Part shown: positions 1-50,068 of the stretch, piece by piece
Layout of the letters: the number at the start of each line of letters is the position of its first letter
Numbering within the stretch: position 1 is the first letter of the stretch
The notes under the pieces: model-generated
The model's input: the letters and a program-made list of their open reading frames with translations, nothing else
Told to the model about the DNA's origin: nothing
Databases searched by the model: none
Translations under genes and position numbers: made by a program
Assembly: GCA_964449845.1 (NCBI GenBank)
Contig: CAYVES010000004.1
Location: forward strand, 1 to 50,068
DNA: 50,068 bases
Source of the DNA: an uncultured Dehalococcoidia bacterium
GTDB taxonomy: Bacteria; Chloroflexota; Dehalococcoidia; SZUA-161
Reading direction: 5' to 3'

Positions 1-145
1 CGCTGGCCATGCAATTCGCTCTGTCCAGCAGGGTGTCGTACGTTATCCGCTCTTTTGCGCAGACCATAGCCTCCTGCTTTGGGTATTTAGCTCCCACCCT
101 GTCCACTATGCTTCCTAAGGTATCGCCGGGTTTTGTCTCCATCAT
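1..145 (-). CDS. AMP-dependent synthetase/ligase (acyl-CoA synthetase family), N-terminal 48 codons only; gene runs off the left edge
   Basis: Reverse-strand translation from ATG at 145 gives MMETKPGDTLGSIVDRVGAKYPKQEAMVCAKERITYDTLLDRANCMAS, the usual N-terminal pattern of adenylate-forming enzymes. A GGGGGAGAAG Shine-Dalgarno lies directly upstream. Too short for the ORF track. Confidence 0.5.
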   Translation of the reverse strand, partial: MMETKPGDTLGSIVDRVGAKYPKQEAMVCAKERITYDTLLDRANCMAS

Positions 146-511
146 CTTCTCCCCCTTGACAGATTTCTTCCGGCCAGTTTATGGAAGTCCCTATCTACCT
201 GCTCCTGGTCTCGGATTTCTCAGCCTGCAATGACATTTGCCCGGTAATGCCCGCTTGCAGCTTCCTCGTTTGAACAAGAGTTTTGGCCAAAATAGTATAA
301 GTTGGGGCTGTACCACGTGTCAATGTTTGCGGTGCTTGGTTCCACCCAGGTTGATTTCAAAAAGGAGGGCGTTGGCTCGTCAATCCAAGCCGGCTCGTTG
401 ACAGCGAGCGAGGAGTATCTTAAAATACCTACGCTTCCTGGTGTTCTCCTCAAGATTCAAAAGGGACATGACTAGAAGGCTGTCACTACATCTCCAGGAA
501 AGAGGCAACAT

Positions 512-2302
512 ATGACCAGTCACAACAAGGTTGGGAAGCTAAGCGATATCGGGGAGTTTGTCAAGGATGGAAGCTTTGTAGCTATCGGGGGCGGCTGGAG
601 CTGCAACAAGCCCATGGCCATCATCAGGGAAATCATCCGGCAGAAAATCACCGGCTTGAAGGTGATGTCCATCGTCGGGGGCTGGGAAATGGAGTGGCTT
701 CTGGCTGCGGGCGCGGTGGACCATCTGGTCTTCAGCTTTTTGAGCCTGGAGGCTTTCGGCCTGCCTCCCAACTTCCGCAGAGTCGCGCAGAGAAACCTGA
801 TCGAGCTAACCGAAATCGAGGGCTGCAGCATGGTCAAGGGGCTGCAGGCTGCGGGAAGAGGTGTTCCCTTCGCTGCGTTCGCCGGACCCAAAGGATCGGA
901 TATCGTCAAGGAAGCCCCCGAGCTATATAAAACCGTGACCTGCCCCTTTACCGGCAAAGAACTCACCGCCGTGCAGGCTATCGCGCCCGACGTGGCCATC
1001 ATCCACGCCCAAAGGGCCGACGAGCAGGGGAACGTGCAGATTTTCGGCACCTCCGCATCGGACCTGGATATGGCCATGGCCGCCAGGTACGTAGTCGTAA
1101 CCGTGGAAGAGATCGTCTCCCCGGAACAGATTCGCGCCGATAAAACGGCAACCGTGCTCTTCCGCCCCGAGGTTGACCTGGTGATCTACTCCCCCTTCGG
1201 AGCCTCCCCCTGCAGTTGCGTCCCTTACTATTCCGCTCACCTAATGCAGATGATGAAGGATGTCCAGGGCATCGGCAATCCCGAGACCGCGGGCGAATAC
1301 ATCCAAGGACTCATTGGCCAAAGTGAAGAGGAGTACATGAGGAATGTCGGTGGGGAGACGGCCAGGAGGAAACTCACAAGGTTGGCCAAGAATACCAGGC
1401 GCATCGAGTTTCCTCAGGCTCTGAGCGACGAGGCTGCACCGGAGTTCGATGCCTCTTCTCAGATGGTGGTTAGCCTGGCCCGCACCATTGAGGACGGAGA
1501 TTCCATTATACTGGGCTCGTTCACCCCACTGGCGTACACCGCGTACATGCTGGCCAAGCTGACCCATGCGCCCAACGCCTTCATCGTGGGCTATAGCGGC
1601 GTTGACCCTCTTCCCTTTCAGTTGAGCTTCCACACCTCGGAGGCTGCCTGCACCGAGTTTGCCGCGGGGCTCTGGTCGATGACAGAATGCATTGAAGCTT
1701 TGCACCTGCGGGGAATGGGGGATGTAGAGGCCGTTTCCAGCGCGCAACTGGACGCCAATGGCGATATCAACATCTCCTGGCTGGCGCTGCCGGTCAAGGA
1801 CGCCGAGGGCAATCCCACGGGCGAAATGAATCCCCGCGCGCTGCGGCTGCCCGGAGGCGCCGGCGCACCGGTGGTCTACGGCCTGCATCGCAAGAGCGTC
1901 GCTTACTTCGCAGGCCACTCGAAAAACACCTTTGTTCCCAAGGTCAACTATATCACGGGCACCAGGTACTACTTCACCGACGAGGAGCGCAGGGCCCAGG
2001 GACTCCGCCCCGGCCCCATGACCGTGGTCACCAATCTCTGCGTCATGCAGATGGTCGAGCGCGGCAAATGGAAGGTTCTGTCGCTGCACAACGGCGTCAC
2101 AGCCGAGGACGTCATCAGCAACACCGGGTTCGAAGTGGAAATCCCTTCGGATTGCCCGGTTACCAAAGCACCCACCGTGCAGGAACTCGAACTGATCAAG
2201 CAGATCGACCCGCAGGGCATCAGGTTTCTGGACTTCATGAGCGGTAAAGAACGGGCCGCCAAACTCCCGTCCATCATTGAGGCCGAATGGGAAACTGCCT
2301 GA
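512..2302 (+). CDS. Family I CoA-transferase, fused A+B subunits (glutaconate/3-oxoacid CoA-transferase-like)
   Basis: 596-aa ORF. The N-terminal DGSFVAIGGGWSCNKPMAIIREI and the second half (GDSIILGSFTPLAYTAYMLAK) look like alpha and beta CoA-transferase halves in one chain. An RBS precedes the ATG. Confidence 0.8.
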   Translation: MTSHNKVGKLSDIGEFVKDGSFVAIGGGWSCNKPMAIIREIIRQKITGLKVMSIVGGWEMEWLLAAGAVDHLVFSFLSLEAFGLPPNFRRVAQRNLIELTEIEGCSMVKGLQAAGRGVPFAAFAGPKGSDIVKEAPELYKTVTCPFTGKELTAVQAIAPDVAIIHAQRADEQGNVQIFGTSASDLDMAMAARYVVVTVEEIVSPEQIRADKTATVLFRPEVDLVIYSPFGASPCSCVPYYSAHLMQMMKDVQGIGNPETAGEYIQGLIGQSEEEYMRNVGGETARRKLTRLAKNTRRIEFPQALSDEAAPEFDASSQMVVSLARTIEDGDSIILGSFTPLAYTAYMLAKLTHAPNAFIVGYSGVDPLPFQLSFHTSEAACTEFAAGLWSMTECIEALHLRGMGDVEAVSSAQLDANGDINISWLALPVKDAEGNPTGEMNPRALRLPGGAGAPVVYGLHRKSVAYFAGHSKNTFVPKVNYITGTRYYFTDEERRAQGLRPGPMTVVTNLCVMQMVERGKWKVLSLHNGVTAEDVISNTGFEVEIPSDCPVTKAPTVQELELIKQIDPQGIRFLDFMSGKERAAKLPSIIEAEWETA

Positions 2303-2346
2303 AAAGCGCCAAATCAATATGCGTTCATCCATAAGGAGGAGAGCAG

Positions 2347-4053
2347 ATGTTTGACGAGAAAACTCTGGAACAATGCCGAAAACTGATGGAGCAGTACGAG
2401 GCCGCTATCGCTGAGCGGTATCAGGGGAGGGACTTCTCCTCGACTACGGGCTCATCGGGGATACCGATAAAGCCGTTATACACCCCGTTGGACATACAGG
2501 ACCTCGACTTTGAAAAGGATATTGGTGTGCCCGGCTCTTATCCTTACATGAGAAGCAACTACCCCCTGCACTATCAGTTCCAGCCATGGATAAATCAACC
2601 GGTGCACGGCTATGGACTGCCGGAACATACTCGGGAGCGGATGGACAAGCTGGCCGAAGCCGGGATGGAGGGTTACTTCGGCGGCCGAGCCTACAACATA
2701 GTGGTTGACGTCCCGACCCACTTTGGAGTCGACCCCGACGACCCCGATGCACAAGGGTATATAGGCAAGGACGGAGTGAGCTGCCCCACCGACGAGGATT
2801 TCGGTCGAATGCTCCACGGCATAGACCTCACCAAGACCAACATTGTGCTCATAAACGGCGACACCCTCCCTTATCTGGCCCACTTCATTGCATATGCCGA
2901 GTCTCAGGGCCTAACACCGGATCAGCTTCGGGGCAACACCATGAACTGGCAGTTTGGAGCGTGGTATGCCCCGAACCATCTCTGGGAAACCGAGGGCGGC
3001 CTCAAACTGGCCACTGACGTCATCTGCTTCTGCAGCAAAGAGATGCCCAGGTGGAACCATACCAATATCCAGGGTCACGGCATGTCGGAAACAGGCGCAG
3101 ACGCCGTCCACCAGATGAGCTACGGTATAGCCACGGCCAGGGCGATTGCTGACTCATGCGTCGCCGCAGGCCTGGACCCGGACGCCTTCATGCCGGGAAT
3201 AGGATTTCAGATAGCCCAGTGTAATGACTTCTTCGAGTATGTTTGCATGTTCAGAGCGTGGAGAAAGCTGTGGGCAACCATTGCTCGGGAGAGATACGGC
3301 TGCAAGCGGGCATCATCCATGCAGTTGAGGACGCACACACATACCTCCTGCTTTGAGTTGACCAAGCAGCAGCCGCTGGTGAACCTGATTCGCAGCGCCT
3401 ATCACGCCCTGGGTGCGTGCCTCTCAGGTACAACGGCGATGGAAGTCCCGGCATATGATGAGCCGATTGGCATTCCCACCGAGGAGTCGGCAATTCTAAC
3501 GCTGAGGATACAGCAGGTCATACGCCATGAGACAGGCATAACCAAGGTGAGCGATCCGCTTGCAGGGTCCTATTACGTAGAGTGGCTTACACACAGGATG
3601 GAGCAGGAAGCGAGAAAGGTTTTGAAGGAAATAGACGATGCCGGCGGCTTCGTGAAGGCCCACAAGAGCGGCATGCTGATGGGCACGCTGCGCAAGCACT
3701 CCAGCGAGTGGCGGCGGGCGATTGATAGCGGGGAAAACGTAATCGTAGGCTGGAACAAGTATATCGTGCCTGAAGAGGGGAAAATCAAACCCTTCCGCGC
3801 CGATCCTGACGTGGCCAGGATTGCCATAGAACGAATCAAGGAATACAAAGCCAGGCGTGACCAGGCAAAGACCGACGCAGCTCTCAACGCGCTGGTGGCG
3901 GCAGCGGAGCGATTGGACAAAGGTGAGTACGGTCATGTCATGCCAGCGTGCATCGAGGCGGCCAGGGCCAAGGCAACCGCGGGCGAGATATCAAAAACCC
4001 TGAGGAAGGTCTTCAAATGGGGGCCCCAGTACAGCGTGTCACTGCCGCACTAG
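2347..4053 (+). CDS. B12-dependent acyl-CoA mutase family, large (substrate-binding TIM barrel) subunit; divergent, substrate unknown
   Basis: 568 aa. Contains SGIPIKPLYTP, PGSYPYMRS, AYDEPIGIPTEES and DPLAGSYYVEWLT blocks typical of methylmalonyl/isobutyryl-CoA mutase large subunits. AGGAGGAGAGCAG sits before the ATG. Confidence 0.88.
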   Translation: MFDEKTLEQCRKLMEQYEAAIAERYQGRDFSSTTGSSGIPIKPLYTPLDIQDLDFEKDIGVPGSYPYMRSNYPLHYQFQPWINQPVHGYGLPEHTRERMDKLAEAGMEGYFGGRAYNIVVDVPTHFGVDPDDPDAQGYIGKDGVSCPTDEDFGRMLHGIDLTKTNIVLINGDTLPYLAHFIAYAESQGLTPDQLRGNTMNWQFGAWYAPNHLWETEGGLKLATDVICFCSKEMPRWNHTNIQGHGMSETGADAVHQMSYGIATARAIADSCVAAGLDPDAFMPGIGFQIAQCNDFFEYVCMFRAWRKLWATIARERYGCKRASSMQLRTHTHTSCFELTKQQPLVNLIRSAYHALGACLSGTTAMEVPAYDEPIGIPTEESAILTLRIQQVIRHETGITKVSDPLAGSYYVEWLTHRMEQEARKVLKEIDDAGGFVKAHKSGMLMGTLRKHSSEWRRAIDSGENVIVGWNKYIVPEEGKIKPFRADPDVARIAIERIKEYKARRDQAKTDAALNALVAAAERLDKGEYGHVMPACIEAARAKATAGEISKTLRKVFKWGPQYSVSLPH

Positions 4054-4090
4054 CTGCCGGCAGCCAACTCAAGGTAGGAGGTACTGAGAA

Positions 4091-4489
4091 TTGAAATCCA
4101 ATGGCAAAGCCAAGGTCCTTCTGGTCAAGCACTGGATGGAGTGCCATGACCGGGGGGTAAAAACAGTCGTAGCGAGCCTGAGGGATGCGGGTTTCGAGGT
4201 GGTCTATATTGTGTATATGAGGCCGGAGGAGATAGTAGCCTCAGCCGTTGAGGAGGACGTGGATGTGATAGGGATGAGCTTCTCAACGGGGGCCTATGAT
4301 GCTCACGTACCAGAGGTGATGAAGCTGCTGAGAGAAAAAGGCATGGAAGACGTGATGGTGCTGGTCGGAGGCCTGATACCGGATGAGGACTTCGACTGGC
4401 TGAAGAAAGAGGGCGTCAGGGAGATATTCGGCGCCGGCTCAGACCTAAACCAGTTGATCGAGCTTGTAGGCACAGCACGCAAGGCATAA
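4091..4489 (+). CDS. Acyl-CoA mutase small subunit (cobalamin-binding Rossmann domain)
   Basis: 132 aa with a TTG start after GGTAGGAGG. Carries KVLLVKHWMECHDRG (an ExHxxG variant of the DxHxxG base-off/His-on motif), VIGMSFSTG and LVGGLIP. Confidence 0.82.
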   Translation: MKSNGKAKVLLVKHWMECHDRGVKTVVASLRDAGFEVVYIVYMRPEEIVASAVEEDVDVIGMSFSTGAYDAHVPEVMKLLREKGMEDVMVLVGGLIPDEDFDWLKKEGVREIFGAGSDLNQLIELVGTARKA

Positions 4490-4490
4490 A

Positions 4491-5426
4491 ATGATAACAA
4501 AACCGACTGTTCTTGTGCTCGGAGCAGGCGCAAGTGTGTCATACGGATTTCCGTCTGGAGAAGCGCTCCTCCGCAAAGTTCATGATGGCCTTCATCCAAG
4601 TAGCAGTTGGGGCTGGCATCAGGTTCTCGACCACTGCGGAGTGTCTCAAGCCGAATGGCAGGCTTTCCGACTCGAGCTTTATAACTCCCAGCAATCATCT
4701 GTAGACGCCTTCCTTGAATATCGCCCCGAGTTCCTCAAGGTCGGAAAGCTTGCTATGACTCTTGCCCTGGTCCCTAATGAGGATGAGAGCACGCTTTTAG
4801 GCTTTGCCTATAGGGGGTCTGGCTGTTACCAGTACCTATTTAGCAGCCTAAACGTGTCTTTCGATGACTTGGACAAGAACAGGCTCTCGATCATTACTTT
4901 CAACTATGATAGATCAATCGAGCATTACCTCTTCAAAGCTTTGAAATACACTCACAATAGACCAGATGTCGAATGTGCAGAGACGCTGAGCAAGATTCCC
5001 ATAGTCCATGTGCATGGCAGTCTTGGCGCACTTCCTTGGCAGTCACAGCAAGCTAGGGCCTATGTTCCCACGTATACCGCGGAAGATATACAATCGGCCA
5101 GCGAGAAAATCATAGTGGTTTCCGAAGGCCAAGAAACATCCCCGGAGTTTGAGCGTGCATTCAAGCTAATGGAGAAGGCAGAGAGAATCTACTTCCTTGG
5201 CTTCGGCTACAATCGAGTGAATTTACAGCGTTTGGGAGTGCACAAATTGCCCAAGCGGCCGCAGGTAATACCTAATAGACTACCTTTTAACGCTCGAGGG
5301 TTAGGAACTGCACATGGTATGGAGGATGCTGAAATGGAGGCCGTCAAATCAAGATGGGATATCTTCCTCCCCGACAATACGAGTGATTGCTTGCGTTTCC
5401 TTAGAAAATACGCACAACTCGATTGA
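4491..5426 (+). CDS. SIR2-like (SIR2_2-type) domain protein
   Basis: 311 aa. VLVLGAGASVSYGFPSG, ITFNYDRSIEHYL, VHVHGSLG and YFLGFGYNRVNL follow the order of SIR2-like domain motifs. The ATG lies 1 nt after the stop of the preceding B12-binding subunit. Confidence 0.6.
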   Translation: MITKPTVLVLGAGASVSYGFPSGEALLRKVHDGLHPSSSWGWHQVLDHCGVSQAEWQAFRLELYNSQQSSVDAFLEYRPEFLKVGKLAMTLALVPNEDESTLLGFAYRGSGCYQYLFSSLNVSFDDLDKNRLSIITFNYDRSIEHYLFKALKYTHNRPDVECAETLSKIPIVHVHGSLGALPWQSQQARAYVPTYTAEDIQSASEKIIVVSEGQETSPEFERAFKLMEKAERIYFLGFGYNRVNLQRLGVHKLPKRPQVIPNRLPFNARGLGTAHGMEDAEMEAVKSRWDIFLPDNTSDCLRFLRKYAQLD

Positions 5427-5470
5427 GTTAGGACACTGGTGTCGACTTGGCGCATAGAGCAGATTAGGCT

Positions 5471-5631
5471 CTAATCGAAGGGGTATTCCAGCACCCCCAT
5501 TGGGTTATAGGGGAGGCCCACGCCCATCCTCTTCACGCCGGCGACCTCGCCGGTGGTGCAGTTGGCCTTGCAGCACTCCATCTCGAAACAGAGGATCTCG
5601 GGGTCATCGGCCTCAACGGCCGTGTCTCCTC
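5471..5631 (-). pseudogene. Orphan duplicate of the last ~52 codons plus stop of the acyl-CoA mutase large-subunit gene at 7160-8893
   Basis: 161 nt align without gaps to 7160-7320, with about 8 mismatches by eye. It would encode ...AVEADDPEILCFEMECCKANCTTGEVAGVKRMGVGLPYNPMGVLEYPFD*, and there is no upstream coding continuation. Confidence 0.75.
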
Positions 5632-5684
5632 ATCGAAAGACGCCCGATCCCGTGTCAAACCGCGTCTGAACCCACCCAGCCTGC

Positions 5685-7061
5685 CTATTCCGCCGCCAGG
5701 ACGCACCCCGGATTTAGTATGCCGTTGGGGTCGAAAACTTTCTTTATGCCACGCATGAGGTCGATCCTTTTCTGATCAAGGAACATGTCGAGGTCCGGCG
5801 GCCTGACCTTGCCCAGCCCGTGCTCCGCAGTCATCGTTCCTCCCAATTTCAGGGTCTCCTCGTAGATGGCCCGCTTGGCTTCTCTGAGCTTGCTCCCATC
5901 GCCCTCGACGAGGTCCATCAGCAGTGCCGGGTGAAGATTGCCGTCTCCCGCATGACCGAGCATCGGAATGGCGGTGCCGAAACGTTGCGCCACGGTGTCT
6001 ATGGCGTCCATGAGAGCCGCCATGCTGGCGGGAGGCACGGCTATGTCCAGAGCGTCTGCGATATAGGGCTTGGCGGCGAGGTAAACGTTGCTTCTGATCT
6101 TCAGGATGTCCGCCTGCTTCTTCTTGCTCTCACCTACCACGGGCTCAAGGCCGCCGCATTCCTGGCAGATATCGGAGAACCTTGCACAGGCCGAGAGCAT
6201 CTCCTCTTCGCTGCTGCCTTCGACTATTATCATCAGGAATGCGCTGCCAGCCTTGGAGGGCCAGTCCATGCTCAGGCTGTCAGCGGAGGCTTCGGCTGCG
6301 GCGCGGTCCATGTACTCTATTGCCAGCGGAATGATCCCGCTCTGGAGGATTCGCGGAACCGTGCGGATCGCGTCGTGGCGATCGTGGAAAGGCACGATCA
6401 TTGTAGCCGAAGCAGGGGGACGGGGGAACAACCGCAGGACCGCCTTTGTGATGACGCCCAGCGTTCCCTCGCTGCCTATCAACAAGTGCATGAGACTATA
6501 TCCGGTATTGTCCTTTATCAGCTTCCCACCCATGTTCAGCACCTCACCCGTAGGCATCACGACTTCGAGGCCCCGGACGTAGTTTCTCATGACGCCGTAT
6601 TTCACCGCGCGTGCGCCGCCGGCGTTGCACGCGACGAGCCCGCCTACCTGCGCGCTTTCGTCGCCGGGGTGTGGTGGAAAGAACAGACCCTCTTCCTCGA
6701 CTCTGCTCTGCAGCTCTCCAAGCGTGGCTCCGGCCTCCACGACTGCCATCAGATTATCATTGTCGACATGAACCGCTTTCAGTCTCTCCAGCGACAGTAT
6801 GATGCCATCCTGGGTCGGGATAGCGCCCCCGCACAGTCCCGTCCCGCCGCCTCGGGGGAACACAGGGATTCTCTCCTCGTTGGCGAGCTTGAGGATTCTG
6901 CTGATTTCCTGAGCGTCCGCGGGCTTCACCAGGACCACCTCCGTGGCTGGCTGGGGCTTGATCCCCGGCGCTGTCTCGTCAGTCAGGTAGTCTATGATTT
7001 TCTCTTCTTCGGTAGTGACCCAGCTGGTTCCCACAATCTCCCTAAGTCTATCCACTATCAT
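5685..7061 (-). CDS. FAD-linked oxidase (GlcD / D-2-hydroxyacid dehydrogenase family)
   Basis: 458 aa. PVFPRGGGTGLCGGAIP is the FAD PCMH domain signature, and the C-terminal GGTMTAEHGLGKVR plus FDPNGILNPG are typical of the family. Confidence 0.85.
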   Translation of the reverse strand: MIVDRLREIVGTSWVTTEEEKIIDYLTDETAPGIKPQPATEVVLVKPADAQEISRILKLANEERIPVFPRGGGTGLCGGAIPTQDGIILSLERLKAVHVDNDNLMAVVEAGATLGELQSRVEEEGLFFPPHPGDESAQVGGLVACNAGGARAVKYGVMRNYVRGLEVVMPTGEVLNMGGKLIKDNTGYSLMHLLIGSEGTLGVITKAVLRLFPRPPASATMIVPFHDRHDAIRTVPRILQSGIIPLAIEYMDRAAAEASADSLSMDWPSKAGSAFLMIIVEGSSEEEMLSACARFSDICQECGGLEPVVGESKKKQADILKIRSNVYLAAKPYIADALDIAVPPASMAALMDAIDTVAQRFGTAIPMLGHAGDGNLHPALLMDLVEGDGSKLREAKRAIYEETLKLGGTMTAEHGLGKVRPPDLDMFLDQKRIDLMRGIKKVFDPNGILNPGCVLAAE

Positions 7062-7159
7062 CGTTGGGTCCTCCTCGAGCAGTCTGCCGGTCCCTCGTCG
7101 CTCGTGTTTCTCTGCGGCTGCTGCGCGGGCGTGCCCTGCCCCCGATTGCGGATTCAGTG

Positions 7160-8893
7160 TTAATCGAAGGGGTATTCCAGCACCCCCATTGTGTCATAGG
7201 GGAGGCCCACGCCCATCCTCTTGACGCCGGCAACCTCGCCGGTGGTGCAGTTAGCCTTGCAGCACTCCATCTCGAAACAGATGATCTCGGGGTCATCGGT
7301 CTCAACGGCCCGGCGCAGGTCTTCCAGGGCCTTCCTCGCCTTGGTCTGGGAGCGGGTGCGCTTGAATTCCTTGAGGTCCTCGATGTAGCGATGCACCAGG
7401 TCGAAGTCCACCTGGTGGTGGTAGGCTTCCACGTCAGCGTCTTCCTCCTCGGGGACGGTGAACTCATTGACGCCGACGACAATCCGTTTCTTGTCCTCCA
7501 CCTCCTGCTGGTACTTGAGCCAGGCCTTCTCCATCTCCCTGTCTATGTAGCCGTTGACCACCGCCGCCGACATGCCGCCCATCTCCTCGATGGTATCGAT
7601 GACCTTCTGCATCTCCTCGTCCATCTTTTCGGTGAGGCTCTCCACATAGTAGGAGCCGGCCAGGGGATCGGCCACGGTGGCAACTCCGGTCTCGTAGGCC
7701 AGTATCTGCTGGGTCCTCAAGCCGATGGTGGCTGCCTCCTCAGTTGGGATGGCGATGGCCTCATCGTAGCCAGCAACTTGAAGGGACTGAGTGCCTGCAA
7801 GCACGGCTGCCAGCGCGCCGTAGGCGGCACGCACAATGTTGATCATCGGCTGTTGGCGCTCCATCATGACTCCTGCGGTGTTGACATGGAACTTGAGCTG
7901 CAATGAGCGGGGGGCGGTGGCGCCATATCTCTCCTTAAGGTTACGCGCCCATACCCTTCTCGCTGCTCGGAACTTGACTATCTCCTCAAAGAGGTCGATC
8001 ATGCTGCTGAAAGTGAAGCTCACCTTGGGAGCTACCTGGTCGATGTCCAGCCCACGCCTGGTGAGCATATCGAAAGACTCGAACGCTCTGGCGAACTCCC
8101 ACGCCACCTCCTCGACAGCTCCGACCCCAGTTTCTCTGATAATATAGCCATTGAAGTTAGCCGGATACATTTTGTCACAGTTCCTAGCGATCAGAAACTC
8201 GATCTTGTCTGCGAACTCTTTCATTCTCTTCTGCTGCACCGACGACAGGAGATCGCTGCCGTGCGTGCCGACTGCAGTCCAGGGGATTCCCTGCTGGTCG
8301 GCTGATAGGCGGCCGCCGTACAGGCACACCGGCGCCGAGACCGTCGGCGGGGTGATCACCCCGCTCACCCTGAGCTCTGAGTAAGGGACCCCTTGGTGGT
8401 CGGCCAACAGCAGGTAGGAGGGGAGGGTAAGGGGCGAGTGCGCAGTGAGCATGGTGCTCGTCTCATCCAGGCGTATCCCGTCCAGGATTGTCCACACATC
8501 CTGCATTGTAGTGACGGGGACGCCCGAGCGGCCCACGCTGCCCTCGGCCCAGGGATGGTCGGAGTCGATCTGGATCTGAGTAGGCTGGTCGCAGATGACA
8601 TTGATGGCAGTCTCCCCCTGGCTGATAAGGTATTTCAGCCGCTCGTTGGTCAGCCTGGGAGTGGAGCAGCCAGTGATCTGGCGTCGGCTCCATAGCCGGC
8701 CTCGGTACATGTTTTCATAGATGCCTCTGGTGAAGGGGTAATGGCCAGGATCGCCTATCCTCTGAGCATACTCGATGCCACTGATATCCTTGGGAGTGTA
8801 CACTGGTTTCACTGGGATGCCCGACCAGGTCTCCTGCCTCTCTGACTTCTCGAAGTAGCTGCTTCTTGCCTTCTCAGTCATTTGCCTCACCAC
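7160..8893 (-). CDS. B12-dependent acyl-CoA mutase family, large subunit (second paralog)
   Basis: 577 aa. Contains PGHYPFTRGIYENMYRGRLW, AGYDEAIAIPTEEAATIGLRTQQILAYETGV and DPLAGSYYVESLT. The canonical MRQYAGF block reads RRQITGC. Confidence 0.9.
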   Translation of the reverse strand: MVRQMTEKARSSYFEKSERQETWSGIPVKPVYTPKDISGIEYAQRIGDPGHYPFTRGIYENMYRGRLWSRRQITGCSTPRLTNERLKYLISQGETAINVICDQPTQIQIDSDHPWAEGSVGRSGVPVTTMQDVWTILDGIRLDETSTMLTAHSPLTLPSYLLLADHQGVPYSELRVSGVITPPTVSAPVCLYGGRLSADQQGIPWTAVGTHGSDLLSSVQQKRMKEFADKIEFLIARNCDKMYPANFNGYIIRETGVGAVEEVAWEFARAFESFDMLTRRGLDIDQVAPKVSFTFSSMIDLFEEIVKFRAARRVWARNLKERYGATAPRSLQLKFHVNTAGVMMERQQPMINIVRAAYGALAAVLAGTQSLQVAGYDEAIAIPTEEAATIGLRTQQILAYETGVATVADPLAGSYYVESLTEKMDEEMQKVIDTIEEMGGMSAAVVNGYIDREMEKAWLKYQQEVEDKKRIVVGVNEFTVPEEEDADVEAYHHQVDFDLVHRYIEDLKEFKRTRSQTKARKALEDLRRAVETDDPEIICFEMECCKANCTTGEVAGVKRMGVGLPYDTMGVLEYPFD

Positions 8894-8894
8894 C

Positions 8895-9320
8895 TCATTT
8901 CCTTCTCTTGTGGGCGTTCTCCTTGATGTAAGCCACAGATACGCTCATGGGGCTGCCGCTGGGAAACACCTCGTCAACCCCCATCTGCTTGAGCACGCTG
9001 ATATCGCGGCGGGGAACATTGCCGCCAACGACCAGCAGCCTGTCTTCCAGGCCGTGGGCCTTTATCTGATCGACCATCATCCTGACCAAGGGAATATGGT
9101 CTGCCCCCTGGAAGCTCAGCCCGATGACATCCACATCCTCCTCAATGGCTGCGCGGGCCATGCGCTCTGCTGTCTGGTGAGTGCCTATGTAGACTACCTC
9201 CATACCAGCTTTGGACAGCCATGTGGCGATCATCCTTATCCCTCTGTCGTGGCCGTCGAGGCCGATCTTGCCGAGCAATACACGCGTCTTCTGTTCAGCC
9301 ATAAGCCGTCCTTCGCCCAA
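8895..9320 (-). CDS. Acyl-CoA mutase small subunit (cobalamin-binding domain)
   Basis: Has RVLLGKIGLDGHDRG (canonical DxHxxG), VIGLSFQ and VVGGNVP. Its stop lies 1 nt before the large-subunit start. The real start may be the internal ATG at 9302 (MAEQKTRV). Confidence 0.88.
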   Translation of the reverse strand: MGEGRLMAEQKTRVLLGKIGLDGHDRGIRMIATWLSKAGMEVVYIGTHQTAERMARAAIEEDVDVIGLSFQGADHIPLVRMMVDQIKAHGLEDRLLVVGGNVPRRDISVLKQMGVDEVFPSGSPMSVSVAYIKENAHKRRK

Positions 9321-9380
9321 CCCTTGGCAAGTCGGATTTTACCACAAGAGGGAGGAATCTGCCAACACGTTGTATTCGGC

Positions 9381-9429
9381 CACCCTCACCTTATTCCTCT
9401 CCCTTCAAGGGAGAGGCTAGGTGAGGGTG
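9381..9429. repeat. 49-nt nested perfect palindrome (REP-like hairpin) in a divergent intergenic region
   Basis: CACCCTCACCT-tattc-CTCTCCC-ttca-AGGGAGAG-gct-AGGTGAGGGTG. It has an outer 11-bp stem and an inner 7-bp stem, and lies between the divergent starts at 9320 (-) and 9638 (+). Confidence 0.7.
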
Positions 9430-9637
9430 TTTCTCAGTGTCACAAAGGGATAAGGTGTCACTCGTCTTTCTGAACGAGACCACCACGTCTCTAGATTTGG
9501 CTGCGGGGCTGGTTTGGGCTTGCCAGAGACCTTGACAGCCAGCAAGCGGGGCTCTTAACATAGTCAGAGAAGCAGGTATCGGAAATCTCTGCTTGGAGCA
9601 TCGACCGTTTGAAGCAGAAAGTACGAAGGGAAGTACG

Positions 9638-10972
9638 ATGTATGATGTTGCAGTTGTGAAGTATGAGAAGCCCTTTGAATCATTGAGGAAAGCGGTGGAT
9701 TTGGCGGGAGGTCTTGGAGGCCTCTCCCGCGATTCAAACGTGTTCATTAAGCCCAACTTCTGTTTGTGGCACGAAGGGTCGAGGTTTCCCAAGTATGGCG
9801 TCTTGACAACGGCACGAATGATTGAAGATATGGTGGTCCTCTTGAAAGAGCATGGAGTCAAAGATATTACTATACTGGAGGGTATCGTTGAAGTCGAGAG
9901 GAAATCCGAATCAACGCTTCAACTGGTGGCCAAAGGCATGGGACTTGATGTCCTTGCGGAACGCTATGGCGTAAAGATACTCGATGTAATGAGGGGCTCT
10001 TTTGCCAAGGTCACTGCAGGTGACGTGACGCTGTCAGTTAACAGAGATATCCTTGATGCTGACTACGTTATCAATATGCCGGTGCTGAAAACGCATACTC
10101 AAGCTATAGTGTCTCTCGGGATTAAGAATCTGAAGGGTGTGCTCAATATCGCCTCCAGAAAGAGATGCCACAATGCAGACCACAGTATCGATCTGGATTA
10201 CCATCTCGCCAAATTACCTAGTATGCTTTCGCCGTCCCTTACCATTCTGGATGGTATCTATACCCTGGAAAGAGGGCCCCTCTATACCGGTAGAGCGCAC
10301 CGATCAAACATCATCATTGTTTCAAGAGACCTTATCTCTGCCGATAAGGTAGGGGCCACAATCTTGGGTCTTGCGCCCCCAAGCATCCCTTATATAGCTT
10401 TGGCAGCCGAGAACAATGGTCGACCGACCGACCTGAGTGACGTAGATATCAAAGGGGAAGTTGACATAAAGACTGAGTTGAGACCTCATAAGTGGGAATT
10501 TGAGCAGAATGAATCGGGCGATCTGCCACTATTCTTTGAACGGGCGGGAATAAAAGGCCTGACCTTCCCACAGGCGGATAACACTATGTGCACATACTGC
10601 TCGGCATCTATCTATTATGTAATTTGGGGTATCTTGATGGCGAAGAATAGAGACAAGCCTTTCGACGATATCGAAATACTCCACGGCAAAGTCCATGAAC
10701 CTACGGAAGGACACAAACACACCTTACTCGTTGGTCAATGTCAGGTGAAGAGAAACAGTGAACATCGGTTGATAAATCATTGCGTGAAAATAAACGGGTG
10801 CCCGCCGAGCAGAAAGGACCTTGTTGAAGCGTATAGAGAACTCGGAATTGAATTGCCTGACAATTTCATGGAATGGATGGAAAGAATGCCGGCGACTTTT
10901 ATGACGAAATACATGGATAAACCGGAGTTCGACGAGGCATTCTACAGGATTGTTGGATGTCAAGCTCAATAG
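9638..10972 (+). CDS. DUF362-like protein
   Basis: MYDVAVVKYEKPFESLRKAVDLAGGL...VFIKPNF matches the usual DUF362 N-terminus. A Cys-rich segment (CTYCSAS...GQCQV...INGCPP) follows. The ATG at 9638 is preferred over the TTG at 9593. Confidence 0.65.
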   Translation: MYDVAVVKYEKPFESLRKAVDLAGGLGGLSRDSNVFIKPNFCLWHEGSRFPKYGVLTTARMIEDMVVLLKEHGVKDITILEGIVEVERKSESTLQLVAKGMGLDVLAERYGVKILDVMRGSFAKVTAGDVTLSVNRDILDADYVINMPVLKTHTQAIVSLGIKNLKGVLNIASRKRCHNADHSIDLDYHLAKLPSMLSPSLTILDGIYTLERGPLYTGRAHRSNIIIVSRDLISADKVGATILGLAPPSIPYIALAAENNGRPTDLSDVDIKGEVDIKTELRPHKWEFEQNESGDLPLFFERAGIKGLTFPQADNTMCTYCSASIYYVIWGILMAKNRDKPFDDIEILHGKVHEPTEGHKHTLLVGQCQVKRNSEHRLINHCVKINGCPPSRKDLVEAYRELGIELPDNFMEWMERMPATFMTKYMDKPEFDEAFYRIVGCQAQ

Positions 10973-11116
10973 CCCGGGTGCAGTCGGCGATGGCCTGCTC
11001 GTTCTCCCTCGATTAGATTACTGGAAATCGAACTGAAGACGAGATGGATTGCGCGACACGCACACCAAGCGCTCTACGAACGCTTCCTTCCCGAATGCCG
11101 GCTCAAAACGGGCTGC

Positions 11117-11716
11117 CTATTTGGGAGACCTACTCCTGTAGAGTCCTGAATCCACGGCTCTGATCGCCCGTTCGAAGTCGCAGGTCTGGCCGAGGAAACG
11201 GCCCACCTTCTCTATCTCTCTCCTGGGATTGCCTATAATGTCACGGTAATCGACGGTGACGTATTCCATGTCGTCACGGCGGTCCATCAAGTCAAAGGCA
11301 AATCTGTTGAGCTTCCTAAGTGATGCTCGGTCTTTTCCCCTGTCAATGGGGACGCCCATTTTCTGCGTCGAATCCAGAACTTCGTCGATGTTCCGCAGCA
11401 TGTAGATTATCTTGTAGTTCCCCTTGGACAAGAACTTCAGCCCGTATGCAGTTATCTTGACAATTCGCCCTTTGTTTGACGCCAGGTCGAAGGTGCCGTC
11501 CATCAGACGGCTGATGATCTTCCCGCCTTCCAGTTCGTAGTACCCTCGTGGGTTGTGCTCATCTGCTGCCCTGGAGTCGTCAAAGGCAACCGGCAATCCA
11601 CCCATGTGGAGCATTTGCATCATTACTGAGGTGCCGGACCGCTCCAGCCCGGACACGATGTAGTTGACACCATCATCCAGCATTTGTACACCTGCCTCTC
11701 GCTCAGTCCCCAGCAT
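11117..11716 (-). CDS. Sulfotransferase-family protein
   Basis: 199 aa. IVSGLERSGTSVMMQML resembles the PAPS 5'-phosphosulfate-binding loop, and a later RNIDEV block follows it. The start codon is uncertain. Confidence 0.55.
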   Translation of the reverse strand: MLGTEREAGVQMLDDGVNYIVSGLERSGTSVMMQMLHMGGLPVAFDDSRAADEHNPRGYYELEGGKIISRLMDGTFDLASNKGRIVKITAYGLKFLSKGNYKIIYMLRNIDEVLDSTQKMGVPIDRGKDRASLRKLNRFAFDLMDRRDDMEYVTVDYRDIIGNPRREIEKVGRFLGQTCDFERAIRAVDSGLYRSRSPK

Positions 11717-12024
11717 GTCAACGCTGACAATCTGGGCAGTCAGTCAAGCATCCCTGAAGCCGTTACCCCTTTCTTTGCCTCTTGCCAACGGTATGCAAGA
11801 GATTTGGCCGAATACCCGTCTTTCCAATGTTTGCCAGGTTCAGCCAGTAACCACTTCCAGTCGTTTGCGCTCCTAAGTTGATTTTGATACCAGAAGGGCA
11901 AAGCACCCGGGGGCACAGCAGCAAGAACGCGATAGCTTGTTGATATTCTACTGCGATAAATATACTACCACAGGAAGTCTATGGCAAGACATTGGAAACA
12001 CTAGCCTTGGAAAGGAGTGGAAGA

Positions 12025-12240
12025 ATGCCAGAAGCGTATGTGAGAGGGGGAGCCCTTCGTTTTGACAATGGGCTTTGGGGGCCCACGCCAGGCTTGGTTT
12101 TTCCAAACCCGTGCTTTCAACCGTGCTTTCAAAAAGTATTATAAGGTCGTTACGTTTGATAACAGAGGCGCTGCGTTTGGAAAAAACAGATAAGCCAAGC
12201 AGCCCCTACACCACGAAGACGATAGCGGATGATACAATGT
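12025..12240 (+). pseudogene. Decayed 5' fragment of an alpha/beta-hydrolase gene
   Basis: AAAGGAG RBS plus ATG at 12025. The reading gives MPEAYVRGGALRFDNG..., then YYKVVTFDNRGAAFGK, and after a 1-nt frame shift TDKPSSPYTTKTIADDTM. This is the xVxxxDxRGxGxSDKP...Y..xxxADD pattern. It has premature stops, a 12-nt tandem duplication (cgtgctttcaac/cgtgctttcaaa), and ends abruptly at the recombinase remnant. Confidence 0.45.
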
Positions 12241-12664
12241 AGTCCCTGTAGCCAAGCTTCATGCGGCCCTTGAGACAGGCAAGGTTGCTTTGGATGACCT
12301 GGCTCCACGATTGAAGGAACTCAGAGTCCAGCAGCGGGAACTCCAGGAGAGGCGCGATGAACTGCTGGACAAGATGAATAGTGAGAGCACTCACGTACTG
12401 GACCTCAAGGCGACACTGGAATATGCTTCAGACCTGAAAAACCTACTGAACAGTGCTTCTTTCTTGGAGCAGAAGGCATTTCTAAGGTCGTTCGCCAAGA
12501 TGGTGGAGTTCAACCTGCCTGAGGTTGCCATCGACTACACGATACCTCTACCCCTTGAGGACGGGTTGACCAGTACGAGTGAAGTTCTGCGTATCAACAA
12601 GAATGGCTCACCAAACAGGACAAAAGGTAAAACTTTTGAGAAGACTTTCGCCCTGGCCTACTGA
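12233..12664 (+). pseudogene. 3' remnant (~143 codons) of a large serine recombinase gene; catalytic N-terminal domain absent
   Basis: The open frame encodes ...ALETGKVALDDLAPRLKELRVQQRELQERRDELLDKM...EQKAFLRSFAKMVEFNLPEVAIDYTIPLP. This is the coiled-coil/C-terminal region typical of large serine recombinases. No resolvase domain lies upstream, and the frame opens right after a stop at 12230. Confidence 0.6.
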
Positions 12665-12788
12665 CGAAAGGGAGTCGCCTTAGGTGAGCTTAACTGGAAG
12701 ATATCAAGAGCTTCTAGGCTGCCATTTGCTCTCTTGCCGATTATCCAACAGAATGCACAAACGTTGAGCCAATTGCACCAAATGGACA
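12521..12788 (+). repeat. Left copy of a ~270-300-bp direct repeat (recombinase 3' end plus ~125 bp downstream)
   Basis: Aligns by eye to 44761-45058. Shared strings include ctacacgatacc, gaatggctcacca, ctgacgaaaggga(g/c)tcgccttaggt, gaagatatcaagagctt, ctcttgccgatt and gttgagccaattgcaccaaatggac. Confidence 0.8.
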
Positions 12789-12820
12789 AATGTGCAATCG
12801 TGGGAAGGGCGAATCTATTT

Positions 12821-12861
12821 GGGCTCATGATTCAGGGTAGGAGGTAGATGTTTGAGAGAAT
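12821..12861 (+). repeat. 41-bp direct repeat, copy 1 (RBS plus MFERI start)
   Basis: ggctcatgattcagggtaggaggtagatgtttgagagaatt matches 20196-20236 at 37/41 positions. Confidence 0.75.
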
Positions 12862-12946
12862 TTCGACGAACTGCCCTTCCCCTAACGGGATGGGCGAATT
12901 CCCCCTCCCCTTAATCCGCTCCCCCCAACGGAAGGGAACTACACGG

Positions 12947-13699
12947 TCACTGGTCATCACTCGCTACAGACAACCTGCGTGGCAACTGTGTACTCCCAGG
13001 CTCGCTCGATATTCTCCAGTTGAATCTCTTCTTGAACCTCTCCAGAATATCAATGGTTTTCATACCAAAAAGCCAGAGGAAGACGGCGTTACCAATTGCA
13101 TGAAAGGTATCGAACCATATGCTGGTGACCTGATACGTCAGGAATGTCCTCAACGTGAGGGGATAGATGAAGGAAGCCCAATACCATGTGTTCATTATCC
13201 ATCCATAAACATAACCGCCAACGATGCCGAAGAAAACCAGCCATATCCTCCCCAGGTGGAATCGCCTGAGATAGGCGGCGGCAACCCCCAAAAATCCCCA
13301 GGCCAACATCTGATACAGTGTCCACGGCCCTTGGCCGAGGAAGAAGTTGGAGACAAGGGCTGTTATCGCTCCAACCATAAACCCGGCCACCGGGCCGAAT
13401 ACGTATCCAGAGCACATTATGAGATAGGTACATGGCTGCACGCTAGGTATGGCAGCAAAAGGAATCCTGAGGACAGCGGATAGGGTTCCTAGCATCGCTA
13501 CAAGCGCTACTTCCTTTGAACTTATAGCCGCCGCCTCGAACTCGAAAAAGAAGGCTATGATAGCCAGCATAACAATTATGGTCGCTGCCAGCCCCCAGTT
13601 CAAAAGACCACTTGATGAGCCCGTTGAGAACAGGGGGACGACAAAAGCAGCTATCCCTGCAGCGGAAATAAGCGCTAGAAACAAGCGACTCTTCTTCAT
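12947..13699 (-). CDS. ECF transporter S (substrate-capture) component-like membrane protein
   Basis: 250 aa and polytopic. Carries LRIPFAAIPSVQPCTYLIMCSGYVFGPVAGFMVGAITALVSNFFLGQGPWTLYQMLAWG, the usual S-component core. It overlaps the ATPase gene by 4 nt. Confidence 0.6.
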   Translation of the reverse strand: MKKSRLFLALISAAGIAAFVVPLFSTGSSSGLLNWGLAATIIVMLAIIAFFFEFEAAAISSKEVALVAMLGTLSAVLRIPFAAIPSVQPCTYLIMCSGYVFGPVAGFMVGAITALVSNFFLGQGPWTLYQMLAWGFLGVAAAYLRRFHLGRIWLVFFGIVGGYVYGWIMNTWYWASFIYPLTLRTFLTYQVTSIWFDTFHAIGNAVFLWLFGMKTIDILERFKKRFNWRISSEPGSTQLPRRLSVASDDQ

Positions 13700-15372
13700 T
13701 TCAGTATGTCCAGTGCCTCGTCAACAGTCAGGATGTTATTGGGAACCCCATACTTTTCAAACGCCTGTACGAGACGGTTTATCTGAGGGGAGAAGAACAG
13801 TGCCTGCGAGAGGACGTCCCGTTTGTTACCGTCCACCACAACCCTGCCCTCGCTGAGCAACACTACCCTGTCCGCGTATTCCGCCACCGTCTCCACATCA
13901 TGGGTGACCAGAACTACAGTGTTACCATTCTCCTTGTATCTACGCAGGAAGCGCATCAGATCGCTCTTGAGCCTGTATTCCATCCCCCTGGTTGGCTCAT
14001 CCAGAATGAGCACCTCGGGCCTGGCGACAAGAACAGATGCCAAAGCGACCCTTTGTCTCTCGCCACCGCTCAACGAGCGCGGGTAATGCCTCCTGTACTC
14101 TTTCAGCTCAAACATCTCCAGCATTTCATCAACCCTCGCTGCTATCTCCGCACGATCGAACCCTAGGTTCTTCAGGATGAAGGCGATCTCTTCCTCAACA
14201 GTATCAGCGAAGAGGTGATCATTGGGATTCTGGAAGACGAAGCCAACCTTCATCGCTAGCTGAGCGATGGTAGCCCTCTGAGTGTCGATTCCAGTAACCC
14301 TCACCTTTCCCATCGTCGGCTTCAACAGGCCATTGATATGTTTGACCAGAGTTGTCTTCCCAGATGCGTTCCTGCCCATAATAGCAACGAATTCACCACC
14401 ACGTACACTCAAACCCACATTCTTCAGGGCGGCAAGCCCCTCGGGATAGACATGCCACAGCTTGTCCATCTCAATTACCGGCTTGGCATTATTAGCGCTC
14501 TTAGCCTGAGGCAATGCGCTTGCCTTTGCCCCCTTGAAGATGTCTTTCAGTATCGACCTCCCCTCCTTGACAGTCAGGGGGATGTGATCGATATCGAAAC
14601 CGTTGCTCTTTAGCCGCTGGACCATCCTGACAATCGGGGGGGCTCCGCCAACAACATTGGTTATGTCGCCATTGCACATAACTGCCCTAGGGTTCCCATC
14701 GGCAACTATTCTGCCCTCATCCAGCACTATCATCCTGTCCACGAGATGGGCCACCCTATCCAGCCGGTGTTCAACCAGTATGACCGTTATGCCCAACTCA
14801 TCATTGAGGCGCTGTACAACAGAAAGCACCTCTTCAGCGCCCTTGGGGTCCAGCTCCGAGGTAGGCTCGTCCAACACTAGAACATCCGGATGCAGCGCCA
14901 GGACAGAGGCTATGACAACCCTCTGTTTCTCGCCTCCGGAGAGTTCATGCACCTGCCTGTAGCGAAGGCCCGAGATTCCCAGCGTATCCAGAGACTCCTC
15001 CACCCTTTTGGCTATAACACCTTTGGGAAAGGCCAGGTTTTCCAGGCCGAAGGCGATCTCCCGCTCCACATCCATGGCGACAAGCTGGTTCTCAGGATCC
15101 TGGAAAATCATGCCCACCCTGGTGGCCAGCTCCTTGGTGGTGTGCTTCATCACGTCGAGACCCTGCACCTCCAAACCCCCCGCTATCTTCCCTCCATAAA
15201 AATGGGGGATCAAGCCGTTGAGGCAGCGGCAAAGGCTGGATTTGCCACAGCCAGAGGGGCCCGTCACCAGGACGAACTCGCCATCTTCAATCTCAAGATT
15301 CACATCCTGAAGAGCCGGCTTGCCGGCATCCCCGTAGTGGAAGGTTAAATCCCTTATCCTAATCAAGATCAA
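13696..15372 (-). CDS. ecfA: ECF transporter ATPase, fused EcfA-EcfA' (two ABC domains)
   Basis: 558 aa. Two Walker A motifs (GPSGCGKSS, GRNASGKTT), two LSGGxxQR signatures (LSGGEKQRV, LSGGERQRV) and two Walker B motifs (LVLDEPTS, LILDEPTR). Confidence 0.9.
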   Translation of the reverse strand: MILIRIRDLTFHYGDAGKPALQDVNLEIEDGEFVLVTGPSGCGKSSLCRCLNGLIPHFYGGKIAGGLEVQGLDVMKHTTKELATRVGMIFQDPENQLVAMDVEREIAFGLENLAFPKGVIAKRVEESLDTLGISGLRYRQVHELSGGEKQRVVIASVLALHPDVLVLDEPTSELDPKGAEEVLSVVQRLNDELGITVILVEHRLDRVAHLVDRMIVLDEGRIVADGNPRAVMCNGDITNVVGGAPPIVRMVQRLKSNGFDIDHIPLTVKEGRSILKDIFKGAKASALPQAKSANNAKPVIEMDKLWHVYPEGLAALKNVGLSVRGGEFVAIMGRNASGKTTLVKHINGLLKPTMGKVRVTGIDTQRATIAQLAMKVGFVFQNPNDHLFADTVEEEIAFILKNLGFDRAEIAARVDEMLEMFELKEYRRHYPRSLSGGERQRVALASVLVARPEVLILDEPTRGMEYRLKSDLMRFLRRYKENGNTVVLVTHDVETVAEYADRVVLLSEGRVVVDGNKRDVLSQALFFSPQINRLVQAFEKYGVPNNILTVDEALDILK

Positions 15373-16285
15373 TCCTCCTCTTCAAGAAGGCCAGGAAAAC
15401 CACCGACGATACCGTAAGCACCAGAATTGGCAGCATTGACCATTCTGGACCGCTGAGATTCATCCCTCCCAGGGTCGGGTAGTATTGATAACCGCCGTAT
15501 CCTAAGATCAACATGAGGATGCCGAGAGCACAGGGGGCAAACCCAAATATCAATGTGATGATATCGATGCGGCTCGTTCTTATGTCCTTGTACAGCGTCC
15601 TCTTCCTCCCGCTGCCAAAGGCCCTCGATTCCATCGCCTCCGCAATTTGAACCGTTCTATCCAGGGAGTTGGAGAGCAAAGGAATTATGATTGACATACG
15701 TCCTTTGATCCTTCGCGGTAGCCTCCCTTTGTCGAGTTCCAAACCCCTTGACCGCTGAACATCGGCAATCCGTCCCACATCGTCGATAAGAGTGGGAACA
15801 AACCTGGTGGCAAGCGCGGTTACCAGCACCGACTTGTAGGGCAGCTTCATCCTGATCATCGAGAGCATCATGTCGTCTGGATTTATAGTGAGAGTGAGTA
15901 TGGCAAAGGCTGAGATTATCGCCAGCAATCGTATGGACATCGCGATGCCGTAGAGAATGGCCTCCAGTGTTACTATGGGAGTGCCCATCACAGGGATGCG
16001 AAAGGGGGCTTCCGCCAGGACGTGTGAGCCATTGTAGCTAACCAGAGCGTTTACCACTATTATCGCCAGACAGAGGTAGATGGCGAACTTCATGAAAGAG
16101 GTCCACTCTTTCCACACCTGCGCTGTTATCACCAGCGGCAACGTTGACAGGAATAACAGGAATAGAAAAAGGGGATTGTCGAGGACGAGGGCAAGCACAG
16201 ACACGCTGACGACCCATGCCAGCTTGCAGAAGGGATTGAGCCTGTGGACTACTGTTCCCTTTTCTTTGTATCTGAAGCTTATCAC
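15359..16285 (-). CDS. ecfT: ECF transporter transmembrane component (EcfT/CbiQ family)
   Basis: 308 aa and polytopic. ATRFVPTLIDDVGRIADVQRSRG is the conserved coupling-helix region. It overlaps both neighbouring genes. Confidence 0.82.
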   Translation of the reverse strand: MISFRYKEKGTVVHRLNPFCKLAWVVSVSVLALVLDNPLFLFLLFLSTLPLVITAQVWKEWTSFMKFAIYLCLAIIVVNALVSYNGSHVLAEAPFRIPVMGTPIVTLEAILYGIAMSIRLLAIISAFAILTLTINPDDMMLSMIRMKLPYKSVLVTALATRFVPTLIDDVGRIADVQRSRGLELDKGRLPRRIKGRMSIIIPLLSNSLDRTVQIAEAMESRAFGSGRKRTLYKDIRTSRIDIITLIFGFAPCALGILMLILGYGGYQYYPTLGGMNLSGPEWSMLPILVLTVSSVVFLAFLKRRIDLD

Positions 16286-17229
16286 TGTGGCACCTTGATT
16301 ATTCCGCCATCTGCTACCACCACAGCACAGGCGTATTGGAACTCATCATGCCTGTTGATCAGGGTATCTACGGCGCCCTTCACCCCAGCCATGTCTGTGC
16401 CCGACACCATCCAGACCACGTTTTCGCAAACTCCAACACCATCGGGATTCCACGGGCTTTGGGTTGCCTGAATTACCCCGCTGCCAGCCCCGTACTCAGC
16501 AACTGCCTCACCCTTAGAGCTATAGACAACCATCGCGCCGTCCTCAAAGTGGACGAAGAATCCCATCCTATCCCAGACCTGGTTCAACTCCGACACCAGG
16601 CTGCAATCCAGGGTGCCGACGAGGATCAAGTTGGAGTGTTGCCTCTCGCTTTCCGTAAGATCGCTCATTCTCTTGGCTGAGGCATCGACTACACCAAGCC
16701 CCTGCAGACTGCTCTCCAGGTCTCGTGCAATCTCCTCCAGTCCGTCCTCATAAACGATCACCGTGGGATAGACTTTCCCCCCATATCCATGCAAAAAGGG
16801 CTCGGGAAAATCGCCGACGACTGCGGGGATGAACACGCGGAAGCTCCAGTCATGAAAGTCCCAGCGCTGTATGTCGCCATCACGCAGGGTGTAATCAAGC
16901 GCTCCTACATTGGCCACGATGCCGTTAACAAAGATGAACCAGTCCCTTCTATCATGCTCGGAGCGAACGTCATTTATGGCACTGACAAACCCTCCCCCGT
17001 AGGCTATCTCCACCTCCGCCACCTGCTTTAGGGCCGCCATAGCCGGGGTCCCCGGCGCCACTCCCAGCGTATCATCGAACATCAACTTCTGGCCGAAGTC
17101 CTGGGTCGCTACCACCCTGACAGTGATATTCGCACCCGTCTCACTCAGCGTCCCTGTTGAGCAGCCGCTGAGAGCAAGAGCACATAGCAGCAGTAGTATC
17201 GCTGGAGTCGGCAGTCCGCCGCGCTTCAT
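16282..17229 (-). CDS. Lipoprotein with DUF4430-like domain
   Basis: Has a lipobox (LALSGCSTG). FIFVNGIVANVGALDYTLRDGDIQRWDFHDW matches the DUF4430 signature (VNG...Y.L.DGD.I.W). Confidence 0.68.
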   Translation of the reverse strand: MKRGGLPTPAILLLLCALALSGCSTGTLSETGANITVRVVATQDFGQKLMFDDTLGVAPGTPAMAALKQVAEVEIAYGGGFVSAINDVRSEHDRRDWFIFVNGIVANVGALDYTLRDGDIQRWDFHDWSFRVFIPAVVGDFPEPFLHGYGGKVYPTVIVYEDGLEEIARDLESSLQGLGVVDASAKRMSDLTESERQHSNLILVGTLDCSLVSELNQVWDRMGFFVHFEDGAMVVYSSKGEAVAEYGAGSGVIQATQSPWNPDGVGVCENVVWMVSGTDMAGVKGAVDTLINRHDEFQYACAVVVADGGIIKVPQ

Positions 17230-17249
17230 ATCGTGCTCATCCCGTCGCC

Positions 17250-19820
17250 CTACCTCCTTCTGAGCACCACAAAGCCCCCTAGGCCTACGACTAACACCGC
17301 ACCGATTACTCCTCCAATTACGCCCCAGGGCACTGCTGGACCATCCTCTGTCGCTGCCAGTGTGGGTGTAGGTGTGGGCACCGGTGTGGGTGTCGGTGCT
17401 GCCGTTGGCTCAGGCGTAGGTGTGGGTGCAGCAGTTGGCTCGGGAGTAGGTGTAGGCGACGGCGTAGGCGTAGGCAGAGGTGTCGGTGCCAGCGTAGGTG
17501 TGGGTGTCAGGGTCAGCGTGGGAGTCGGCTCTGGCGTAGGCTCTGGCGTAGGCACAGGGGGCACTACGGGTGGCGGCAGTGGCACTGCCTTGACCACGAT
17601 ATCGGCCTTATCGCTTCGAACGAAGCCATCGCTCCCGGCATAGAGCTGAAGACTACCGCTTTGGGCTATAGAGATCCCTACCGTGCCATCCGGCCCAGTC
17701 AGATAATCCTGGTCAGCATGCACCGTCGCCCCTTCGAGGGGAAGCCACACACCTGTGGCGTCGTCATAGTAGGTTACAGTAGCTGTGAACTCCTGGTTTG
17801 CGAAAACGCTCTGTCTATCCAAGGATAGCTTGAGTGGGGGCTCGCTCCAAGTGTTGCTTGTGTAGAATAGAACCTCCTGGTGGGGGGGATCTGGAGGAGT
17901 GGTTTCATTCAATATGAAGTCCGCCATTCCCACTTGAGCGAACTCATAGTCCACCCTGTACACTGGCCACGGCCCCGTGTCCCAATCGCCCTCTCCACTT
18001 ACTGAGGTAACGGCCAGGCCCCACCCGAAATCCCTCACCACATACGTGAAACCACCGGCCCGTGAAGCCTCATCAAGTGCGCCGAGGGCACTCGCATATG
18101 GCAGATAATGTGAACCGCCCTGGTCGTCCGCGATGTTTGAGAAGGAAACAGTAACATCTCCGCTCCAGATAGTCGCGTCCTGCCCCTCCACTCTCACATA
18201 GACCGATGCACTATCTACGCCAGTCACGTTCACGGTAACCTTGTCGCTTCGAATGAAGCCATCACTCTCGGCATACACCTCGAGGGTAGCTTCATGATCA
18301 ACAGCAATTTCCACCGTACCATCCGGTCCTGTCAGATATCCCTGGTCGGCATGCACCGTCGCCCCTTCGAGAGGAAGCCACGCCTCCACAGCATCGTCAT
18401 AGTAAGTCACAGTGGCAGTGAACACCTCACCAACCGTAACATCCGCCTTGTCCACAGCTATATCGAGCGGTTGCTCAGCCCAGGTAGTGCTCATATAGAA
18501 CAGAAGCTCCTGATGGGGTGGATTCGGAGGAGCCGTTTCATTCAATACGAAGTCGGCCATTCCCACTTGAGCGAATTCATAGTCCACCCTGTACACTGGC
18601 CACGGCCCCGTGTCCCAATCGCCCTCTCCACTTACTGAGGTAACGGCCAGGCCCCACCCAAAATCCCTCACCACATACGGAAAACCGCCAGCCTGTGAAG
18701 CCTCATCGAGCGCACCGAGTGCAGTTGGGTCGGGTAGATAGTGTAGACCACCCTGGTCATCTACTATGGTCGAGTCGATAACAGTCACGTCACCGCTCCA
18801 GATAGTCGCGTCCTGCCCCTCCACTCTCACATAGATTGAAACCGCTTCCTCCTGTTGCAGACCATCTACAGGATAATGCTGACCCAAAAGCGCTGGTATG
18901 GCATAGGAGGTCATCCATGCCACATTCAAGGGCGTGGCCGCCTGCCAGTTGAATGAGCCGTCAGGGTTGTGAAATGTCAGCAGGTCATCCACAGGGTCGG
19001 TACCATTTCCACTCCGCCAGTTAGTACCAGTCGGGTCCTGACCGGCTGCTACAATAGCAGCGATGCCCCAAGAATCTGTTCCGGCATTGGTTGCGCCCCA
19101 GGACTCGAAACCGCCGTTACCCATTTGCATCGACTTCATGTAGGCAAGACCATTCTGGACGACTGTTGAAGCCTGAGGCTCACCAGCCGCGACAAGAGCC
19201 ATTATCGCTGCCGCAGCATCATCCACATCGCTATCAGCCCCTACACCCCAGCTCCAACCGCCGTCGCTGTTCTGGTTAGCCTTGATAAAGGCCACTGTGT
19301 TTGTGACAATCTCTGAGGCCGGGTTTTTACCAGCAGCGATAAGCGCCATCAGCCCCCAGAAATCGTCGTTTAGTAGACCTGTATCACCGAGCTGCGTACC
19401 ATCGTAGGCCCCCTCGATCAAACCCACGAAATCTACACCACCGAAATTGGCCGGGTCCTCTCCCGCAGCGACTATCGCAAGTACCATCCTGGTATAATCG
19501 GTCACGCCGGCAGCAGTTCCAGCGTTCGCTGCGAGGTAATCAACCATAGAAGCCCCGCCACCAGAAGCCCACGTATGCGGGTCTTCTCCCGCAGCAGCTA
19601 TAGCCATGGTCGCCCAGCCCGATACTGCGAAATCGCTTATGCTACCGTCCGCACCCTGTTGTCCACGCAGATAGTCCAGCGCATTGGCTACCTCGGCATC
19701 TGCCGGCTGCAAAGGATATGGAGAATAAGCCAACGCTCTCGGAGCCACCAACATCGGTACCATGAGCACATATACCAGCAACACGCTGATGACAGTAGTG
19801 AACCTTACTTTCCTTGACAC
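17250..19820 (-). CDS. Large cell-surface protein: signal peptide, alpha/alpha-toroid (prenyltransferase/squalene-oxidase-like) repeats, 2x DUF4430-like/Ig-like module, PT-rich linker, C-terminal TM anchor
   Basis: 856 aa with a GTG start. Repeats such as [22 protein letters not shown] and DGGWSWG...[14 protein letters not shown] are present. Two 211-aa tandem modules follow, then an 80-aa PT linker and [25 protein letters not shown]. Confidence 0.78.
17343..17582 (-). repeat. Low-complexity Pro/Thr-rich linker coding region
   Basis: Encodes [22 protein letters not shown]...[27 protein letters not shown]. The Gly/Val-rich + strand ORF at 17233-17643 is its antisense shadow. Confidence 0.9.
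17578..18843 (-). repeat. Intragenic tandem duplication, 2 x 633 nt (2 x 211 aa)
   Basis: A run of about 85 nt, identical apart from one position near its start, recurs at an offset of exactly 633 nt (for example catagtccaccctgtacactggccacggccccgtgtcccaatcgcc at 17945 and 18578). The protein modules begin S(I/V)[18 protein letters not shown]. Confidence 0.9.
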
Positions 19821-19924
19821 TTCTAGCCTCCCAGTTTCATCTCGATTTCTGTATTCATAGCTTGTCTACCAAGTTGCGACTTGCACCTCGCTCTTAGTTG
19901 CCACCAAGCAATCCACAATTTCAG

Positions 19925-19953
19925 ATTATAATCCATTTTTCTGGAGATGTCAA
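19925..19953 (-). promoter_or_regulatory. Consensus sigma70-type promoter for the surface-protein/ECF operon
   Basis: On the minus strand: TTGACA (19953-19948), a 17-nt spacer, then TATAAT (19930-19925). It lies about 100 nt upstream of the GTG at 19820. Confidence 0.6.
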
Positions 19954-20195
19954 CGACACTCATAGCCTATCGAAGAGGTGCACGATTCTGACCTACGGTA
20001 GGTAGTATATGATTGTACCCAATTGTACGAACCTGTGGTTGAGAGCCGATTACAGATATAAACGGAAAGCTGCGAAGAGCTTACAAGTTGATTACAGTTC
20101 AAGGTAGACAACGTCACTGCGTAGTAACAGCATGAACGTGACGACAACCCAACGAAAAGGAAGTGAGCCGGACGCGGGTCGCCACTCCCCCGCTC

Positions 20196-20236
20196 GGCTC
20201 ACGATCCAGGGTAGGAGGTTAATGTTTGAGAGAATT
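20196..20236 (+). repeat. 41-bp direct repeat, copy 2
   Basis: ggctcacgatccagggtaggaggttaatgtttgagagaatt. It is preceded by the hairpin GTGAGCCG-n24-CGGCTCAC and followed only by a 12-codon ORF (MFERIAYQLILQ*). Confidence 0.75.
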
Positions 20237-20319
20237 GCGTATCAACTCATCTTGCAATAATCTAATAGGCATAGCCTCTAATGCCGTCTTATTTATAGAC
20301 CTATGGCACTATGGCTAAA

Positions 20320-20610
20320 TCAATCGCGAGGAGGGACTATAGGCCTGAATTCGTACTCTTTCCCTTCGCCCAAACTGAAAACAAGCTTATCCTCCGAGGC
20401 TTCCTTTATCCAGCCAGCATAAGCTCTAACATGCTCGAAATCATAGAAAGAAACGACGTGGGTAGCTTTGTGGCTGTCCTCTTCAATAACAGACTTCGGT
20501 GCAGATGCCTCCTCGAGATTTAGCTCCTGAAGCCTGAGGCGGAAACAGCGTCCCACTCTTCGATAGCACCCGGTCCGCATAATCAACCGATAGTACTGAT
20601 TAGGTATCAT
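20320..20610 (-). CDS. Hypothetical protein
   Basis: 96-aa ORF, 18 nt downstream of the preceding minus-strand gene. A purine-rich GAGGGGGAAGGGGG lies before the ATG. No recognisable domain. Confidence 0.35.
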   Translation of the reverse strand: MIPNQYYRLIMRTGCYRRVGRCFRLRLQELNLEEASAPKSVIEEDSHKATHVVSFYDFEHVRAYAGWIKEASEDKLVFSLGEGKEYEFRPIVPPRD

Positions 20611-20628
20611 CCCCCTTCCCCCTCAGAC

Positions 20629-21270
20629 TTACCCTATGCTCCTTGATCGCTCGCCAACCTGGCTTTTGGCCCGCGCCGCATCAAGCAGCAACCACGACCA
20701 CAACGGCCCGCCACGGCTCACCTTAACATACTTCACATCCCCGAAATCTCCGTTGAAGTCGTACCGCGCATAACATAAGGGCCACCAAGGGCTAGAACTG
20801 CAGCTAACGCTCCCAACCTCTGTCCAGTTGGCGCCGTCTGCGGACACATACACACTAAAGCGCGGAGATCCGCACCCCACCTTTGCCGCCCAGATGCTAA
20901 CCTCATTACAACCTATGACCATATCCACAGTACAATTGCCCGTGACCATGTCCCCGGCACGACTTCCTGTGCTCGCGATTTCGGTGCAATTCCCTATGGC
21001 TGTTTCCTCAAGCTCGATGCCGATCCAGCCCCCGTGCCATATCACCGCGCCATCGTCATCCTGTTCACCTAATGCGGCTTCAGCGAAAAGACAGCGATAT
21101 GATGCGAATACGCTCGCTCCGTAACTTTCACCCAAAGGCGATTTGACGCCAACGCAAGCAGTGATAGAAGTCTCCGCATCAGACCCATAAACATGCGTGG
21201 CATATGGCACTGCGCCTAAAACAACGCAGAGCAACAGGACGCCAAAGATAAGAAGTGATTTCCTGCTCAA
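20629..21270 (-). CDS. Secreted Cys-rich protein, C-terminal part resembling a galactose-binding/discoidin-like fold
   Basis: Signal peptide MSRKSLLIFGVLLLCVVLGAVPYA. The C-terminal FSVYVSADGANWTEVGSV...VKYVKV pattern supports the fold guess. Confidence 0.5.
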   Translation of the reverse strand: MSRKSLLIFGVLLLCVVLGAVPYATHVYGSDAETSITACVGVKSPLGESYGASVFASYRCLFAEAALGEQDDDGAVIWHGGWIGIELEETAIGNCTEIASTGSRAGDMVTGNCTVDMVIGCNEVSIWAAKVGCGSPRFSVYVSADGANWTEVGSVSCSSSPWWPLCYARYDFNGDFGDVKYVKVSRGGPLWSWLLLDAARAKSQVGERSRSIG

Positions 21271-21309
21271 GCTTCTTGCAACCCTCTCTTCAGCAGCTGC
21301 TTTACTTAA

Positions 21310-22038
21310 TCACACTGACTTTATTGCCCGGTAATAGAAAGCGCTGGTGCAGTCTCCGGCCGCTTGACCATTGGGGATGGAAATCCAGTAATAAGCCTGC
21401 GTAACACGGTCTTCAGATAGCGGCACTGCCACCAAATACCAAGTGACATAGCTTGTGGTCAGGATAGCAGCGCCGCTAGTGCTGTCAGTGTCGTTATACT
21501 TGACGTTCCCAATGCTTATGGTGCCGGGGCCGCTGAAGTCTGTGCCCTTGACCTGGACATCGACATCCACATTAGTCTCACTACCGATGGTCAGGGTGAC
21601 AGCGCCCTGCGCTCCACCCCAGTTGGCCTGGTGGTCTTCCTCTCCCGGATTAACAGTACCAAATACTATACCGTCGTTGTTGTAATCAGTCACAGTGAAG
21701 GAGATAACCTCCGTAGGAGTAGGCGTCGGGGTAGGCGTTGGAGTAGGGGTAGGCGTTGGAGTAGGGGCGGCAGCCTCTATATAGGTGACACCTATCTTGC
21801 TCAGGACCGGAGTCCTCCCCGGCTCAGTGGTGCCGAGGAAGGCCTTGTACTTGATATAGCGGTCGCCATCATGCCCTGACCAGATATCAGTGCCGCTGAT
21901 CGTATAGTAGGTGCTGGCCGTCCCGTCTGGCCCCAGAAAACTCCACGTAGAGTTATCATCGTTGGTCGCGATCTGGAATTTCACCTCTGTGCCCAACACA
22001 ATGGCAGCACACCAGAGCAGTTTGCCAAGAAAGGCCAC
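21310..22038 (-). CDS. Secreted/surface protein with a (TP)9 linker
   Basis: 242 aa with a GTG start and a short hydrophobic N-terminus. The motif [14 protein letters not shown]...RYIKYKAFL is followed by [22 protein letters not shown] and a beta-rich C-terminal domain. Confidence 0.5.
   Translation of the reverse strand: [242 protein letters not shown]
21713..21772 (-). repeat. (ACN-CCN)n microsatellite-like stretch encoding (TP)9
   Basis: The plus strand reads gtaggagtaggcgtcggggtaggcgttggagtaggggtaggcgttggagtagggg. Confidence 0.85.
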
Positions 22039-22220
22039 TCGTAGCGTCCTAGGGTGGACCAGGAAAACGGGTTTGTTGGGTGACTATGTCGGTTGGGGGC
22101 GCCAACGAAACTCCGTGTTTACCCAAGAAGGCGAAAACGTCGTTGGTGTCTATCGGTTTTTCATCGTAGCTAGAAGCTCCCGATCAGTATTTGGGGAGAA
22201 GATCGATTGGGGCGGGGATT

Positions 22221-22952
22221 GTGAGGGTTCTGATCATTGAAGATGACCTGGAGACTGTTGAGTCTGTTTCCATGGCCCTGCAGATACCCTGGCCGGAGGC
22301 TGAAATACTGTCCGCTCGCCTCGGAAAGAAAGGGATAGAGGTGGCGAAGAGTGAAGCCCCCGATATCATCATCCTTGATCTGGGTCTTCCCGATATAAGC
22401 GGCTTCGAGGTGCTGGAGCGAGTACGCCTCTCCGAGCCTGTGCCCATTATTGTCCTCACTGTTAGCGGGGAGGAAGCGAGCATAGTTAGGGGACTAGGTG
22501 AGGGGGCAGACGATTACATAGTCAAGCCCTGCGGACATCTCGAACTCCTGGCACGGGTGAAGGCCAGGATACGCGATAAGGACCGTTCGGGGGGAAAGTC
22601 ACCCCTCTTCTTCGGCCCGCTGAGCTTCAATCCCTCCAGACGCAGGCTTCTGAACGGAGGAAAGGAGCTAAACCTCACTGGAATCCAGGCTCGTATCATT
22701 CATTGCTTGATGAGAAAGAGGGGTAGTGTGGCGACCTGCTCCGGCCTTGCCCGTGCCGTATGGGGTGATGATTATCCCGGGTCTACATATAGCCTCAGGG
22801 TTCATATCAGACACCTCCGCCAGAAAGTGGAAGCAGACCCCAGTCACCCGCAGCTTATTCTCACCAAACGGGGCATAGGATACTTCGTGGCAAAACCAGG
22901 TGAACCTGATCGGAGTGGACCCATGAAACACCACGCCATGGAGGAAGTATAA
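22221..22952 (+). CDS. OmpR/PhoB-family response regulator (REC + winged helix); no cognate kinase adjacent
   Basis: VRVLIIEDD, IIILDLGLPD, VLTVSG and DYIVKP are the receiver motifs. The C-terminal LTGIQARIIHCL...VHIRHLRQKVE...ILTKRGIGYFV is the wHTH. The GTG at 22221 is preferred over the TTG at 22191. Confidence 0.85.
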   Translation: MRVLIIEDDLETVESVSMALQIPWPEAEILSARLGKKGIEVAKSEAPDIIILDLGLPDISGFEVLERVRLSEPVPIIVLTVSGEEASIVRGLGEGADDYIVKPCGHLELLARVKARIRDKDRSGGKSPLFFGPLSFNPSRRRLLNGGKELNLTGIQARIIHCLMRKRGSVATCSGLARAVWGDDYPGSTYSLRVHIRHLRQKVEADPSHPQLILTKRGIGYFVAKPGEPDRSGPMKHHAMEEV

Positions 22953-23007
22953 CCGCCTCGCAATATTGAAGCGCCCTCCCAGGCCCTCACCGGTTTACTC
23001 CCTCCAA

Positions 23008-23086
23008 ATCTTTATCCGCTTGTAAGCCCTCTGTAATCCCGTCTTCATATCCTTAATGGGTTTTGTAATTCCAATGTTTGTATACT
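23008..23086 (+). promoter_or_regulatory. Cluster of short related repeats plus a possible -10, upstream of gvpA (candidate response-regulator binding region)
   Basis: ATCTTTAT (23008) and ATCCTTAA (23049). TGTAAGCC (23021), TGTAATCC (23032) and TGTAATTCC (23064) reverse-complement to GGMTTACA. TATACT is at 23081-23086. Compare the ATCYTTAY array at 48641-48691. Confidence 0.35.
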
Positions 23087-23234
23087 TCGTTAAGAGATGG
23101 AACAGTACGCCAACCCTTGAGTTCAACGCCAGCGTGTACTATTTCCATTTCAGAAATGCCCAAACGGGTGATTGTCCATGCGACGCAAATGCACTAGTGT
23201 CGACATGCAATCAAAAGGAAAGGAGGTGATTTAG

Positions 23235-23441
23235 ATGGCGGTAGAGAAGACAATGGCTTCCGATACCCTGGTTGAGGTCATCGACCGAATCCTAGACAAA
23301 GGCATAGTCGTTGATGCCTGGGTGAGGTTGTCACTGGTGGGCATCGAGCTGCTCACCATCGAGACCAGGGCGGTGGTCTCTTCCGTTGAGACCTTCCTCA
23401 AATACTCTGAGGCGGTTGGTCTTACTGCGCAAGCAGCCTAG
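23235..23441 (+). CDS. gvpA: Gas vesicle major structural protein GvpA
   Basis: 68 aa. [52 protein letters not shown] is the near-invariant GvpA core. A strong RBS (AAAGGAAAGGAGG) is present. Confidence 0.97.
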
Positions 23442-23675
23442 GTCGTGACCACGCGGTAACGGAAGAGGTCAGGAAGGCATCCTTTAGGTATAGAGGCGCA
23501 ACCCCTCCCAAAGTCAACTGCCCCTCTATATCGCAGAACGGGAATTACATAGTAGCCTAAAGCATGCCAGGTTACTCCGAGTTACCACAAGAGGGCAATT
23601 CTTAAGGCATTATGATTTTCCTGATCTTAAGGCCGAGGCAGATTGCCCTCAAACTTCGTTAAAGGGGACTGAATA

Positions 23676-24293
23676 ATGGGAAGCCCTATTGAAAATGTCA
23701 TCGATTCATATGAGGCGCGCGTAACGACGGTTGGCGCCCTGATGAGGCAAATGGTGGAGGTCTTGAAACGGTTTGACCTCGAGCAGGAAGAGAAGGTTAT
23801 GGAGCTGCGTGACCTCTTGGCTCGTGCCGAATCTTTGAGAAGAAAGGACTTCGACACATTGATGGCGGAAATCCGGGCTCGGCGAAGGGAAAAGGAGAAG
23901 AAGGTTGCCCATGCTCTTGACAGTTTCCTGAAGGAGCAAGAGGAGCTGGTGGCCTGGCTGAGGAAGGTCATCACCGATGGCGATATCGGGTTGGAGGAAT
24001 TCAAGGCCCTGAGCCACAGCATCCTCACCCGGCAGAAGGGGGCGCAAGGAGACCTCGGCAGAATGTTGAGAGAGCTGCACCTGGAGCACGAGGAGATGAA
24101 CATTGGTCTGCGGAAGCTTCTCCAGAAGGGGGAGCGGGTCCGCGTAGAGGACTTCAAAGCCATGATAAAGGCTATCCAGCTCAGGCAGGGAGGGAGACAG
24201 GATGAGGTAGGCAGAATGCTGGACGAGCTGTGGGGGGTTGATGAGGAGGTGGCCTCCCAGTGGCACAAGGTGATGAGTTCTATTAGAACCTAA
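23676..24293 (+). CDS. Coiled-coil protein with three ~45-aa internal repeats (candidate GvpC-like accessory protein)
   Basis: 205 aa. Three repeats: SLRRKDFDTLMAEIRARRREKE..., IGLEEFKALSHSILTRQKGAQGDLGRMLRELH and VRVEDFKAMIKAIQLRQGGRQDEVGRMLDELW. It is the first protein gene after gvpA. Confidence 0.7.
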   Translation: MGSPIENVIDSYEARVTTVGALMRQMVEVLKRFDLEQEEKVMELRDLLARAESLRRKDFDTLMAEIRARRREKEKKVAHALDSFLKEQEELVAWLRKVITDGDIGLEEFKALSHSILTRQKGAQGDLGRMLRELHLEHEEMNIGLRKLLQKGERVRVEDFKAMIKAIQLRQGGRQDEVGRMLDELWGVDEEVASQWHKVMSSIRT

Positions 24294-24650
24294 TCAAATA
24301 TCAAAGGAGGGAAGGAAGTGTCAAGGGCAAGTGATGTGAGAAGTCCAGCCCGGGACATTCCTCAAACGCACGGGGAGAGGGCCAAGCAAGTGGCGGAGAT
24401 AAAGGAAGACGTCAAGGCGCTGGTAAAGGTCATCCAGCTCGGGCAGGAGGGGAGACAGGATGAAGTAGGCAAGATGCTGGACGAGTTGTGGGGTGTTGAT
24501 CGGGAGGTGGCTATCCAGTGGCACAAGGTGATGAGTTCTATTAGAACCTAATCGAATATCAAAGGAGGGAAGGAAATGTCAAGGGCAAGTGATGTGAGAA
24601 GTCTGACCCAGGATATTGCTCAAGCGCACGACGATAGGGCTCAAGAGCAG
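24148..24650 (+). repeat. Tandem duplication with a 258-bp period (about 1.9 copies)
   Basis: tggcacaaggtgatgagttctattagaacctaatc(a/g)aatatcaaaggagggaaggaa(g/a)tgtcaagggcaagtgatgtgagaagtc occurs at 24261 and 24519. The unit spans the 3' end of the 205-aa gene, the intergenic RBS and the 5' end of the next gene. Confidence 0.88.
24318..24551 (+). CDS. Chimeric 77-aa ORF created by the 258-bp duplication
   Basis: The N-terminal MSRASDVRSPARDIPQTHGERAKQVAEIKE matches the N-terminus of 24576-25244. The C-terminal QLGQEGRQDEVGKMLDELWGVDREVAIQWHKVMSSIRT matches the C-terminus of 23676-24293. GTG start, same RBS. Confidence 0.5.
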   Translation: MSRASDVRSPARDIPQTHGERAKQVAEIKEDVKALVKVIQLGQEGRQDEVGKMLDELWGVDREVAIQWHKVMSSIRT

Positions 24651-25244
24651 GTGGAGAGGACCAGGCGGATAGCCGAGATAGGAAAGGAGACGGCTGCCCT
24701 GCTCCAACACTTCGACGAGGCTCACGTCCAGATGAGCACCCGGCTCAAGGCACAACTGGCGAAAGAGAAGCAGGGGATTACTAGGGCCGAGATGGAGAGG
24801 AAGAAGGCATGTCAGGCCGACGCAAAGGCGAGAGCGGAAGAGGCAGAGGAGAGGGCAGATGAGGTCATTAGCATCCGCTCTGAGGCTAGAGACCTTGTAG
24901 AAAGCTTCAGCAAAGATTCGGCTGAGGCCGCGGCTGCCTGGCGGGACCTGGTGGCCGCCATGCAGGCCAGAAGGGGCATGGCAGCAGGGCCCCGTCCGGC
25001 TAGGCCGCCCGTCGCTGAAGCAATAGAGGAAGAGATGCCAATGGAGGAGGTCGTCCCGGAGGAAAAGCAGAAGCTGCAGAACAGGATACTCGACTTAATC
25101 ATGGAGCACGCGGAGGGAATAAAGCTCGCCCAGATGACAGAAGCTACGGGAGAGGCAAGGGTGAAGCTGGGCAATATCACCCGGATGCTGCTCGACGAGG
25201 GCAAGATCAGGAAAGAGGGCCTGCTCTATTTCCTGGCTGAATAG
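24576..25244 (+). CDS. Coiled-coil protein with a C-terminal winged-helix-like domain
   Basis: 222 aa. It has a long charged helical region, a Pro/Ala linker, then LQNRILDLIMEHAEGIKLAQMTEATGEARVKLGNITRMLLDEGKIRKEGLLYFL, a wHTH-like pattern. Confidence 0.68.
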   Translation: MSRASDVRSLTQDIAQAHDDRAQEQVERTRRIAEIGKETAALLQHFDEAHVQMSTRLKAQLAKEKQGITRAEMERKKACQADAKARAEEAEERADEVISIRSEARDLVESFSKDSAEAAAAWRDLVAAMQARRGMAAGPRPARPPVAEAIEEEMPMEEVVPEEKQKLQNRILDLIMEHAEGIKLAQMTEATGEARVKLGNITRMLLDEGKIRKEGLLYFLAE

Positions 25245-25273
25245 GCCATTGAGAGACTTTGCTCTTCAATGGC
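25245..25273 (+). terminator. Hairpin immediately after the stop codon (weak terminator or processing-site candidate)
   Basis: GCCATTGAGAG-actttg-CTCT(T)CAATGGC. There is no adjacent U-tract; GGTTTTTCC lies 13 nt downstream. Confidence 0.3.
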
Positions 25274-25330
25274 AAACCTATAGCGGTTTTTCCCTTCGCA
25301 ACGAACAGCGATGAGGAAGGAAGACGCAAT

Positions 25331-25729
25331 ATGGCCGAAGCAGAGGTAATGGAAAAGAGTGGCGACCGGGTTGGCATCAAGTGTGGCTTCTGTCACGGAA
25401 CAGGGAAGGACCCTTTCGGGCTCCTGTCTACACTTGCTGCCTGTCAGGTATGCGGAGGCAGGGGCAGGGTCACCGTCATCGAACCGGTAGTCAAGTGGGC
25501 CTTTTGTCACGGGAGTGGGGTGTAACCCTCCCGTAGATTGACGTGCACTGTGTATAGTGGCAAGGGGGTTGTCCCCACCCCCGCTGAGGGTGAAAGGGAG
25601 GTCTGCCCCGAGTGTGGGGGCAGGGGCAAGACCCGTGGCTACTTGAATGGCCCCTGCCTCAAGTGCAAGGGCAGGGGCTTCATAGTTGCCAAGAAACTGA
25701 AAGGAGGCGATCAAATATGGCGATGGTAG
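25331..25729 (+). pseudogene. DnaJ-type zinc-finger (CxxCxGxG) protein interrupted by an in-frame TAA; possibly decaying paralog of 28161-28526
   Basis: CGFCHGTGK and CQVCGGRGR are intact. WAFCHGSG has W where C is expected. TAA at 25526 is in frame. CTVYSGKG has Y where C is expected. CPECGGRGK and CLKCKGRG are intact. Both halves are in the same frame, and the 3' end overlaps the gvpN start. Confidence 0.55.
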
Positions 25730-26637
25730 AGGAGATGACCACCGTCCTGGAGCCGAGGCCGCTCCAGAATTTCGTCGAGACCAAGGCGGTAACGGATATA
25801 ACCGACCGCGCCCTGACCTATGCCGCCGCCGGATTCCCCGTCCACTTCAGGGGGACAACGGGAACGGGAAAGACAACCCTGGCCATGCATGTGGCCTCCA
25901 AGATCGGGCGGCCGGTGGTGATGATCCACGGTGATGAGGAGTTCAGCACCTCGGACCTGGTAGGTGGAGAACATGGCTACCACCGCAGGAAGGTTATCGA
26001 CAACTTCATCCACTCGGTGCTCAAAACCGAGGAGGATATGAGCAAGAAATGGATCGATGACCGCCTCACCGTAGCCTGCCGCTATGGATTTACCCTCATC
26101 TACGATGAGTTCACCAGGTCCCGCCCCGAGGCAAACAACGTGCTCCTCTCCGTGCTTCAGGAGAAGATGATGGACCTGCCCTCGTCGAGGGGAGTGGAGG
26201 AGAGCTACCTCAAGGTTCACCCCGATTTCACCGCCCTGTTCACCTCCAATCCCGAGGAGTATGCTGGCGTTTATCGAAGTCAGGATGCCCTCCGTGACCG
26301 CATGGTAACCATTGACCTCGATTTCTTTGATAAGGAAACGGAGATCGCCATCACCGAAGCCAAGTCCGGTATATCCCGGCGTGAGGCGGAGAAGATCGTA
26401 AGCATCGTTCGGGATCTGAGGGAATCGGGGAAATGCGAGTTTGCCCCCACCGTCCGCGGCTGCATCATGATCGCCAGGTCGCTGAAGCTTAAGGGTGTCC
26501 CTGCCAGTGCCAAGAACGGGCTCTTCGCCCAGATGTGCCAGGATATCCTGGCCTCGGAGACGAGCCGGGTGGGCAGCAAGAGCAGTCAAGAGAAAGTCAA
26601 GGAGGCCGTCAGGGAGCTGGTACCCAAGTATTGTTAA
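25717..26637 (+). CDS. gvpN: Gas vesicle AAA+ ATPase GvpN
   Basis: 306 aa from the ATG after GAAAGGAGG. Contains FVETKAVTDITDRALTYAAAGFPVHFRGTTGTGKTTLAMHVA (Walker A) and LIYDEFTRSRPEANNVLLSVLQE (Walker B and sensor region), typical of GvpN. Confidence 0.93.
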   Translation: MAMVEEMTTVLEPRPLQNFVETKAVTDITDRALTYAAAGFPVHFRGTTGTGKTTLAMHVASKIGRPVVMIHGDEEFSTSDLVGGEHGYHRRKVIDNFIHSVLKTEEDMSKKWIDDRLTVACRYGFTLIYDEFTRSRPEANNVLLSVLQEKMMDLPSSRGVEESYLKVHPDFTALFTSNPEEYAGVYRSQDALRDRMVTIDLDFFDKETEIAITEAKSGISRREAEKIVSIVRDLRESGKCEFAPTVRGCIMIARSLKLKGVPASAKNGLFAQMCQDILASETSRVGSKSSQEKVKEAVRELVPKYC

Positions 26638-26650
26638 TGGAGGTGTCGAC

Positions 26651-26821
26651 ATGACCTTAGTCCGCGCCTTCTCCAAGGTTGATGACCAGGGAAAGATTGC
26701 CATCCCGGCCAATATTCGCAACCAGGCCAAGCTCAAACCAGGCCAGCTTGTGGAGATCAAGCTCACCGGAGCCGGCAAGGCCAAGAACCTGATAATCTCC
26801 CAGCGGGAAGACTTTAGATAA
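26651..26821 (+). CDS. AbrB/SpoVT-type (looped-hinge helix) small DNA-binding-like protein
   Basis: 56 aa: MTLVRAFSKVDDQGKIAIPANIRNQAKLKPGQLVEIKLTG. The xxxGRIxIPxxIRxxLxLxxGDxV pattern is recognisable. GGAGGTG RBS. Confidence 0.65.
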   Translation: MTLVRAFSKVDDQGKIAIPANIRNQAKLKPGQLVEIKLTGAGKAKNLIISQREDFR

Positions 26822-26844
26822 GTTCTGGCAGGAGGAAATCTGTC

Positions 26845-27162
26845 ATGAGTTCCAGCGGGTCACCTCGCGGCATAGAAGGTATCAGGATCTCGAAACCTCG
26901 GAGCTTCCAGGCTGCGCATCGAAGGCACAATGATAGCTACTTGGACCAGTACATGCTGCACAAAGAAAAGGAGCGGCTGGAAAAGGAACTGGTTCAACTG
27001 GGGAAGAGACAGGAAGGAATCAGCAAGCGCCTGCAGACCATAGACGCGAAAATGGAGGAACTGCGGGAATCATCAGGCCAAGAGGACCAGAAGGTCAAAG
27101 AAAACGGGAGAGAGGCACCTACCAATGGGAAGGGGTGGAAGCGAATGAGCGTAGACTACTGA
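26845..27162 (+). CDS. Hypothetical coiled-coil protein
   Basis: 105 aa after AGGAGGAAATCTGTC. The central part is KEKERLEKELVQLGKRQEGISKRLQTIDAKMEEL. No family recognised. Confidence 0.55.
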   Translation: MSSSGSPRGIEGIRISKPRSFQAAHRRHNDSYLDQYMLHKEKERLEKELVQLGKRQEGISKRLQTIDAKMEELRESSGQEDQKVKENGREAPTNGKGWKRMSVDY

Positions 27163-27180
27163 AAGGTTCCTGGAAATGGA

Positions 27181-27927
27181 GTGGGAACCTTAGAGCTGTC
27201 GGGGGCAAGGGAGGTGGATCACAAACAATATGAGCAACAAGCTAGCCAGGATGTGGGGATGGAAATGGACGAAGAGTGCACGAAGAGGCAGGAGCAAAGG
27301 GAGAGGGGTGCCCCTTCTATAGAAGTTACGCCATTGAGGGACGTGAAAACGGGGGCAAGAATAGAGGAGCAGACTCAGGATTTGGGGATAGCTGGCTGGT
27401 TGCAGCAGGGGCTGGCCCAGTGGGCGCAGAAGAATCGGCCGCAGAACAGGAAGGAAGGGAGAAGACCAAATTCAGCCACCCTGGCTGTTATGTTGAGAAA
27501 AGCAGTAGCCAGAGAGAAGGCGCTGGCTTTCGGAAGGCCGCTGCCTGATCCCCGCGCTGTCGCCCTGAAGCACGAAGCGGCCCGCTGGAAGGAGAAGGAG
27601 GAAGAGAAGAAAAGGCTTATCCACCGAGAGATTGGAATGCTGCAGAAGCTCGTCCAGCTTATGGCCAGGGACGAGTTCTTTGATGAATCAAAGAGAGATG
27701 AATTCTGGACTATCGGCCGGGTTAGCTGCCTGGCGGATAAGGTGCTCCAGGATGGCTGGAATCTAATCGTCGTTGCTTTGGAGAAGAGCCCGTTTATGCT
27801 CCGCTGGGGCTGGGGTGAGCTGCTCGGCCTGTACCATGCCGAGCTGGATGACCAGCTCAATCTGAAGGACTATTTTCGGGTAACCACGGAGGAGCTGGAG
27901 GAGTATTCCTGGATCAAGAAGTCATGA
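27181..27927 (+). CDS. Hypothetical charged protein
   Basis: 248 aa with a GTG start, in the same operon context. No recognisable domain. Confidence 0.55.
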   Translation: MGTLELSGAREVDHKQYEQQASQDVGMEMDEECTKRQEQRERGAPSIEVTPLRDVKTGARIEEQTQDLGIAGWLQQGLAQWAQKNRPQNRKEGRRPNSATLAVMLRKAVAREKALAFGRPLPDPRAVALKHEAARWKEKEEEKKRLIHREIGMLQKLVQLMARDEFFDESKRDEFWTIGRVSCLADKVLQDGWNLIVVALEKSPFMLRWGWGELLGLYHAELDDQLNLKDYFRVTTEELEEYSWIKKS

Positions 27928-27942
27928 CACAGGAGGGAGAAA

Positions 27943-28155
27943 ATGCCAAGCGGGACTGAAGCAGATGCCCTGAAAAGGATCAGTGAGGCTGGAGGGAGGA
28001 TCGATGTGAGAGCACTGGCTCGCAAAATGGGTCGCAACACCTCCTACATGAACACCATCTGCCGTTCTCTGGGGAAAGCCGATTACATCGATTACCTCGC
28101 CTCCGGGATGTGCGTTATCACCGCTATGGGCGAAGAAGCGGTGAAGGGCAGTTAG
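27943..28155 (+). CDS. Small winged-helix-like protein
   Basis: 70 aa: LKRISEAGGRIDVRALARKMGRNTSYMNTICRSLGKADYIDYLASGMCVITAMGEEAV. This resembles a MarR/ArsR-like wHTH core. RBS GGAGGGAG. Confidence 0.5.
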   Translation: MPSGTEADALKRISEAGGRIDVRALARKMGRNTSYMNTICRSLGKADYIDYLASGMCVITAMGEEAVKGS

Positions 28156-28160
28156 GGAAA

Positions 28161-28526
28161 ATGGCAAAGCGAGTGGTTGAATGCGTCTATTGCAAGGGGA
28201 AAGGGAAACGCAGCTATCTTGAAAAAGGGGTCGGGGTTGCTCTTCGCGGAGAACCGACTTATGAGTTCGTGTGCCCGGTGTGTTCTGGCAGGCGAAAGGT
28301 AGAGGTGGAGGAGCCAGCGAGAACTTGCGGCTTCTGCGGGGGGACGGGGCTATCAAAGCAGGGCAGTCTGGCTACCTGCCCTGTGTGCAAGGGTAAGGGT
28401 ATGGTCACGGTAATAGAGCCGGTCAGTCAGTGTCCTGCTTGCCGCGGACGGGGAAGGAAGCCCGGGAGCCCCCTTTACTGTATTAGATGTAAAGGCACCG
28501 GTTTCATAACCACAGTCAGGGTATGA
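28161..28526 (+). CDS. DnaJ-type zinc-finger protein (about five CxxCxGxG-type units, one degenerate), no J domain
   Basis: 121 aa from the internal ATG. Units: CVYCKGKGK, CPVCSGRRK, CGFCGGTGL, CPVCKGKGM, CPACRGRGR and CIRCKGTGF. Confidence 0.8.
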   Translation: MAKRVVECVYCKGKGKRSYLEKGVGVALRGEPTYEFVCPVCSGRRKVEVEEPARTCGFCGGTGLSKQGSLATCPVCKGKGMVTVIEPVSQCPACRGRGRKPGSPLYCIRCKGTGFITTVRV

Positions 28527-28551
28527 GAATGGACACCGGGGGAGGACAGGG

Positions 28552-29565
28552 GTGAGCAACTATATCTACGGCGTGATTCAAACCAAGAAGGGGAAGAACT
28601 TCGGCCCCATCGGGATCGGCGGTGGGGATGAAGTTTATACCATCCTCTACCTGGACCTGGCAGCGGTGGTAAGCGATTCATTACCCGCTGCGCTCACTAC
28701 TCTCCCCAAGGAGGAGGTAGTGCGCTACCTCTTTGCTCACCAAGCCGTCATTGAGAAGGTGATGAAAGAGCATACTATTATTCCCCTCAAGTTCGGGACC
28801 ACTGTCGGCAGCGCTGAAGAGGTGAAAGAGATTTTAGAGAAGGCCTATCCTAAGTTCAAAGATGCCCTCGAAGCTATGGCGGGCAAGGTGGAGTTCGATG
28901 TGGTTGTTACCTGGAATAAGGACTCTGTGTTCAAGGACATCTCGCAGGAGGAGGAAATCATAAGGTTCAAGCAAAGCCTCGGCCCCCAGCCCTCGGCAGA
29001 AGATAAGGTGAAGCTGGGGCGAATGGTCGAAGACTTTCTAGGCAAGAGGAAAGAGACGCTTGCCCCAGAGATAACCGCTGCCTTAGCCGAAGTCGCTGAG
29101 GATTTCTGCCCCCACGATACCCTGGACGCCACCATGATTATTAACACCGCATTTTTGATCCGAAAAGACAAGCAGGAGGCCTTTGACCAGAAGCTTGACG
29201 AGATAGACTGCAAATATGATGGCGGCTTGAATTTCAGGCGGGTGGGGCCCCTACCACCCTATAGCTTCAGCACCGTTGAGGTCAAGAAGGCTGAGTTTGG
29301 AGAGATTGGAAGGGCAAGAAAGATACTGGGCTTGAGCCAGGAGGCTACGCAGTCCCAGATTAAGGAGGCTTACTGGAATCTGTCCTCGGAGTATCATCCC
29401 GACAAGCACCCGGGTGATGTGGCAATCCGAAAGAGGTTTGAGGATGTTTCCTGGGCCTATGAGCTTCTCACTGAATACTGCGGAGGAGAGAGGTTCTCTT
29501 TTCGAGAAAAGGATGCCAGGGCCTTTGTTAAGGTAGACCTGGTCGGAATCGGAAGAAGAGGGTAG
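28552..29565 (+). CDS. GvpF/GvpL-family protein fused to a C-terminal J domain (HPD motif present)
   Basis: N-terminal NYIYGVIQTKKGKNFGPIGIGGGDEVYTILYLDLAAVVSD...IPLKFGT is GvpF/L. C-terminal ARKILGLSQEATQSQIKEAYWNLSSEYHPDKHPGDVAIRKRFEDVSWAYELL is a J domain. GTG start. Confidence 0.88.
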   Translation: MSNYIYGVIQTKKGKNFGPIGIGGGDEVYTILYLDLAAVVSDSLPAALTTLPKEEVVRYLFAHQAVIEKVMKEHTIIPLKFGTTVGSAEEVKEILEKAYPKFKDALEAMAGKVEFDVVVTWNKDSVFKDISQEEEIIRFKQSLGPQPSAEDKVKLGRMVEDFLGKRKETLAPEITAALAEVAEDFCPHDTLDATMIINTAFLIRKDKQEAFDQKLDEIDCKYDGGLNFRRVGPLPPYSFSTVEVKKAEFGEIGRARKILGLSQEATQSQIKEAYWNLSSEYHPDKHPGDVAIRKRFEDVSWAYELLTEYCGGERFSFREKDARAFVKVDLVGIGRRG

Positions 29566-29570
29566 CTGAA

Positions 29571-30323
29571 GTGGCTGAGGAAGGTAAATACCTCTACTGC
29601 ATTATCGCAAACAACGAAGGAAGAAACTTCGGTCCACTTGGCATCGGCGGGAGAGGTGATCCGGTTACCACCATCTCCTACAATGACCTCAGTGGGGTCA
29701 TCAGCGACGCCCCGATAAAGGAGTATGCCACCACCAGGGCGAATACCATCGCTCATGAGAAAGCTATCGAGAAAGTGATGAGCGAGGGGAATGCCGTCCT
29801 CCCGGTGAGATTCGGCACTGTGGCCGATAGCGCTCAGGAAGTGCGGGACATTCTGCGCAAGAGAGACCGGGAATTCAAAGACCTGCTCCGCGATATGGAC
29901 AACAAGGTCGAACTGGGGGTGAAGGCGCTCTGGCTTGATATGGACGCTATCTTTAACGAGATCATAGAGGAAAGTGGCGACATCAGAGTGTTGAGAAACA
30001 GGGCTGCCCGCAAGCCAACTCGAGATAGCATGATTCGGGTGGGGGAGCTGGTCAAGGAGGCCTTGGAGGAGAAGAAGGAAAGGGAGGCAGCCTCAATACT
30101 TCAGCCCCTGAACAAGATCGCCCCCGATTCCAAGGTCAATAAGCCCTTCGGCGATAGAATGTTCCTCAATGCCGCCTTCCTGGTTGACAAAGGCTGGGGA
30201 AAACAATTCGACAATGAAATCGAAACCCTGACGATGAAGTATGCCCAGAGGGCGAAGATCACCTATGTTGGGCCTGCCCCGCCCTTCAACTTCGTCAACA
30301 TAGTAATCCACTGGGAAAGATAA
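29571..30323 (+). CDS. gvpF: Gas vesicle protein GvpF/GvpL family
   Basis: 250 aa: KYLYCIIANNEGRNFGPLGIGGRGDPVTTISYNDLSGVISD...VLPVRFGTV...FNFVNI. GTG start, 5 nt after the previous stop. Confidence 0.88.
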   Translation: MAEEGKYLYCIIANNEGRNFGPLGIGGRGDPVTTISYNDLSGVISDAPIKEYATTRANTIAHEKAIEKVMSEGNAVLPVRFGTVADSAQEVRDILRKRDREFKDLLRDMDNKVELGVKALWLDMDAIFNEIIEESGDIRVLRNRAARKPTRDSMIRVGELVKEALEEKKEREAASILQPLNKIAPDSKVNKPFGDRMFLNAAFLVDKGWGKQFDNEIETLTMKYAQRAKITYVGPAPPFNFVNIVIHWER

Positions 30324-30324
30324 G

Positions 30325-30561
30325 ATGCCCATTCTAACAACCTACCTAATCTTCAAGGGTCTTCGAGGCATTGCCGGGAAGATTCGCGATATGGCTGAGG
30401 AGGAATACTACGGGGAGGACAGGATAAAGCAGCAGCTTCTGGAACTCCAGATGAGGTTGGAGATGGATGAGCTAACCGAGGAGGAGTATCTGAAAGCGGA
30501 AGCTGCCCTGATGGGAAGGTTGGAGGAAGGTCGCCAACGCGGCGTTCAAGGAGCAGTATGA
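30325..30561 (+). CDS. gvpG: Gas vesicle protein GvpG
   Basis: 78 aa: GIAGKIRDMAEEEYYGEDRIKQQLLELQMRLEMDELTEEEYLKAEAALMGRLEE, the characteristic GvpG helix pattern. Confidence 0.88.
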   Translation: MPILTTYLIFKGLRGIAGKIRDMAEEEYYGEDRIKQQLLELQMRLEMDELTEEEYLKAEAALMGRLEEGRQRGVQGAV

Positions 30562-32525
30562 TGGCCGCCTTTCTGGCCAACCCATACCTCAAGCTCATAA
30601 TCTTCGGCGGCAAGGGAGGGAGCGGCAAGACAACCTCGGCTGCGGCTGCTGCCCTCCATTTCCGTAAGCTCGACCCCGAAAAGAGGATACTGGTTATGTC
30701 CACCGACCCCGCCCACTCCCTCGGCGACAGCTTCGACATCGCTATCGGCAACAGGGTTACCCCCATAAAGGAGACCGTCTGGGGGCTGGAAGTAGACTCT
30801 AATGAGCTGTTTGAGGAATACAAAGCCAAGCACGGAGACGCGATGAAGAAGATAGCCGACCGGGGGACCTATTTTGACCAGGATGATATCGAGGACTTCT
30901 TCACCAAGACCCTCCCTGGTTTGGATGAGGTTATGGCTGTCATTCGCATCGCCGACCTGCTTAAAGCCGGGGAATATGACCTGATTATTCTGGATACCGC
31001 CCCCACCGGGCACACCCTGGTCCTCCTTTCCCTGCCTGAGGAGATGGAGAAATGGATTCATCTCATGGATATGCTCATGCAGAAACATCGCTATATGATG
31101 AGAAGGCTGGTCGGCAGATACAAAAGGGACGAGTGTGACGAGTTCATCGACAGCCAGCAAAAGGATATCAGCAGGGTGAGACAGCTCCTCAGCGATGCCA
31201 CAGCAAGCGAGTTTGTTCCGGTTACCATCCCAGAGCCGATGAGCATCGCCGAAACAGAAAGAGCCGTCAAGGCTTTGAAGGAGCACAACATTGCGGTCAA
31301 CAGCATCATCGTCAACCGGGTTATCGAGGAGCAGCGGGAGTGTTCCTTCTGCTCGGTGAGGTGGGCGGAGAAGGAAAAGTATGTGCGGGAGATTGAGCAG
31401 AAGTTCGCTCATTACAATCTGGTCAAGATGCCCCTCTTCCCCTACCAGATCCGGGGCGAGAGCTTGACCGAGTATGCCCAGGTACTCTTCGGGGAGAGAG
31501 AATATGCCCCTCCCCCCAGGGCGGAGGTCTTGCCCCAAGCCCCTCCCCTGCCCAAAGGGGGGTTCTCCGATATTCTGGAGAAGGAGCTTAGCTTCCTCAT
31601 CTTCGGGGGCAAGGGAGGGGTGGGCAAGACCTCAATTGCCGCCGCCAGCGCCCTCCATTTAGCCCGACATAAGCCGGATAGGAAGGTCCTCGCCTTCTCC
31701 ACCGACTCCGCCCATGCCCTCTCCGACAGCTTCGAGCAGCGTATTGGCAACCAAATCACCCCGATTTCGGGTATCGATAATCTCTACGCCCTGGAGATTG
31801 ATGGCACCCAGATGCTGGAGGACTTCAAGCAGGAGTATCGAGATGACATAGATGAAGCCTTTCAGAGGTTTCTCGGCACCCACATGGACATGAAGTTTGA
31901 CCGGGAGGTTCTTAAAGAGTTCTTGGCTGTCTCTCCCCCGGGCCTTGATGAGCTCATGTCTTTGCAAGAGATTACGGGTCTCATGAAGGAAGGAGACTAC
32001 AGCCTCTTTGTCCTCGACTCAGCAGCCTCGGGGCACCTGATTCGTTTTCTGGAACTCCCCCATCTGATGAGGGAGTGGCTGAAGAGCGTCTTCAGGCTGC
32101 TCATCAAGTATAGGGGGATGGTGAAGCTGAACAGGGCTACGGAGCGCCTTCTGAGCCTATCCCGGGATTTGAGAAAGATATTGGAGGTTCTCTCCGATCC
32201 CCGAGGAACGGAGTTTGTGATGATCACCATCCCTGAGGAGATGGGGGTGGCGGAGATGGAGGACCTGTCAGAATCTTTAGCCAACCTTAGAATCCCCTGC
32301 TCTCATGTAGTCATTAACATGATAATCCCTCCCACCGACTGTGGTTTCTGTGCTGCCAAGAGAAAAGAGCAGCAGGGCTATATCCAGGAAATCGAGGCAA
32401 AACTGCCTCATCACACCATCGTTCCCATACCTTTACTCCCCCATGATATCAGGGGGGTAGAGCACTTGAGCGAACTTGCCGAGATTATGTACGGGAAGGC
32501 GATGGTGAGCGCTAAGAGATCTTAG
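30558..32525 (+). CDS. Tandem (pseudo-dimeric) ArsA/Get3/TRC40-family ATPase
   Basis: 655 aa. Two P-loops (GGKGGSGKTT, GGKGGVGKTS), two STD(P/S)AH(S/A)L motifs and two switch motifs (LDTAPTGHTL, LDSAASGHLI). Each half carries a CxxC followed by a Get3-like helix (CSFCSVRWAEKEKYVREIE, CGFCAAKRKEQQGYIQEIE). The first half has a Met-rich segment, MEKWIHLMDMLMQKHRYMMRRL. ATGA overlap with the gvpG stop. Confidence 0.88.
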   Translation: MMAAFLANPYLKLIIFGGKGGSGKTTSAAAAALHFRKLDPEKRILVMSTDPAHSLGDSFDIAIGNRVTPIKETVWGLEVDSNELFEEYKAKHGDAMKKIADRGTYFDQDDIEDFFTKTLPGLDEVMAVIRIADLLKAGEYDLIILDTAPTGHTLVLLSLPEEMEKWIHLMDMLMQKHRYMMRRLVGRYKRDECDEFIDSQQKDISRVRQLLSDATASEFVPVTIPEPMSIAETERAVKALKEHNIAVNSIIVNRVIEEQRECSFCSVRWAEKEKYVREIEQKFAHYNLVKMPLFPYQIRGESLTEYAQVLFGEREYAPPPRAEVLPQAPPLPKGGFSDILEKELSFLIFGGKGGVGKTSIAAASALHLARHKPDRKVLAFSTDSAHALSDSFEQRIGNQITPISGIDNLYALEIDGTQMLEDFKQEYRDDIDEAFQRFLGTHMDMKFDREVLKEFLAVSPPGLDELMSLQEITGLMKEGDYSLFVLDSAASGHLIRFLELPHLMREWLKSVFRLLIKYRGMVKLNRATERLLSLSRDLRKILEVLSDPRGTEFVMITIPEEMGVAEMEDLSESLANLRIPCSHVVINMIIPPTDCGFCAAKRKEQQGYIQEIEAKLPHHTIVPIPLLPHDIRGVEHLSELAEIMYGKAMVSAKRS

Positions 32526-32551
32526 GCACCTCGGGGCAAAGGGGGTGGGAA

Positions 32552-32926
32552 ATGGCGCTAACGGCGGAAAAGGACTCAGGCGGAACCCTGGCTGATGTCA
32601 TCGACCGGGTTCTGGACAAAGGGCTGGTAATTAACGCCGACATCACCGTGTCTCTGGCTGGGGTGGAGCTATTGGGCATTAAGATAAGGGCAGCCCTGGC
32701 TTCTTTTGAGACGGCAGCCAAGTATGGCCTGGAGTTTCCCTCGGGGACAAATTATGAGACCGCTGCCTGGCAGGAGGCTACAGTTGCCAAAGAGGAATGT
32801 CCCCAGTGTGAGAAGAGGGTGCACCTGGATGAACTCCTCAACGAGGGGTGCCCGTGGTGCGGCTGGGTCAGCGCCAAGGCCAAGGCAATCCGCGCCAAGG
32901 CAACTCCAGAGATGGAAGCCCGCTAA
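32552..32926 (+). CDS. gvpJ: GvpA/GvpJ-family protein with C-terminal zinc ribbon
   Basis: TLADVIDRVLDKGLVINADITVSLAGVELLGIKIRAALASFETAAKYG is the GvpA/J core. CPQCEKRVHLDELLNEGCPWCGW follows. Confidence 0.85.
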   Translation: MALTAEKDSGGTLADVIDRVLDKGLVINADITVSLAGVELLGIKIRAALASFETAAKYGLEFPSGTNYETAAWQEATVAKEECPQCEKRVHLDELLNEGCPWCGWVSAKAKAIRAKATPEMEAR

Positions 32927-32938
32927 GTTAGGAGCAGG

Positions 32939-33280
32939 ATGCTTTTTGAACCGACAATCCTGAAGGAAATCCATAAAGAGGCCAAGCGAGAACAAAAGAG
33001 GTCGATGGAGAAAGAAAAGACCTCTGCCTACTGGGTGAGGTGCCCCGCCTGTGGAAGGAAGGTGGCAAAAAGGCAGATTCTGACCCAAGGCTGCTGGGTT
33101 TGCGGTTGGAAGGGAACTCAGAAGGAACTCGAGCTTGCCAGATCAAAGAGAGCCAACGGGCAGAAGACCAAGACTGCCGCTGAGACGAGTTATAAGACCA
33201 GGTGTCCGGGGTGTGGTAGGCCGGTGATTACACAAGAGTTGAGAGAGAAAGGGTGCTATATCTGCGGCTGGAAGGGTTAA
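32939..33280 (+). CDS. Double zinc-ribbon protein (two copies of the CPxCG...GCxxCGW module)
   Basis: 113 aa. CPACGRKVAKRQILTQGCWVCGWKG and CPGCGRPVITQELREKGCYICGWKG. Confidence 0.7.
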   Translation: MLFEPTILKEIHKEAKREQKRSMEKEKTSAYWVRCPACGRKVAKRQILTQGCWVCGWKGTQKELELARSKRANGQKTKTAAETSYKTRCPGCGRPVITQELREKGCYICGWKG

Positions 33281-33284
33281 TAGG

Positions 33285-34061
33285 ATGATCAGAAGCTCAT
33301 GGCCCAAGGGCCACAACTCTCATGCCGAAGAAGCAGTTCGGAAGCTGACCCCTTTCATGCCGCAAAACCTCAGACTCGATATACTCGCCTCCTTGTGGGA
33401 AGAATACGGGGACGAGGGGCAACTGGCCAGGGAAGTCGGCTGTAAGCCCGCCCTGATGGACAAATGGCTGAGGGCAGGGGAACCACCGAGCGACAAATAC
33501 ACGCCGCAAATCCTTTTCCTCGCCCTGCAACGCTCTTCCAGGGTAAGGGAAATACTGCGGGCGGAGGTACTGGAGCAAATCGAGGACATCTTCGCTGAGA
33601 TCGATGTTTTTCATGAAGAGAAAACCGACGCGGACCTGGGTAGGGTTCTGGATATTGTGGATGAGAAGAGCCGGCAGATACTGTGGTATCTATGGTGGGG
33701 CAGGCATGCCGAGATTGGCGAACTGGTTGAGCTAACGAAGGCAGACTCGGATATGGACATCCTGTCTCGAATAAGGGACGTCATAAACCCCGCTGCTCGA
33801 CTTGCTCTGGGTAGGGAGATAGTGAAGTTCGAAAGCTCCAGGATCGACCCGGTAACCGGGGAGAGGGTCCTCTCTAGCTGGTGGCTGGAGGAGGGCTCAC
33901 TATTTGGGAGAAGGAGAGCGCCCCTGGTGGATGTCTTTGAGGAGGATGGGCATGTAGCCATAATTGCCCAGCTACCTGCCTCACTGGAGTTAGCCAGTGA
34001 GGCGCAGGTAGTGAGCAAGGATGGTGTCTTGAGGATCAGGGTGGAGAAGATCAAGGGTTAA
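33285..34061 (+). CDS. Protein with C-terminal alpha-crystallin (Hsp20)-like segment; possible HTH near the N-terminus
   Basis: 258 aa. C-terminal PLVDVFEEDGHVAIIAQLPASLELASEAQVVSKDGVLRIRVEKI parallels the ACD start of 34139 and 40805. N-terminal GQLAREVGCKPALMDKWLRAGEPP is HTH-like. Confidence 0.6.
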   Translation: MIRSSWPKGHNSHAEEAVRKLTPFMPQNLRLDILASLWEEYGDEGQLAREVGCKPALMDKWLRAGEPPSDKYTPQILFLALQRSSRVREILRAEVLEQIEDIFAEIDVFHEEKTDADLGRVLDIVDEKSRQILWYLWWGRHAEIGELVELTKADSDMDILSRIRDVINPAARLALGREIVKFESSRIDPVTGERVLSSWWLEEGSLFGRRRAPLVDVFEEDGHVAIIAQLPASLELASEAQVVSKDGVLRIRVEKIKG

Positions 34062-34138
34062 GAGGTAGAGGATGTAGGGGCAGGTTCCCCAAACCTGCCC
34101 GGGAATATGGAGGGCACAAATGGAGGAAGGCAAGCATC

Positions 34139-34813
34139 ATGGCTGAGAAGAAGGAACGGGAAGACAAGATAAGGGAGCTTGAGAAAAAGATCGAGAGGCT
34201 GGAGGAACAACTGGAAAGGCGCAGGCGAGGTGGGGCGGCCGGCAGCGTGCTCCGTGGACTGGGCGATGTTATACCCGGGCTGGGCAGGATGCTCGAGGGG
34301 CTGGAGGATTCGGAGGCTTTCCAGGAAAGGCTGGACGCCATCAACAAGGAGGTTGATAAGAGGCTCAGGGAAACACCGCTTGAGAGGGTGGAAGGAGGAG
34401 GTAGTGATATCGGGATTGCCAAAGGAAGAATACCTAGAAGGGGCTCTATCCCTAATGTGGCGAAAGGTTTCTCAATAAGGAGCTTGGCCCCGGAGAAACC
34501 CGCCTTTGAAGTGAAGGGAGAGAAGCCCCGGCCCAAAAGGCAGAGAGCGGCAGAACCCCGGCCTAGCATAGAGAGAGAGGTCCTGGTGGACGTCTTCGAA
34601 GAGGATAATCACCTGAAGATAATCGCCGAGATCCCGGGAGTGCAAGAAGGGGACATATTGGTCGAGTCTAAGGGAAATGCCGTGCTTATATCCGTTGATA
34701 CCCCTCAGCGCAAGTATCACAAAGAGGTGGCATTGCCCTGCCCGGTTAAGGGGGGACCCAAGACATCTTACAAAAACGGCATCCTGGAAATCGAACTGGA
34801 GAAAGAGGGCTGA
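34139..34813 (+). CDS. Small heat-shock (alpha-crystallin domain) protein with N-terminal coiled coil
   Basis: 224 aa. VLVDVFEEDNHLKIIAEIPGVQEGDILVESKGNAVLISVDTPQRKYHKEVALPCPVKGGPKTSYKNGILEIELEKE is a typical Hsp20 ACD. Confidence 0.8.
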   Translation: MAEKKEREDKIRELEKKIERLEEQLERRRRGGAAGSVLRGLGDVIPGLGRMLEGLEDSEAFQERLDAINKEVDKRLRETPLERVEGGGSDIGIAKGRIPRRGSIPNVAKGFSIRSLAPEKPAFEVKGEKPRPKRQRAAEPRPSIEREVLVDVFEEDNHLKIIAEIPGVQEGDILVESKGNAVLISVDTPQRKYHKEVALPCPVKGGPKTSYKNGILEIELEKEG

Positions 34814-34815
34814 GC

Positions 34816-35142
34816 ATGCCACTTGATATCGATGAGGGCAATCTGAAGCATGGTGTGTTGGGACTGGTCATTGCGCTGGTGGAGATAATCAGGGATACCC
34901 TCAGGATCGAAGCCTTCCGGAGAATGGACGGCGGAAGCCTAGCAGATGAGGAATGTGAGCGGCTGGGAGAAGCACTGCTCGACCTGGATATGGCTATCGA
35001 GGAGATAAAAGAGGAGCAGGGCATCACCGAGGCAGTTCAGCAGGTGAGGGATGGCCTGGATGACATCGCGAGGGAAGTGGTTGACAGAATGGCAAACCCG
35101 GTGAGATGGGAGGAGGAAGCCGAAAGGCAAGGGGTGTGCTAG
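34816..35142 (+). CDS. gvpK: Gas vesicle protein GvpK
   Basis: 108 aa: GVLGLVIALVEIIRDTLRIEAFRRMDGGSLADEECERLGEALLDLDMAIEEI, the characteristic GvpK block. Confidence 0.9.
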   Translation: MPLDIDEGNLKHGVLGLVIALVEIIRDTLRIEAFRRMDGGSLADEECERLGEALLDLDMAIEEIKEEQGITEAVQQVRDGLDDIAREVVDRMANPVRWEEEAERQGVC

Positions 35143-36219
35143 ATGGAAAAGGATCTGAGAGCAAGAAAAGCAATAGAGCAGCTGGTGAGGCAAGAGGTAC
35201 AGAGAATAGCCTCTGAAACCAAGGACCTGTTGAGGGAGATGGTGAGAGCCACCCTACTGCCCGAGCTCAGGGCAGCTATTCAAGATTCTATCTCCGAGGT
35301 GGTGCAGGAGGCGTTGAGTGAGGAGATACTACCAGTCCGTGAAGCCGATATATTTGAGGAAGTTTCAGGGGTTGAAGCTGCTTTCCCGGAAGAGGAAGTA
35401 GGGGAGATGCCGGATGCCGAGGGAGAGCCGGCCTTGGAGGAGGCCAGGGGCACCAAAAATGGGAGCGGCAGGTATGCATATTGCGTCGCCGATTCCGGGG
35501 AAATGGTCAACCTGGGACAGATAGGAATTGAAAACAGTGAAGTCTACACTATTCCCTACAACGGCTTGTGCGCTGTCGTCCATAACTGCTCCACAGAGCC
35601 CTATAAGTCAGAGGATGAGGAAGTGGTCAAGGGCTGGGTGCAGATCCACCAGAAGGTCCTCGATGTGGCTATGGAAAGGTTTGCCACCGTGCTTCCCCTC
35701 GGCTTCGACACGATAATAAAAAGCGAAGATGAAGTCGAGCCCGATCAGGTGGTGAAGGACTGGCTTAAGGATGATTTCGAGAATCTCAGGGAGAAGATGG
35801 ACCGCGTCAGGGGAAATCAGGAGTTCGGCATCCAGGTATTCTATGATCCCAAGGTGATGGGGGAAGTGATTGCCCGGGAGAGCGAGGAGATTCAGAAACT
35901 GCAAGTGGAGATGGCGTCTCAGAAGCCGGGGATGGCCTATATGTATAAGCAGAAGGTGGAGAAGGCGGTGAAAGAGGAAATGGAGAGGAGGGCAGAACAG
36001 AGCTTTAAGGATCTTTACCAGGCAATCAGAAATCAGGTTGATGACATCAAGGTGGAGAAGGTCAAAAGAGACAGGGATAAGACGATGCTTATGAATCTAT
36101 CCTGCCTGGTATTAAAGGAGAAGGTGGAGGACCTGGGCAATGTACTGGAGGGGATTGACAACATGGATGGCTTCTCAGTCCGCTTCACCGGGCCCTGGGC
36201 TTCTCATAGCTTTGTCTAG
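35143..36219 (+). CDS. gvpL: Gas vesicle protein GvpL/GvpF family with an acidic N-terminal extension
   Basis: 358 aa. GRYAYCVADSGEMVNLGQIGIENSEVYTIPYNGLCAVVHN...VLPLGFDTII...FTGPWA. The ATG directly abuts the gvpK stop. Confidence 0.85.
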   Translation: MEKDLRARKAIEQLVRQEVQRIASETKDLLREMVRATLLPELRAAIQDSISEVVQEALSEEILPVREADIFEEVSGVEAAFPEEEVGEMPDAEGEPALEEARGTKNGSGRYAYCVADSGEMVNLGQIGIENSEVYTIPYNGLCAVVHNCSTEPYKSEDEEVVKGWVQIHQKVLDVAMERFATVLPLGFDTIIKSEDEVEPDQVVKDWLKDDFENLREKMDRVRGNQEFGIQVFYDPKVMGEVIARESEEIQKLQVEMASQKPGMAYMYKQKVEKAVKEEMERRAEQSFKDLYQAIRNQVDDIKVEKVKRDRDKTMLMNLSCLVLKEKVEDLGNVLEGIDNMDGFSVRFTGPWASHSFV

Positions 36220-36220
36220 G

Positions 36221-36392
36221 GTGACAAGGGTTCAGGGCCTCGGAATGGCACATTCCAGGTGTCATTGCGAGGAGTGATAGCGACGCGGCACTCTAGGGCG
36301 TGGTAGGGAGGGATAGAACGATGAGATTGCTTCGCTTCGCTCGCAATGACCAGGGGGTGTGGGGCTCAGAATGACAAAGGAGAAGGGGCAAG
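36221..36392. repeat. REP/MITE-like GC-rich palindromic element, copy A
   Basis: ...ggcacattccaggtgtCATTGCGAGgagtgatagcgacgcggca...gggagggatagaacgatgagattgcttcgcttcgCTCGCAATGaccag... Inverted CATTGCGAG/CTCGCAATG arms are present. About 170 nt align to 36813-36995. Confidence 0.8.
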
Positions 36393-36393
36393 G

Positions 36394-36741
36394 ATGAGAG
36401 AGTTCCTGCGAGAGGGAGAACAGACTATCATGTCCACTCCGGGAGCCATTGATATCGGCACCCTTGACGCCCTGTGGAGAATGGGGAATCTCCACCTCAC
36501 CGATAAACGGGTGTTTTTTGAGCGCCAGGGGAAAATCCAGTTTGCCTCCTTCCTCGAGGATGTGGTGGATGTCAGGCTGGAGATGAGGAAATGGATACTG
36601 CAGCATATCAGGCAGCTTTGCATATCCTACCGAACCACACCCGATGGCCGTGTCCGGGTGGCATATGTCGCCGTCAGGTCGCCTGTGGGCTGGCAGAAGG
36701 CAATCAAGGATAGGATGACTTTCGCCTTGATAGGGACCTAG
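36394..36741 (+). CDS. Stand-alone PH/GRAM-like domain protein
   Basis: 115 aa from the ATG at 36394; upstream codons of the track ORF lie in the REP element. MGNLHLTDKRVFFERQGKIQFASFLEDVVDV resembles the two PH/GRAM-like modules of 37020-38132. Confidence 0.6.
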   Translation: MREFLREGEQTIMSTPGAIDIGTLDALWRMGNLHLTDKRVFFERQGKIQFASFLEDVVDVRLEMRKWILQHIRQLCISYRTTPDGRVRVAYVAVRSPVGWQKAIKDRMTFALIGT

Positions 36742-36812
36742 CACCCTTATCACCCTGAGCGAAGCGAAGGGTCCAGGGCTTTTGGAGATTCTTCGGTCGC
36801 TTCGCTCCCTCA

Positions 36813-36995
36813 GAATGACAAGGGTTGAGGGCCTTGGAATGACAGAGGCATTCCAGGTGCCATTGCGAGGAGCGATAGCGACGTGGCAATCCCGGGGGTG
36901 GCAGGGAGGGATAGAACGAAGAGATTGCTTCGCTCGCAATGACGAGAGGTTGAGGGTCTCAGGATGACAGAAGGCGAAGGGCTCAGAGTGACAGC
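36813..36995. repeat. REP/MITE-like GC-rich palindromic element, copy B
   Basis: ...ggcattccaggtgcCATTGCGAGgagcgatagcgacgtggcaatcc...gggagggatagaacgaagagattgcttcgCTCGCAATGacgag... Extra related arms (gagcgaagcgaaggg / cttcggtcgcttcgctccctcagaatgac) lie at 36755-36815. Confidence 0.8.
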
Positions 36996-37019
36996 AAGGT
37001 GAACCATTGGGGATGAAAA

Positions 37020-38132
37020 GTGGGAATGCAACCTACGGCGGCAACGGAATGTGGTGTAACCGATCTCTTAGAGAGGATTCTAGACAAGGGGCTGGTAATC
37101 CATGCCGACCTCATAGTCTCCCTGGCAGGGGTTCCTCTTGTCGGGGTTACTCTAAAGGCAGCCATAGCCGGGATGGAGACAATGCTGAAGTATGGCATGT
37201 TGACCGATTGGGATGAAAAGACCCGCGACTGGGCTCGAACGGAGCGGGAGGAATCTCGAAAAGCGAGCGGGGTCTTGAAAGACGGTGAAGAGGTTCTGAT
37301 CAGGATGTTCGGCTCCCACTGGTACAGCCGGGGCATCTACCGCAACTGGAGGCCGGGGCATCTCTACGTCACCGATAGGAGGCTTCTACTGTGGAGACCC
37401 TATCCCGGCGAGGTATTAACGGAGGTTCACTACGAGCTAATAAAAGGAATGGCTGTGGAGAGAAGGATAAATGTCGCCAAGAAGGAAACGGATTACCTTT
37501 ATATATTGCTCAAGGATGGCGAGGTGGTTCAACTCCATCCCACCGATGCTTCGGTGGTAAGAGAGGCTATTGAAAACAGGATGCAAACGCTGGGACTGCA
37601 ACTGGAGAGTTACCCAGCTATCCCGCCCGTTGATGAGGGGGCAGCCAGGTTCTTGACCCCTGGCGAGCAAGTTACCCACTGCGGCAGGATGTGGCACCTC
37701 GTGACCCAGCCCTCCCCGGGCGGAATCACCAGCGAGAAGTGGAAGCCGGGACACCTGTATCTAACCAACGAGAGGCTGTACTGGTATCACGACTTCGACG
37801 GCAAGGTGGACTGGGAAGCCCCCCGTGACAGCCTGGTTCATGCCACTGCTCAGTTAAAGAATCTCGGGGGTATGCTGAAGGAGAAGCAGGTCCTCAGTGT
37901 GCTGCACAAGACCGGGTCAGGTAACAGGGTAGCATGCTTCTCTGGCGTGCCGGTGGAGATGAAGGACTGGGAGGATGCCCTAGTAGATGTCATCAGGCAG
38001 CGCAGCGAACCCATGCCTGAGGACTGGGAACAGTGCCCCCAGTGCGGGGAGAAAGCGCCCCGAGAGAGGCTGGTAAAAGATGGCTGCCCGGTGTGCGGCT
38101 GGGTAAGCCCCAGGCTGACGCGAAGAGTCTAG
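37020..38132 (+). CDS. GvpA/GvpJ-family domain fused to two PH/GRAM-like domains and a C-terminal zinc ribbon
   Basis: 370 aa. VTDLLERILDKGLVIHADLIVSLAGVPLVGVTLKAAIAGMETMLKYGM is the GvpA-family core. WRPGHLYVTDRRLLLW and WKPGHLYLTNERLYWY mark two PH/GRAM-like modules. CPQCGEKAPRERLVKDGCPVCGW closes it. The start may be the ATG at 37026. Confidence 0.83.
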   Translation: MGMQPTAATECGVTDLLERILDKGLVIHADLIVSLAGVPLVGVTLKAAIAGMETMLKYGMLTDWDEKTRDWARTEREESRKASGVLKDGEEVLIRMFGSHWYSRGIYRNWRPGHLYVTDRRLLLWRPYPGEVLTEVHYELIKGMAVERRINVAKKETDYLYILLKDGEVVQLHPTDASVVREAIENRMQTLGLQLESYPAIPPVDEGAARFLTPGEQVTHCGRMWHLVTQPSPGGITSEKWKPGHLYLTNERLYWYHDFDGKVDWEAPRDSLVHATAQLKNLGGMLKEKQVLSVLHKTGSGNRVACFSGVPVEMKDWEDALVDVIRQRSEPMPEDWEQCPQCGEKAPRERLVKDGCPVCGWVSPRLTRRV

Positions 38133-38142
38133 AGGAAAGGAG

Positions 38143-38421
38143 GTGAGCAAAATGTCTCTGACGACGGTTCAGGTAGTAGACCGGGCTAAGAAGCAGCTAA
38201 GCGAGCTCATAGAGAGGAAGCCATCAGGTGTGACTGCGGTTCACAAGGATGATGGGGGGTGGCATGTCTCGCTGGAGATGCTGGAGAAGAAGTCTATCCC
38301 CGATGGCATGGATTTGCTTGCCGAGTATGAGGTCGTGCTTGATGATGACGGGAATATACTGAAGTTTGACCGGGGTGACCTGCGCACCCGCAGCGAGGCG
38401 ACAAAACATGAAGAGGAATAG
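38143..38421 (+). CDS. gvpO: Gas vesicle protein GvpO
   Basis: 92 aa: VVDRAKKQLSELIERKPSGVTAVHKDDGGWHVSLEMLEKKSIPDGMDLLAEYEVVLDDDGNILKFDRGDLRTR matches the GvpO pattern (W.V.vE..E...iP...D.la.YEv.lD..G.l..f.R). RBS AAAGGAGG. Confidence 0.8.
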   Translation: MSKMSLTTVQVVDRAKKQLSELIERKPSGVTAVHKDDGGWHVSLEMLEKKSIPDGMDLLAEYEVVLDDDGNILKFDRGDLRTRSEATKHEEE

Positions 38422-38487
38422 GATTCAGCTTCAGCAAGTCATCGGTGCTTGATGCCGAATTCCTGATACATAACTCTGGGAAAGGAG

Positions 38488-38727
38488 TTGACAGAGATGG
38501 CAGAAGAGAAGACGACAGCAGTGACGGGTCCGTTTCACTGCCCTATGTGTCTAGCCACCACCTCGGGGAGGCATGCCTTTTGCCCTGAGTGTGGCGAGCC
38601 CCTGGATATGCAGTGTCCCAACTGCGGACTTACCTGGCGATTCTATATCAAGCATACCTTTTGCCCTTCCTGCGGACAAAGGGTTCCGGCAAAAGCTGGA
38701 CTGACCACAGCTAAAGGCTGGGGCTAG
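38488..38727 (+). CDS. Small double zinc-ribbon protein
   Basis: 79 aa. CPMC...CPEC...CPNC...CPSC gives four CxxC pairs. The start is TTG at 38488 or ATG at 38497. Confidence 0.58.
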   Translation: MTEMAEEKTTAVTGPFHCPMCLATTSGRHAFCPECGEPLDMQCPNCGLTWRFYIKHTFCPSCGQRVPAKAGLTTAKGWG

Positions 38728-38757
38728 AGTCTTTGCCTGGTACAGAGAGGAAGGTGC

Positions 38758-40503
38758 ATGGCTAGAGTCATAGGGATTGATTTGGGTACTACCAACTCGG
38801 TAGCTGCCTTTATAGAGAATCGCAAGCCAAAGGTCATCCCCAATGCCGAGGGTGGTCGGCTGACCCCTTCTGTAGTGGCGTTGACCGCAGATGGGAGGCG
38901 GCTGGTGGGGCAACTGGCAAAGAGGCAGGCCGTAGCCAACCCCGAGAAAACCGTTGTCTCCATGAAGAGGCGAATGGGCTCTGACTTCAGGGTGAGGCTT
39001 GGCCGAAAGGAGTACACGCCTCAAGAGGTCTCAAGCCTTATCTTGGGTAAGATCAAAGCCGATGTCGAAAGCTACCTGGTGGAGAGGGTGGAAAAGGCGG
39101 TGATCACCGTTCCTGCCTATTTCAATGACTCTCAGCGTCAAGCCACCAAAGATGCTGGGACCATCGCTGGGTTGGATGTACTCAGGATTATTAACGAACC
39201 CACGGCCGCTGCCTTGGCCTATGGGTTGGATAAGCAGGACGCCCATAATATCCTGGTCTGGGACCTTGGCGGCGGCACGTTCGATGTCTCCATCCTGGAG
39301 CTGGGCAGGGGAATGTTTGAGGTCAAGGCGGTAAGTGGCAACACCTGGCTGGGGGGGGATGACTGGGACCAGCGTATCGTGGATTATCTGGCTGGCGAGT
39401 TCCAGAGACAGCACGGCATCGACTTGCGAGAAGACAGGATAGCCCTGCAGCGGCTGAGGGAGGCCGTGGAGAAAGCCAAGATCGAGCTTTCAAACAGCCA
39501 GGTTGCCTCCATCAAACTGACGTTTATCCTCAGTAACAACCATGATGCCGAACATCTGGATATGACACTGACCAGGGAAAGGTTCGAGGAGCTAACAGAG
39601 GATTTGCTTCAGAAGATGATTGGGCCCACCAAGCAAGCTTTGGCCGATGCCAAACTCGAGCCTGAAGATATCGATAGGGTAGTTCTGGTAGGCGGAGCTA
39701 CCAGGATGACGGCGGTGCAGCAGCTATGCCGAGCGCTCTTGCGTAAGGAGCCTTACAAGGACATCGATCCCGATGAGGTGGTGGCTATGGGCGCCGCCAT
39801 TCAAGCCGGGATGCTAAGCGGTGAACTGGAAAAGGTAACATTGCTCGATGTTACCCCCCTCTCTCTGGGCATTGAGACCAGGGGCGGGATTTTTGCCAGG
39901 ATTATTGAAAGGAATGCCAAAATTCCTACCTCCACAAGCCAGGTATTTTCCACGGCTTTCGACAACCAGCCTGAGGTGGATATTCATGTGCTGCAGGGAG
40001 AGAGGGAGATGGCTTGTTACAACATGAGCCTGGGCAGATTTCAGCTCACCGATATCCCCCTTGCTCCCCGAGGAGTGCCCCGCGTCGAGGTCGTCTTTAG
40101 TATCGACGTTAACGGCATTCTCCAGGTGTCTGCCACAGACCTATATACCGAAAATGAAGCCAGATTAAGGATTCAGTCCTCCAGGCTATCACCTGAGGAC
40201 ATCGGACGGATGATCGAAGAAGCTAAGGTCTATGCTGAGGAGGACAAGAGGCGGCGCGAAGAGGTAGAGATAGGTATTAGAGCCGACAACCTCATCTATG
40301 CTGCTGAAAAGATGGTGGAGCAGACAGGGGATAGATTGGATGACACCCAGCTTGCGGAAACAGAGGCAAAGGTATTAGCGGTGAAGTCCGCTCTAGCCAG
40401 TGGAGATACTGAGGAGATCAGGTTAAGAACTGAAGACCTACAAGAAGTGGTCCGGGAGTTATACACGGAGAAGGAGGAGCTTACCAGTGCAAGGGCGACT
40501 TGA
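38758..40503 (+). CDS. Hsp70 (DnaK-family) chaperone, compact 581-aa form
   Basis: [72 protein letters not shown] and a full beta-sandwich SBD ([13 protein letters not shown]...[19 protein letters not shown]). The helical lid is short. Confidence 0.95.
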
Positions 40504-40758
40504 GGAGCTGAAGAAGCCGTATGTTTAGACTCAAACAATGCCGGAACAATGTAGCGGAGCACCAGCGTCTCCTGATGTAGTGCAGAGGATCCCTGTGGCT
40601 GAACAGAGGGTACCAGACCCAAGAGCTTCTAACGATCGTCAAAGGCCATCGATGCCAACGGCGCCGTTCTCAAGTGTACCCCGAGAGAAGAAGCGTTTAA
40701 AGATATAGCCAGTCTCACCCAGTCCTTTGGGGGAATTGGATCAGAAACGCCAAGAGTA

Positions 40759-40787
40759 TTGACATGTGTTTAATCATCTGTTATAAT
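40759..40787 (+). promoter_or_regulatory. Consensus sigma70-type promoter upstream of the HTH-Hsp20 gene
   Basis: TTGACA (40759-40764), a 17-nt spacer, then TATAAT (40782-40787). It lies 18 nt upstream of the ATG at 40805, so the leader is very short or absent. Confidence 0.62.
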
Positions 40788-40804
40788 GTCTGTGCAGGTG
40801 AGGG

Positions 40805-41500
40805 ATGGAGAATAGACGTATCAGGGGATTGCGATTAGAGCTTGGTCTGTCTCAGGAGAGGTTTGCTCGGCTCGTTGGCGTCTCACTGCAAACGGTGCGA
40901 CGGTGGGAGGAAGGCTTAACCAGACCTCTGCCTGTCTTGAGTCTCAAGCTGGAGGAGCTACAAAGAAATTCCGGAGGTGTTGGAATGGGTGAGGAGGAAA
41001 AGAAGAAAGTGGAAGGAACTGTGGATATTGGTTTCGGTGGCCTGTTCAAGGGACTCGGCAGCCTGTTTGACCTCGTCTCCAGGATGGCTGAGGAGGGGAA
41101 AGATGAATATACCCGCACCGGGGAGATTACGGGCCTGGGCGACAAGGCTAAGGGAGTATATGGCTTTAGCGTAAAGATGGGGCTGGGAGGAAAGCCGACT
41201 ATAGAACAGTTCGGCAATATCAAGGCAACCGAGAGGGGGCCGGTGGTGGCGGAGGTCAGGGAGCCTATAGTTGATGTCTTCGATGAGGGGGAGAGATTGG
41301 TAGTGATCGCTGAACTTCCTGGTGTGGACGAGGACGACATCCACCTTGAGGTGAAAGATGACATTATCGATCTGGCTGCGGAAGCAAAGGACAGGAAGTA
41401 CAGTAAGGAGATTCTACTTCCCTCGGCAGTGGATGCCGATTCTATGCAATCTACCTACAAGAACGGGATTCTGGAGATAACGTTCAAGAAGAAGCAATAA
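40805..41500 (+). CDS. XRE-type HTH domain fused to an alpha-crystallin (Hsp20) domain
   Basis: N-terminal IRGLRLELGLSQERFARLVGVSLQTVRRWEEG is an HTH_3 pattern. C-terminal PIVDVFDEGERLVVIAELPGVDEDDIHLEVKDDIIDLAAEAKDRKYSKEILLPSAVDADSMQSTYKNGILEITFKK is an ACD. Confidence 0.83.
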   Translation: MENRRIRGLRLELGLSQERFARLVGVSLQTVRRWEEGLTRPLPVLSLKLEELQRNSGGVGMGEEEKKKVEGTVDIGFGGLFKGLGSLFDLVSRMAEEGKDEYTRTGEITGLGDKAKGVYGFSVKMGLGGKPTIEQFGNIKATERGPVVAEVREPIVDVFDEGERLVVIAELPGVDEDDIHLEVKDDIIDLAAEAKDRKYSKEILLPSAVDADSMQSTYKNGILEITFKKKQ

Positions 41501-41517
41501 ACCCTTCACTGGGGGGA

Positions 41518-41640
41518 AGCGTTCAGCCGCTAGCTATCAATTCGTAGGGTGGGTGCAGCAGGGCGGAACCCACCAACCAGCGTTCAGCCGTCAGCTCTGG
41601 AAGGTGGGTTGCGTTTCGCTCCACCCACTTTACTATGCTG
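41518..41640 (+). repeat. Two tandem 61-nt units, each ending in a GGTGGGT...ACCCAC(C) hairpin (REP-like)
   Basis: agcgttcagccgctagct...GGTGGGTgcagcagggcggaACCCACC and agcgttcagccgtcagct...GGTGGGTtgcgtttcgctccACCCAC. An inverted gctgaac follows at 41651. Confidence 0.75.
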
Positions 41641-41682
41641 AGTGCTGATCGCTGAACACCTGCGAATCAGGAGGCAACAAAG

Positions 41683-43827
41683 ATGGCGAAGGTGGAAACT
41701 AACGCCGTAACCCTTAGGGTTTCGGAGGCGCTGGCTAAGGACGTGGGTCGAGGAATAGCCAGGATCGACCCTAAAGATATGGTGGAGACAGGCGCTGAGG
41801 TTGGAGATATCGTTCAGATTGTGGGTAAGAGACCCACTGTTGCCAGACTTATGCCCACCTACATGGAGGACCGGGGCAAGGACAGCATTCAAATCGATGG
41901 CATTACGCGAGAGAACGCCCAGATTGGACTGGGTGAGAAGGTACAAATTCAAAAGGTTGAACACAAGACCGCCAATGCCATAGTCCTCGCCCCAATAGCC
42001 CCATCATCTGCCTTCGCTCGCGAAAAGGATACCGGCTACATCGGGAGGCTGCTTGAGGGAATGGCTGCCACCTCTGGAGACAAGGTAAGGGTCACCCTTT
42101 TTGGCACTCGCTATCAGGAATTCTCTGTGGTGGATACCAACCCCAAGGGAGTCGTTGTTGTCCATCCCACCACCCGGGTAAAGATGAAAGGTGAAAGGGT
42201 TACCGAGAGAGAAGGGGTTGGAGTTACCTACGAGGACATCGGTGGATTGCACAAGGAGATTCAGAAGATAAGAGAGATGATCGAGCTTCCCCTGAAATAC
42301 CCTGAGGTGTTTGACAGGCTGGGGATTGAAGCCCCCAAGGGGGTATTGCTCCATGGCCCTCCGGGATGCGGCAAGACTCTGATCGCCCGAGCGGTAGCCA
42401 ATGAGACCGACGCTGGCTTTTTCCATGTAAGTGGTCCCGAGGTCATCCATAAGTTTTATGGAGAGAGTGAAGCACACCTGCGGGCTTTGTTTGAGAAGGC
42501 AGGTGAACAGGCGCCGGCCATAATCTTTTTGGATGAGATTGACGCTATAGCCTCCAAAAGGGAGGAAATCAGGGGCGACCAGCAGGTGGAAAGAAGGGTT
42601 GTTGCCCAGCTTCTGGCGTTGATGGATGGCCTGAGATCAAGGGGGCAGGTGATCGTCATCGGGGCAACCAATATACCCAATGTGCTTGACCCGGCACTGC
42701 GGAGACCGGGCAGGTTTGATCGGGAGATTTCAATAAGCATCCCCGACAAGAAGGGAAGGCTGGAGATACTCCACATCCATACTAGAGGAATGCCTTTGGC
42801 TTCGGATGTCGACCTGGAAAAGCTGGCTGAAATCACCCATGGCTTTGTTGGTGCCGACCTGGAGGCGCTCTCTAGAGAGGCGGCGATGATAACCCTGAGG
42901 AAGATCATGCCCAAGATCGAGTTTGAGACCGACTATATTCCCTATGAACTGCTCCTGGAACTGGAAGTTACCATGGATGACTTCATGGAGGCATTAAAGG
43001 AGGTGGAGCCTTCAGCCATCAGGGAGGTTTTCACTGAGATTCCCGATGTAAAGTGGAGCGATGTCGGTGGTCTTGAGGAGGCGAAACGAGTGCTCAGGGA
43101 GACCATCGAGTGGCCCCTCAGCTATCCCGAGGTATTCGGCAAAGCCAATACCAGTCCTCCCAAGGGGATACTGCTTACCGGAGCCCCAGGGACGGGTAAG
43201 ACGCTGCTGGCTAAGGCTGTGGCTAACGAGAGTGGAGTGAACTTCATCTCGGTAAAGGGCCCGGCCTTGCTCACAAAATGGGTGGGGGAGTCGGAGAAAG
43301 GGATCAGGGAGGTGTTCAAGAAAGCCAAACAGGCCAGCCCCTGCATCATGTTCTTCGATGAGATAGACGCCATCGCCCCCACCAGAGGGGTTAGTGCTGA
43401 TTCCCACGTCACTGAGCGAGTGATCAGCCAGTTCCTCACTGAACTCGATGGAATAGAGGAGCTTAAGGGGGTGATGGTTCTGGCTGCTACCAACAGGCCG
43501 GATATTATCGACCCAGCTCTGCTTAGAGCTGGCAGATTCGACTTCCAGTTGGAGCTGCCAATGCCTGATGAGGAGACAAGGCTGGAGATATTCAAGGTTC
43601 ATACCAGGGGCAAACCCCTGGCTGACGATGTTGACCTCAAGTCCCTCGCCAAGGCAACTCAAGGCGTGGCAGGCTCTGATATAGAGGCTATCTCAAGGAG
43701 AGCTTCGATGCTGGCGATAAGGGAATTCATAAACCGGGAGGAAATGGACCTCGACAAACTCAAGATCGAGGCCCGGCATTTCAGGGAGGCACTTGAGACA
43801 ACAAGGATGGCCAAAGACCAGCGATGA
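41683..43827 (+). CDS. Cdc48/VCP-like double-ring AAA+ ATPase (N domain + D1 + D2)
   Basis: 714 aa. N-terminal [23 protein letters not shown]...GDIVQIVG is a Cdc48-N pattern. Two Walker A motifs ([22 protein letters not shown]), two Walker B motifs ([20 protein letters not shown]) and two second-region-of-homology blocks ([26 protein letters not shown]). Confidence 0.93.
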
Positions 43828-44504
43828 GAAAACTCCTTTATGTCCCTATTATCCACACGGAGTCTGAACTGGGAAGCGTAGCTTCCGCTATCGAGAGCAG
43901 AAGCGCCGCTCTGGTTGGAGAGGAGAAATGGGCCAGACACAAGGAAGTAGTGGCAAAGTTCTGGGAGAACCTGGCTCACCACTTCGATTCTCTTGATGCT
44001 GCCAATCTCAAGATATATCAAGATGGTCTCCTCGCAGATGGCGAACTGGGCAGGAGGGTCGTCGAGGAGGCAGCAAAACGCGGCAGCAGGAATCACCAAA
44101 TCATCCTCAACCTTGTGGAGAAGGGCGCTGAGCTTATGAAGACCGAGGATACAGATCTCATCAAGGAGGAGTATAAACATATTATCCAGCTTGCTCAGTC
44201 CAAATCGGTTGTTGGGAAAAGCGTTGCCTTCACCAAGTATAAACTGCGCAAAGGTTCGCTGCTGAAGGAAAGGGATAAATTTGTAGCTGAAACGATCGAT
44301 CAAACGCTGAAGGAAGAGGAGACTGGCGTTCTCTTTATGGGGAGTCATCATGATGTTCTCCCTTATCTCCCGGAAGACATTGTAGTAGAGCAGGTCAAGG
44401 ACAGGGAAAGGATTAACCTTTACTTCAAGTATCTTATTTCAAGGATAAGTAGGAGAAGATTTGAGCAGTTGGCAGAATACGTTGCCTCCCTAACACAAAC
44501 CTAA
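43824..44504 (+). CDS. Hypothetical protein, start overlapping the stop of the Cdc48-like ATPase
   Basis: 226 aa with an ATGA overlap to the upstream stop. No recognisable domain. Confidence 0.6.
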
Positions 44505-44624
44505 GAACGGTGCCAGTTTCCAACTGAACAGTAGTCCATACTGTTAGATCTCTAACAGAGAGGCTGGGTACCTTCGGCAAACACAGCTCTTTGATAAACC
44601 CGAAAGCTATGATTGATACTTGCT

Positions 44625-44774
44625 CTACCCCTTCCCTATTCGGAAAACATTGGTGCCACAATTCGGGCACTCACCTTGGGTTGCTGGCTTCTTGTTCTTC
44701 ATGGTGATCTGTTTCGGGTTCTTGATCTCCACCTTTTTCCTGCACTTCATACAGAGTGTCGAGGTAGATGGCAT
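44625..44774 (-). CDS. Small zinc-ribbon protein (DUF5679-like)
   Basis: Reverse-strand 49-aa ORF: MPSTSTLCMKCRKKVEIKNPKQITMKNKKPATQGECPNCGTNVFRIGKG. I recall the C.KC+K...K.....TMKN..PA..G.CP.CGT..FRIGK pattern for this family of ~50-aa proteins. It is below the ORF-track cut-off, and the RBS spacing is poor. Confidence 0.55.
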   Translation of the reverse strand: MPSTSTLCMKCRKKVEIKNPKQITMKNKKPATQGECPNCGTNVFRIGKG

Positions 44775-44934
44775 TCACCTAGCGATCAACTACACGATAC
44801 CACTGGTGGCGGGCCCATACGAGGGAGAATTAACCGAGGCAGCGGCAGTTCTGCCTATCATACAGAATGGCTCACCATTGTGGACGAAAGGTAAAACCAA
44901 GACGTTCGAGAAGACGTTTGCCCTGGTTTACTGA
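44761..44934 (+). pseudogene. Second, shorter 3' remnant (~57 codons) of a large serine recombinase gene
   Basis: Encodes VEVDGIHLAINYTIPLVAGPYEGELTEAAAVLPIIQNGSPLWTKGKTKTFEKTFALVY*, paralleling LPEVAIDYTIPLPLEDGLTSTSEVLRINKNGSPNRTKGKTFEKTFALAY* at 12521-12664. Confidence 0.6.
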
Positions 44935-45058
44935 CGAAAGGGACTCGCCTTAGGTTAGCTTAACACGAAGATATCAAGAGCTTTTAGGCTAGTGTTTGCC
45001 CTCTTGCCGATTGTCCAACAACATACTATATCGTTGAGCCAATTGCACCAAATGGACT
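44761..45058 (+). repeat. Right copy of the recombinase-end direct repeat
   Basis: See 12521-12788. Homology ends at ...ccaaatggac in both copies. Confidence 0.8.
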
Positions 45059-45063
45059 ACTGT

Positions 45064-45245
45064 TCAGTCATGGGCAGAGATGACCCCTTCCCGCTCGAAA
45101 AGGGGGATACGCACAGCCAGACAATACTTGAATAGCAAGGGGCTCCAGAAGGACTTTTGTAGTGTGGGGAGGATATGATGGGCAGCACGTGCCACTGACT
45201 TAGCTCAGCGATCGTTTTTTCTCGTGCCTTCTCTGGTGTCATTTA
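45064..45245 (+). pseudogene. Possible decayed 3' fragment of an alpha/beta-hydrolase gene
   Basis: The frame reads ...SVMGRDDPFPLEKGDTHSQTILE*QGAPEGLL*CGEDMMG..., resembling the xVIxGxxDxxxPxxxxxxLAxxIPGAxLxVxxxxGH region. It carries in-frame stops. Weak evidence. Confidence 0.3.
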
Positions 45246-45443
45246 GCAACTGATGAGTGCACAGAAGCAAAGCCGCTTTGGAAGGGGCCGGAGATAACCG
45301 CCAGCCCCAGAGGCCGCCCAAGCCGGGGCGGCATGGGGTTGAAAAGCGCCTCCCTAAGGCTCTCCTCTCTTCTTCTCGCCTAGCCCAGCATAAATGCTCC
45401 CTTCAATTAGGCATATTGGCCTTGCTTTCTACTGTTCAGCGCA

Positions 45444-45518
45444 GGCACAAATGCTCCCATCATGGATCATTGAACAGGTGTTTTTGGCGACCAAGAACAG
45501 GCATTACGGCGGAAGTCA
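45444..45518 (+). promoter_or_regulatory. Conserved ~75-nt upstream element, copy 1
   Basis: GGCACAAATGCT, about 40 nt, then AACAGGCATTACGGCGGAAGTCA. The same two blocks with the same spacing recur at 46259-46332. Confidence 0.4.
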
Positions 45519-45592
45519 ATATTGCCAGCAGCGTGCTAAGCTGATAGTGGACGGGGGGAAACCCCGAGATCAACCGAAAGGAGGCACAAAAG

Positions 45593-45778
45593 ATGGAGTG
45601 GCAAGTAGTTCTAGCGCTGGTGTTGGGAATACCCGCAGTACTCCTCCCGGTGGCGTTCGTGTGGTACCTGAACATCAGCGGCCTGTATCAGGTCGTTCGT
45701 GATGCACGCCAACGGCAAAAAAGGCGAATCGCTCATGAGAGCAGAGCAGCAGCCGAGAAGCAGACCGCTCTGACATAG
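45593..45778 (+). CDS. Small single-TM protein (paralog 1)
   Basis: 61 aa: MEWQVVLALVLGIPAVLLPVAFVWYLNISGLYQVVRDARQRQKRR... RBS GAAAGGAGG. Confidence 0.6.
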   Translation: MEWQVVLALVLGIPAVLLPVAFVWYLNISGLYQVVRDARQRQKRRIAHESRAAAEKQTALT

Positions 45779-45824
45779 AGTGACCCAGCGAAAAAGAACA
45801 AGATAAGAAGAAAGGAGGTGCGAG

Positions 45825-45989
45825 ATGGAGTGGCAAGTAGTTCTGGTCCTGGTGTTGGGACTACCAGTCATCCTCTTCCCGGCGGCATATGTATGGTATC
45901 TGAACGTCGGAGGCATTTATGCAGCCGTTAGAGAAAAGAGGAAGGCTGCCCGTGGGGTGGCGGTGGAGAAGCACGCTATTGCAAGGTAG
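45825..45989 (+). CDS. Small single-TM protein (paralog 2)
   Basis: 54 aa: MEWQVVLVLVLGLPVILFPAAYVWYLNVGGIYAAVREKRKAARGVAVEKHAIAR. RBS GAAAGGAGG. Below the ORF-track cut-off. Confidence 0.55.
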   Translation: MEWQVVLVLVLGLPVILFPAAYVWYLNVGGIYAAVREKRKAARGVAVEKHAIAR

Positions 45990-46058
45990 GCGATGTAGAG
46001 ACGGGCAGCTAAGGGAAGGAGGAAGTGAAATAGGAGTAGCAGGTACGATTGACGGATA

Positions 46059-46112
46059 GGAAAGCCTTGTTCCGCTGTCATCAAGGTTGAAGCAGGTCAA
46101 GGCTTTCCTTTT
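46059..46112 (+). terminator. Intrinsic-terminator-like hairpin plus T-tract
   Basis: GGAAAGCCTTG-n28-CAAGGCTTTCC-TTTT. The loop contains a second CAAGG, which could pair alternatively with the 5' CCTTG. Confidence 0.6.
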
Positions 46113-46258
46113 GAGTTACATCGCCGCATAGCACCCGAGCTACTGATGCCCACCCAATGATATCGCTCCCTGAGTCCCTAGGACAAGGCACCCAGCCTGG
46201 CCCGCTGTTTCTCGGCGTCACTATCTTACAGCACCCCATTTCTCAACCCCTTCCGCAT

Positions 46259-46332
46259 TGGCACAAATGCTTAGCGATGGCTAACCCTATACGAGTTTTC
46301 GGCAAGTAGAAACAGGCATTACGGCGGAAGTC
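46259..46332 (+). promoter_or_regulatory. Conserved ~75-nt upstream element, copy 2
   Basis: GGCACAAATGCT, about 39 nt, then AACAGGCATTACGGCGGAAGTCA. It lies about 100 nt upstream of the histidine kinase start. Confidence 0.4.
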
Positions 46333-46432
46333 AGTTTTACGAGTAGTATGGTAATGTCAAAGTGGAACCAAGGAGCTGGCAAGCACATAGACTGGCTTTA
46401 TCAAGGGAGGGTATGCCGAGAGGGGTTTAGCT

Positions 46433-47863
46433 ATGTTTGGGACCCGCTCGTTTTACATATTGCTGGCACTTTTCGGGCTCTGCAGCCTGCTCTACTATTT
46501 CGGGGAGCTGATAGACTTCGCTGGCTGGACAGCTTTACGCCATGACTTCTTTTACGGCGTGCACGATGTACATCGCCTCTTTTTCCTGGCTCCAATAATC
46601 TACGCCGGCCACGCCTACAGGGTCAAAGGAGCCGTGGTCGTCACACTTGCTGCCCTCATTGTCTTTTTGCCCCGCGCTTTCGTGGTATCTCCCTTCCCTG
46701 ACCCGATGCTCAGGATAGTGCTTTTTACCGTAGCTGCAGGGCTCATGGGTTCCTTCACGGGGGTGATACGCAATCAGTCCGAACTGCGCAGCTATCTCGA
46801 AGCATTGCTAAGAAGCGAGAGAGACAGGTTCTTGGGCATGCTGGACAAAATGGAAGACGGAGTCATGATCGCTGGCCCTGATTACAGGATACACTTTCTG
46901 AATCCAGGTATGGTAAGGGAGTTTGGCGAGGGCGTCGGCTCCCATTGCTATGAGTATCTGCACAACTTCGATGACCCGTGCAACCAGATCTGCAAGCTGC
47001 CAAGCGTCATAAGTGGTGCGATTGAGAGATGGGAATATAACTTCCCAGATGGCAGGACCTATGAGGTGGTTGGCTCACCCTTTGTCGATTCCAACGGAGT
47101 GGTTTGTCAGCTTGCTACATTTAGAAACATCACGCAGCGCAAGCAGGTCGAGTTGGAACTTATCGAACTCGACAAATTGAAGTCCGAGCTTCTATCAAAC
47201 ATCTCTCACGAGCTTCGATCGCCGCTGACCTCCATAAAGGGGATCACCAGCAGTCTGCTGCAAAAGGATATAGAACTGGATGATGAAACCCAGGAGATGC
47301 TTCTCAGCGGCGTAGGCGAGGAGACGGATAGATTAGCAAGCCTGGTTACCAAACTGCTTGATATGAGCAAGCTTGAGGCAGGTGTTTGGAAACCAGAAAA
47401 AGAGCGCTGCCATATCTCGGACATCATCAATGAGGCATTGGAGCATCAGAAATGGATTCACAAGAAACATATCTTCGAGACCGATATGGAGACCGATTTG
47501 CCAGAAATCTATGCTGACTGTAGTCAGATAAGACAGGTGTTGGTTAACCTACTTGAGAATGCGACGGCTTACTCCGAAGATGGAACCAGGATAACTATAA
47601 GGGCTACGAGTGTGGATAGCGAGGTAGAAGTGAGTGTCTCTGATGAGGGTGTGGGAATACCACAGGAGGACCTGGGGAAGATATTCGACAAGTTCTACCG
47701 TGGTATCCAGAAGCGGCAGAAGCCCGGGGGTACTGGTCTAGGTCTAGCTATTTGCCGGGCCATTATTCTCAATCACGGGGGGCGGATTTGGGCCGAAAGC
47801 GAAAACGGGCATGGCTCCACTTTTCACTTCACTTTGCCCGTCGCACCGCCAAGCAGGAAGTGA
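46433..47863 (+). CDS. Sensor histidine kinase (N-terminal polytopic domain, PAS-like domain with Cys cluster, HisKA, HATPase_c)
   Basis: 476 aa. SHELRSPLTSI is the H-box. LLENATAYS (N box), DEGVGIP (G1) and GGTGLGLAICR (G2) follow. The PAS-like segment contains HCYEYLHNFDDPCNQIC. Confidence 0.85.
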   Translation: MFGTRSFYILLALFGLCSLLYYFGELIDFAGWTALRHDFFYGVHDVHRLFFLAPIIYAGHAYRVKGAVVVTLAALIVFLPRAFVVSPFPDPMLRIVLFTVAAGLMGSFTGVIRNQSELRSYLEALLRSERDRFLGMLDKMEDGVMIAGPDYRIHFLNPGMVREFGEGVGSHCYEYLHNFDDPCNQICKLPSVISGAIERWEYNFPDGRTYEVVGSPFVDSNGVVCQLATFRNITQRKQVELELIELDKLKSELLSNISHELRSPLTSIKGITSSLLQKDIELDDETQEMLLSGVGEETDRLASLVTKLLDMSKLEAGVWKPEKERCHISDIINEALEHQKWIHKKHIFETDMETDLPEIYADCSQIRQVLVNLLENATAYSEDGTRITIRATSVDSEVEVSVSDEGVGIPQEDLGKIFDKFYRGIQKRQKPGGTGLGLAICRAIILNHGGRIWAESENGHGSTFHFTLPVAPPSRK

Positions 47864-47866
47864 GGT

Positions 47867-48568
47867 GTGGAAGCGATGGCTAAGAAGATAAAAATCCTCG
47901 TCGTTGATGATGAGCCAAAGATACGCATGTTTATTCGCGCCAACCTGGAAGCTCGGGGCTACGAGATATATCTTGCCCAGGATGGGATCGAGGCCATAGA
48001 GGTGGCAGAACGTGTCCTTCCGGATGTAATCGTGCTCGACGTGAATATGCCCCGCATGGATGGTATCGACGCTTGCCGCCGAATAAGGGAGTGGGCAGAT
48101 ATGCCCATCATAATTCTGAGCGTAAGGGGAGACGAGAGAGACAAGGTCAGAGCCCTGGATGAGGGTGCCGACGATTACGTTACCAAGCCCTTCGGCATAG
48201 AAGAGTTACTGGCCAGAATCAGAGTGGCACTGAGGCGTTCCGCGGGCACAACCGTTGCTGCCCCCCTATTCACAGCGGGAGACCTGGAAGTTGACCTGTC
48301 CAAGAGGGTGGTTAAACGGCAAGGACAGATCTTGAAACTCACCAGGACAGAGTATGAGCTTCTGGCATATCTGGTTTCCAATTCGGGCAAAGTGCTAACA
48401 CACAGAGAGTTGCTGCACAATGTTTGGGGTCCAGAATATGGTGACGAAAGGGAGTATGTCCGCGTTTTCATTGGGCAACTCAGGAGAAAGATAGAAGACG
48501 ACCCATCAGATCCACGCTTCATTGCGACGGAACCTCGGATAGGCTATCGGTTTGTCAAGCCCGATTGA
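47867..48568 (+). CDS. OmpR/KdpE-like response regulator
   Basis: KILVVDDE, VIVLDVNMPRMDG, ILSVRG and DYVTKPF are the receiver motifs. The wHTH is LTRTEYELLAYL...FIGQLRRKIE...EPRIGYRF. The start is GTG at 47867 or ATG at 47876. Confidence 0.9.
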   Translation: MEAMAKKIKILVVDDEPKIRMFIRANLEARGYEIYLAQDGIEAIEVAERVLPDVIVLDVNMPRMDGIDACRRIREWADMPIIILSVRGDERDKVRALDEGADDYVTKPFGIEELLARIRVALRRSAGTTVAAPLFTAGDLEVDLSKRVVKRQGQILKLTRTEYELLAYLVSNSGKVLTHRELLHNVWGPEYGDEREYVRVFIGQLRRKIEDDPSDPRFIATEPRIGYRFVKPD

Positions 48569-48640
48569 TTTGCCCAAGCAAACCCCCCGGTCTTCAAGGG
48601 AACTCGCATAATACCTCGCCCAATTCTCTTCAGCCTCCAA

Positions 48641-48708
48641 ATCCTTACAGAATCCTTATGTGTTGCCCCCATATCTTTATGCCTTCCTTACGCTTTCTGG
48701 CACATAAT
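48641..48708 (+). promoter_or_regulatory. Four phased ATCYTTAY direct repeats plus a candidate -10
   Basis: ATCCTTAC (48641), ATCCTTAT (48652), ATCTTTAT (48673) and TTCCTTAC (48684) are spaced 11/21/11 nt. CATAAT is at 48703-48708. The array sits between the response regulator gene and the small membrane-protein gene. Confidence 0.45.
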
Positions 48709-48742
48709 AATGGTGGAACGAACGAAGTAAGGAGGCGACATC

Positions 48743-48970
48743 ATGGCGGAACTCGAAATGATTTTGAAGATTGTCCTCCTTGGCCTGATTCATTGGGCGC
48801 TGGTGCCGATAGCACTGAAGGGTTTGCTTGAGAGGAAGCGAGTGCCGGGGGGTCGGAAGGGTCTGTGGGCGATTCCAATTGTGTTCATTACTTGCTTGGG
48901 GCCGCTATCCTTCTTGATAGTTGACGAACTCTATCCCCAGCCTCAAGCTCAGCTCGACTACGATAGGTAA
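48743..48970 (+). CDS. Small two-TM membrane protein
   Basis: 75 aa after AAGGAGG. Two hydrophobic helices are separated by ERKRVPGGRKG. Confidence 0.5.
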   Translation: MAELEMILKIVLLGLIHWALVPIALKGLLERKRVPGGRKGLWAIPIVFITCLGPLSFLIVDELYPQPQAQLDYDR

Positions 48971-48994
48971 CGCTTATCTCAAGGAAGACCCGCT

Positions 48995-49381
48995 ATGGGA
49001 ACAAAAAAGGTAGTCATTGTTGATGACGACACGCTACTTTCCAAGACCATAGACATCTGCCTGAGCAAGAAGGGTTATGATGTTAGGGTCTTCTATAGTG
49101 GCGTTGATGCCGTCAAGTATCTATTCGAGGAGAAGCCGGACTCAGTAGTGTTGGATATTAGATTGCCTGATTGTGATGGTTGGTTCATCGCAAGACTTCT
49201 GGAGAAACTTGAATGGATGGAAAAGGTTCCCGTTATCGTGATATCAGTCTTGGAACCTAACAGAACACAAGTCACCGAGGTGAAGCCCTATGCTTATATT
49301 CAGAAGCCTTTTGACATGGGGCTTCTTGTGCAAACAGTAGAGAGAAGTCTAAATGCAGAGAAACCCCTTGCTGGCGCATGA
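48995..49381 (+). CDS. Single-domain (CheY-like) response regulator
   Basis: 128 aa. KVVIVDDD, VVLDIRLPDCDG, VISV and IQKPF. Confidence 0.8.
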   Translation: MGTKKVVIVDDDTLLSKTIDICLSKKGYDVRVFYSGVDAVKYLFEEKPDSVVLDIRLPDCDGWFIARLLEKLEWMEKVPVIVISVLEPNRTQVTEVKPYAYIQKPFDMGLLVQTVERSLNAEKPLAGA

Positions 49382-49551
49382 CACGCTGAGACCATGGACA
49401 GTGGGTGCAGAGGGATGAGGATTATTGACAAGATTCTAAAGGAGTTGATGGAGGCCTTAGGCAAACCAGGGCTACAACCCATTGCTTGAAAGTAGGCGGA
49501 ACTAAGTTTCTGCGCTTGCTAGCTCACCCTCTGCACCATTACCACGTCAGG

Positions 49552-50068
49552 TCATATTGGGGCCTCAATCGTTACTGTGGTGCCCTTGCCGGGCTCAGAC
49601 TCCACCTTCAAGCTACCGCCCAGCAACTCGGCTCGCTCTTGCATCCCGGCCAGGCCAAGTCTGCCAGTGCGGGAGAGCTCTCCCACTGTTTTCGGCATTT
49701 CAAAGCCCGCGCCGTCGTCTTTGACGGTGAGCCTGATTTCACCTTCCTCAAACCAGATAGCGACCTCGACCTTTGACGCCTTAGCATGCCGCCTGACATT
49801 GTTGAGGGTCTCCTGAGCGATGCGGAATAGCAATAGCTCGGCCTCGGGGCTGAGGCGCCGCTGGCTACCGACCACCCGCAAATCGGCCTCTATCCCGTGC
49901 TGTTCCCGTAGATCGCTGGCCAGCCACTCCAGCGCTGGAAGTAACCCCAGATCATCCAGTATCGATGGACGTAGATCACGGCTGAAGTCCCTCACCCCTT
50001 GCAATGCATTCTTTACCTCTTTACGCAGGTTTGCCACTAACTTGATGTCGTCTGCTGACAATCGCTTA
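49552..50068 (-). CDS. Histidine kinase, C-terminal part (HisKA_3-type dimerisation region + HATPase_c); gene continues past the right edge
   Basis: RDFSRDLRPSILDDLGLLPALEWL, AQETLNNVRRHA, DDGAGF and GLAGMQERAELLGGSLKVESEPGKGTTV are NarL-partner kinase motifs. Confidence 0.8.
   Translation of the reverse strand, partial: KRLSADDIKLVANLRKEVKNALQGVRDFSRDLRPSILDDLGLLPALEWLASDLREQHGIEADLRVVGSQRRLSPEAELLLFRIAQETLNNVRRHAKASKVEVAIWFEEGEIRLTVKDDGAGFEMPKTVGELSRTGRLGLAGMQERAELLGGSLKVESEPGKGTTVTIEAPI

Follow-up and report, generated by a model that had tools for sequence, protein, structure and literature searches.

A small four-cysteine module carried by gas vesicle proteins constitutes a protein family of its own, which is specific, all but restricted to gas vesicle (gvp) clusters, shuffled among several Gvp proteins, maintained by purifying selection and predicted to fold as a hairpin-helix-knuckle unit. 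The four repeats present in the locus described here are paralogous copies of a single mini-domain of ~30 residues, for which the C-terminus of a GvpJ-like minor shell protein (GvpJ-ZnR, the conserved core) is the primary and most conserved home. This gas vesicle zinc-ribbon module appears to be previously undescribed: we found no paper reporting a zinc ribbon on GvpA-family proteins in the literature searched, in agreement with the remark of a first-pass annotation that such domains lie outside the textbook description.

A gas vesicle cluster with three module-bearing genes

The window, by which we mean the whole analysed stretch of 50,068 nucleotides from an uncultured Dehalococcoidia bacterium, holds a complete gvp cluster spanning ~23.2-44.5 kb, within which all four copies of the module lie. 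A six-frame translation of the whole window searched with the regular expression CP.C.{10,14}GC..CGW returns exactly four matches, of the form CPxC-x13-CxxCGW, and these agree exactly with the sequences quoted in the first-pass annotation, so that its report of four copies in three gvp-cluster proteins is real. The looser pattern C..C.{8,16}C..CG[WYF] likewise occurs four times in the window, whereas 200 trinucleotide shuffles gave 0.0 on average. Three proteins bear the copies: one is GvpJ-like, one is GvpM-like with PH-like repeats, and the third, a basic protein of 113 aa, holds two of them. Since the canonical major shell protein GvpA (68 aa, 23235..23441, forward strand; NCBIfam GvpA PRK09371, 120.7 bits, cutoff 100) has no Cys, the module is confined to minor paralogues. 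Regulators associated with the cluster in the window comprise an OmpR-type gene (22191-22952) and an HTH-Hsp20 gene (40805-41500).

The gvpJ-ZnR gene (32552..32926, forward strand) encodes a GvpJ-like minor shell protein of 124 aa, whose C-terminal part comprises a Cys4 module and a basic helical tail. Residues 12-50 match Pfam Gas_vesicle (PF00741) at 63.1 bits (cutoff 25), residues 7-59 align to the GvpA structures 8GBS and 7R1C, and the top NCBIfam model is halo_gas_GvpJ (NF046090), at 99 bits against a cutoff of 125. Copy 1 of the module (J class, CPQCEKRVHLDELLNEGCPWCGW; 32798..32866, forward strand) was located by the regular expression near the C-terminus of this ORF.

Directly downstream, 12 nt past gvpJ and 4 nt ahead of the next gene, is the ORF of the free basic two-module protein (32939..33280, forward strand; 113 aa, 13 kDa, pI 9.8), which is a member of a small conserved family (27 clusters at the 90% identity level) and has an AGGAG 7 nt upstream of its ATG at 32939. 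The regular expression places copy 2 (free class F1, CPACGRKVAKRQILTQGCWVCGW) at 33041..33109 and copy 3 (free class F2, CPGCGRPVITQELREKGCYICGW) at 33203..33271, both on the forward strand, with a conserved YW immediately before copy 2. Comparison with orthologues gave dN/dS of 0.06-0.18 for gvpJ-ZnR and 0.20-0.51 for the 113-aa gene, with values of 0.06-0.25 at informative divergences, indicating purifying selection; both look like real genes. Two Hsp20-like genes follow on the same strand: one for a 258-aa protein with an Hsp20-like C-terminus (33285..34061; weak NCBIfam Hsp20 match, no Pfam match), a putative functional partner of the free module protein, and one for an Hsp20/GvpH-like protein of 224 aa (34139..34813; NCBIfam archaeal Hsp20 at 96 bits, with weak matches to Pfam HSP20 and ArsA_HSP20).

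The third carrier (37020..38132, forward strand) is a GvpM-like protein of 370 aa. Its N-terminus has the GvpA fold and is followed by two PH-like repeats, and the module lies C-terminally (copy 4, M class, CPQCGEKAPRERLVKDGCPVCGW; 38034..38102, forward strand, found by the regular expression near the C-terminus of the ORF). The first-pass annotation had described the protein as a GvpA-PH-PH fusion. The GvpA fold holds good (PF00741, 53.3 bits, cutoff 25, with further alignment to 8GBS and 7R1C), but every PH-type Pfam model scores below its cutoff (PH 17.4 against 25.1, bPH_3 16.2 against 23, GRAM 14.1 against 23.6, Vps36 17.0 against 24.1), and 'PH-like' is consequently to be taken as a lead. 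Its top NCBIfam model is halo_gas_GvpM (NF046091), at 84 bits over positions 1-67 of 67 and against a cutoff of 109. As NF046090 and NF046091 are both haloarchaea-specific 'exception' models, 'J-like' and 'M-like' are used here as labels and not as statements of membership.

A further four-CxxC protein pointed out in the first-pass annotation (38488..38727, forward strand) is present, but belongs to a different family: this double zinc ribbon protein of 79 aa matches Pfam DZR (38.5 bits, cutoff 27.3) and lacks the CxxCGW signature, and we rejected it as an additional copy of the module. It is a conserved cluster member, with homologues in 15 of 27 related loci of at least 14 kb.

Sequence and predicted structure of the module

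The two Cys pairs of the module are 13 residues apart, and its architecture consists of a CPxC knuckle on a beta-hairpin, then a short helix, then a CxxCG-W knuckle. All four Cys are invariant across 60 modules, and the residue before the aromatic is usually Gly, at times N, D, E or A. The Trp that had been called invariant in the first-pass annotation is so in the GvpJ and GvpM classes, but not in the second module of the free proteins, where W, Y or F occurs. Among 121 GvpJ-ZnR sequences the invariant positions are C83, P84, C86, K88, L95, C100, P101, C103, W105 and S107. The M class is the nearest relative of the J class (identity 0.43), while identity of either to the free classes is ~0.3.

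AlphaFold2 models of GvpJ-ZnR and of the 113-aa protein agree on a strand-knuckle-strand-helix-knuckle unit at pLDDT 72-80, a moderate confidence, with both models poor outside the modules (mean pLDDT 57-63). For GvpJ-ZnR (module pLDDT ~78-80) the strands fall at residues 80-82 and 89-91 and the helix at 92-97, followed by the second knuckle; for the 113-aa protein two hairpin-helix-knuckle modules (pLDDT 72-80) are separated by charged helices. In a classical zinc ribbon two CxxC knuckles, each at the turn of a beta-hairpin, form one Cys4 site; the models put the first knuckle of the module in a hairpin, at moderate pLDDT, and a short helix before the second. Judging from the conserved residues and the models, the four invariant Cys most probably coordinate a single Zn(II) per module, with Fe a possible metal in these anaerobes.

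Family specificity and distribution

An exhaustive HMM search with a profile built from the module gave 131 matches among 1.84 billion (1.84e9) representative proteins, superseding a word-indexed search with a padded module profile, which had returned 4 short GvpJ-tail fragments from 99 candidates. The module is clean in approximately 110 of the 131 matches, and this subset consists almost wholly of Gvp proteins and small free proteins: 15 carry a GvpJ/A domain, 24 are of the GvpM-PH type, 8 are J-type fragments, 6 are Hsp20 fusions, 1 is a GvpG fusion and 54 are free or fragmentary, while only one clean match lies clearly outside gvp. Free proteins occur in one-, two- and three-module forms. 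When the free two-copy protein was used as the query, 19 of 19 genome loci proved to be gvp clusters, each with the free gene directly downstream of gvpJ-ZnR, and across these first 19 loci and the window we found no occurrence of the motif on ORFs of other protein classes. The first-pass annotation supposed a family distinct from generic zinc ribbons and a link to gvp genes. The former is upheld by the rarity of profile matches and the near-total confinement of the clean ones to Gvp and small free proteins, the latter by the 19 loci, all of them gvp clusters.

GvpJ-ZnR itself is found in Chloroflexota, Desulfobacterota, Bacteroidota, a Firmicute-like contig and an archaeal MAG, and the last three keep it even where the free protein is missing. 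Its 120 best database homologues (clusters) share 75-94% identity over the full length, module and linker included. Precomputed Pfam annotation of 120 GvpJ-ZnR proteins consists of PF00741 only, and current labels are either 'gas vesicle protein' alone or wrong names taken from generic zinc-ribbon COGs. Orthologues of the 370-aa GvpM-like protein are present in nearly all related loci, with the module on most of them, though not on all.

The host clusters are of a widespread, chaperone-rich gvp type found in uncultured sediment anaerobes and some archaea. They combine gvpA/N/F/L/G/J/K/M/O with Hsp20-like genes, and often include genes for CDC48, ArsA/Get3-like, DnaK and DnaJ-type zinc-finger proteins. 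Of the related loci, 27 span 14 kb or more, and every one of these has an Hsp20-like gene; within +/-10 kb CDC48 is found in 18, ArsA in 17 and DnaK in 15, no other accessory gene being universal within this distance. We found no paper describing CDC48/Hsp70-containing gvp clusters of this type in the literature searched.

Comparison with known zinc-binding families and gas vesicle systems

The module has in common with generic C4 zinc ribbons and knuckles (Rpo12/RpoP, eL43/L37ae, Nop10, YacG, the zinc ribbon of the acetyl-CoA carboxylase beta-subunit, RanBP2/NZF fingers) two CxxC knuckles ~13 residues apart, the first of them a CPxCG located on a beta-hairpin, and a length of ~25-30 residues. 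It is set apart from them by a short inter-knuckle helix, a conserved L, a G ahead of the third Cys, an aromatic residue following CxxCG and its confinement to gas vesicle proteins. RanBP2/NZF fingers have the signature W-x-C-x(2,4)-C-x3-N-x6-C-x2-C; a finger of this type was rejected, given the absence of a Trp before the first Cys and of a conserved Asn, the 13-residue spacing, and the Trp after the last Cys. Foldseek searches with both AlphaFold2 models found no significant match in the PDB (best E 0.13), and local matches included 2f9i_B (rmsd 1.6 Å over 31 residues, E 2.0) and NUP153 zinc fingers (rmsd 1.8 Å over 30 residues, E ~6). Sequence and profile searches of the PDB returned GvpA structures for the N-terminal domains, and otherwise only partial matches to the CPxCG knuckle.

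The top-scoring curated families for the module are Cys_rich_CPCC (PF14206), DUF7560 (PF24441) and HVO_0416 (NF041910 / PF28085), all of them similarly small Cys4 families of the general form CPxC ... CxxC-x-W. The 113-aa protein scores 26.0 bits against 24.5 for PF14206, covering only model positions 2-39 of 75, while the GvpM copy reaches 13.8 bits and no match is obtained for the GvpJ copy; CPCC chains in the PDB are reached at E=1.1-2.6, with the solved structures 8EY3 and 8EY4 at E >1. Scores for DUF7560 (25.1, 16.9 and 13.8 bits, cutoff 27) and NF041910 (21.4 bits, cutoff 80) are below cutoff, as are those of the GvpJ and GvpM module copies in all three models. For DZR (PF12773) the 113-aa and 370-aa proteins attain 17.0 and 16.9 bits, short of the cutoff of 27.3.

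Canonical GvpJ and GvpM share with the carriers an N-terminal GvpA-fold domain and synteny with gvpK, gvpL and gvpM, and those of Halobacterium, Bacillus and Serratia are described without a Cys4 domain or PH-like repeats (PMC9501494). Haloarchaeal GvpC, a protein of the gas vesicle exterior, has a zinc-finger motif in its C-terminal globular domain, and so resembles the module in placing a putative zinc-binding element on an outer-surface protein (PMC9501494). However, the GvpC motif sits on an outer reinforcing protein and the module on GvpA-fold proteins; no sequence relation between the two was found, and recognisable GvpC is absent from the studied clusters. The Hsp20-like GvpH of Halobacterium salinarum prevents aggregation of GvpM and forms a heterodimer with the basic GvpI (PMC9501494). 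GvpI (15.8 kDa, pI 10.8) and the free protein are both small and basic, and the likeness extends to gene context, the free protein being encoded between gvpJ and Hsp20-like genes and fused to Hsp20 in some lineages. We detected no homology between the free protein and GvpI, and the comparison is one of analogy only. GvpI is not known to be a zinc protein.

Possible functions of the module

We suggest, at about an even chance, that the module forms a docking knob for assembly factors, stabilised by metal and facing the cytoplasm, on the nucleation and shell proteins. The hydrophobic beta-sheet of GvpA-fold proteins faces the gas and their C-termini lie outside, from which we infer a cytoplasmic orientation for a hydrophilic C-terminal knob; its docking function and a partnership with Hsp20 are proposals. 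In this role the knob would serve as a label on the minor nucleation and shell proteins that soluble assembly factors would recognise. Besides GvpJ, sister copies are found on the GvpM-like PH-repeat protein and on the small basic free protein encoded just after gvpJ, and in other lineages on Hsp20/GvpH-like proteins and GvpG. Three loci (L026, L028 and L029) have, directly downstream of gvpJ, a single gene that joins the module to Hsp20. These fusions possibly go back to one evolutionary event; they link the free protein with the Hsp20-like chaperones next to it. The free protein is an optional accessory that probably works with these holdases, which would make it, by analogy, a functional counterpart of basic GvpI in its pairing with GvpH.

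A bolder extension of the docking-knob reading, which we consider a long shot, is that the Cys4 knobs are tags by which the ATP-driven machines of these clusters pick out the minor shell proteins to be inserted into the wall or extracted from it. The tags would be read by a CDC48-type unfoldase, an ArsA/Get3-like ATPase and DnaK with a GvpL-J-domain fusion, helped by Hsp20-like holdases and DnaJ-type zinc-finger proteins, and the free basic tandem protein might tune the pathway as an adaptor or a competitor. If true, this would be a tag-directed, chaperone-powered route of gas vesicle assembly and disassembly unlike any described in the model systems.

Several alternative hypotheses may account for the pattern. 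One, which we regard as unlikely, is that the module acts within its own chain as a cap, a bulky metal-stabilised knob that keeps GvpJ and GvpM from forming polymers as GvpA does, so that they would be confined to cone tips or the seam, or held soluble before insertion; in an iron-binding variant it would be a rubredoxin-like redox switch. Its presence on minor paralogues and never on the 68-aa GvpA fits such a cap, as do the extreme conservation of GvpJ-ZnR along its entire length, linker included, and the loci in which GvpJ is the sole bearer (8 of 27). Yet a cap leaves unexplained why Hsp20, GvpG and the free basic protein, which are soluble and do not polymerise, bear the module too, and although the CPxCG and CxxCG knuckles are rubredoxin-like, rubredoxin appears in the PDB profile search only at E=1.1 and the 13-residue spacing fits a zinc ribbon, not rubredoxin.

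Homotypic bridging, in which modules bind each other, with the free two-module protein as a cross-link between GvpJ and GvpM, or between one GvpJ and another, that nucleates or staples the shell, seems to us doubtful. The window does hold two module-bearing shell paralogues together with a free protein of exactly two modules, the existence of free proteins with 1, 2 or 3 modules would fit a valency-tuned linker, and in a GvpJ-anchored metagenome survey the free gene, where present, lies directly downstream of gvpJ in 24 of 26 loci. However, that survey recovered the free gene in just 26 of 61 loci, so that it is missing in over half, and of the 27 loci in which the GvpM gene is complete, 10 have J and M modules and no free protein and 8 bear the module on GvpJ alone. 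Pairing is therefore not obligatory, the idea that each cluster needs at least two module-bearing proteins is rejected, and a sole-bearer GvpJ could self-associate through J-J contacts. Moreover, we found no same-locus covariation or concerted evolution among J, M and free modules (J-M p=0.79, J-F1 p=0.21, J-F2 p=0.17; the M-F1 effect is tiny and that of M-F2 runs in the opposite direction). The first-pass proposal that the free two-copy protein is an adaptor between shell paralogues is consequently only partly supported, and is not supported as a general rule.

We find it improbable that the free basic protein binds nucleic acid and regulates gvp mRNA or DNA, with the GvpJ and GvpM copies incidental. 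This would suit its pI of 9.8 and its 26 K+R in 113 aa, and both its weak top matches (Rpo12, L37ae/eL43, Nop10, YacG) and the automatic JGI names of homologues point to RNA/DNA-associated zinc ribbons, but those matches span the CPxCG knuckle only and are far under family cutoffs. Moreover, GvpJ-ZnR is an acidic shell protein (pI 4.9), fusions join the module to chaperone and structural Gvp proteins, and dedicated regulators (OmpR-type, 22191-22952; HTH-Hsp20, 40805-41500) already exist in the cluster. Finally, chance recurrence of a generic zinc ribbon with no gas vesicle link is barely credible, for although zinc ribbons are ubiquitous and the module matches many Pfam zinc-ribbon models weakly, this explanation is refuted by the shuffles (4 observed, 0 expected) and by the rarity of profile matches (131 in 1.84e9 proteins, nearly all Gvp-linked), and several bacterial phyla as well as an archaeal MAG conserve the carriers as syntenic orthologues.

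Implications for gas vesicle assembly

GvpJ and GvpM are essential, low-abundance GvpA paralogues, whose position in the shell and role (nucleation, cone tip or seam) are open questions in the field. That both carry a discrete hydrophilic, probably metal-stabilised domain in a large and phylogenetically broad group of uncultured anaerobes means that the module lends itself, as an epitope or handle, to their localisation by cryo-ET or immunogold, and, as a bait, to the search for their binding partners. CDC48, Get3-like, Hsp70 and J-domain components are not known from the classical model gvp clusters. The shuffling of the module onto Hsp20-like proteins and GvpG, together with the occurrence of such components in the clusters studied here, points to a second, chaperone-heavy route of gas vesicle assembly. 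This bears on the engineering of gas vesicles into acoustic reporters, which is limited by heterologous assembly and proteotoxicity. With regard to the locus itself, a sequencing-run search found no RNA-seq runs containing it, and its sequence occurs in DNA sequencing runs from salt-marsh and marine-sediment metagenomes.

Occurrence and specificity of the module

Six-frame translation of the window yielded four matches to the pattern CP.C.{10,14}GC..CGW, all on the + strand (32798-32866, 33041-33109, 33203-33271 and 38034-38102), and a looser pattern returned the identical four, against a mean of 0.0 expected from 200 trinucleotide shuffles of the window. The fourfold module reported in the first-pass annotation is thus confirmed, and its quoted peptides and ORF coordinates are right. 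The further protein with four CxxC pairs that it placed at 38488-38727 is also present, as a 79-aa ORF which matches Pfam DZR (38.5 bits, above the cutoff) and in which the motif scan found no CxxCGW signature.

An exhaustive search of 1.84 billion representative proteins with a 33-column module profile (E <= 1e-3) gave 131 matches. These comprise 15 on GvpJ/A-fold domains, 24 on GvpM-PH proteins or fragments thereof, 8 fragments with the GvpJ signature C.WCGW, 6 located N-terminal to an Hsp20 domain and 1 N-terminal to a GvpG domain, together with 13 free multi-module proteins (having up to three copies), 41 single-module small proteins or fragments, 1 unrelated multi-zinc-ribbon protein, and about 21 instances of cysteine-rich repeat noise. 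Given this rarity and the Gvp carriers of the matches, the module is therefore not a ubiquitous generic zinc ribbon: as first proposed, it is a specific family, found mostly on Gvp carriers or small free proteins and essentially confined to Gvp proteins, and shuffling has spread it over five or more kinds of them. The remark that zinc ribbons on GvpA-family proteins are not textbook knowledge also agrees with the literature searched, where we found no paper combining gas vesicles with zinc ribbons and none describing this cluster type; for gas vesicle proteins this literature names a single zinc element, the zinc-finger motif of haloarchaeal GvpC (PMC9501494).

Only the free two-module protein passes the Pfam Cys_rich_CPCC threshold, marginally (26.0 vs 24.5 bits) and over half the model, the DUF7560 and HVO_0416 thresholds were failed, and no curated family matched the GvpJ and GvpM copies. 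PDB profile and sequence searches retrieved generic zinc proteins matching at the first knuckle only. AlphaFold2 models, built from the 113-aa family and from 121 sequences of GvpJ-ZnR (the GvpJ-like carrier), predict for each module a strand, CPxC knuckle, strand, 6-residue helix and CxxC knuckle (pLDDT 72-80); both are poor outside the modules, where a basic helix (residues 108-117) is predicted to follow the GvpJ module. Foldseek found no significant PDB match for these models, the best local fits to the module, themselves non-significant, being the acetyl-CoA carboxylase beta zinc ribbon and RanBP2-type fingers. We therefore regard the module as a zinc-ribbon-like Cys4 domain that no curated family accommodates. 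Purifying selection is strong (dN/dS 0.06-0.25 at informative divergences); a search for transcript evidence for the locus found none.

Carriers of the module

The closest NCBIfam model to the 124-aa carrier (32552-32926) is GvpJ (99 bits), and that to the N-terminus of the 370-aa carrier (37020-38132) is GvpM (84 bits over the whole model), both under haloarchaea-specific cutoffs; by this ranking the module therefore sits on two minor GvpA paralogues and is absent from GvpA. The 370-aa protein had been described as a GvpA-PH-PH fusion, of which the GvpA-type N-terminus stands, being nearest to GvpM, while the PH repeats are putative, their Pfam matches all being sub-threshold. A 131-aa ORF upstream (36346-36741) contains a motif of the type ‘…LHLTDKRVFF…’ that matches two repeats within the 370-aa protein, GHLYVTDRRLLLW and GHLYLTNERLYWY, and this likeness suggests that it is the PH-like repeat in stand-alone form; neither ORF nor repeats reached the threshold of any Pfam or NCBIfam model.

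GvpJ-ZnR is abundant. Its best 120 matching clusters in the database share 75-94% identity with the window protein along the full length, with a nearly invariant linker and motif (GCPWCGW-[VI]-SAK), and public annotation names them plain ‘gas vesicle protein’ or after generic zinc-ribbon COGs. For the free 113-aa protein (32939-33280; basic, pI 9.8), a 5.8-billion-protein collection yields 27 relatives only (counted as 90%-identity clusters), in which Y31, W32 and the first-module Cys and Gly are invariant and the second-module Cys/Gly nearly so; its nearest genome record (90% identity) comes from an uncultured Dehalococcoidia MAG. With one genome scanned per species, 19 loci with the free protein emerged, in Dehalococcoidia, Anaerolineae, Desulfobacteraceae, Syntrophales, Ignavibacteria, Actinomycetota, Aerophobetes and Hakubella. 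In each of the 19, its gene immediately follows a module-bearing gvpJ within a gvp cluster, and the majority also encode a module-bearing GvpM-like PH protein. All 67 motif instances in the window and these loci fall into three classes: GvpJ, free protein and GvpM-like PH protein.

The free protein is absent from loci of a Mariniphaga MAG (Bacteroidota), a Halobacteriota archaeon MAG and a contig with sporulation genes, each with the module on GvpJ and GvpM. Scanning metagenome contigs with GvpJ as anchor added 80 loci, which we pooled with four GvpJ-anchored look-ups (L020, L022, L024, L025) for carrier counts. A free module gene occurs in 26 of the 61 loci that extend 700 nt or more past gvpJ, directly adjacent in 24. 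Where the GvpM gene is complete (27 loci), the carriers are GvpJ and GvpM in 10, GvpJ, free protein and GvpM in 8, GvpJ only in 8, and GvpJ and free protein in 1. GvpJ is thus the core carrier and the remaining copies are optional. Judged by sequence identity, which is 0.54-0.66 within a class, 0.43 between the GvpJ and GvpM copies, 0.41 between the two modules of the free protein and about 0.3 for the remaining pairs, the classes behave as stable paralogues, and we found no consistent same-locus covariation between them. Optional copies, stable classes and the lack of consistent covariation together speak against obligatory module-module pairing, and the pattern favours a function within reach of GvpJ-ZnR alone.

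Possible function

Cryo-EM of GvpA shells shows the beta-hairpin turned towards the gas, with the helices and C-terminus on the outer side. We suggest that the module would be a putatively metal-stabilised docking knob facing the cytoplasm, a mark on GvpJ, and often also on GvpM, that soluble assembly factors would recognise, with the free basic protein as an optional adaptor acting with the adjacent Hsp20-like holdases; we rate this reading as a whole at about an even chance. Hsp20-like genes are adjacent to module genes, in some loci fused with them, and no long related locus lacks one. In Halobacterium, the early nucleation complex includes GvpJ and GvpM, and the Hsp20-like GvpH, which pairs with the small basic GvpI, prevents GvpM aggregation (PMC9501494).

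A role in structural capping, solubility or redox is unlikely, leaving as it does the module copies on soluble proteins unexplained. Slightly less probable still is homotypic bridging by the free protein, the adaptor role between module-bearing shell paralogues proposed in the first-pass annotation, which is weakened by the GvpJ-only loci (8 of 27), by those without the free gene (found in 26 of 61) and by the lack of consistent same-locus covariation. Nucleic-acid binding seems improbable, and chance recurrence, to which we attach negligible weight, is refuted.

Module-Hsp20 fusion genes sit in gvp clusters immediately after gvpJ in three related loci (L026, 2723-3683; L028, 7181-7935; L029, 288-1174). 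There the GvpJ module ends in GCPICGWxSPLK instead of GCPWCGW[VI]SAK, a tail common to the fused Hsp20 module, and GvpM is without a module in L028 and L029 (the L026 sequence does not cover its gene). The common tail may have arisen when gvpJ passed the domain to its neighbour, or by co-adaptation, and all three loci may belong to one lineage.

The surrounding gas vesicle cluster

The window, whose sequence occurs in DNA runs from salt-marsh and marine-sediment metagenomes, carries a gas vesicle cluster that is complete and rich in chaperone genes, with every gene on the + strand. An OmpR-type response regulator (22191-22952) and a canonical 68-aa GvpA (23235-23441) are followed by GvpN (about 25711-26637; TIGR02640, 356 bits), DnaJ-type CxxCxGxG zinc-finger proteins (25259-25729 and 28110-28526), GvpL/F fused to a C-terminal J-domain (28552-29565; Pfam DnaJ, 55 bits), a second GvpL/F (29571-30323), GvpG (30325-30561) and a tandem ArsA/Get3-like ATPase (30558-32525; Pfam ArsA_ATPase, 479 bits). 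Beyond the GvpJ-like and free proteins lie two Hsp20-like proteins (33285-34061 and 34139-34813), GvpK (34816-35142) and a further GvpL/F (35143-36219). GvpO (38143-38421) follows the GvpM-like gene, and the DZR protein precedes DnaK/Hsp70 (38758-40503), an Xre-type HTH-Hsp20/GvpH-like fusion (40805-41500; Pfam HTH_3 41 bits, HSP20 36.5 bits), a CDC48-type double-AAA ATPase (41683-43827; CDC48_N and CDC48_2 domains) and a conserved 226-aa protein, orf226, without family match (43824-44504).

CDC48, ArsA and DnaK are frequent, not universal, near related loci: within the +/-10 kb counted, with partners possible elsewhere in the genome, ArsA/Get3-like homologues occur in 17/27 loci, CDC48 in 18/27 and orf226 in 10/27 (a pair common to many), and homologues of the HTH-Hsp20 protein, an unusual regulator-chaperone fusion, in 20/27. 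The ArsA/Get3-like ATPase has one CxxC pair per half (…ECSFCSV…, …DCGFCAA…), recalling Get3 and its zinc-bridging CxxC, and may be a chaperone for hydrophobic Gvp proteins. The GvpL/F-J-domain fusion and the in-cluster DnaK suggest that gas vesicle assembly has its own Hsp70 system; the GvpL/F-DnaJ fusion and Hsp70 are seen again in related loci, e.g. L025 and L028.

The DnaJ-type frame at 25259-25729 is broken by an in-frame TAA (25526-25528) with a TTG restart at 25538, which could represent two small genes, a pseudogene or an assembly error; the archaeal relative L020 likewise has two adjacent small genes at this position. Between gvpA and gvpN (23676-25244, +) lie three adjacent ORFs of 205, 77 and 222 aa, none with a family match. 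The 77- and 222-aa ORFs have near-identical N-termini (MSRASDVRS…), and the 205- and 77-aa ORFs near-identical C-termini (…GRQDEVG[RK]MLDELWGVD.EVA.QWHKVMSSIRT). Such termini suggest recent duplication or recombination of coiled-coil genes, which possibly encode a GvpC-like outer protein.

Follow-up and report, generated by a model that had tools for sequence, protein, structure and literature searches.

A GvpM-type gas-vesicle shell paralog joined to two PH-like modules and a predicted zinc ribbon in a Dehalococcoidia gvp cluster

GvpJ, GvpM and GvpS are found in gas-vesicle bicones and are missing from the cylinder (PMC10903477). GvpJ and GvpS resist urea as components of the shell, and C-terminal tags placed on them are accessible (PMC10327013). 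Haloarchaeal GvpM binds GvpH, GvpJ and GvpL, its C-terminal 25 aa contacting GvpF, GvpH and GvpL (PMC8716928). Precedents for the extension of GvpA homologs are provided by Anabaena flos-aquae, which has a GvpJ with a repeat-containing C-terminus and a GvpK-GvpA-like fusion, for both of which a role in nucleation or the formation of cones has been proposed (PMC10903477). Bacillus megaterium has GvpU and GvpT, accessory clustering factors that are bound to the vesicle surface and act there; GvpU, reported to be restricted to Bacillota, is a protein of its own that binds the GvpB tail and acts via a disordered region (PMC10903477).

The protein described here is encoded in a gvp cluster, together with GvpN, F/L, G, K and O, in a window of 50,068 nt (the whole stretch of DNA analysed). 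Like haloarchaeal GvpM, its bacterial counterpart GvpS and their relative GvpJ, all minor shell proteins of the GvpA family, it has a Gas_vesicle core, with its best match over the full GvpM profile, and it shares with GvpM a KAAIA motif resembling RAAIA and a place after gvpK-gvpL. However, GvpM is about 84 aa long with a short, dispensable tail, whereas here the core is followed by about 300 folded residues. The A. flos-aquae proteins are extended by 21-aa repeats or a GvpK domain, rather than by globular PH domains and a zinc ribbon, and any likeness to GvpU and GvpT would be one of function. Engineered C-terminal fusions of GvpJ and GvpS (FLAG, SpyTag) show that an addition can be tolerated, shell-bound and accessible (PMC10327013), as is proposed below for this natural fusion, although those tags are short, synthetic and carried by an engineered bicone/GV cluster, not native 300-aa folded domains. 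Mthe_0071 of Methanothrix is labelled gvpM (PMC10470525). A literature search, limited in coverage, found no published description of the GvpM-PH-PH-ZnR architecture, which thus appears to be undescribed so far.

Domain layout of the fusion protein

Features of the locus are collected in Table 1. A sequence-only reading had proposed that the open reading frame consists of a GvpA/J core, two PH/GRAM-like modules and a zinc ribbon. All of the sequences it quoted were found where it had placed them, and this four-part layout is confirmed: LLERILDKGL...KYG spans residues 16–59, WRPGHLYVTDRRLLLW residues 110–125 in PH module 1, WKPGHLYLTNERLYWY residues 241–256 in PH module 2 and CPQCGEKAPRERLVKDGCPVCGW the zinc ribbon. 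Read from the GTG at 37020 the frame encodes 370 aa, and from the ATG at 37026 it encodes 368 aa. The ATG is the likely true start, because the gene-caller version of the protein (P0001) has 368 aa and the M3 and P5 columns are conserved in the family alignment.

Table 1. Positions of the fusion gene, its domains and neighbouring features in the window.
Feature	Position	Strand	Basis
GvpA, major shell protein, 68 aa	23235..23441	+	phmmer; NCBIfam GvpA 120.7 bits, cutoff 100
GvpJ-type shell paralog, 124 aa, zinc ribbon without PH modules	32552..32926	+	Pfam, NCBIfam
113-aa protein, two zinc-ribbon modules	32939..33280	+	ZNR-ZNR architecture in 14 related loci
p258, 258-aa protein	33285..34061	+	homologs in other phyla
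GvpK	34816..35142	+	Pfam GvpK 9.8e-17
GvpL/F-family protein, immediately upstream in K-L-M order	35143..36219	+	Pfam GvpL_GvpF 2.9e-61
Repeat copy 1, ~170 nt, hairpin-forming, GvpL/small-PH spacer	36222..36389	.	dG -58 kcal/mol, z -2.6
Stand-alone basic PH-fold protein, 115 aa	36394..36741	+	homologs, hhalign, AF2, Foldseek
Repeat copy 2, ~170 nt, small-PH/fusion spacer	36816..36982	.	83% identity over 171 columns
Fusion gene, GvpM-type shell paralog + PH-PH-zinc ribbon	37020..38132	+	ORF listing
GvpA-family core, GvpM type, residues 3-69	37026..37226	+	Pfam, NCBIfam, family profile
PH-like module 1, residues 92-190	37293..37589	+	AF2, Foldseek, hhalign
PH-like module 2, residues 218-327	37671..38000	+	AF2, Foldseek, subthreshold Pfam PH
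C4 zinc ribbon C-P-x-C-x13-C-x2-C-G-W, residues 339-361	38034..38102	+	invariant cysteines

Membership of the shell family is well supported. Gas_vesicle (PF00741) matches residues 14–50 (E 3e-14, 53.3 bits against a cutoff of 25) and also matches 62/62 members of the fusion family, whose profile in turn matches the solved GvpA structures 8GBS (5.4e-11) and 7R1C (6.1e-9) over residues 5–56. The assignment to A/J in the earlier reading can be refined. Among NCBIfam models the fusion protein scores best against GvpM (halo_gas_GvpM, 83.7 bits, spanning the full profile), compared with 48.1 bits for GvpJ and 38.6 bits for GvpA; the GvpM score lies under the curated cut-off of 109 bits of a model built for haloarchaea. 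This best match, together with a conserved J-K-L-M gene order, identifies the N-terminal domain, by sequence, as GvpM type specifically rather than generic GvpA/J. The core carries, beside KAAIA, a conserved YG...DWDE..R tail, and AF2 predicts its secondary structure as H13–23, E30–35, E38–44 and H45–57, with pLDDT <50 there. At 368–370 aa the whole protein lies outside the usual size of GvpM (about 80–100 aa).

The middle region is PH/GRAM-like by predicted fold, as had been proposed. From an alignment of 62 sequences, AF2 modelled both modules as seven strands and a C-terminal helix (block-mean pLDDT mostly 80–93; about 72–93 for module 1, whose helix spans residues 177–190), and hhalign relates the two to each other at 98.8%. 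The pTM of the whole model was 0.47, hence it gives no reliable inter-domain geometry. Foldseek returned 121 matches to the model at E≤0.001, and the top-ranked among those listed were nearly all PH, PTB or double-PH proteins: BBS5 (tandem PH-GRAM, 5e-9), the DH-PH-PH of FARP, the double PH of FACT/Rtt106/Pob3, the PH-PTB of Dok7/IRS-1, archaeal CheF and the Vps36 GLUE domain. BBS5, which has a tandem arrangement like that of the fusion, was also found by the sequence profile by itself (E 7e-4).

Pfam scores for the fusion protein itself were all subthreshold (PH 17.4, Vps36 17.0, bPH_3 16.2 and GRAM 14.1 bits, the PH match covering residues 227–326), the gathering cutoffs of GRAM, Vps36 and PH being 23.6–25.1 bits against its 14.1–17.4. 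Across the 62 family members, Vps36 GLUE was matched by 49, GRAM by 47 and bPH_3 by 21, with best E-values of 5.5e-8 (GRAM) and 1.8e-7 (Vps36). Membership of bPH_2, which the earlier reading had raised, was not borne out by the Pfam scan, with no match at E≤1 in the fusion protein and bPH_2 absent from the families that the 62 members matched. The core motif is W-R-P-G-H-L-Y-V-T-D-R-R in module 1 and W-K-P-G-H-L-Y-L-T-N-x-R in module 2, with W, G, Y, T and R conserved at 93–100%. BBS5, Vps36/EAP45 GLUE, GRAM and archaeal CheF have in common with the fusion their fold and a G-x-L-Y-[LV]-T-x-x-R-[LV] hairpin motif, but no functional context.

In the predicted zinc ribbon, C339, C342, C356, C359 and W361 are invariant across the 62 sequences (spacing CxxC-x13-CxxC), although the score against Pfam DZR is subthreshold (16.9 bits against a cutoff of 27.3). 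The module occurs four times in three proteins of the cluster: once in the fusion, once in the 124-aa GvpJ-type paralog (residues 83–103) and twice in the 113-aa protein. The 124-aa paralog matches Gas_vesicle at 2.7e-17 (Pfam) and has GvpJ as its best NCBIfam model (99 bits, against 52 for GvpM), such that NCBIfam separates the three shell paralogs of the window cleanly into one A, one J and one M type.

Distribution, architecture variants and neighbouring genes

Full-length homologs of the fusion (44–85% identity) were found in Chloroflexota, Bacillota, Actinomycetota, Atribacterota, Desulfobacterota and Nitrospirota, and also in ANME-1, Methanotrichaceae and Bathyarchaeia. The best 120 homologs covered 87–100% of the query, with lengths of 329–396 aa clustering at about 360–375 aa; the open reading frame is therefore not split in other assemblies. 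A relative is present in at least 523 species genomes. With the C-terminal region alone as query, 162 representative clusters (50% identity clusters) were matched; most of the matches listed begin about 50–90 residues into the protein, behind a GvpA-like N-domain, and the remainder listed are mostly short, apparently fragmentary proteins. Sequence comparison shows the architecture to be conserved in many lineages of anaerobic bacteria and archaea.

A set of 80 related loci, chosen for having the fusion and in many cases truncated, contained GVPM-PH-PH-ZNR 38 times, GVPM-PH-PH 14 times, GVPM-PH 18 times and GVPM-PH-ZNR 10 times, and GVPM-ZNR, the architecture of the GvpJ-type paralog, 67 times. 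Variants thus occur without PH2, without the zinc ribbon or without both, and neither part can therefore be indispensable. On these sequence data the GvpM-PH fusion is no isolated case but one member of a widespread family whose variants are modular.

The gene order GvpJ(ZnR)...GvpK-GvpL-[PH]-fusion, which parallels gvpJKLM of haloarchaea, is found repeatedly, in Dehalococcoidia, Desulfosporosinus, Bacteroidales, Nitrospirota and Bathyarchaeia, and the fusion gene follows gvpK and gvpL (J-K-L-M order) in the window and in loci L001, L012, L018, L026 and L058; two archaeal loci (L004 and L006) differ in having the order J-fusion-...-K-L. A GvpL/F-family gene was found in 77/80 loci. The cluster is rich in chaperones (ArsA, Hsp70/J-domain-GvpF/L, Hsp20 and Cdc48), an association without a negative control because the 80 loci were chosen for having the fusion.

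The 115-aa frame upstream had been read as a stand-alone paralog of the fused modules, and it proved to be one. No Pfam or NCBIfam model matched it at E≤1, and its fold is therefore shown by profile-profile comparison and AF2: hhalign relates it to PH2 at 98.5% (E 2e-15) and to PH1 at 96.7%, and the model (pLDDT 86, pTM 0.81) again has seven strands and a C-terminal helix, with Vps36 GLUE (2cay, TMq 0.66–0.70) as top Foldseek match, followed by GRK2 PH, BBS5 and MTMR GRAM. Its 34 homologs (62–90% identity, typical length 115 aa), and orthologs lying directly upstream of the fusion gene in the two closest genomes, mark it at the sequence level as a real, conserved gene. Among the 80 loci, a PH module of this type is stand-alone in 14 and fused to a p258/Hsp20-like protein in at least 24; every copy shares the strand of the fusion gene, and 15/38 copies adjoin that gene. 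In other phyla, homologs of p258 begin with one or two PH modules and have a C-terminus that is Hsp20-like. The p258 of the window itself has no PH module and no Pfam match, and only a weak NCBIfam match to Hsp20.

A proposed docking function and its alternatives

It is an even call whether the fusion protein is a shell-embedded nucleation subunit whose exterior PH-PH-ZnR region recruits accessory and chaperone proteins as a docking platform, which is the reading we favour. The N-terminal domain would be built into the shell as it forms, probably at its nucleus or its conical ends, as published for GvpJ/M/S, leaving the PH-PH-ZnR region turned toward the cytoplasm. There it would stand in for the short C-terminal tail with which haloarchaeal GvpM contacts GvpF, GvpH and GvpL, as a built-in platform for protein-protein docking. 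The fused PH modules may pair with the stand-alone PH protein and the Hsp20-like chaperone that bears PH modules, or have a ligand in common with them, and the zinc ribbon may link GvpM, GvpJ and the ZnR-ZnR protein to one common partner. The outcome would be a defined J/M nucleus to which the chaperones ArsA, Hsp70/J-domain-GvpF/L, Hsp20 and Cdc48 are recruited. PH-to-PH pairing is no general property of PH domains, which counts against this reading, as do the variants without PH2 or the zinc ribbon and a window p258 that has no PH module and only a weak Hsp20 match. Surface display of the C-terminal region is plausible by analogy with GvpJ and GvpS, on which a tag at the C-terminus is bound to the shell, resists urea and is accessible (PMC10327013).

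A tentative extension of the docking platform, which we think unlikely, takes the PH and zinc-ribbon modules as the assembly code of a distinct class of gas-vesicle cluster, found in anaerobes and driven by chaperones. Through these modules GvpM-PH-PH-ZnR and GvpJ-ZnR would together build a defined oligomeric cap, possibly with a ring of PH domains (some bacterial PH domains form rings), that templates the cone apex and docks PH-Hsp20, ArsA, Hsp70/J-GvpF/L and Cdc48, which would feed GvpA into the shell. If true, this would be a nucleation mechanism absent from the haloarchaeal, cyanobacterial, Bacillus and Serratia systems that have been studied.

The PH-PH-ZnR region might instead serve only as a holdase, keeping the hydrophobic, aggregation-prone GvpM core soluble before insertion and recruiting no partner later. 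The A, J and M proteins of haloarchaea depend on partners and show non-specific aggregation (PMC8716928), chaperones abound in the cluster, and tandem-PH folds are used by the histone chaperones FACT and Rtt106, both among the top Foldseek matches. Such a role is nevertheless quite unlikely: it leaves unexplained the zinc ribbon on GvpJ and on the ZnR-ZnR protein and the PH module on the Hsp20-like protein, and the strong conservation of the core motifs suggests a specific ligand.

A tether, in which GRAM/PH-like domains bind lipids and anchor vesicles or the nucleation site to the cytoplasmic membrane, is suggested by the closest families (GRAM, Vps36 GLUE and BBS5), which include lipid-binding PH domains, and by the strongly basic character of the stand-alone paralog (pI about 9.9, net charge about +6). 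By bulk charge, however, the fused modules have a median pI of 6.3–6.5 and a median net charge of −1, with a range across the family of −7 to +9; since basic character is not conserved, lipid binding by these domains is doubtful, and their near-neutral charge fits protein binding better than the binding of anionic lipids. Moreover, PH modules of the same type occur otherwise only on the soluble Hsp20-like protein of the cluster and most of the carrier lineages are not known to make phosphoinositides, both of which count against a tether. On balance we consider it very unlikely.

Clustering of vesicles would have the PH-PH-ZnR regions displayed on neighbouring vesicles bind one another, or bind the stand-alone PH protein, and so bundle the vesicles, a role analogous to that of GvpU in B. 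megaterium. Such display is plausible, and a bridge between particles could be made by paralogous PH modules in trans; GvpU-type factors being reported as restricted to Bacillota, other phyla would need factors of their own (PMC10903477). Proteins of the GvpJ/M/S type, however, are minor and are reported at the cones, not the cylinder (PMC10903477), leaving few contact points for honeycomb packing. The fusion also has no disordered region like that of GvpU, the linkers between its domains being short and conserved, and the link to an Hsp20-like protein favours assembly over packing, making clustering a very doubtful account. That the long frame is an artefact, with a short gvpM joined to a PH gene downstream of it through a frameshift or an error of assembly, is conceivable given the stand-alone PH gene next door, but has next to no probability and is rejected: the best 120 independent homologs agree in length and domain order although they come from many assemblies and phyla, columns and linkers are conserved, a relative is present in at least 523 species genomes and each architecture variant is recurrent.

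Under the docking-platform reading, a natural GvpM with about 300 folded residues on the exterior would be a built-in marker of ~33 kDa that should show by cryo-ET or immunogold, and the location and copy number of GvpM are therefore directly testable. The fusion bears on gas-vesicle nucleation and on the placement of the essential minor shell proteins GvpJ, GvpM and GvpS, for which the PH and zinc-ribbon modules offer defined handles in mapping the nucleation complex. Display of this kind would also mean that nature already places large domains on a shell paralog, which is relevant to engineered acoustic reporters and display particles. The cluster type is widespread and unstudied in anaerobes (Dehalococcoidia, ANME-1, Methanothrix, Atribacterota, sulfate reducers and Bathyarchaeia) and couples shell proteins with ArsA, Hsp70/J-domain, Hsp20 and Cdc48 chaperones.

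Repeats flanking the small PH gene

REP-like elements had been proposed on either side of the 115-aa gene. Two direct repeats of ~170 nt are indeed present there, 79–90% identical over their segments and folding into a long hairpin. The description as REP-like is only partly established, because these two are the only copies in the window and the repeat was found in none of the 80 related loci; the orthologous spacers of the loci L001 and L002 lack it. A scan of the whole window found no Rfam family at gathering thresholds, hence the repeats are not a curated RNA family. No promoter-like site was detected between 36100 and 38500 in a promoter and terminator scan, and the one weak terminator-like site in that interval, which lies within the coding region, is uninformative because shuffled sequences give more such sites. 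A 17-mer core of the repeat occurs in at least 120 metagenome contigs, by estimate near the chance expectation for a collection of this size. In nine contigs only, unrelated to the window, the match to the core extends to ~90 nt, taking in the central hairpin of the repeat at 73–76%.

Anatomy of the fusion protein

A large gas-vesicle cluster lies on the + strand of the window, and a six-frame search of the 50 kb recovered only three Gas_vesicle-family genes. The open reading frame of the fusion gene is present, and its translation exactly matches that quoted in the sequence-only reading. As listed it begins with GTG, but the real start is most likely the ATG at 37026, since the protein collection lists the gene-caller product at 368 aa and M3 and P5 are nearly invariant in the family alignment.

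Features of the window and of related loci
Feature	Position	Strand
856-aa protein	17250–19820	-
OmpR-type response regulator	22191–22952	
GvpA (68 aa)	23235–23441	+
Partial duplicates near gvpA	23676–24293; 24318–24551; 24576–25244	
GvpN-like AAA_5 ATPase	25612–26637	+
DnaJ-type CXXCXGXG zinc-finger protein	28110–28526	+
GvpF/L with C-terminal J domain	28552–29565	+
GvpF/L	29571–30323	+
GvpG	30325–30561	+
Two-domain ArsA	30558–32525	+
GvpJ-type paralog with C-terminal zinc ribbon (124 aa)	32552–32926	+
Double zinc-ribbon protein (113 aa)	32939–33280	+
p258 (258 aa)	33285–34061	+
Hsp20-like protein	34139–34813	+
GvpK	34816–35142	+
GvpL/F	35143–36219	+
Repeat, first copy	36222–36389	
Small PH gene (115 aa)	36394–36741	+
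Repeat, second copy	36816–36982	
Fusion	37020–38132	+
GvpO	38143–38421	+
Double zinc ribbon	38488–38727	+
Hsp70	38758–40503	+
HTH-Hsp20	40805–41500	+
Cdc48	41683–43827	+
PAS histidine kinase and response regulator	46433–48568	
PH-bearing p258 homolog, locus L013	2393–3718	
PH-bearing p258 homolog, locus L018	11085–12374	
PH-bearing p258 homolog, locus L015	4686–5960	

The sequence-only reading had proposed a GvpA-family core, two PH/GRAM-like domains and a zinc ribbon, and each was borne out. Residues 14–50 matched Pfam Gas_vesicle (E 3e-14), and the family profile matched the solved GvpA structures 8GBS (5e-11) and 7R1C (6e-9) over residues 5–56. NCBIfam models for GvpA, GvpJ and GvpM separated the three shell paralogs cleanly, scoring 120.7 (above cutoff), 40.8 and 31.9 bits for the 68-aa paralog, 58.8, 99.2 and 52.1 bits for the 124-aa paralog, and 38.6, 48.1 and 83.7 bits for the fusion, the last covering all 67 positions of the GvpM profile and falling below its curated threshold, which was set for haloarchaea. 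Distant lineages share the gene order GvpJ(ZnR)...GvpK-GvpL-[PH]-fusion, which parallels gvpJ-K-L-M of haloarchaea; together with the NCBIfam sorting, this order identifies the N-terminal domain as GvpM type.

The middle region was modelled by AF2, from a 62-sequence alignment, as two modules, each of seven strands and a C-terminal helix (PH1, residues 92–190, and PH2, 218–327), with block-mean pLDDT mostly 80–93; the whole model had pTM 0.47, with the GvpA-like part poorly modelled, and does not fix the domain arrangement. Among the top PDB matches from Foldseek, all at probability 1.00, were BBS5 (5e-9), FARP1/2 DH-PH-PH, the double-PH modules of Spt16M, Pob3 and Rtt106, the PH-PTB of Dok7 and IRS-1, archaeal CheF, and single PH domains (4tyz, TM 0.72). 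BBS5 was also recovered across PH1 and PH2 by sequence profile alone (E 7e-4). PH-clan Pfam models gave only subthreshold matches in the window's fusion protein; among the 62 homologs, Pfam matches were to Vps36 GLUE (49), GRAM (47), bPH_3 (21), Voldacs (16), PH_TFIIH (8), CheF-arch (8) and PH (7), and some family members carry precomputed GRAM or Vps36 matches in databases. PH1 and PH2 are, on hhalign comparison (98.8%, E 1e-16), paralogs.

In the C-terminal zinc ribbon, C339, C342, C356, C359 and W361 were invariant in the family alignment. The same module, C-P-x-C-x13-C-x2-C-G-W, ends the GvpJ-type paralog and occurs twice in the adjoining 113-aa protein, which has nothing else recognisable.

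Distribution and modular variants

A full-length search returned 614 matches, the best 120 of which were 329–396 aa long (query coverage 87–100%, identity 44–85%); source names include Chloroflexota, Firmicutes, Actinomycetota, Coprothermobacterota, Methanophagales and Methanothrix. In an exhaustive HMMER search, the C-terminal 305 residues alone matched 162 representative clusters, most listed matches starting after a GvpA-like domain, about 50–90 residues from the beginning of the target, and the remainder being mostly short, apparently fragmentary proteins. At least 523 GTDB genomes (one per species) held a relative, and the best 80 loci spanned >15 bacterial and archaeal phyla, including cultured Desulfosporosinus and Streptomyces.

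These 80 loci were all selected by presence of the fusion, with no negative control set, and many are incomplete, making co-occurrence counts lower bounds. In-house HMMs built on the alignment, whose PH1 and PH2 labels may swap, found GVPM-PH1-PH2-ZNR 38 times, GVPM-PH1-PH2 14, GVPM-PH1 18, GVPM-PH1-ZNR 10 and ZNR-ZNR 14; the commonest architecture was GVPM-ZNR (67 occurrences), the arrangement of the window's GvpJ-type paralog. The cultured Streptomyces sp. BK79 (locus L067, 9857–12561), a genetically tractable host for the family, encodes GvpJ-ZnR, GvpM-PH-PH, GvpK and GvpL/F in order, its GvpM-PH-PH lacking a zinc ribbon and having a second PH that is degenerate.

The presence of ArsA and Hsp20 genes in gvp clusters was pointed out in 2010 (PMC2963123), Anabaena is known to have long or fused GvpA homologs (PMC10903477), and databases name family members ‘gas vesicle protein’ or ‘GvpJ’. 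In the literature searched, no paper connects PH, GRAM or pleckstrin domains, or a zinc ribbon on GvpJ/M, with gas vesicles. The architecture is therefore new and widespread, within a known kind of protein, rather than a new kind of system.

The stand-alone PH gene, p258 and flanking repeats

The small upstream gene, read earlier as a PH-like paralog, exists and aligned with PH2 (hhalign 98.5%, E 2e-15) and PH1 (96.7%). Its AF2 model has PH topology (pLDDT 86, pTM 0.81), with best structural matches to Vps36 GLUE, GRK2 PH, BBS5, EAP45 GLUE and the myotubularin GRAM-PH domain. Close homologs number 34, typically of 115 aa and all without annotation. In each of the two nearest Dehalococcoidia genomes an ortholog at 76% identity immediately precedes the fusion, and homologs at 30–39% identity occur within the gvp loci of other groups, among them Actinomycetota, Atribacteria, Bacteroidales and Desulfosporosinus. 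The protein is basic (pI about 9.9), unlike the fused modules.

Outside GvpM, PH modules in the 80 loci had two contexts only, stand-alone (14 loci) or at the N-terminus of p258-like proteins with an Hsp20-like C-terminus (24 loci). All shared the strand of the fusion gene, with 15/38 adjacent to it. The window's p258 had no Pfam match; homologs in other phyla are 300–440 aa long and combine one or two PH modules of the small-gene type, at the N-terminus, with an Hsp20/ArsA_HSP20-like C-terminus.

Each spacer flanking the small gene holds one copy of a ~170-nt repeat (83% identity over 171 columns, 79–90% by segment) that folds as a long imperfect hairpin (dG -58 kcal/mol, z -2.6). The earlier description of these flanks as REP-like is only partly supported. 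By ORF coordinates the spacers measure 174 and 284 nt, against on the order of 5–70 nt in the two closest genomes, where they lack the repeat; the repeat is an insertion into both spacers. Its ~90-nt central palindrome had 73–76% matches in nine unrelated metagenome contigs. In the metagenome contig L115 (Ga0207055_1035), the 17-mer core occurs nine times at 3919–4903, and the mostly 121-nt spacing (among eight positions listed) suggests that a related element is arrayed there in tandem.

Possible role and cluster setting

The anatomy of the fusion, and the conservation of that anatomy, are established; beyond these, we infer a mechanism. GvpJ and GvpS have been placed in the shell, being urea-resistant and bicone-enriched with accessible C-terminal tags (PMC10327013), and GvpJ/M/S are excluded from the vesicle cylinder (PMC10903477). 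A C-terminal extension on a GvpM would accordingly be exposed to the cytoplasm, either at the cones or at the nucleus. Halobacterium GvpM binds H, J and L, and its last 25 residues contact GvpF, GvpH and GvpL (PMC8716928), which would put the PH-PH-ZnR extension where GvpM makes partner contacts. By Rosetta-stone logic the PH module may work jointly with the Hsp20-like p258 family, and the zinc ribbon may link the J-type and M-type paralogs and the ZnR-ZnR protein. In the preferred model the fusion would be a nucleation subunit that sits in the shell and brings its own docking platform for the accessory and chaperone machinery. This model as a whole we consider evenly poised; identity and topology within it are held with high confidence, and the docking role only tentatively.

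A further ground for the preferred model is that basic character is not conserved in the fused PH modules (median pI 6.3–6.5), which argues for protein rather than lipid ligands. The rivals are that the fusion is a membrane tether or an inter-vesicle clustering factor, or that PH-PH-ZnR is purely a solubility module; an artefact is excluded.

The cluster is unusually chaperone-rich, with a DnaJ-type zinc-finger protein, J-domain GvpF/L, two-domain ArsA, Hsp20-like proteins, Hsp70 and Cdc48, and its chaperone genes were present in roughly 37–42/80 loci (lower bounds). The J-domain GvpF/L alongside a cluster-encoded Hsp70 suggests direct Hsp70 recruitment to this assembly factor. Candidate regulators of vesicle formation are the OmpR-type regulator immediately upstream of gvpA and the PAS kinase/regulator pair downstream of the cluster. 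Just downstream of gvpA, three ORFs without a Pfam family are partial duplicates, two beginning MSRASDVRS and two ending near-identically (GRQDEVG(R/K)MLDELWGVD(E/R)EVA(S/I)QWHKVMSSIRT); they may represent a lineage-specific surface or regulatory family. The large 856-aa protein encoded on the other strand, upstream of the cluster, is putatively secreted or anchored and has internally duplicated halves, a Pro/Thr-rich linker and then a C-terminal hydrophobic anchor.

What the first reader, a model, noticed from the sequence alone, without database searches (positions are those of the whole stretch)
38758..40503. Compact Hsp70 paralog embedded in the gvp cluster without GrpE or a canonical DnaJ
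**Seen.**
- The ORF is a complete Hsp70 of only 581 aa, with NBD motifs, a linker, a beta-sandwich SBD and a truncated helical lid.
- It lies 30 nt downstream of a four-CxxC zinc-ribbon gene and follows gvpO.
- No grpE and no full-length dnaJ is present anywhere in the 50 kb.
- The only J domain is the one fused to GvpF/L.

**Established.** Housekeeping dnaK normally sits in a grpE-dnaK-dnaJ or hrcA context and is about 610-640 aa long.

**Inference.** This is an accessory, client-dedicated Hsp70 rather than the housekeeping copy.
Basis: partly seen in the sequence, partly recalled or inferred. Interest (0 to 1): 0.7.

Follow-up and report, generated by a model that had tools for sequence, protein, structure and literature searches.

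The report
Gas-vesicle-cluster Hsp70 with J-domain partner
This gene is a working Hsp70 chaperone from a previously unremarked branch of the DnaK family that always sits inside gas-vesicle gene clusters, next to a gas-vesicle assembly protein carrying its own Hsp70-recruiting J domain, which suggests some bacteria use a dedicated chaperone to build these gas-filled floats.

Summary
The ORF (38758-40503, 581 aa) is a complete Hsp70, and all the context claims hold: gvpO and a four-CxxC zinc ribbon lie upstream with a 30-nt gap, there is no grpE, hrcA or full dnaJ in the 50 kb, and the only J domain is fused to a GvpF/L protein. One detail is wrong. The helical lid is intact; what is missing is the disordered C-terminal tail with its conserved acidic motif. 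The 24-aa NBD 'deletion' is the ordinary Gram-positive DnaK state.

The protein belongs to a sharply delimited family of 171 sequences (100/100 bootstrap). Every one of the 15 distinct clusters I could inspect is a gvp cluster without grpE or hrcA, across at least four phyla, whereas 75 of 75 neighbouring DnaKs sit with hrcA/grpE/dnaJ. Catalytic, linker and J-contact residues are intact. GvpF/L-J fusions (HPD in 118 of 120) co-occur with the Hsp70 in 8 of 9 clusters where both regions are visible. One Acidobacteriota cluster has the J fusion but no Hsp70.

A second, housekeeping dnaK in the same genome could not be checked. The searchable literature never mentions an Hsp70 in gvp clusters. I rate it a new variant of a known kind: a client-dedicated Hsp70/J pair, analogous to HscA/HscB.

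The parts
38758..40503 (+). gvp-cluster Hsp70 (581 aa): complete NBD, VTLLD linker, SBD-beta and full helical lid; short 12-aa tail without the DnaK terminal acidic motif
38488..38727 (+). double zinc-ribbon protein (79 aa, four CxxC), 30 nt upstream of the Hsp70; conserved at this position in related clusters
38143..38421 (+). gvpO
   Evidence: PF05800, E 5.9e-22
37020..38132 (+). GvpJ/M-like protein (370 aa): GvpA-family N-terminus plus a long C-terminal part with weak PH/GRAM-like and Zn-ribbon hits; lies upstream of the Hsp70 in most family loci
28552..29565 (+). GvpF/L with a C-terminal J domain (HPD at residue 282); proposed co-chaperone that recruits the Hsp70
28110..28526 (+). stand-alone DnaJ-type cysteine-rich zinc-finger protein (five CxxCxGxG plus one CxxC), directly upstream of the J fusion
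25259..25729 (+). two further small ORFs with CxxCxGxG motifs (25259-25525 and 25538-25729), read from the translations only
   Evidence: sequence; three such copies in L092 and L095
40759..40787 (+). perfect 12/12 sigma-70-type promoter match with extended -10 TG, in the 300-nt gap after the Hsp70; suggests the Hsp70 ends one operon and Hsp20-CDC48 starts another
40805..41500 (+). HTH_3 + Hsp20 (GvpH-like) fusion protein
41683..43827 (+). CDC48-type double AAA+ ATPase (714 aa)
   Evidence: conserved in related clusters
43824..44504 (+). conserved 226-aa protein of unknown function that follows CDC48
30558..32525 (+). tandem ArsA/Get3-like ATPase (655 aa)
   Evidence: the association with gvp genes is published (PMC2963123)
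23235..23441 (+). gvpA (68 aa), start of the cluster
25612..26637 (+). gvpN-like AAA+ (AAA_5); the true start is probably downstream of the GTG listed
29571..30561 (+). gvpF/L paralogue (29571-30323) and gvpG (30325-30561)
32552..32926 (+). GvpA/J-family protein (124 aa)
34139..36219 (+). weak Hsp20-like protein (34139-34813), gvpK (34816-35142), and gvpL with a 108-aa N-terminal extension (35143-36219)

Best explanation
The gene encodes an active, J-domain-responsive Hsp70 from a distinct DnaK-derived family that is carried inside one type of gas-vesicle (gvp) gene cluster. The most likely mechanism runs as follows. GvpF/L proteins bind the small, very hydrophobic GvpA-family proteins. In this cluster one GvpF/L carries a C-terminal J domain with an intact HPD motif. 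That domain docks on the cluster Hsp70, triggers ATP hydrolysis, and so clamps the Hsp70 onto the GvpA/GvpJ/GvpM-type client held by GvpF/L. The client stays soluble until it is built into the growing vesicle wall. The stand-alone DnaJ-type zinc-finger proteins probably supply the client-holding function that the cysteine-rich domain provides in a full DnaJ. Nucleotide exchange would come from the host GrpE or be intrinsic, because no exchange factor is encoded in the cluster. Shown: gene, domains, intact functional residues, a distinct family, conserved gvp linkage across phyla, a conserved HPD J fusion that co-occurs with the Hsp70, and loss of the generalist C-terminal tail motif. Inferred: the physical J-Hsp70 partnership, the identity of the client, the source of nucleotide exchange, and the existence of a separate housekeeping DnaK in the same genome.
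For: It is an Hsp70 closest to DnaK. K70, E171, D194, T199, D201, R151, P143, the J-contact residues R167/N170/T173, and the linker are all kept. The 78-sequence family is separated in 100/100 bootstraps with E. coli, M. tuberculosis and Bacillota DnaKs on the other side, and this also holds without the signature columns. The family extends to 171 sequences, with 0/171 carrying the terminal VVDA[DE][FY] motif against 108/125 others. Every family locus inspected is a gvp cluster without grpE or hrcA, while 75/75 non-family loci carry hrcA/grpE/dnaJ. The J domain is on GvpF/L with HPD, and 118/120 fusion homologues keep HPD. Helix II of the fused J domain is far less basic than in 74 housekeeping DnaJs, which fits a private partnership. 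GvpF and GvpL bind GvpM in haloarchaea (PMC6107691). GvpA-type shell protein aggregates and is proteotoxic unless assembly factors chaperone it (PMC12848028). Hsp70 divergence tracks that of GvpK, GvpL, GvpO and CDC48 (Spearman 0.77-0.96).
Against: No second dnaK could be shown in any host genome. The protein is only moderately diverged from housekeeping DnaK (62-64% identity to Bacillota DnaKs). It passes the NCBIfam NF001413 DnaK cutoff, and the Hakubella member is as close to a Bacillota DnaK as to the window protein. The GrpE-loop residues I recalled are mostly conserved, so there is no sign of GrpE independence. One complete-looking cluster (L111, Acidobacteriota) has the J fusion, CDC48 and Hsp20 but no Hsp70, so the Hsp70 is dispensable for this cluster type when a host DnaK can serve. 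The polar arch residue (R375) is not specific, because M. tuberculosis DnaK has K there. The co-divergence could simply reflect host phylogeny. There is no experimental evidence.
Confidence: 0.7

Rival explanations
1. Quality-control or disaggregation module. The Hsp70 works mainly with the adjacent Hsp20-type holdase and the CDC48-type AAA+ unfoldase, in the way sHsp-DnaK-ClpB cooperate, to extract and recycle GvpA-family proteins from aggregates or collapsed vesicles rather than to assemble new vesicles. This overlaps with the main explanation, because the J fusion could still do the targeting.
For: Hsp70, HTH-Hsp20, CDC48 and its 226-aa partner are consecutive in the window and in L003 and L007. 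CDC48 and Hsp20 recur in nearly all related clusters. GvpA aggregation is proteotoxic.
Against: A perfect promoter match separates the Hsp70 from the Hsp20-CDC48 unit. In Hakubella, CDC48 lies at the other end of the cluster. L111 has CDC48 and Hsp20 but no Hsp70. CDC48 has no known Hsp70-docking element comparable to the ClpB M-domain (my own knowledge).
Confidence: 0.17
2. It is simply the organism's housekeeping DnaK, relocated next to gvp genes and serving the whole proteome together with grpE and dnaJ encoded elsewhere.
For: Very high similarity to DnaK and intact functional residues. The rest of the genome is not visible.
Against: The same arrangement recurs in at least four phyla within one well-supported clade. 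The universally conserved C-terminal motif is lost in 171/171 members. Members attributed to diderm phyla (Nitrospirota, Omnitrophica, Deltaproteobacteria, Scalindua) lack the Gram-negative-type NBD insert expected in their native DnaK (the expectation rests on the known Hsp70 indel, my own knowledge). No non-gvp Chloroflexota DnaK appears among the 120 closest relatives of this Dehalococcoidia-type protein.
Confidence: 0.07
3. It is a hitch-hiking stress gene. The gvp island also carries general stress chaperones that are co-regulated with buoyancy but have no specific gas-vesicle client.
For: The cluster contains several generic chaperone types (Hsp20, AAA+, ArsA).
Against: The J domain is physically fused to a dedicated gas-vesicle assembly factor and is conserved. 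The Hsp70 keeps a fixed position after gvpJ/M-gvpO. It shows family-specific sequence signatures.
Confidence: 0.06

Closest known systems
Housekeeping DnaK of the DnaK/DnaJ/GrpE system (Gram-positive type, e.g. Geobacillus kaustophilus DnaK, PDB 2V7Y/4ANI)
   Same: The alignment is collinear from residue 1 at about 60% identity. All catalytic, allosteric, linker, J-contact and substrate-pocket residues are the same, and the short Gram-positive-type NBD region is shared.
   Different: It sits in a gvp operon instead of hrcA-grpE-dnaK-dnaJ. It lacks the disordered tail and the terminal acidic motif. It carries family-specific residues (V221, H/Y492, I537, I/L407 in E. coli numbering). It forms a separate clade.
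HscA/HscB (Hsp70 and J-protein dedicated to Fe-S cluster assembly, encoded in the isc operon)
   Same: The logic is the same: an Hsp70 encoded in the operon of its client pathway, paired with a pathway-specific J protein, with no GrpE in the operon.
   Different: It is not an HscA (TIGR01991 score 561, cutoff 708.55). It is far less diverged from DnaK. The J domain is fused to the client-binding assembly factor itself rather than being a separate adaptor. Whether it can do without GrpE is unknown.
HscC/DjlC-type specialised Hsp70 pairs
   Same: An accessory Hsp70 with its own J partner.
   Different: NF008673 scores 75.5 against a cutoff of 331, so it is not a member.
Known chaperone-like accessories of gvp clusters (GvpH/Hsp20, GvpN AAA+, ArsA homologues; Castillo & Saier 2010)
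   Same: The same kind of cluster. ArsA and Hsp20 in gvp operons are already published.
   Different: That work and the other papers I searched never mention an Hsp70, a J-domain GvpF/L fusion or CDC48 in gvp clusters.
Eukaryotic Hsp70 to Sgt2 to Get3 relay for tail-anchored proteins
   Same: An Hsp70 and an ArsA/Get3-family ATPase are encoded together with very hydrophobic small clients.
   Different: This is only an analogy. No Sgt2/Get4/5-like adaptor was identified and no interaction was tested.

Membership tests
Hsp70 superfamily (PF00012) | Full-length match to the Hsp70 profile with NBD, linker, SBD-beta and lid | tested here: met
   PF00012 E 1.5e-216; aligned to DnaK structures over residues 1-569
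Hsp70 superfamily (PF00012) | Catalytic and allosteric residues (K70, E171, D194, T199, D201, R151, P143; hydrophobic linker + D393) | tested here: met
   All conserved in the window protein and in at least 70 of 71 clade members
DnaK (housekeeping equivalog) | Score above the curated equivalog cutoffs | tested here: inconclusive
   NF001413: 818 bits, above the 648 cutoff. TIGR02350: 794, below 822.55. NF009947 and NF009946 are both below cutoff
DnaK (housekeeping equivalog) | Genomic context with grpE, dnaJ or hrcA | tested here: not met
   None in the 50-kb window or in any gvp-linked locus; present in 75 of 75 non-family loci
DnaK (housekeeping equivalog) | Disordered C-terminal tail ending in the conserved acidic VVDA[DE][FY] motif | tested here: not met
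   0/171 family members against 108/125 other DnaKs; the tail is 12 aa against a median of 43
DnaK (housekeeping equivalog) | Being the sole or main Hsp70 of the genome | not testable with these tools
   The window is the whole contig.
HscA | Score above the TIGR01991 / NF003520 cutoffs | tested here: not met
   561 against 708.55, and 546 against 620
HscC-type chaperone (NF008673) | Score above cutoff | tested here: not met
   75.5 against 331
gvp-cluster Hsp70 family (defined here) | Placement in the clade, and signature residues V221, W/Y232, M346, L352, H/Y492, R/K500, I537, I/L407, L/R313 (E. coli numbering) | tested here: met
   The window protein scores 9 of 9. The distribution is bimodal (family 6-9, others 0-2; M. 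tuberculosis DnaK scores 5). 100/100 bootstraps
gvp-cluster Hsp70 family (defined here) | Location inside a gvp cluster, downstream of gvpK-gvpL-gvpJ/M(-gvpO) | tested here: met
   The window plus 14 other distinct clusters
gvp-cluster Hsp70 family (defined here) | Functional partnership with the GvpF/L J domain | not testable with these tools
   Only co-occurrence (8 of 9 clusters with coverage) and HPD conservation (118/120) could be shown

The most novel reading that the evidence does not exclude
These gvp clusters encode a self-contained, client-dedicated proteostasis pathway for gas-vesicle shell proteins: J-domain GvpF/L plus DnaJ-type zinc-finger holdases, then a private Hsp70, then an ArsA/Get3-like ATPase, with Hsp20 and CDC48 for rescue. 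That would be a bacterial counterpart of the eukaryotic Hsp70-to-Get3 relay, delivering extremely hydrophobic GvpA-family proteins to the gas-water interface instead of a membrane. The Hsp70 and the fused J domain would have co-evolved into an orthogonal pair, as hinted by the de-basified J helix II and the family-specific Hsp70 residues.
Probability: 0.15. Interest if true: 0.85.

Novelty: new variant of a known kind. Interest (0 to 1): 0.62.

Why it matters
How the extremely hydrophobic GvpA-family proteins stay soluble and get inserted into a growing gas vesicle is an open question. It is also a practical bottleneck for using gas vesicles as acoustic reporters, because heterologous expression is proteotoxic (PMC12848028). 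A conserved Hsp70, together with a J domain fused directly to GvpF/L, points to a concrete and testable mechanism: Hsp70-assisted hand-over of shell proteins by GvpF/L. It also offers a ready-made chaperone module that could be co-expressed with gvp clusters. For chaperone biology it adds a third bacterial example of a pathway-dedicated Hsp70/J pair, after HscA/HscB and HscC/DjlC. This one diverged recently enough from DnaK that every database labels it 'DnaK', which also matters for annotation and for dnaK-based phylogenies of MAGs.

Tried and rejected
1. Small size as evidence of specialisation. Rejected: the 24-aa NBD gap is shared with all 73 Gram-positive-type housekeeping DnaKs, and gvp-linked family members range from 540 to about 630 aa.
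2. Truncated lid. Rejected for this protein. It is true only for the distant L104-type members, which end near Eco-540.
3. Arch substitution M404 to R/Q as a specificity change. Downgraded, because M. tuberculosis housekeeping DnaK has K404.
4. A hidden GrpE-like exchange factor among the unknown cluster proteins. None found with the GrpE HMM or hhalign.
5. P0041, an 854-aa 'Hsp70 fusion'. It is a Gram-negative DnaK with an internal duplication, probably an assembly artefact.
6. Finding a second dnaK in the same genome. The genome scan used query-specific patterns and returned only one locus per genome. No tool could list other genes of the same MAG. Matching 'longest_contig' values between hit lists gave three extra Hsp70/J-fusion pairs but no second dnaK.
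7. Literature. Nine searches combined gas vesicle with Hsp70, DnaK, DnaJ, J domain, Cdc48, ArsA or Dehalococcoidia, or used Hakubella and Scalindua rubra. None found a description of an Hsp70 or a J fusion in gvp clusters. The library lacks most subscription journals, so absence is not proof.
8. Co-divergence of the Hsp70 with gvp genes. It is real, but it cannot separate cluster co-inheritance from host phylogeny.
9. My first clade definition (the smallest NJ bipartition containing the verified members) had only 7/100 exact support, because five true members fell just outside it. Redefining the family by signatures gave 100/100.
Full report
**Observation.** The ORF at 38758-40503 (+) is real, starts with ATG and encodes 581 aa. 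It is a full-length Hsp70 (Pfam PF00012, E 1.5e-216). Against NCBIfam it is closest to DnaK: it scores 818 bits on NF001413 (cutoff 648) but 794 on TIGR02350 (cutoff 822.55). It falls clearly below the HscA and HscC-type cutoffs. gvpO (38143-38421) and a 79-aa double zinc ribbon with four CxxC motifs (38488-38727) precede it. The gap to the Hsp70 ATG is exactly 30 nt and contains GAGAGGAAGG.

I built GrpE, HrcA and DnaJ profiles from 75 housekeeping loci and scanned every ORF of 40 aa or more in the window. GrpE and HrcA gave no hit. DnaJ hit only two things: the C-terminal J domain of a GvpF/L protein at 28552-29565 (PF00226, E 7e-15; HPD at residue 282), and a stand-alone DnaJ-type CxxCxGxG zinc-finger protein at 28110-28526, which the finding did not mention. 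Profile-profile comparison found nothing GrpE-like among the conserved unknown proteins of the cluster (probability at most 2.1%).

**What is wrong in the observation.** The lid is not truncated. The best structural relatives are Geobacillus DnaK (2V7Y/4ANI, collinear over 1-510) and M. tuberculosis DnaK. Against E. coli DnaK, residues 79-568 align to 103-598. With it, the protein extends to about Eco-611.

The 57-residue difference from E. coli DnaK has two parts:
- 24 residues come from the NBD segment Eco 76-103, which is also absent from all 73 grpE-linked Gram-positive-type DnaKs in my set.
- The rest is the disordered C-terminal tail. The protein has 12 residues beyond Eco-600, against a median of 43 in housekeeping proteins, and lacks the conserved terminal acidic motif.

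**Surroundings.** The gene is the last in a tightly spaced, same-strand run that starts at gvpA (23235-23441). In order, the run contains:
- GvpN-like AAA+
- small CxxCxGxG proteins
- the GvpF/L-J fusion
- GvpF/L
- GvpG
- a tandem ArsA/Get3-like ATPase
- a 124-aa GvpA/J-family protein
- a weak Hsp20-like protein
- GvpK
- GvpL
- a 370-aa GvpJ/M-like protein
- GvpO
- the zinc ribbon
- the Hsp70

A 300-nt gap follows, with a perfect 12/12 sigma-70-type promoter match (40759-40787). After it come an HTH-Hsp20 fusion, a CDC48-type AAA+ ATPase and a conserved 226-aa protein. The closest genome hit is an uncultured Dehalococcoidia MAG (91% identity), so the window is probably from Dehalococcoidia (Chloroflexota).

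**Relatives and their contexts.** The closest homologues are annotated simply as 'DnaK'. I inspected the contexts of 12 distinct members at 61-91% identity. The named sources were Dehalococcoidia MAGs, Ca. Hakubella thermalkaliphila and another Actinomycetota MAG, a Coprothermobacterota MAG and a Thermodesulfobacteriota MAG; the rest were metagenome contigs. All 12 lie in gvp clusters, usually just after the gvpJ/M-like gene, and none has grpE or hrcA within 10 kb.

Three further clusters came from a metagenome scan seeded with the J fusion: L095, and the distant L104 and L106. In contrast, all 75 other loci returned by the genome scan (55-60% identity, mostly Bacillota) carry hrcA, grpE and dnaJ. 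Members of 597-618 aa are also gvp-linked, so compactness does not define the group.

**Is it a distinct family?** Nine alignment positions separate the group from other DnaKs. The score distribution is bimodal: 6-9 for the family and 0-2 for the others. The signature-defined set of 78 sequences forms a bipartition with 100/100 NJ bootstrap support. E. coli, M. tuberculosis and all Bacillota DnaKs fall on the other side, and the result holds after deleting the nine signature columns.

A profile search extended the family to 171 sequences. None of them (0/171) has the terminal VVDA[DE][FY] motif, against 108/125 non-family DnaKs. New members are attributed to Ca. Scalindua rubra, Deltaproteobacteria, Nitrospirota, Omnitrophica and Edwardsbacteria. 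The S. rubra genome paper reports 11 gas-vesicle genes but no chaperone (PMC5486813).

Two subfamilies exist. One is compact, like the window protein. The other has a ~25-aa NBD insert that looks like a duplication of the IKRxMG segment and is unrelated to the Gram-negative insert. The L104 member ends near Eco-540 and so lacks most of the lid.

Two cautions apply. M. tuberculosis DnaK shares five of the nine signatures and also has a polar arch residue (K404), so only V221, H/Y492, I537 and I/L407 are family-specific. The arch change (R375 here) is therefore not evidence of a new specificity. In addition, identity to Bacillota DnaKs remains high, at 62-68%.

**Function.** All catalytic and allosteric residues, the interdomain linker, the substrate pocket and the J-domain contact residues R167/N170/T173 are conserved. 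The protein should therefore be an ordinary ATP-driven Hsp70 that can be stimulated by a J domain.

The only J domain nearby is on GvpF/L. That fusion is a large family (770 hits), and HPD is kept in 118 of the top 120; the two exceptions are truncated entries. In the 9 clusters where both the J fusion and the downstream region are visible, 8 contain the Hsp70: the window, L003, L004, L007, L089, L095, L104 and L106. The exception is L111, an Acidobacteriota MAG, where the absence was confirmed by tblastn.

So the J fusion is the broader invention. It presumably works with host DnaK where no cluster Hsp70 exists, and the cluster Hsp70 is a later captured, specialised copy. Helix II of the fused J domain is much less basic (mean net charge +1.6, and -1 in the window) than in 74 housekeeping DnaJs (+4 or +5). 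The Hsp70-less L111 fusion keeps +4. This is suggestive of co-adaptation, but it rests on one counter-example.

Published work supports the premises. GvpF and GvpL bind the GvpA-like GvpM (PMC6107691). GvpA-type proteins aggregate and are proteotoxic unless assembly factors chaperone them (PMC12848028).

**What could not be shown.** I could not verify a canonical dnaK elsewhere in the same genome. The window is the entire contig, the single genome-collection scan used query-specific patterns, and no tool lists the other genes of a MAG. The accessory status therefore rests on indirect evidence:
- cross-phylum monophyly with conserved gvp linkage;
- loss of the generalist tail motif;
- no non-gvp Chloroflexota DnaK among the 120 closest relatives;
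- no Gram-negative-type insert in members attributed to diderm phyla, where the expectation rests on the known Hsp70 indel (my own knowledge) and on correct binning.

Independence from GrpE is also not shown, because the GrpE-loop residues I recalled are largely conserved.

**Comparison with the known.** ArsA homologues and Hsp20 in gvp operons are already published (Castillo & Saier 2010). An Hsp70, a J-domain GvpF/L fusion and CDC48 in gvp clusters were not found in nine full-text searches, though the library misses most subscription journals. Functionally the closest precedent is HscA/HscB, an Hsp70/J pair encoded with its client pathway. This protein is not an HscA, and here the J domain is fused to the client-binding assembly factor itself.

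**Verdict.** The finding is real. Its context claims are correct, its structural detail (the lid) is wrong, and its interpretation is well supported short of the same-genome test. I rate it a new variant of a known kind, with moderate to high interest.

Noticed in passing
window 40759-40787 (+): Perfect 12/12 sigma-70 consensus promoter match (TTGACA, 17 nt, TATAAT, with an extended -10 TG) in the 300-nt gap between the Hsp70 and the HTH-Hsp20 gene. It suggests Hsp20-CDC48 is a separately controlled unit.
   Followed up: partly
window 28110-28526, 25259-25525, 25538-25729: Up to three small proteins made almost only of DnaJ-type CxxCxGxG zinc-finger repeats, with no J domain. Together with the J domain on GvpF/L they look like a 'split DnaJ'. 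Three copies are also present in L092 and L095.
   Followed up: partly
window 41683-44504: A CDC48-type double AAA+ ATPase plus an overlapping conserved 226-aa partner recurs in gvp clusters of Dehalococcoidia, Hakubella, Coprothermobacterota, Acidobacteriota, Aerophobetes and others. I found no literature on it.
   Followed up: partly
window 37020-38132: A 370-aa protein with a GvpJ/M-like N-terminus and a long C-terminal part giving weak PH/GRAM/Vps36-like and zinc-ribbon hits. It is conserved just upstream of the Hsp70. In L111 the two parts are separate genes.
   Followed up: no
window 40805-41500: Fusion of an HTH_3 DNA-binding domain to an Hsp20/GvpH-like domain. It could be a regulator that senses the folding state of gas-vesicle proteins.
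   Followed up: no
L111 (Acidobacteriota MAG GCA_040756905.1): A complete-looking gvp cluster with the GvpF/L-J fusion, CDC48 and Hsp20 but no Hsp70. Its J-domain helix II keeps the DnaJ-like +4 charge, unlike the window's -1.
   Followed up: partly
L104 13581-15221; L106 13372-15033: Distant gvp-linked Hsp70s (~51% identical to the window protein) that carry the ~25-aa NBD insert. The L104 copy has lost most of the helical lid, ending near E. coli residue 540.
   Followed up: partly
P0241-P0329 and P0047-P0064 (second subfamily): The ~25-aa NBD insert of the longer subfamily looks like a tandem duplication of the 'IKRxMG' segment. It lies at the same site as the classic Gram-negative Hsp70 insert but is unrelated to it in sequence.
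   Followed up: no
window 23676-25244: Three ORFs after gvpA share repeated motifs such as 'VGRMLDELWGVDEEVA.QWHKVMSSIRT'. They have no Pfam match and could be a GvpC-like repeat protein or duplicated fragments.
   Followed up: no
window 22191-22952 and 46433-49381: OmpR-type response regulators and a PAS histidine kinase flank the cluster on both sides and are candidate regulators. Response-regulator genes also sit beside gvpA in L110-L112.
   Followed up: no
P0041: An 854-aa 'Hsp70' that is a Gram-negative-type DnaK with an exact internal duplication of about 215 aa, probably an assembly artefact.
   Followed up: yes

Follow-up and report, generated by a model that had tools for sequence, protein, structure and literature searches.

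A Cdc48/VAT-type AAA+ ATPase and an uncharacterised protein family as separable accessory modules of bacterial gas vesicle gene clusters

At the distal end of a chaperone-rich gas vesicle (gvp) gene cluster, genes for an HTH-Hsp20 protein, a Cdc48-type ATPase (CDC48) and an uncharacterised 226-aa protein (P226) were found to follow one another between positions 40805 and 44504 of the window, the whole 50,068-nt stretch of DNA that was analysed. CDC48 and P226 are members of gvp clusters across many bacterial phyla, where they occur as separable accessory modules. The three genes appear to form a sub-operon with its own conserved promoter, which together with Hsp70, a J-domain-GvpF fusion and ArsA would constitute a proteostasis and extraction system for shell proteins, a reading to which we assign a probability of about one half. 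A literature search for work linking gas vesicles with a Cdc48/VCP-type ATPase found no paper.

Organisation of the putative distal sub-operon

The gvp block occupies positions 23235 to 38421 and onwards, and CDC48 and P226 share its orientation, as the sequence-only reading had described (Table 1). The cluster belongs to what is probably a Dehalococcoidia genome, derived from sediment of a salt marsh or the sea. The chaperone genes of the window comprise Hsp70, the GvpF/L-DnaJ fusion, a DnaJ zinc-finger protein, two Hsp20-like genes and the tandem ArsA; genes for a 20S proteasome were not found among those of the cluster. CDC48 starts with an ATG preceded by AGGAGG, and the start of P226 overlaps its stop as ATGA; the coordinates, lengths and strand given earlier for the two ORFs were correct. 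No RNA runs containing the window sequence were found.

Table 1. Positions of the features discussed, numbered along the window
Feature	Position	Strand	Description
GvpN	25612-26637		TIGR02640, 356 bits
GvpF/L-DnaJ fusion	28552-29565		J-domain fused to GvpF/L protein
Tandem ArsA	30558-32525		
Promoter-like site	40759..40787	+	sigma-70-type, TTGACA-17-TATAAT
HTH-Hsp20	40805..41500	+	XRE-type HTH_3 DNA-binding domain fused to Hsp20 alpha-crystallin domain; first gene of putative sub-operon
Intercistronic spacer	41501..41682	+	182 nt; structured, long hairpin
CDC48	41683..43827	+	714 aa; CDC48/VAT-family double-ring AAA+ ATPase
P226	43824..44504	+	226 aa; uncharacterised gvp-associated family

The first gene matched HTH_3 (2.3e-10) and HSP20 (5.5e-9) in Pfam and scored 167 bits against the NCBIfam model “archaeal heat shock protein Hsp20” (cut-off 140). 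The promoter-like site, 18 nt 5' of its start codon, agreed with the consensus at 12 of 12 positions and carried a TG extension. This promoter is conserved: the exact consensus was found at the equivalent position in the relatives L005, L040, L049, L087 and L088, and in L024 it lies directly 5' of CDC48.

The spacer between HTH-Hsp20 and CDC48 had been taken for a REP-like repeat. Two 18-nt direct repeats (41518-41535 and 41579-41596) and a long hairpin (dG -83.8 kcal/mol, z -5.1) are indeed present. Within the window, however, the motifs were confined to this spacer, and a scan of 167 loci found them only in the closest relative, L005, at the orthologous position, where the homologous stem carries an insertion of approximately 90 nt. 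Because no further copies were found in these sequences, a dispersed REP identity was rejected. An Rfam match of the hairpin to “mir-761”, the sole match over 40400-46600, was below threshold and spurious.

The proposal that the 714-aa protein combines a Cdc48-type N domain with two AAA modules was confirmed by Pfam and by TIGR01243, “CDC48 family AAA ATPase” (980.4 bits against a cut-off of 802.65, aa 9-706 covered). The Pfam matches were CDC48_N (PF02359, aa 10-93, E 1.1e-25), CDC48_2 (PF02933, aa 117-171, E 2.6e-8), two AAA domains and two AAA_lid_3 domains, with the N domain, a double-psi barrel plus beta-clam, spanning aa 10-171. In D1, Walker A (225-232), the pore loop KFYGESE (257-263), Walker B (280-287) and the Arg fingers (337-346) are intact, as are the corresponding elements of D2 (Walker A, 500-507; pore loop KWVGESE, 532-538; Walker B, 555-562; Arg fingers, 611-620). 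The best solved relative was Thermoplasma VAT (5G4F), which aligned over the full length with an E of 3.7e-222. Judged by sequence, CDC48 would be a complete VAT-like unfoldase, with both ATPase rings intact and aromatic pore loops in both. A C-terminal HbYX (hydrophobic-Tyr-X) docking motif is absent, the protein ending in ...TTRMAKDQR, and because this proteasome-docking tail is missing, CDC48 would most likely act on its own, as an unfoldase or segregase.

Distribution of CDC48 and P226 among gvp clusters

The synteny survey covered approximately 110 related loci, in which taxonomic labels of metagenome-assembled genomes on short contigs may be mistaken, and neighbours were counted in 44 gvp clusters. 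The neighbourhood was found to be conserved. An Hsp20 gene stood directly upstream of CDC48 in 36 of the 44 clusters and was its most constant neighbour; on the downstream side, P226 and a GvpF/L-J-domain gene were equally frequent, with 19 clusters each. A gvpF/L gene separates CDC48 from P226 in about half of the clusters. The gap between the two is 0 to 24 nt in the window and in Dehalococcoidia/Chloroflexota-type clusters, and in the Desulfobacteraceae-type order, gvpN-gvpF-hsp20-CDC48-gvpF/L(J)-P226-gvpF-gvpO, CDC48 is interleaved among gvp genes.

A wide occurrence of the pair away from gvp genes, which the sequence-only reading had named as evidence against its proposal, was not seen. 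Close homologues of CDC48 (77 to 83% identity), from Coprothermobacterota, Thermodesulfovibrionales and one other lineage, all lay within gvp clusters, each followed by an unannotated ORF of 217 to 231 aa, and every CDC48-anchored look-up led to a gvp cluster. Among P226-anchored loci with enough flank, nearly all bacterial homologues were in gvp clusters that also carried CDC48. In an independent metagenome sample anchored on GvpA-PH, CDC48 was present in 15 and P226 in 9 of the 31 loci of at least 9 kb, and all nine P226-bearing loci also had CDC48.

Some related gvp clusters lack one or both genes: P226 is missing from the CDC48-bearing clusters L106, L110, L137 and L158, and both are missing from others, such as L152, L154 and L157. 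P226 also adjoins gvp clusters of Methanothrix that have no CDC48, and approximately one-third of the Methanothrix homologues with long flanks had no gvp genes within 6 to 10 kb. To our knowledge, both genes are absent from the classical gvp clusters of cyanobacteria, Bacillus, Serratia and haloarchaea. Since some gvp clusters have neither gene, vesicle formation in itself does not require CDC48 or P226. The survey documents that canonical Cdc48 genes have spread among bacteria as cargo of gvp islands.

Conservation and possible fold of P226

The P226 family comprises 1153 representatives at 50% identity. The statement that the 226-aa ORF has no recognisable motifs was borne out insofar as no Pfam or NCBIfam match above threshold was obtained, but it missed a strongly conserved motif set: HxE (8-13), YQDG (65-68), TE (107-108), RD (150-151) and GxxH (173-176). 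Across 63 members, H11, W47, E108, R150, D151, G173 and H176 are invariant, the last two forming G173xxH176. Fold prediction, which had been suggested as a check, returned a confident alpha/beta model with five predicted strands (pLDDT 88). A Foldseek search of this model against the PDB gave no meaningful match (best E 0.2, TM ≤0.28), with no TIKI-fold entry (ChaN, Bcr135, HopBA1 or RRSP) among the 50 matches listed, and profile searches of the PDB with two family alignments found nothing. A C-terminal extension of approximately 35 aa in bacterial P226 was considered as a correlate of cluster-encoded CDC48, but it did not track cleanly, L076, L078, L141 and L144 having CDC48 together with a short P226.

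A possible relationship to TraB-type proteins came from sub-threshold matches to PF01963 (TraB_PrgY_gumN) in 28 of the 63 members; ChaN was matched by 3, likewise below threshold. The best family member reached 23.5 bits against a gathering cut-off of 26.8, and the P226 of the window itself had no PF01963 match. The matches shared one register in 8 of 10 members examined. When the family was aligned with six TraB/GumN proteins by hhalign (P = 0.0022, at a probability of only 12.8% over 41 columns), R150 and GxxH176 were paired with the invariant R and GxxH of the TraB proteins; against E. coli YbaP alone, hhalign returned nothing. Matches to DUF3991 in three members, and other single-member Pfam matches, were treated as noise. 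From its conserved residues, P226 looks more like an enzyme than an adaptor. Although its link to TraB/TIKI enzymes is weak, a small hydrolase with a distant relationship to them is the most probable identity of P226, which would be a separate gvp accessory protein.

Possible roles and relation to known systems

In the reading that we favour, the small heat-shock protein (sHsp) would capture non-native or mis-assembled GvpA-family shell subunits, and CDC48 would then extract and unfold subunits from aggregates, aberrant assemblies or collapsed shells. Hsp70, brought in by the J-domain of the GvpF/L fusion, would together with the ArsA/Get3-type ATPase return the subunits to productive assembly. 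P226, instead of being a passive adaptor, would have a Gvp protein or chains set free by CDC48 as its substrate. The substrates in this scheme, its direction (assembly quality control versus recycling) and the enzymatic activity of P226 are what we infer. The recurrence of Hsp20, CDC48 and P226 in chaperone-rich gvp clusters of anaerobic bacteria suggests a dedicated quality control for aggregation-prone shell proteins, and the company of sHsp, Hsp70, J-domain-GvpF/L and ArsA fits assembly-phase quality control at least as well as disassembly or recycling. A more far-reaching version, which we offer only tentatively, would be that a widespread class of bacterial gvp clusters bears its own proteostasis machine, made up of sHsp and Cdc48/VAT of probably archaeal derivation, Hsp70 with J-domain-GvpF, and Get3/ArsA. 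Cdc48 would then be the first ATP-driven motor for the extraction and unfolding of shell proteins, and the P226 proteins would form a new family of minimal, TIKI-like hydrolases, processing Gvp proteins in dependence on a Cdc48-type ATPase, cluster-encoded in bacteria and provided by housekeeping paralogues in Methanothrix.

The sequence-only reading had proposed an extraction, recycling or quality-control machine for shell subunits, with the 226-aa protein as a possible adaptor. Read as a means dedicated to disassembly or recycling, CDC48 would draw GvpA out of finished or collapsed walls, with P226 as its substrate adaptor. CDC48 does look like a competent unfoldase, it is translationally coupled to P226 in the window and in the Dehalococcoidia/Chloroflexota-type clusters with their short gaps, and bacterial clusters contain P226 almost only together with CDC48. 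The adaptor role, however, was not supported, as P226 is not CDC48's neighbour in about half of the clusters, accompanies Methanothrix gvp clusters without it, is missing from four clusters that have it, and shows invariant His/Glu/Arg/GxxH residues that look catalytic and are typical of a hydrolase. In addition, no Cdc48-cofactor domain (UBX, PUB or other) was found in P226 by Pfam even at E up to 10, and the VIM-like and VBM-like stretches of the window protein (RRR, AA-R) are, as judged by eye, not kept in the family consensus. Nothing observed separates disassembly from assembly-phase quality control, and we regard this account as unlikely.

The catalytic appearance of P226 would also suit a two-part system for degradation or processing, in which a Gvp protein or a regulator is first unfolded by CDC48 and then cut by P226, resulting in regulated turnover instead of chaperoning. 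The TIKI superfamily, whose signature that of P226 resembles, includes endopeptidases (PMC6254334), and P226 and CDC48 co-occur in bacteria. As CDC48 has no HbYX tail and no 20S genes were found in the cluster, a different hydrolase would be a plausible partner for it. We nevertheless consider turnover improbable: P226 is a small single domain and no chambered peptidase, its homology to TIKI proteins is sub-threshold, the two genes are separable, and the presence of Hsp20 and Hsp70 speaks for refolding rather than destruction. Finally, Hsp20 and CDC48 might be a general stress cassette of archaeal origin that hitch-hikes with transferred gvp islands and has no gas-vesicle-specific role. The match of Hsp20 to the archaeal model, the closeness of CDC48 to archaeal VAT, the module's own promoter, its place at the cluster edge in the window and its absence from some related gvp clusters are all compatible with this. 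It is very unlikely, however, given that the module is kept in dozens of gvp clusters under at least six phylum-level labels, is often embedded between gvp genes instead of lying at the edge, and that all close CDC48 homologues examined sit in gvp clusters.

The proposed proteostasis system bears on three steps in the handling of GvpA, an extremely hydrophobic protein: its maintenance in soluble form, its insertion into the shell as this grows, and its removal once a shell has been mis-assembled or has collapsed. Without assembly factors to chaperone it, GvpA forms aggregates and brings about proteotoxic stress, and this aggregation is the main obstacle when gas vesicles are to be expressed in other hosts as acoustic reporters (PMC12848028). 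If sHsp, the Cdc48-type unfoldase, Hsp70 with J-domain-GvpF, and ArsA have co-evolved as a set, they would provide testable candidates for these steps and parts for better heterologous expression. The P226 family, absent from Pfam and NCBIfam, is placed in a biological setting for the first time, and its possible enzymatic activity becomes a hypothesis that can be tested.

Several known systems share elements with the one described here. An association of ArsA with gvp genes is known, ArsA/Get3 homologues having been described in gvp clusters by Castillo and Saier (2010, PMC2963123). Their study is a precedent for non-classical ATPases and Hsp20 as conserved gvp accessory genes, to which the tandem ArsA of the window corresponds, but mentions neither a Cdc48-type ATPase nor the P226 family. 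In P226 the conserved residues come in the order known from TraB/PrgY/GumN proteins, with a His that follows the first strand, an acidic residue that follows the middle strands, then an Arg and GxxH; H11, E108, R150 and G173xxH176 are thus ordered like GxIH, E, E, R, GxxH of TraB proteins. The five-strand core sheet of TIKI folds (PMC6254334) is likewise predicted for P226. Unlike these proteins, P226 is only 190 to 226 aa long (versus about 260 to 290), its first motif lacks the Gly (PIIH versus GSIH), and its second is YQDG, not VEAD.

By analogy only, the joint encoding of an sHsp holdase, an Hsp70 and its J-domain partner, and a threading motor built as a double AAA+ ring recalls the IbpA/B-DnaK/DnaJ-ClpB network, whereas the motor here is of the Cdc48 type, the J-domain is fused to GvpF/L, and the set is cluster-encoded and presumably client-specific. 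VAT of Thermoplasma acidophilum and archaeal Cdc48 share with CDC48 the order N domain, D1, D2, intact Walker A and B motifs and aromatic pore-1 loops. The window protein differs from them in its location in a bacterial gvp cluster and in lacking the HbYX-type tail used for 20S docking, and genes for CDC48 of this type follow an sHsp gene and precede P226 or gvpF/L. GvpN is also an ATPase encoded in gvp clusters, and the window has both; in contrast to CDC48, it is a single-module protein of the MoxR/AAA_5 type without an N domain or threading pore loops. To judge from these domain features, CDC48 is an additional motor, mechanistically different from GvpN.

The gvp cluster and its Cdc48-type ATPase

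The 714-aa double AAA+ ATPase (CDC48) and the 226-aa protein encoded downstream of it (P226) follow, on the same strand, a gas-vesicle (gvp) cluster unusually rich in chaperones, confirming the co-orientation with the gvp genes proposed in the sequence-only reading. The ATGA overlap of the P226 start with the CDC48 stop was likewise exact in its coordinates.

Features of the gvp cluster and the CDC48-P226 genes in the window
Feature	Position	Strand	Remarks
OmpR-type response regulator	22191-22952	+	
GvpA	23235-23441	+	
GvpN	25612-26637	+	
DnaJ zinc-finger protein	28110-28526	+	Small; DnaJ-type CXXCXGXG zinc fingers and nothing else
GvpF/L with C-terminal DnaJ J-domain (GvpF/L-J)	28552-29565	+	J-domain Pfam 7.2e-15
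GvpF/L	29571-30323	+	
Tandem ArsA/Get3 ATPase	30558-32525	+	
GvpA-like (J/M-type) protein	32552-32926	+	
Hsp20-like protein	34139-34813	+	
GvpK	34816-35142	+	
GvpL/F	35143-36219	+	
GvpA-like domain with weak PH-type similarity (GvpA-PH)	37020-38132	+	370 aa; PH-type E 0.006
GvpO	38143-38421	+	
DnaK-type Hsp70	38758-40503	+	
HTH_3-Hsp20 fusion	40805-41500	+	
CDC48-family ATPase	41683-43827	+	714 aa; ATG start, AGGAGG before it
P226	43824-44504	+	226 aa; ATG overlaps CDC48 TGA as ATGA

The nearest relative was an uncultured Dehalococcoidia metagenome-assembled genome (MAG), with identities of 92% for P226 and 97% for CDC48, and the window sequence was present in salt-marsh and marine-sediment metagenomes. 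By its domain content, the GvpF/L-J fusion, found beside CDC48 in many clusters, is a predicted direct link between Hsp70 and a Gvp assembly factor. The GvpA-PH protein, conserved in bacteria and Methanothrix, consists of an N-terminal GvpA-like domain, the weak PH-type region, and a C-terminal zinc ribbon; its homologues have faint GRAM and Vps36 matches in precomputed Pfam data. A small ORF overlapping the end of gvpN (26495-26821), with weak matches to CDC48_N (E 0.0028) and a MazE/AbrB-type barrel (E 0.0015), may encode a regulator of the AbrB kind, or the matches may be fortuitous.

The expected Cdc48-type N domain and two AAA modules were recovered in CDC48, with Pfam matches to CDC48_N, CDC48_2, two AAA, and two AAA_lid_3 domains, an NCBIfam TIGR01243 score of 980 bits (cut-off, 803), and an end-to-end alignment (E 3.7e-222) with the nearest solved structure, the archaeal unfoldase VAT (5G4F). 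[quoted passage not shown] VAT and Cdc48 unfold proteins by threading. The 714-aa protein is, as judged by sequence, a canonical CDC48-family ATPase.

A perfect sigma-70 consensus (TTGACA-17-TATAAT, 12/12) was found at 40759-40787, just 5' of the HTH-Hsp20 gene, and at the equivalent position in five related loci (L005, L040, L049, L087, and L088); in L024 it immediately precedes CDC48. Because of this conserved promoter consensus, HTH-Hsp20, CDC48, and P226 appear to form a sub-operon under a promoter of their own. The Hsp20-CDC48 spacer (41501-41682, 182 nt), previously described as a REP-like repeat, does contain two 18-nt direct repeats and a long hairpin (ΔG −83.8 kcal/mol, z −5.1) but is not a dispersed repeat, since no copies occur elsewhere in the window and, among the compared loci, only the nearest relative (L005) has it, with the same stem and an apical insertion of ∼90 nt. 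A role in mRNA processing or stability is possible for the hairpin.

Downstream of P226, beyond a gap of ∼1.9 kb (44505-46432), lies a histidine kinase and response regulator pair. The gap contains short ORFs only; it gave no Rfam match, and the one ORF tested (44620-44934) had no family match. Perfect 17-nt inverted repeats (44523-44539 and 45052-45068) lie 512 nt apart there, together with two 112-nt direct repeats of 76% identity (45591-45702 and 45823-45934) and two 72-nt direct repeats (45480-45551 and 46295-46366).

Linkage of CDC48 and P226 to gvp clusters

Linkage was surveyed with three independent anchors: P226, CDC48, and the GvpA-PH fusion. For P226, 121 relatives were found in species-representative genomes, and 80 loci were searched by tblastn with 15 window proteins, yielding three gene arrangements. 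In Dehalococcoidia/Chloroflexota, the order was Hsp70, (HTH-)Hsp20, CDC48, P226, with gaps of 0 to 24 nt. In Desulfobacteraceae, Syntrophales, Actinomycetota, and Nitrospinae, it was gvpN, gvpF, hsp20, CDC48, gvpF/L(J), P226, gvpF, gvpO. In Methanothrix/Methanosarcinales, P226 directly adjoins the divergent GvpA-PH gene in a full gvp cluster without CDC48, L062 being the sole exception. All sufficiently flanked bacterial P226 loci had CDC48 except L038 and possibly L018. No gvp gene was found within 6.5 to 10 kb of P226 at six archaeal loci whose gvp-side flank was 6.5 kb or longer (L055, L056, L057, L059, L068, and L071; Methanothrix and Methanosarcina), and the family is therefore not exclusively gvp linked in archaea; in L068, P226 comes after an acetyl-CoA hydrolase/GNAT fusion gene. 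In L049, from a MAG labelled Dehalococcoides mccartyi, the P226 homologue (10001-10667) is broken across two reading frames and sits 814 nt away from CDC48, which probably reflects pseudogene decay or misassembly. The cluster Hsp70 of L003 (5535-7270) appears in the gene calls as separate ORFs of 341 aa and 225 aa.

With CDC48 as the anchor, each homologue of 77 to 83% identity examined (Coprothermobacterota, Thermodesulfovibrionales, and a further MAG) lay in a gvp cluster and was followed by an unannotated ORF of 217 to 231 aa; the P226 homologues P0002 and P0065 had the same layout. Such identity across phyla points to spread of CDC48 by horizontal transfer. The GvpA-PH fusion served as an unbiased anchor in metagenomes, where, among 31 loci no shorter than 9 kb, CDC48 was present in 15, P226 in 9, and both in 9 (table 9/6/0/16; one-sided Fisher ∼2.5e-4, calculated by hand, with contig truncation as a confounder). 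At least four clusters had CDC48 without P226 (L106, L110, L137, and L158), and both genes were absent from complete clusters, among them L152, L154, and L157. Of the 44 cluster CDC48 genes that were full length and preceded by 900 bp or more of sequence, 36 directly followed an Hsp20 gene, while the downstream gene was P226 in 19, GvpF/L-J in 19, and GvpF/L in 3. The pair tracks gvp clusters in part: CDC48 and P226 are genuine members of one gvp cluster class but accessory and separable, and the tightest pair is that of the small heat-shock protein (sHsp) and CDC48, not CDC48 and P226.

The P226 family

P226 had no Pfam or NCBIfam match above threshold and no recognised Cdc48-cofactor domain, and its 363 close homologues were all unnamed or "hypothetical." Searching 1.84 billion representatives with a profile gave 1153 relatives, 194 of these below 1e-30. 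The earlier description of a protein without recognisable motifs needs amending, however, as H11, W47, E108, R150, D151, G173, and H176 were invariant in 63 diverse members. Most bacterial forms carry an extra C-terminal helix pair of ∼35 aa with a conserved FEQLAEYL (residues 190-226; window 44391-44501), absent from archaeal (∼190 aa) and some bacterial forms. The suggested fold prediction gave a confident five-stranded alpha/beta AlphaFold2 model (pLDDT 88, pTM 0.84) but no solved homologue by Foldseek. In the model, H11, Q66/D67, T107/E108, and G173-H176 each directly follow a strand in sequence. The sheet may be parallel because strand-helix order alternates; if so, the conserved residues would line one sheet edge, a classic active-site position.

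Only two families were matched by more than one of the 63 members, both below threshold: PF01963 (TraB/PrgY/GumN; 28/63) and ChaN, of the same TIKI superfamily (3/63). The PF01963 matches align in a common register, in which residues ∼117-132 to ∼170-186 fall on profile positions ∼177-203 to ∼243-247 of 263, and a Methanothrix homologue reached E 1.5e-4. Six bona fide TraB/GumN proteins, with invariant GxIH, E, E, R, and GxxH, were used as a comparison profile; hhalign placed P226 R150 and G173xxH176 on the R and GxxH (P = 0.0022, probability just 12.8%), and YbaP alone gave no match to the P226 profile. TIKI-superfamily enzymes have a parallel sheet of five strands bearing a 2His/2Glu site together with a basic residue that is conserved (PMC6254334). 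These sub-threshold matches, the alignment, and the TIKI-like residues argue for P226 as a probable, very remote and minimal TIKI/TraB-like hydrolase, a candidate rather than an established family member.

A candidate chaperone pathway for shell subunits

Without assembly factors to chaperone it, the highly aggregation-prone GvpA is a source of proteotoxic stress (PMC12848028). In the proposed pathway, the sHsp would hold non-native shell subunits, CDC48 would extract and unfold subunits from aggregates, faulty assemblies, or collapsed shells, and Hsp70, recruited via the GvpF/L J-domain, would return them to assembly with ArsA; P226 would modify or trim a Gvp protein or released chains. More speculatively, the HTH on the sHsp could place the sub-operon under feedback control by client load. 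Archaea have housekeeping Cdc48 paralogues. Methanothrix clusters have P226 without CDC48, whereas bacterial ones nearly always have both, which is consistent with use of the housekeeping protein in archaea and acquisition of the motor together with the island in bacteria.

The sequence-only reading, of a recycling or disassembly machine with P226 as its adaptor, is possible for CDC48, but the fact that the two genes are separable and the catalytic-looking conserved residues of P226 contradict an adaptor role. The two could also form a degradation pair of unfoldase and hydrolase, but this has no support. An Hsp20-CDC48 stress cassette merely hitch-hiking with the gvp genes is unlikely, because the module is retained inside the clusters across phyla.

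Known companions of gvp clusters include ArsA and Hsp20 (PMC2963123), and full-text literature searches found no paper linking Cdc48/VCP/VAT with gvp clusters. New to this picture are a gvp cluster that encodes a dedicated Cdc48-type motor and an undescribed gvp-associated protein family, P226, each with a putative function.
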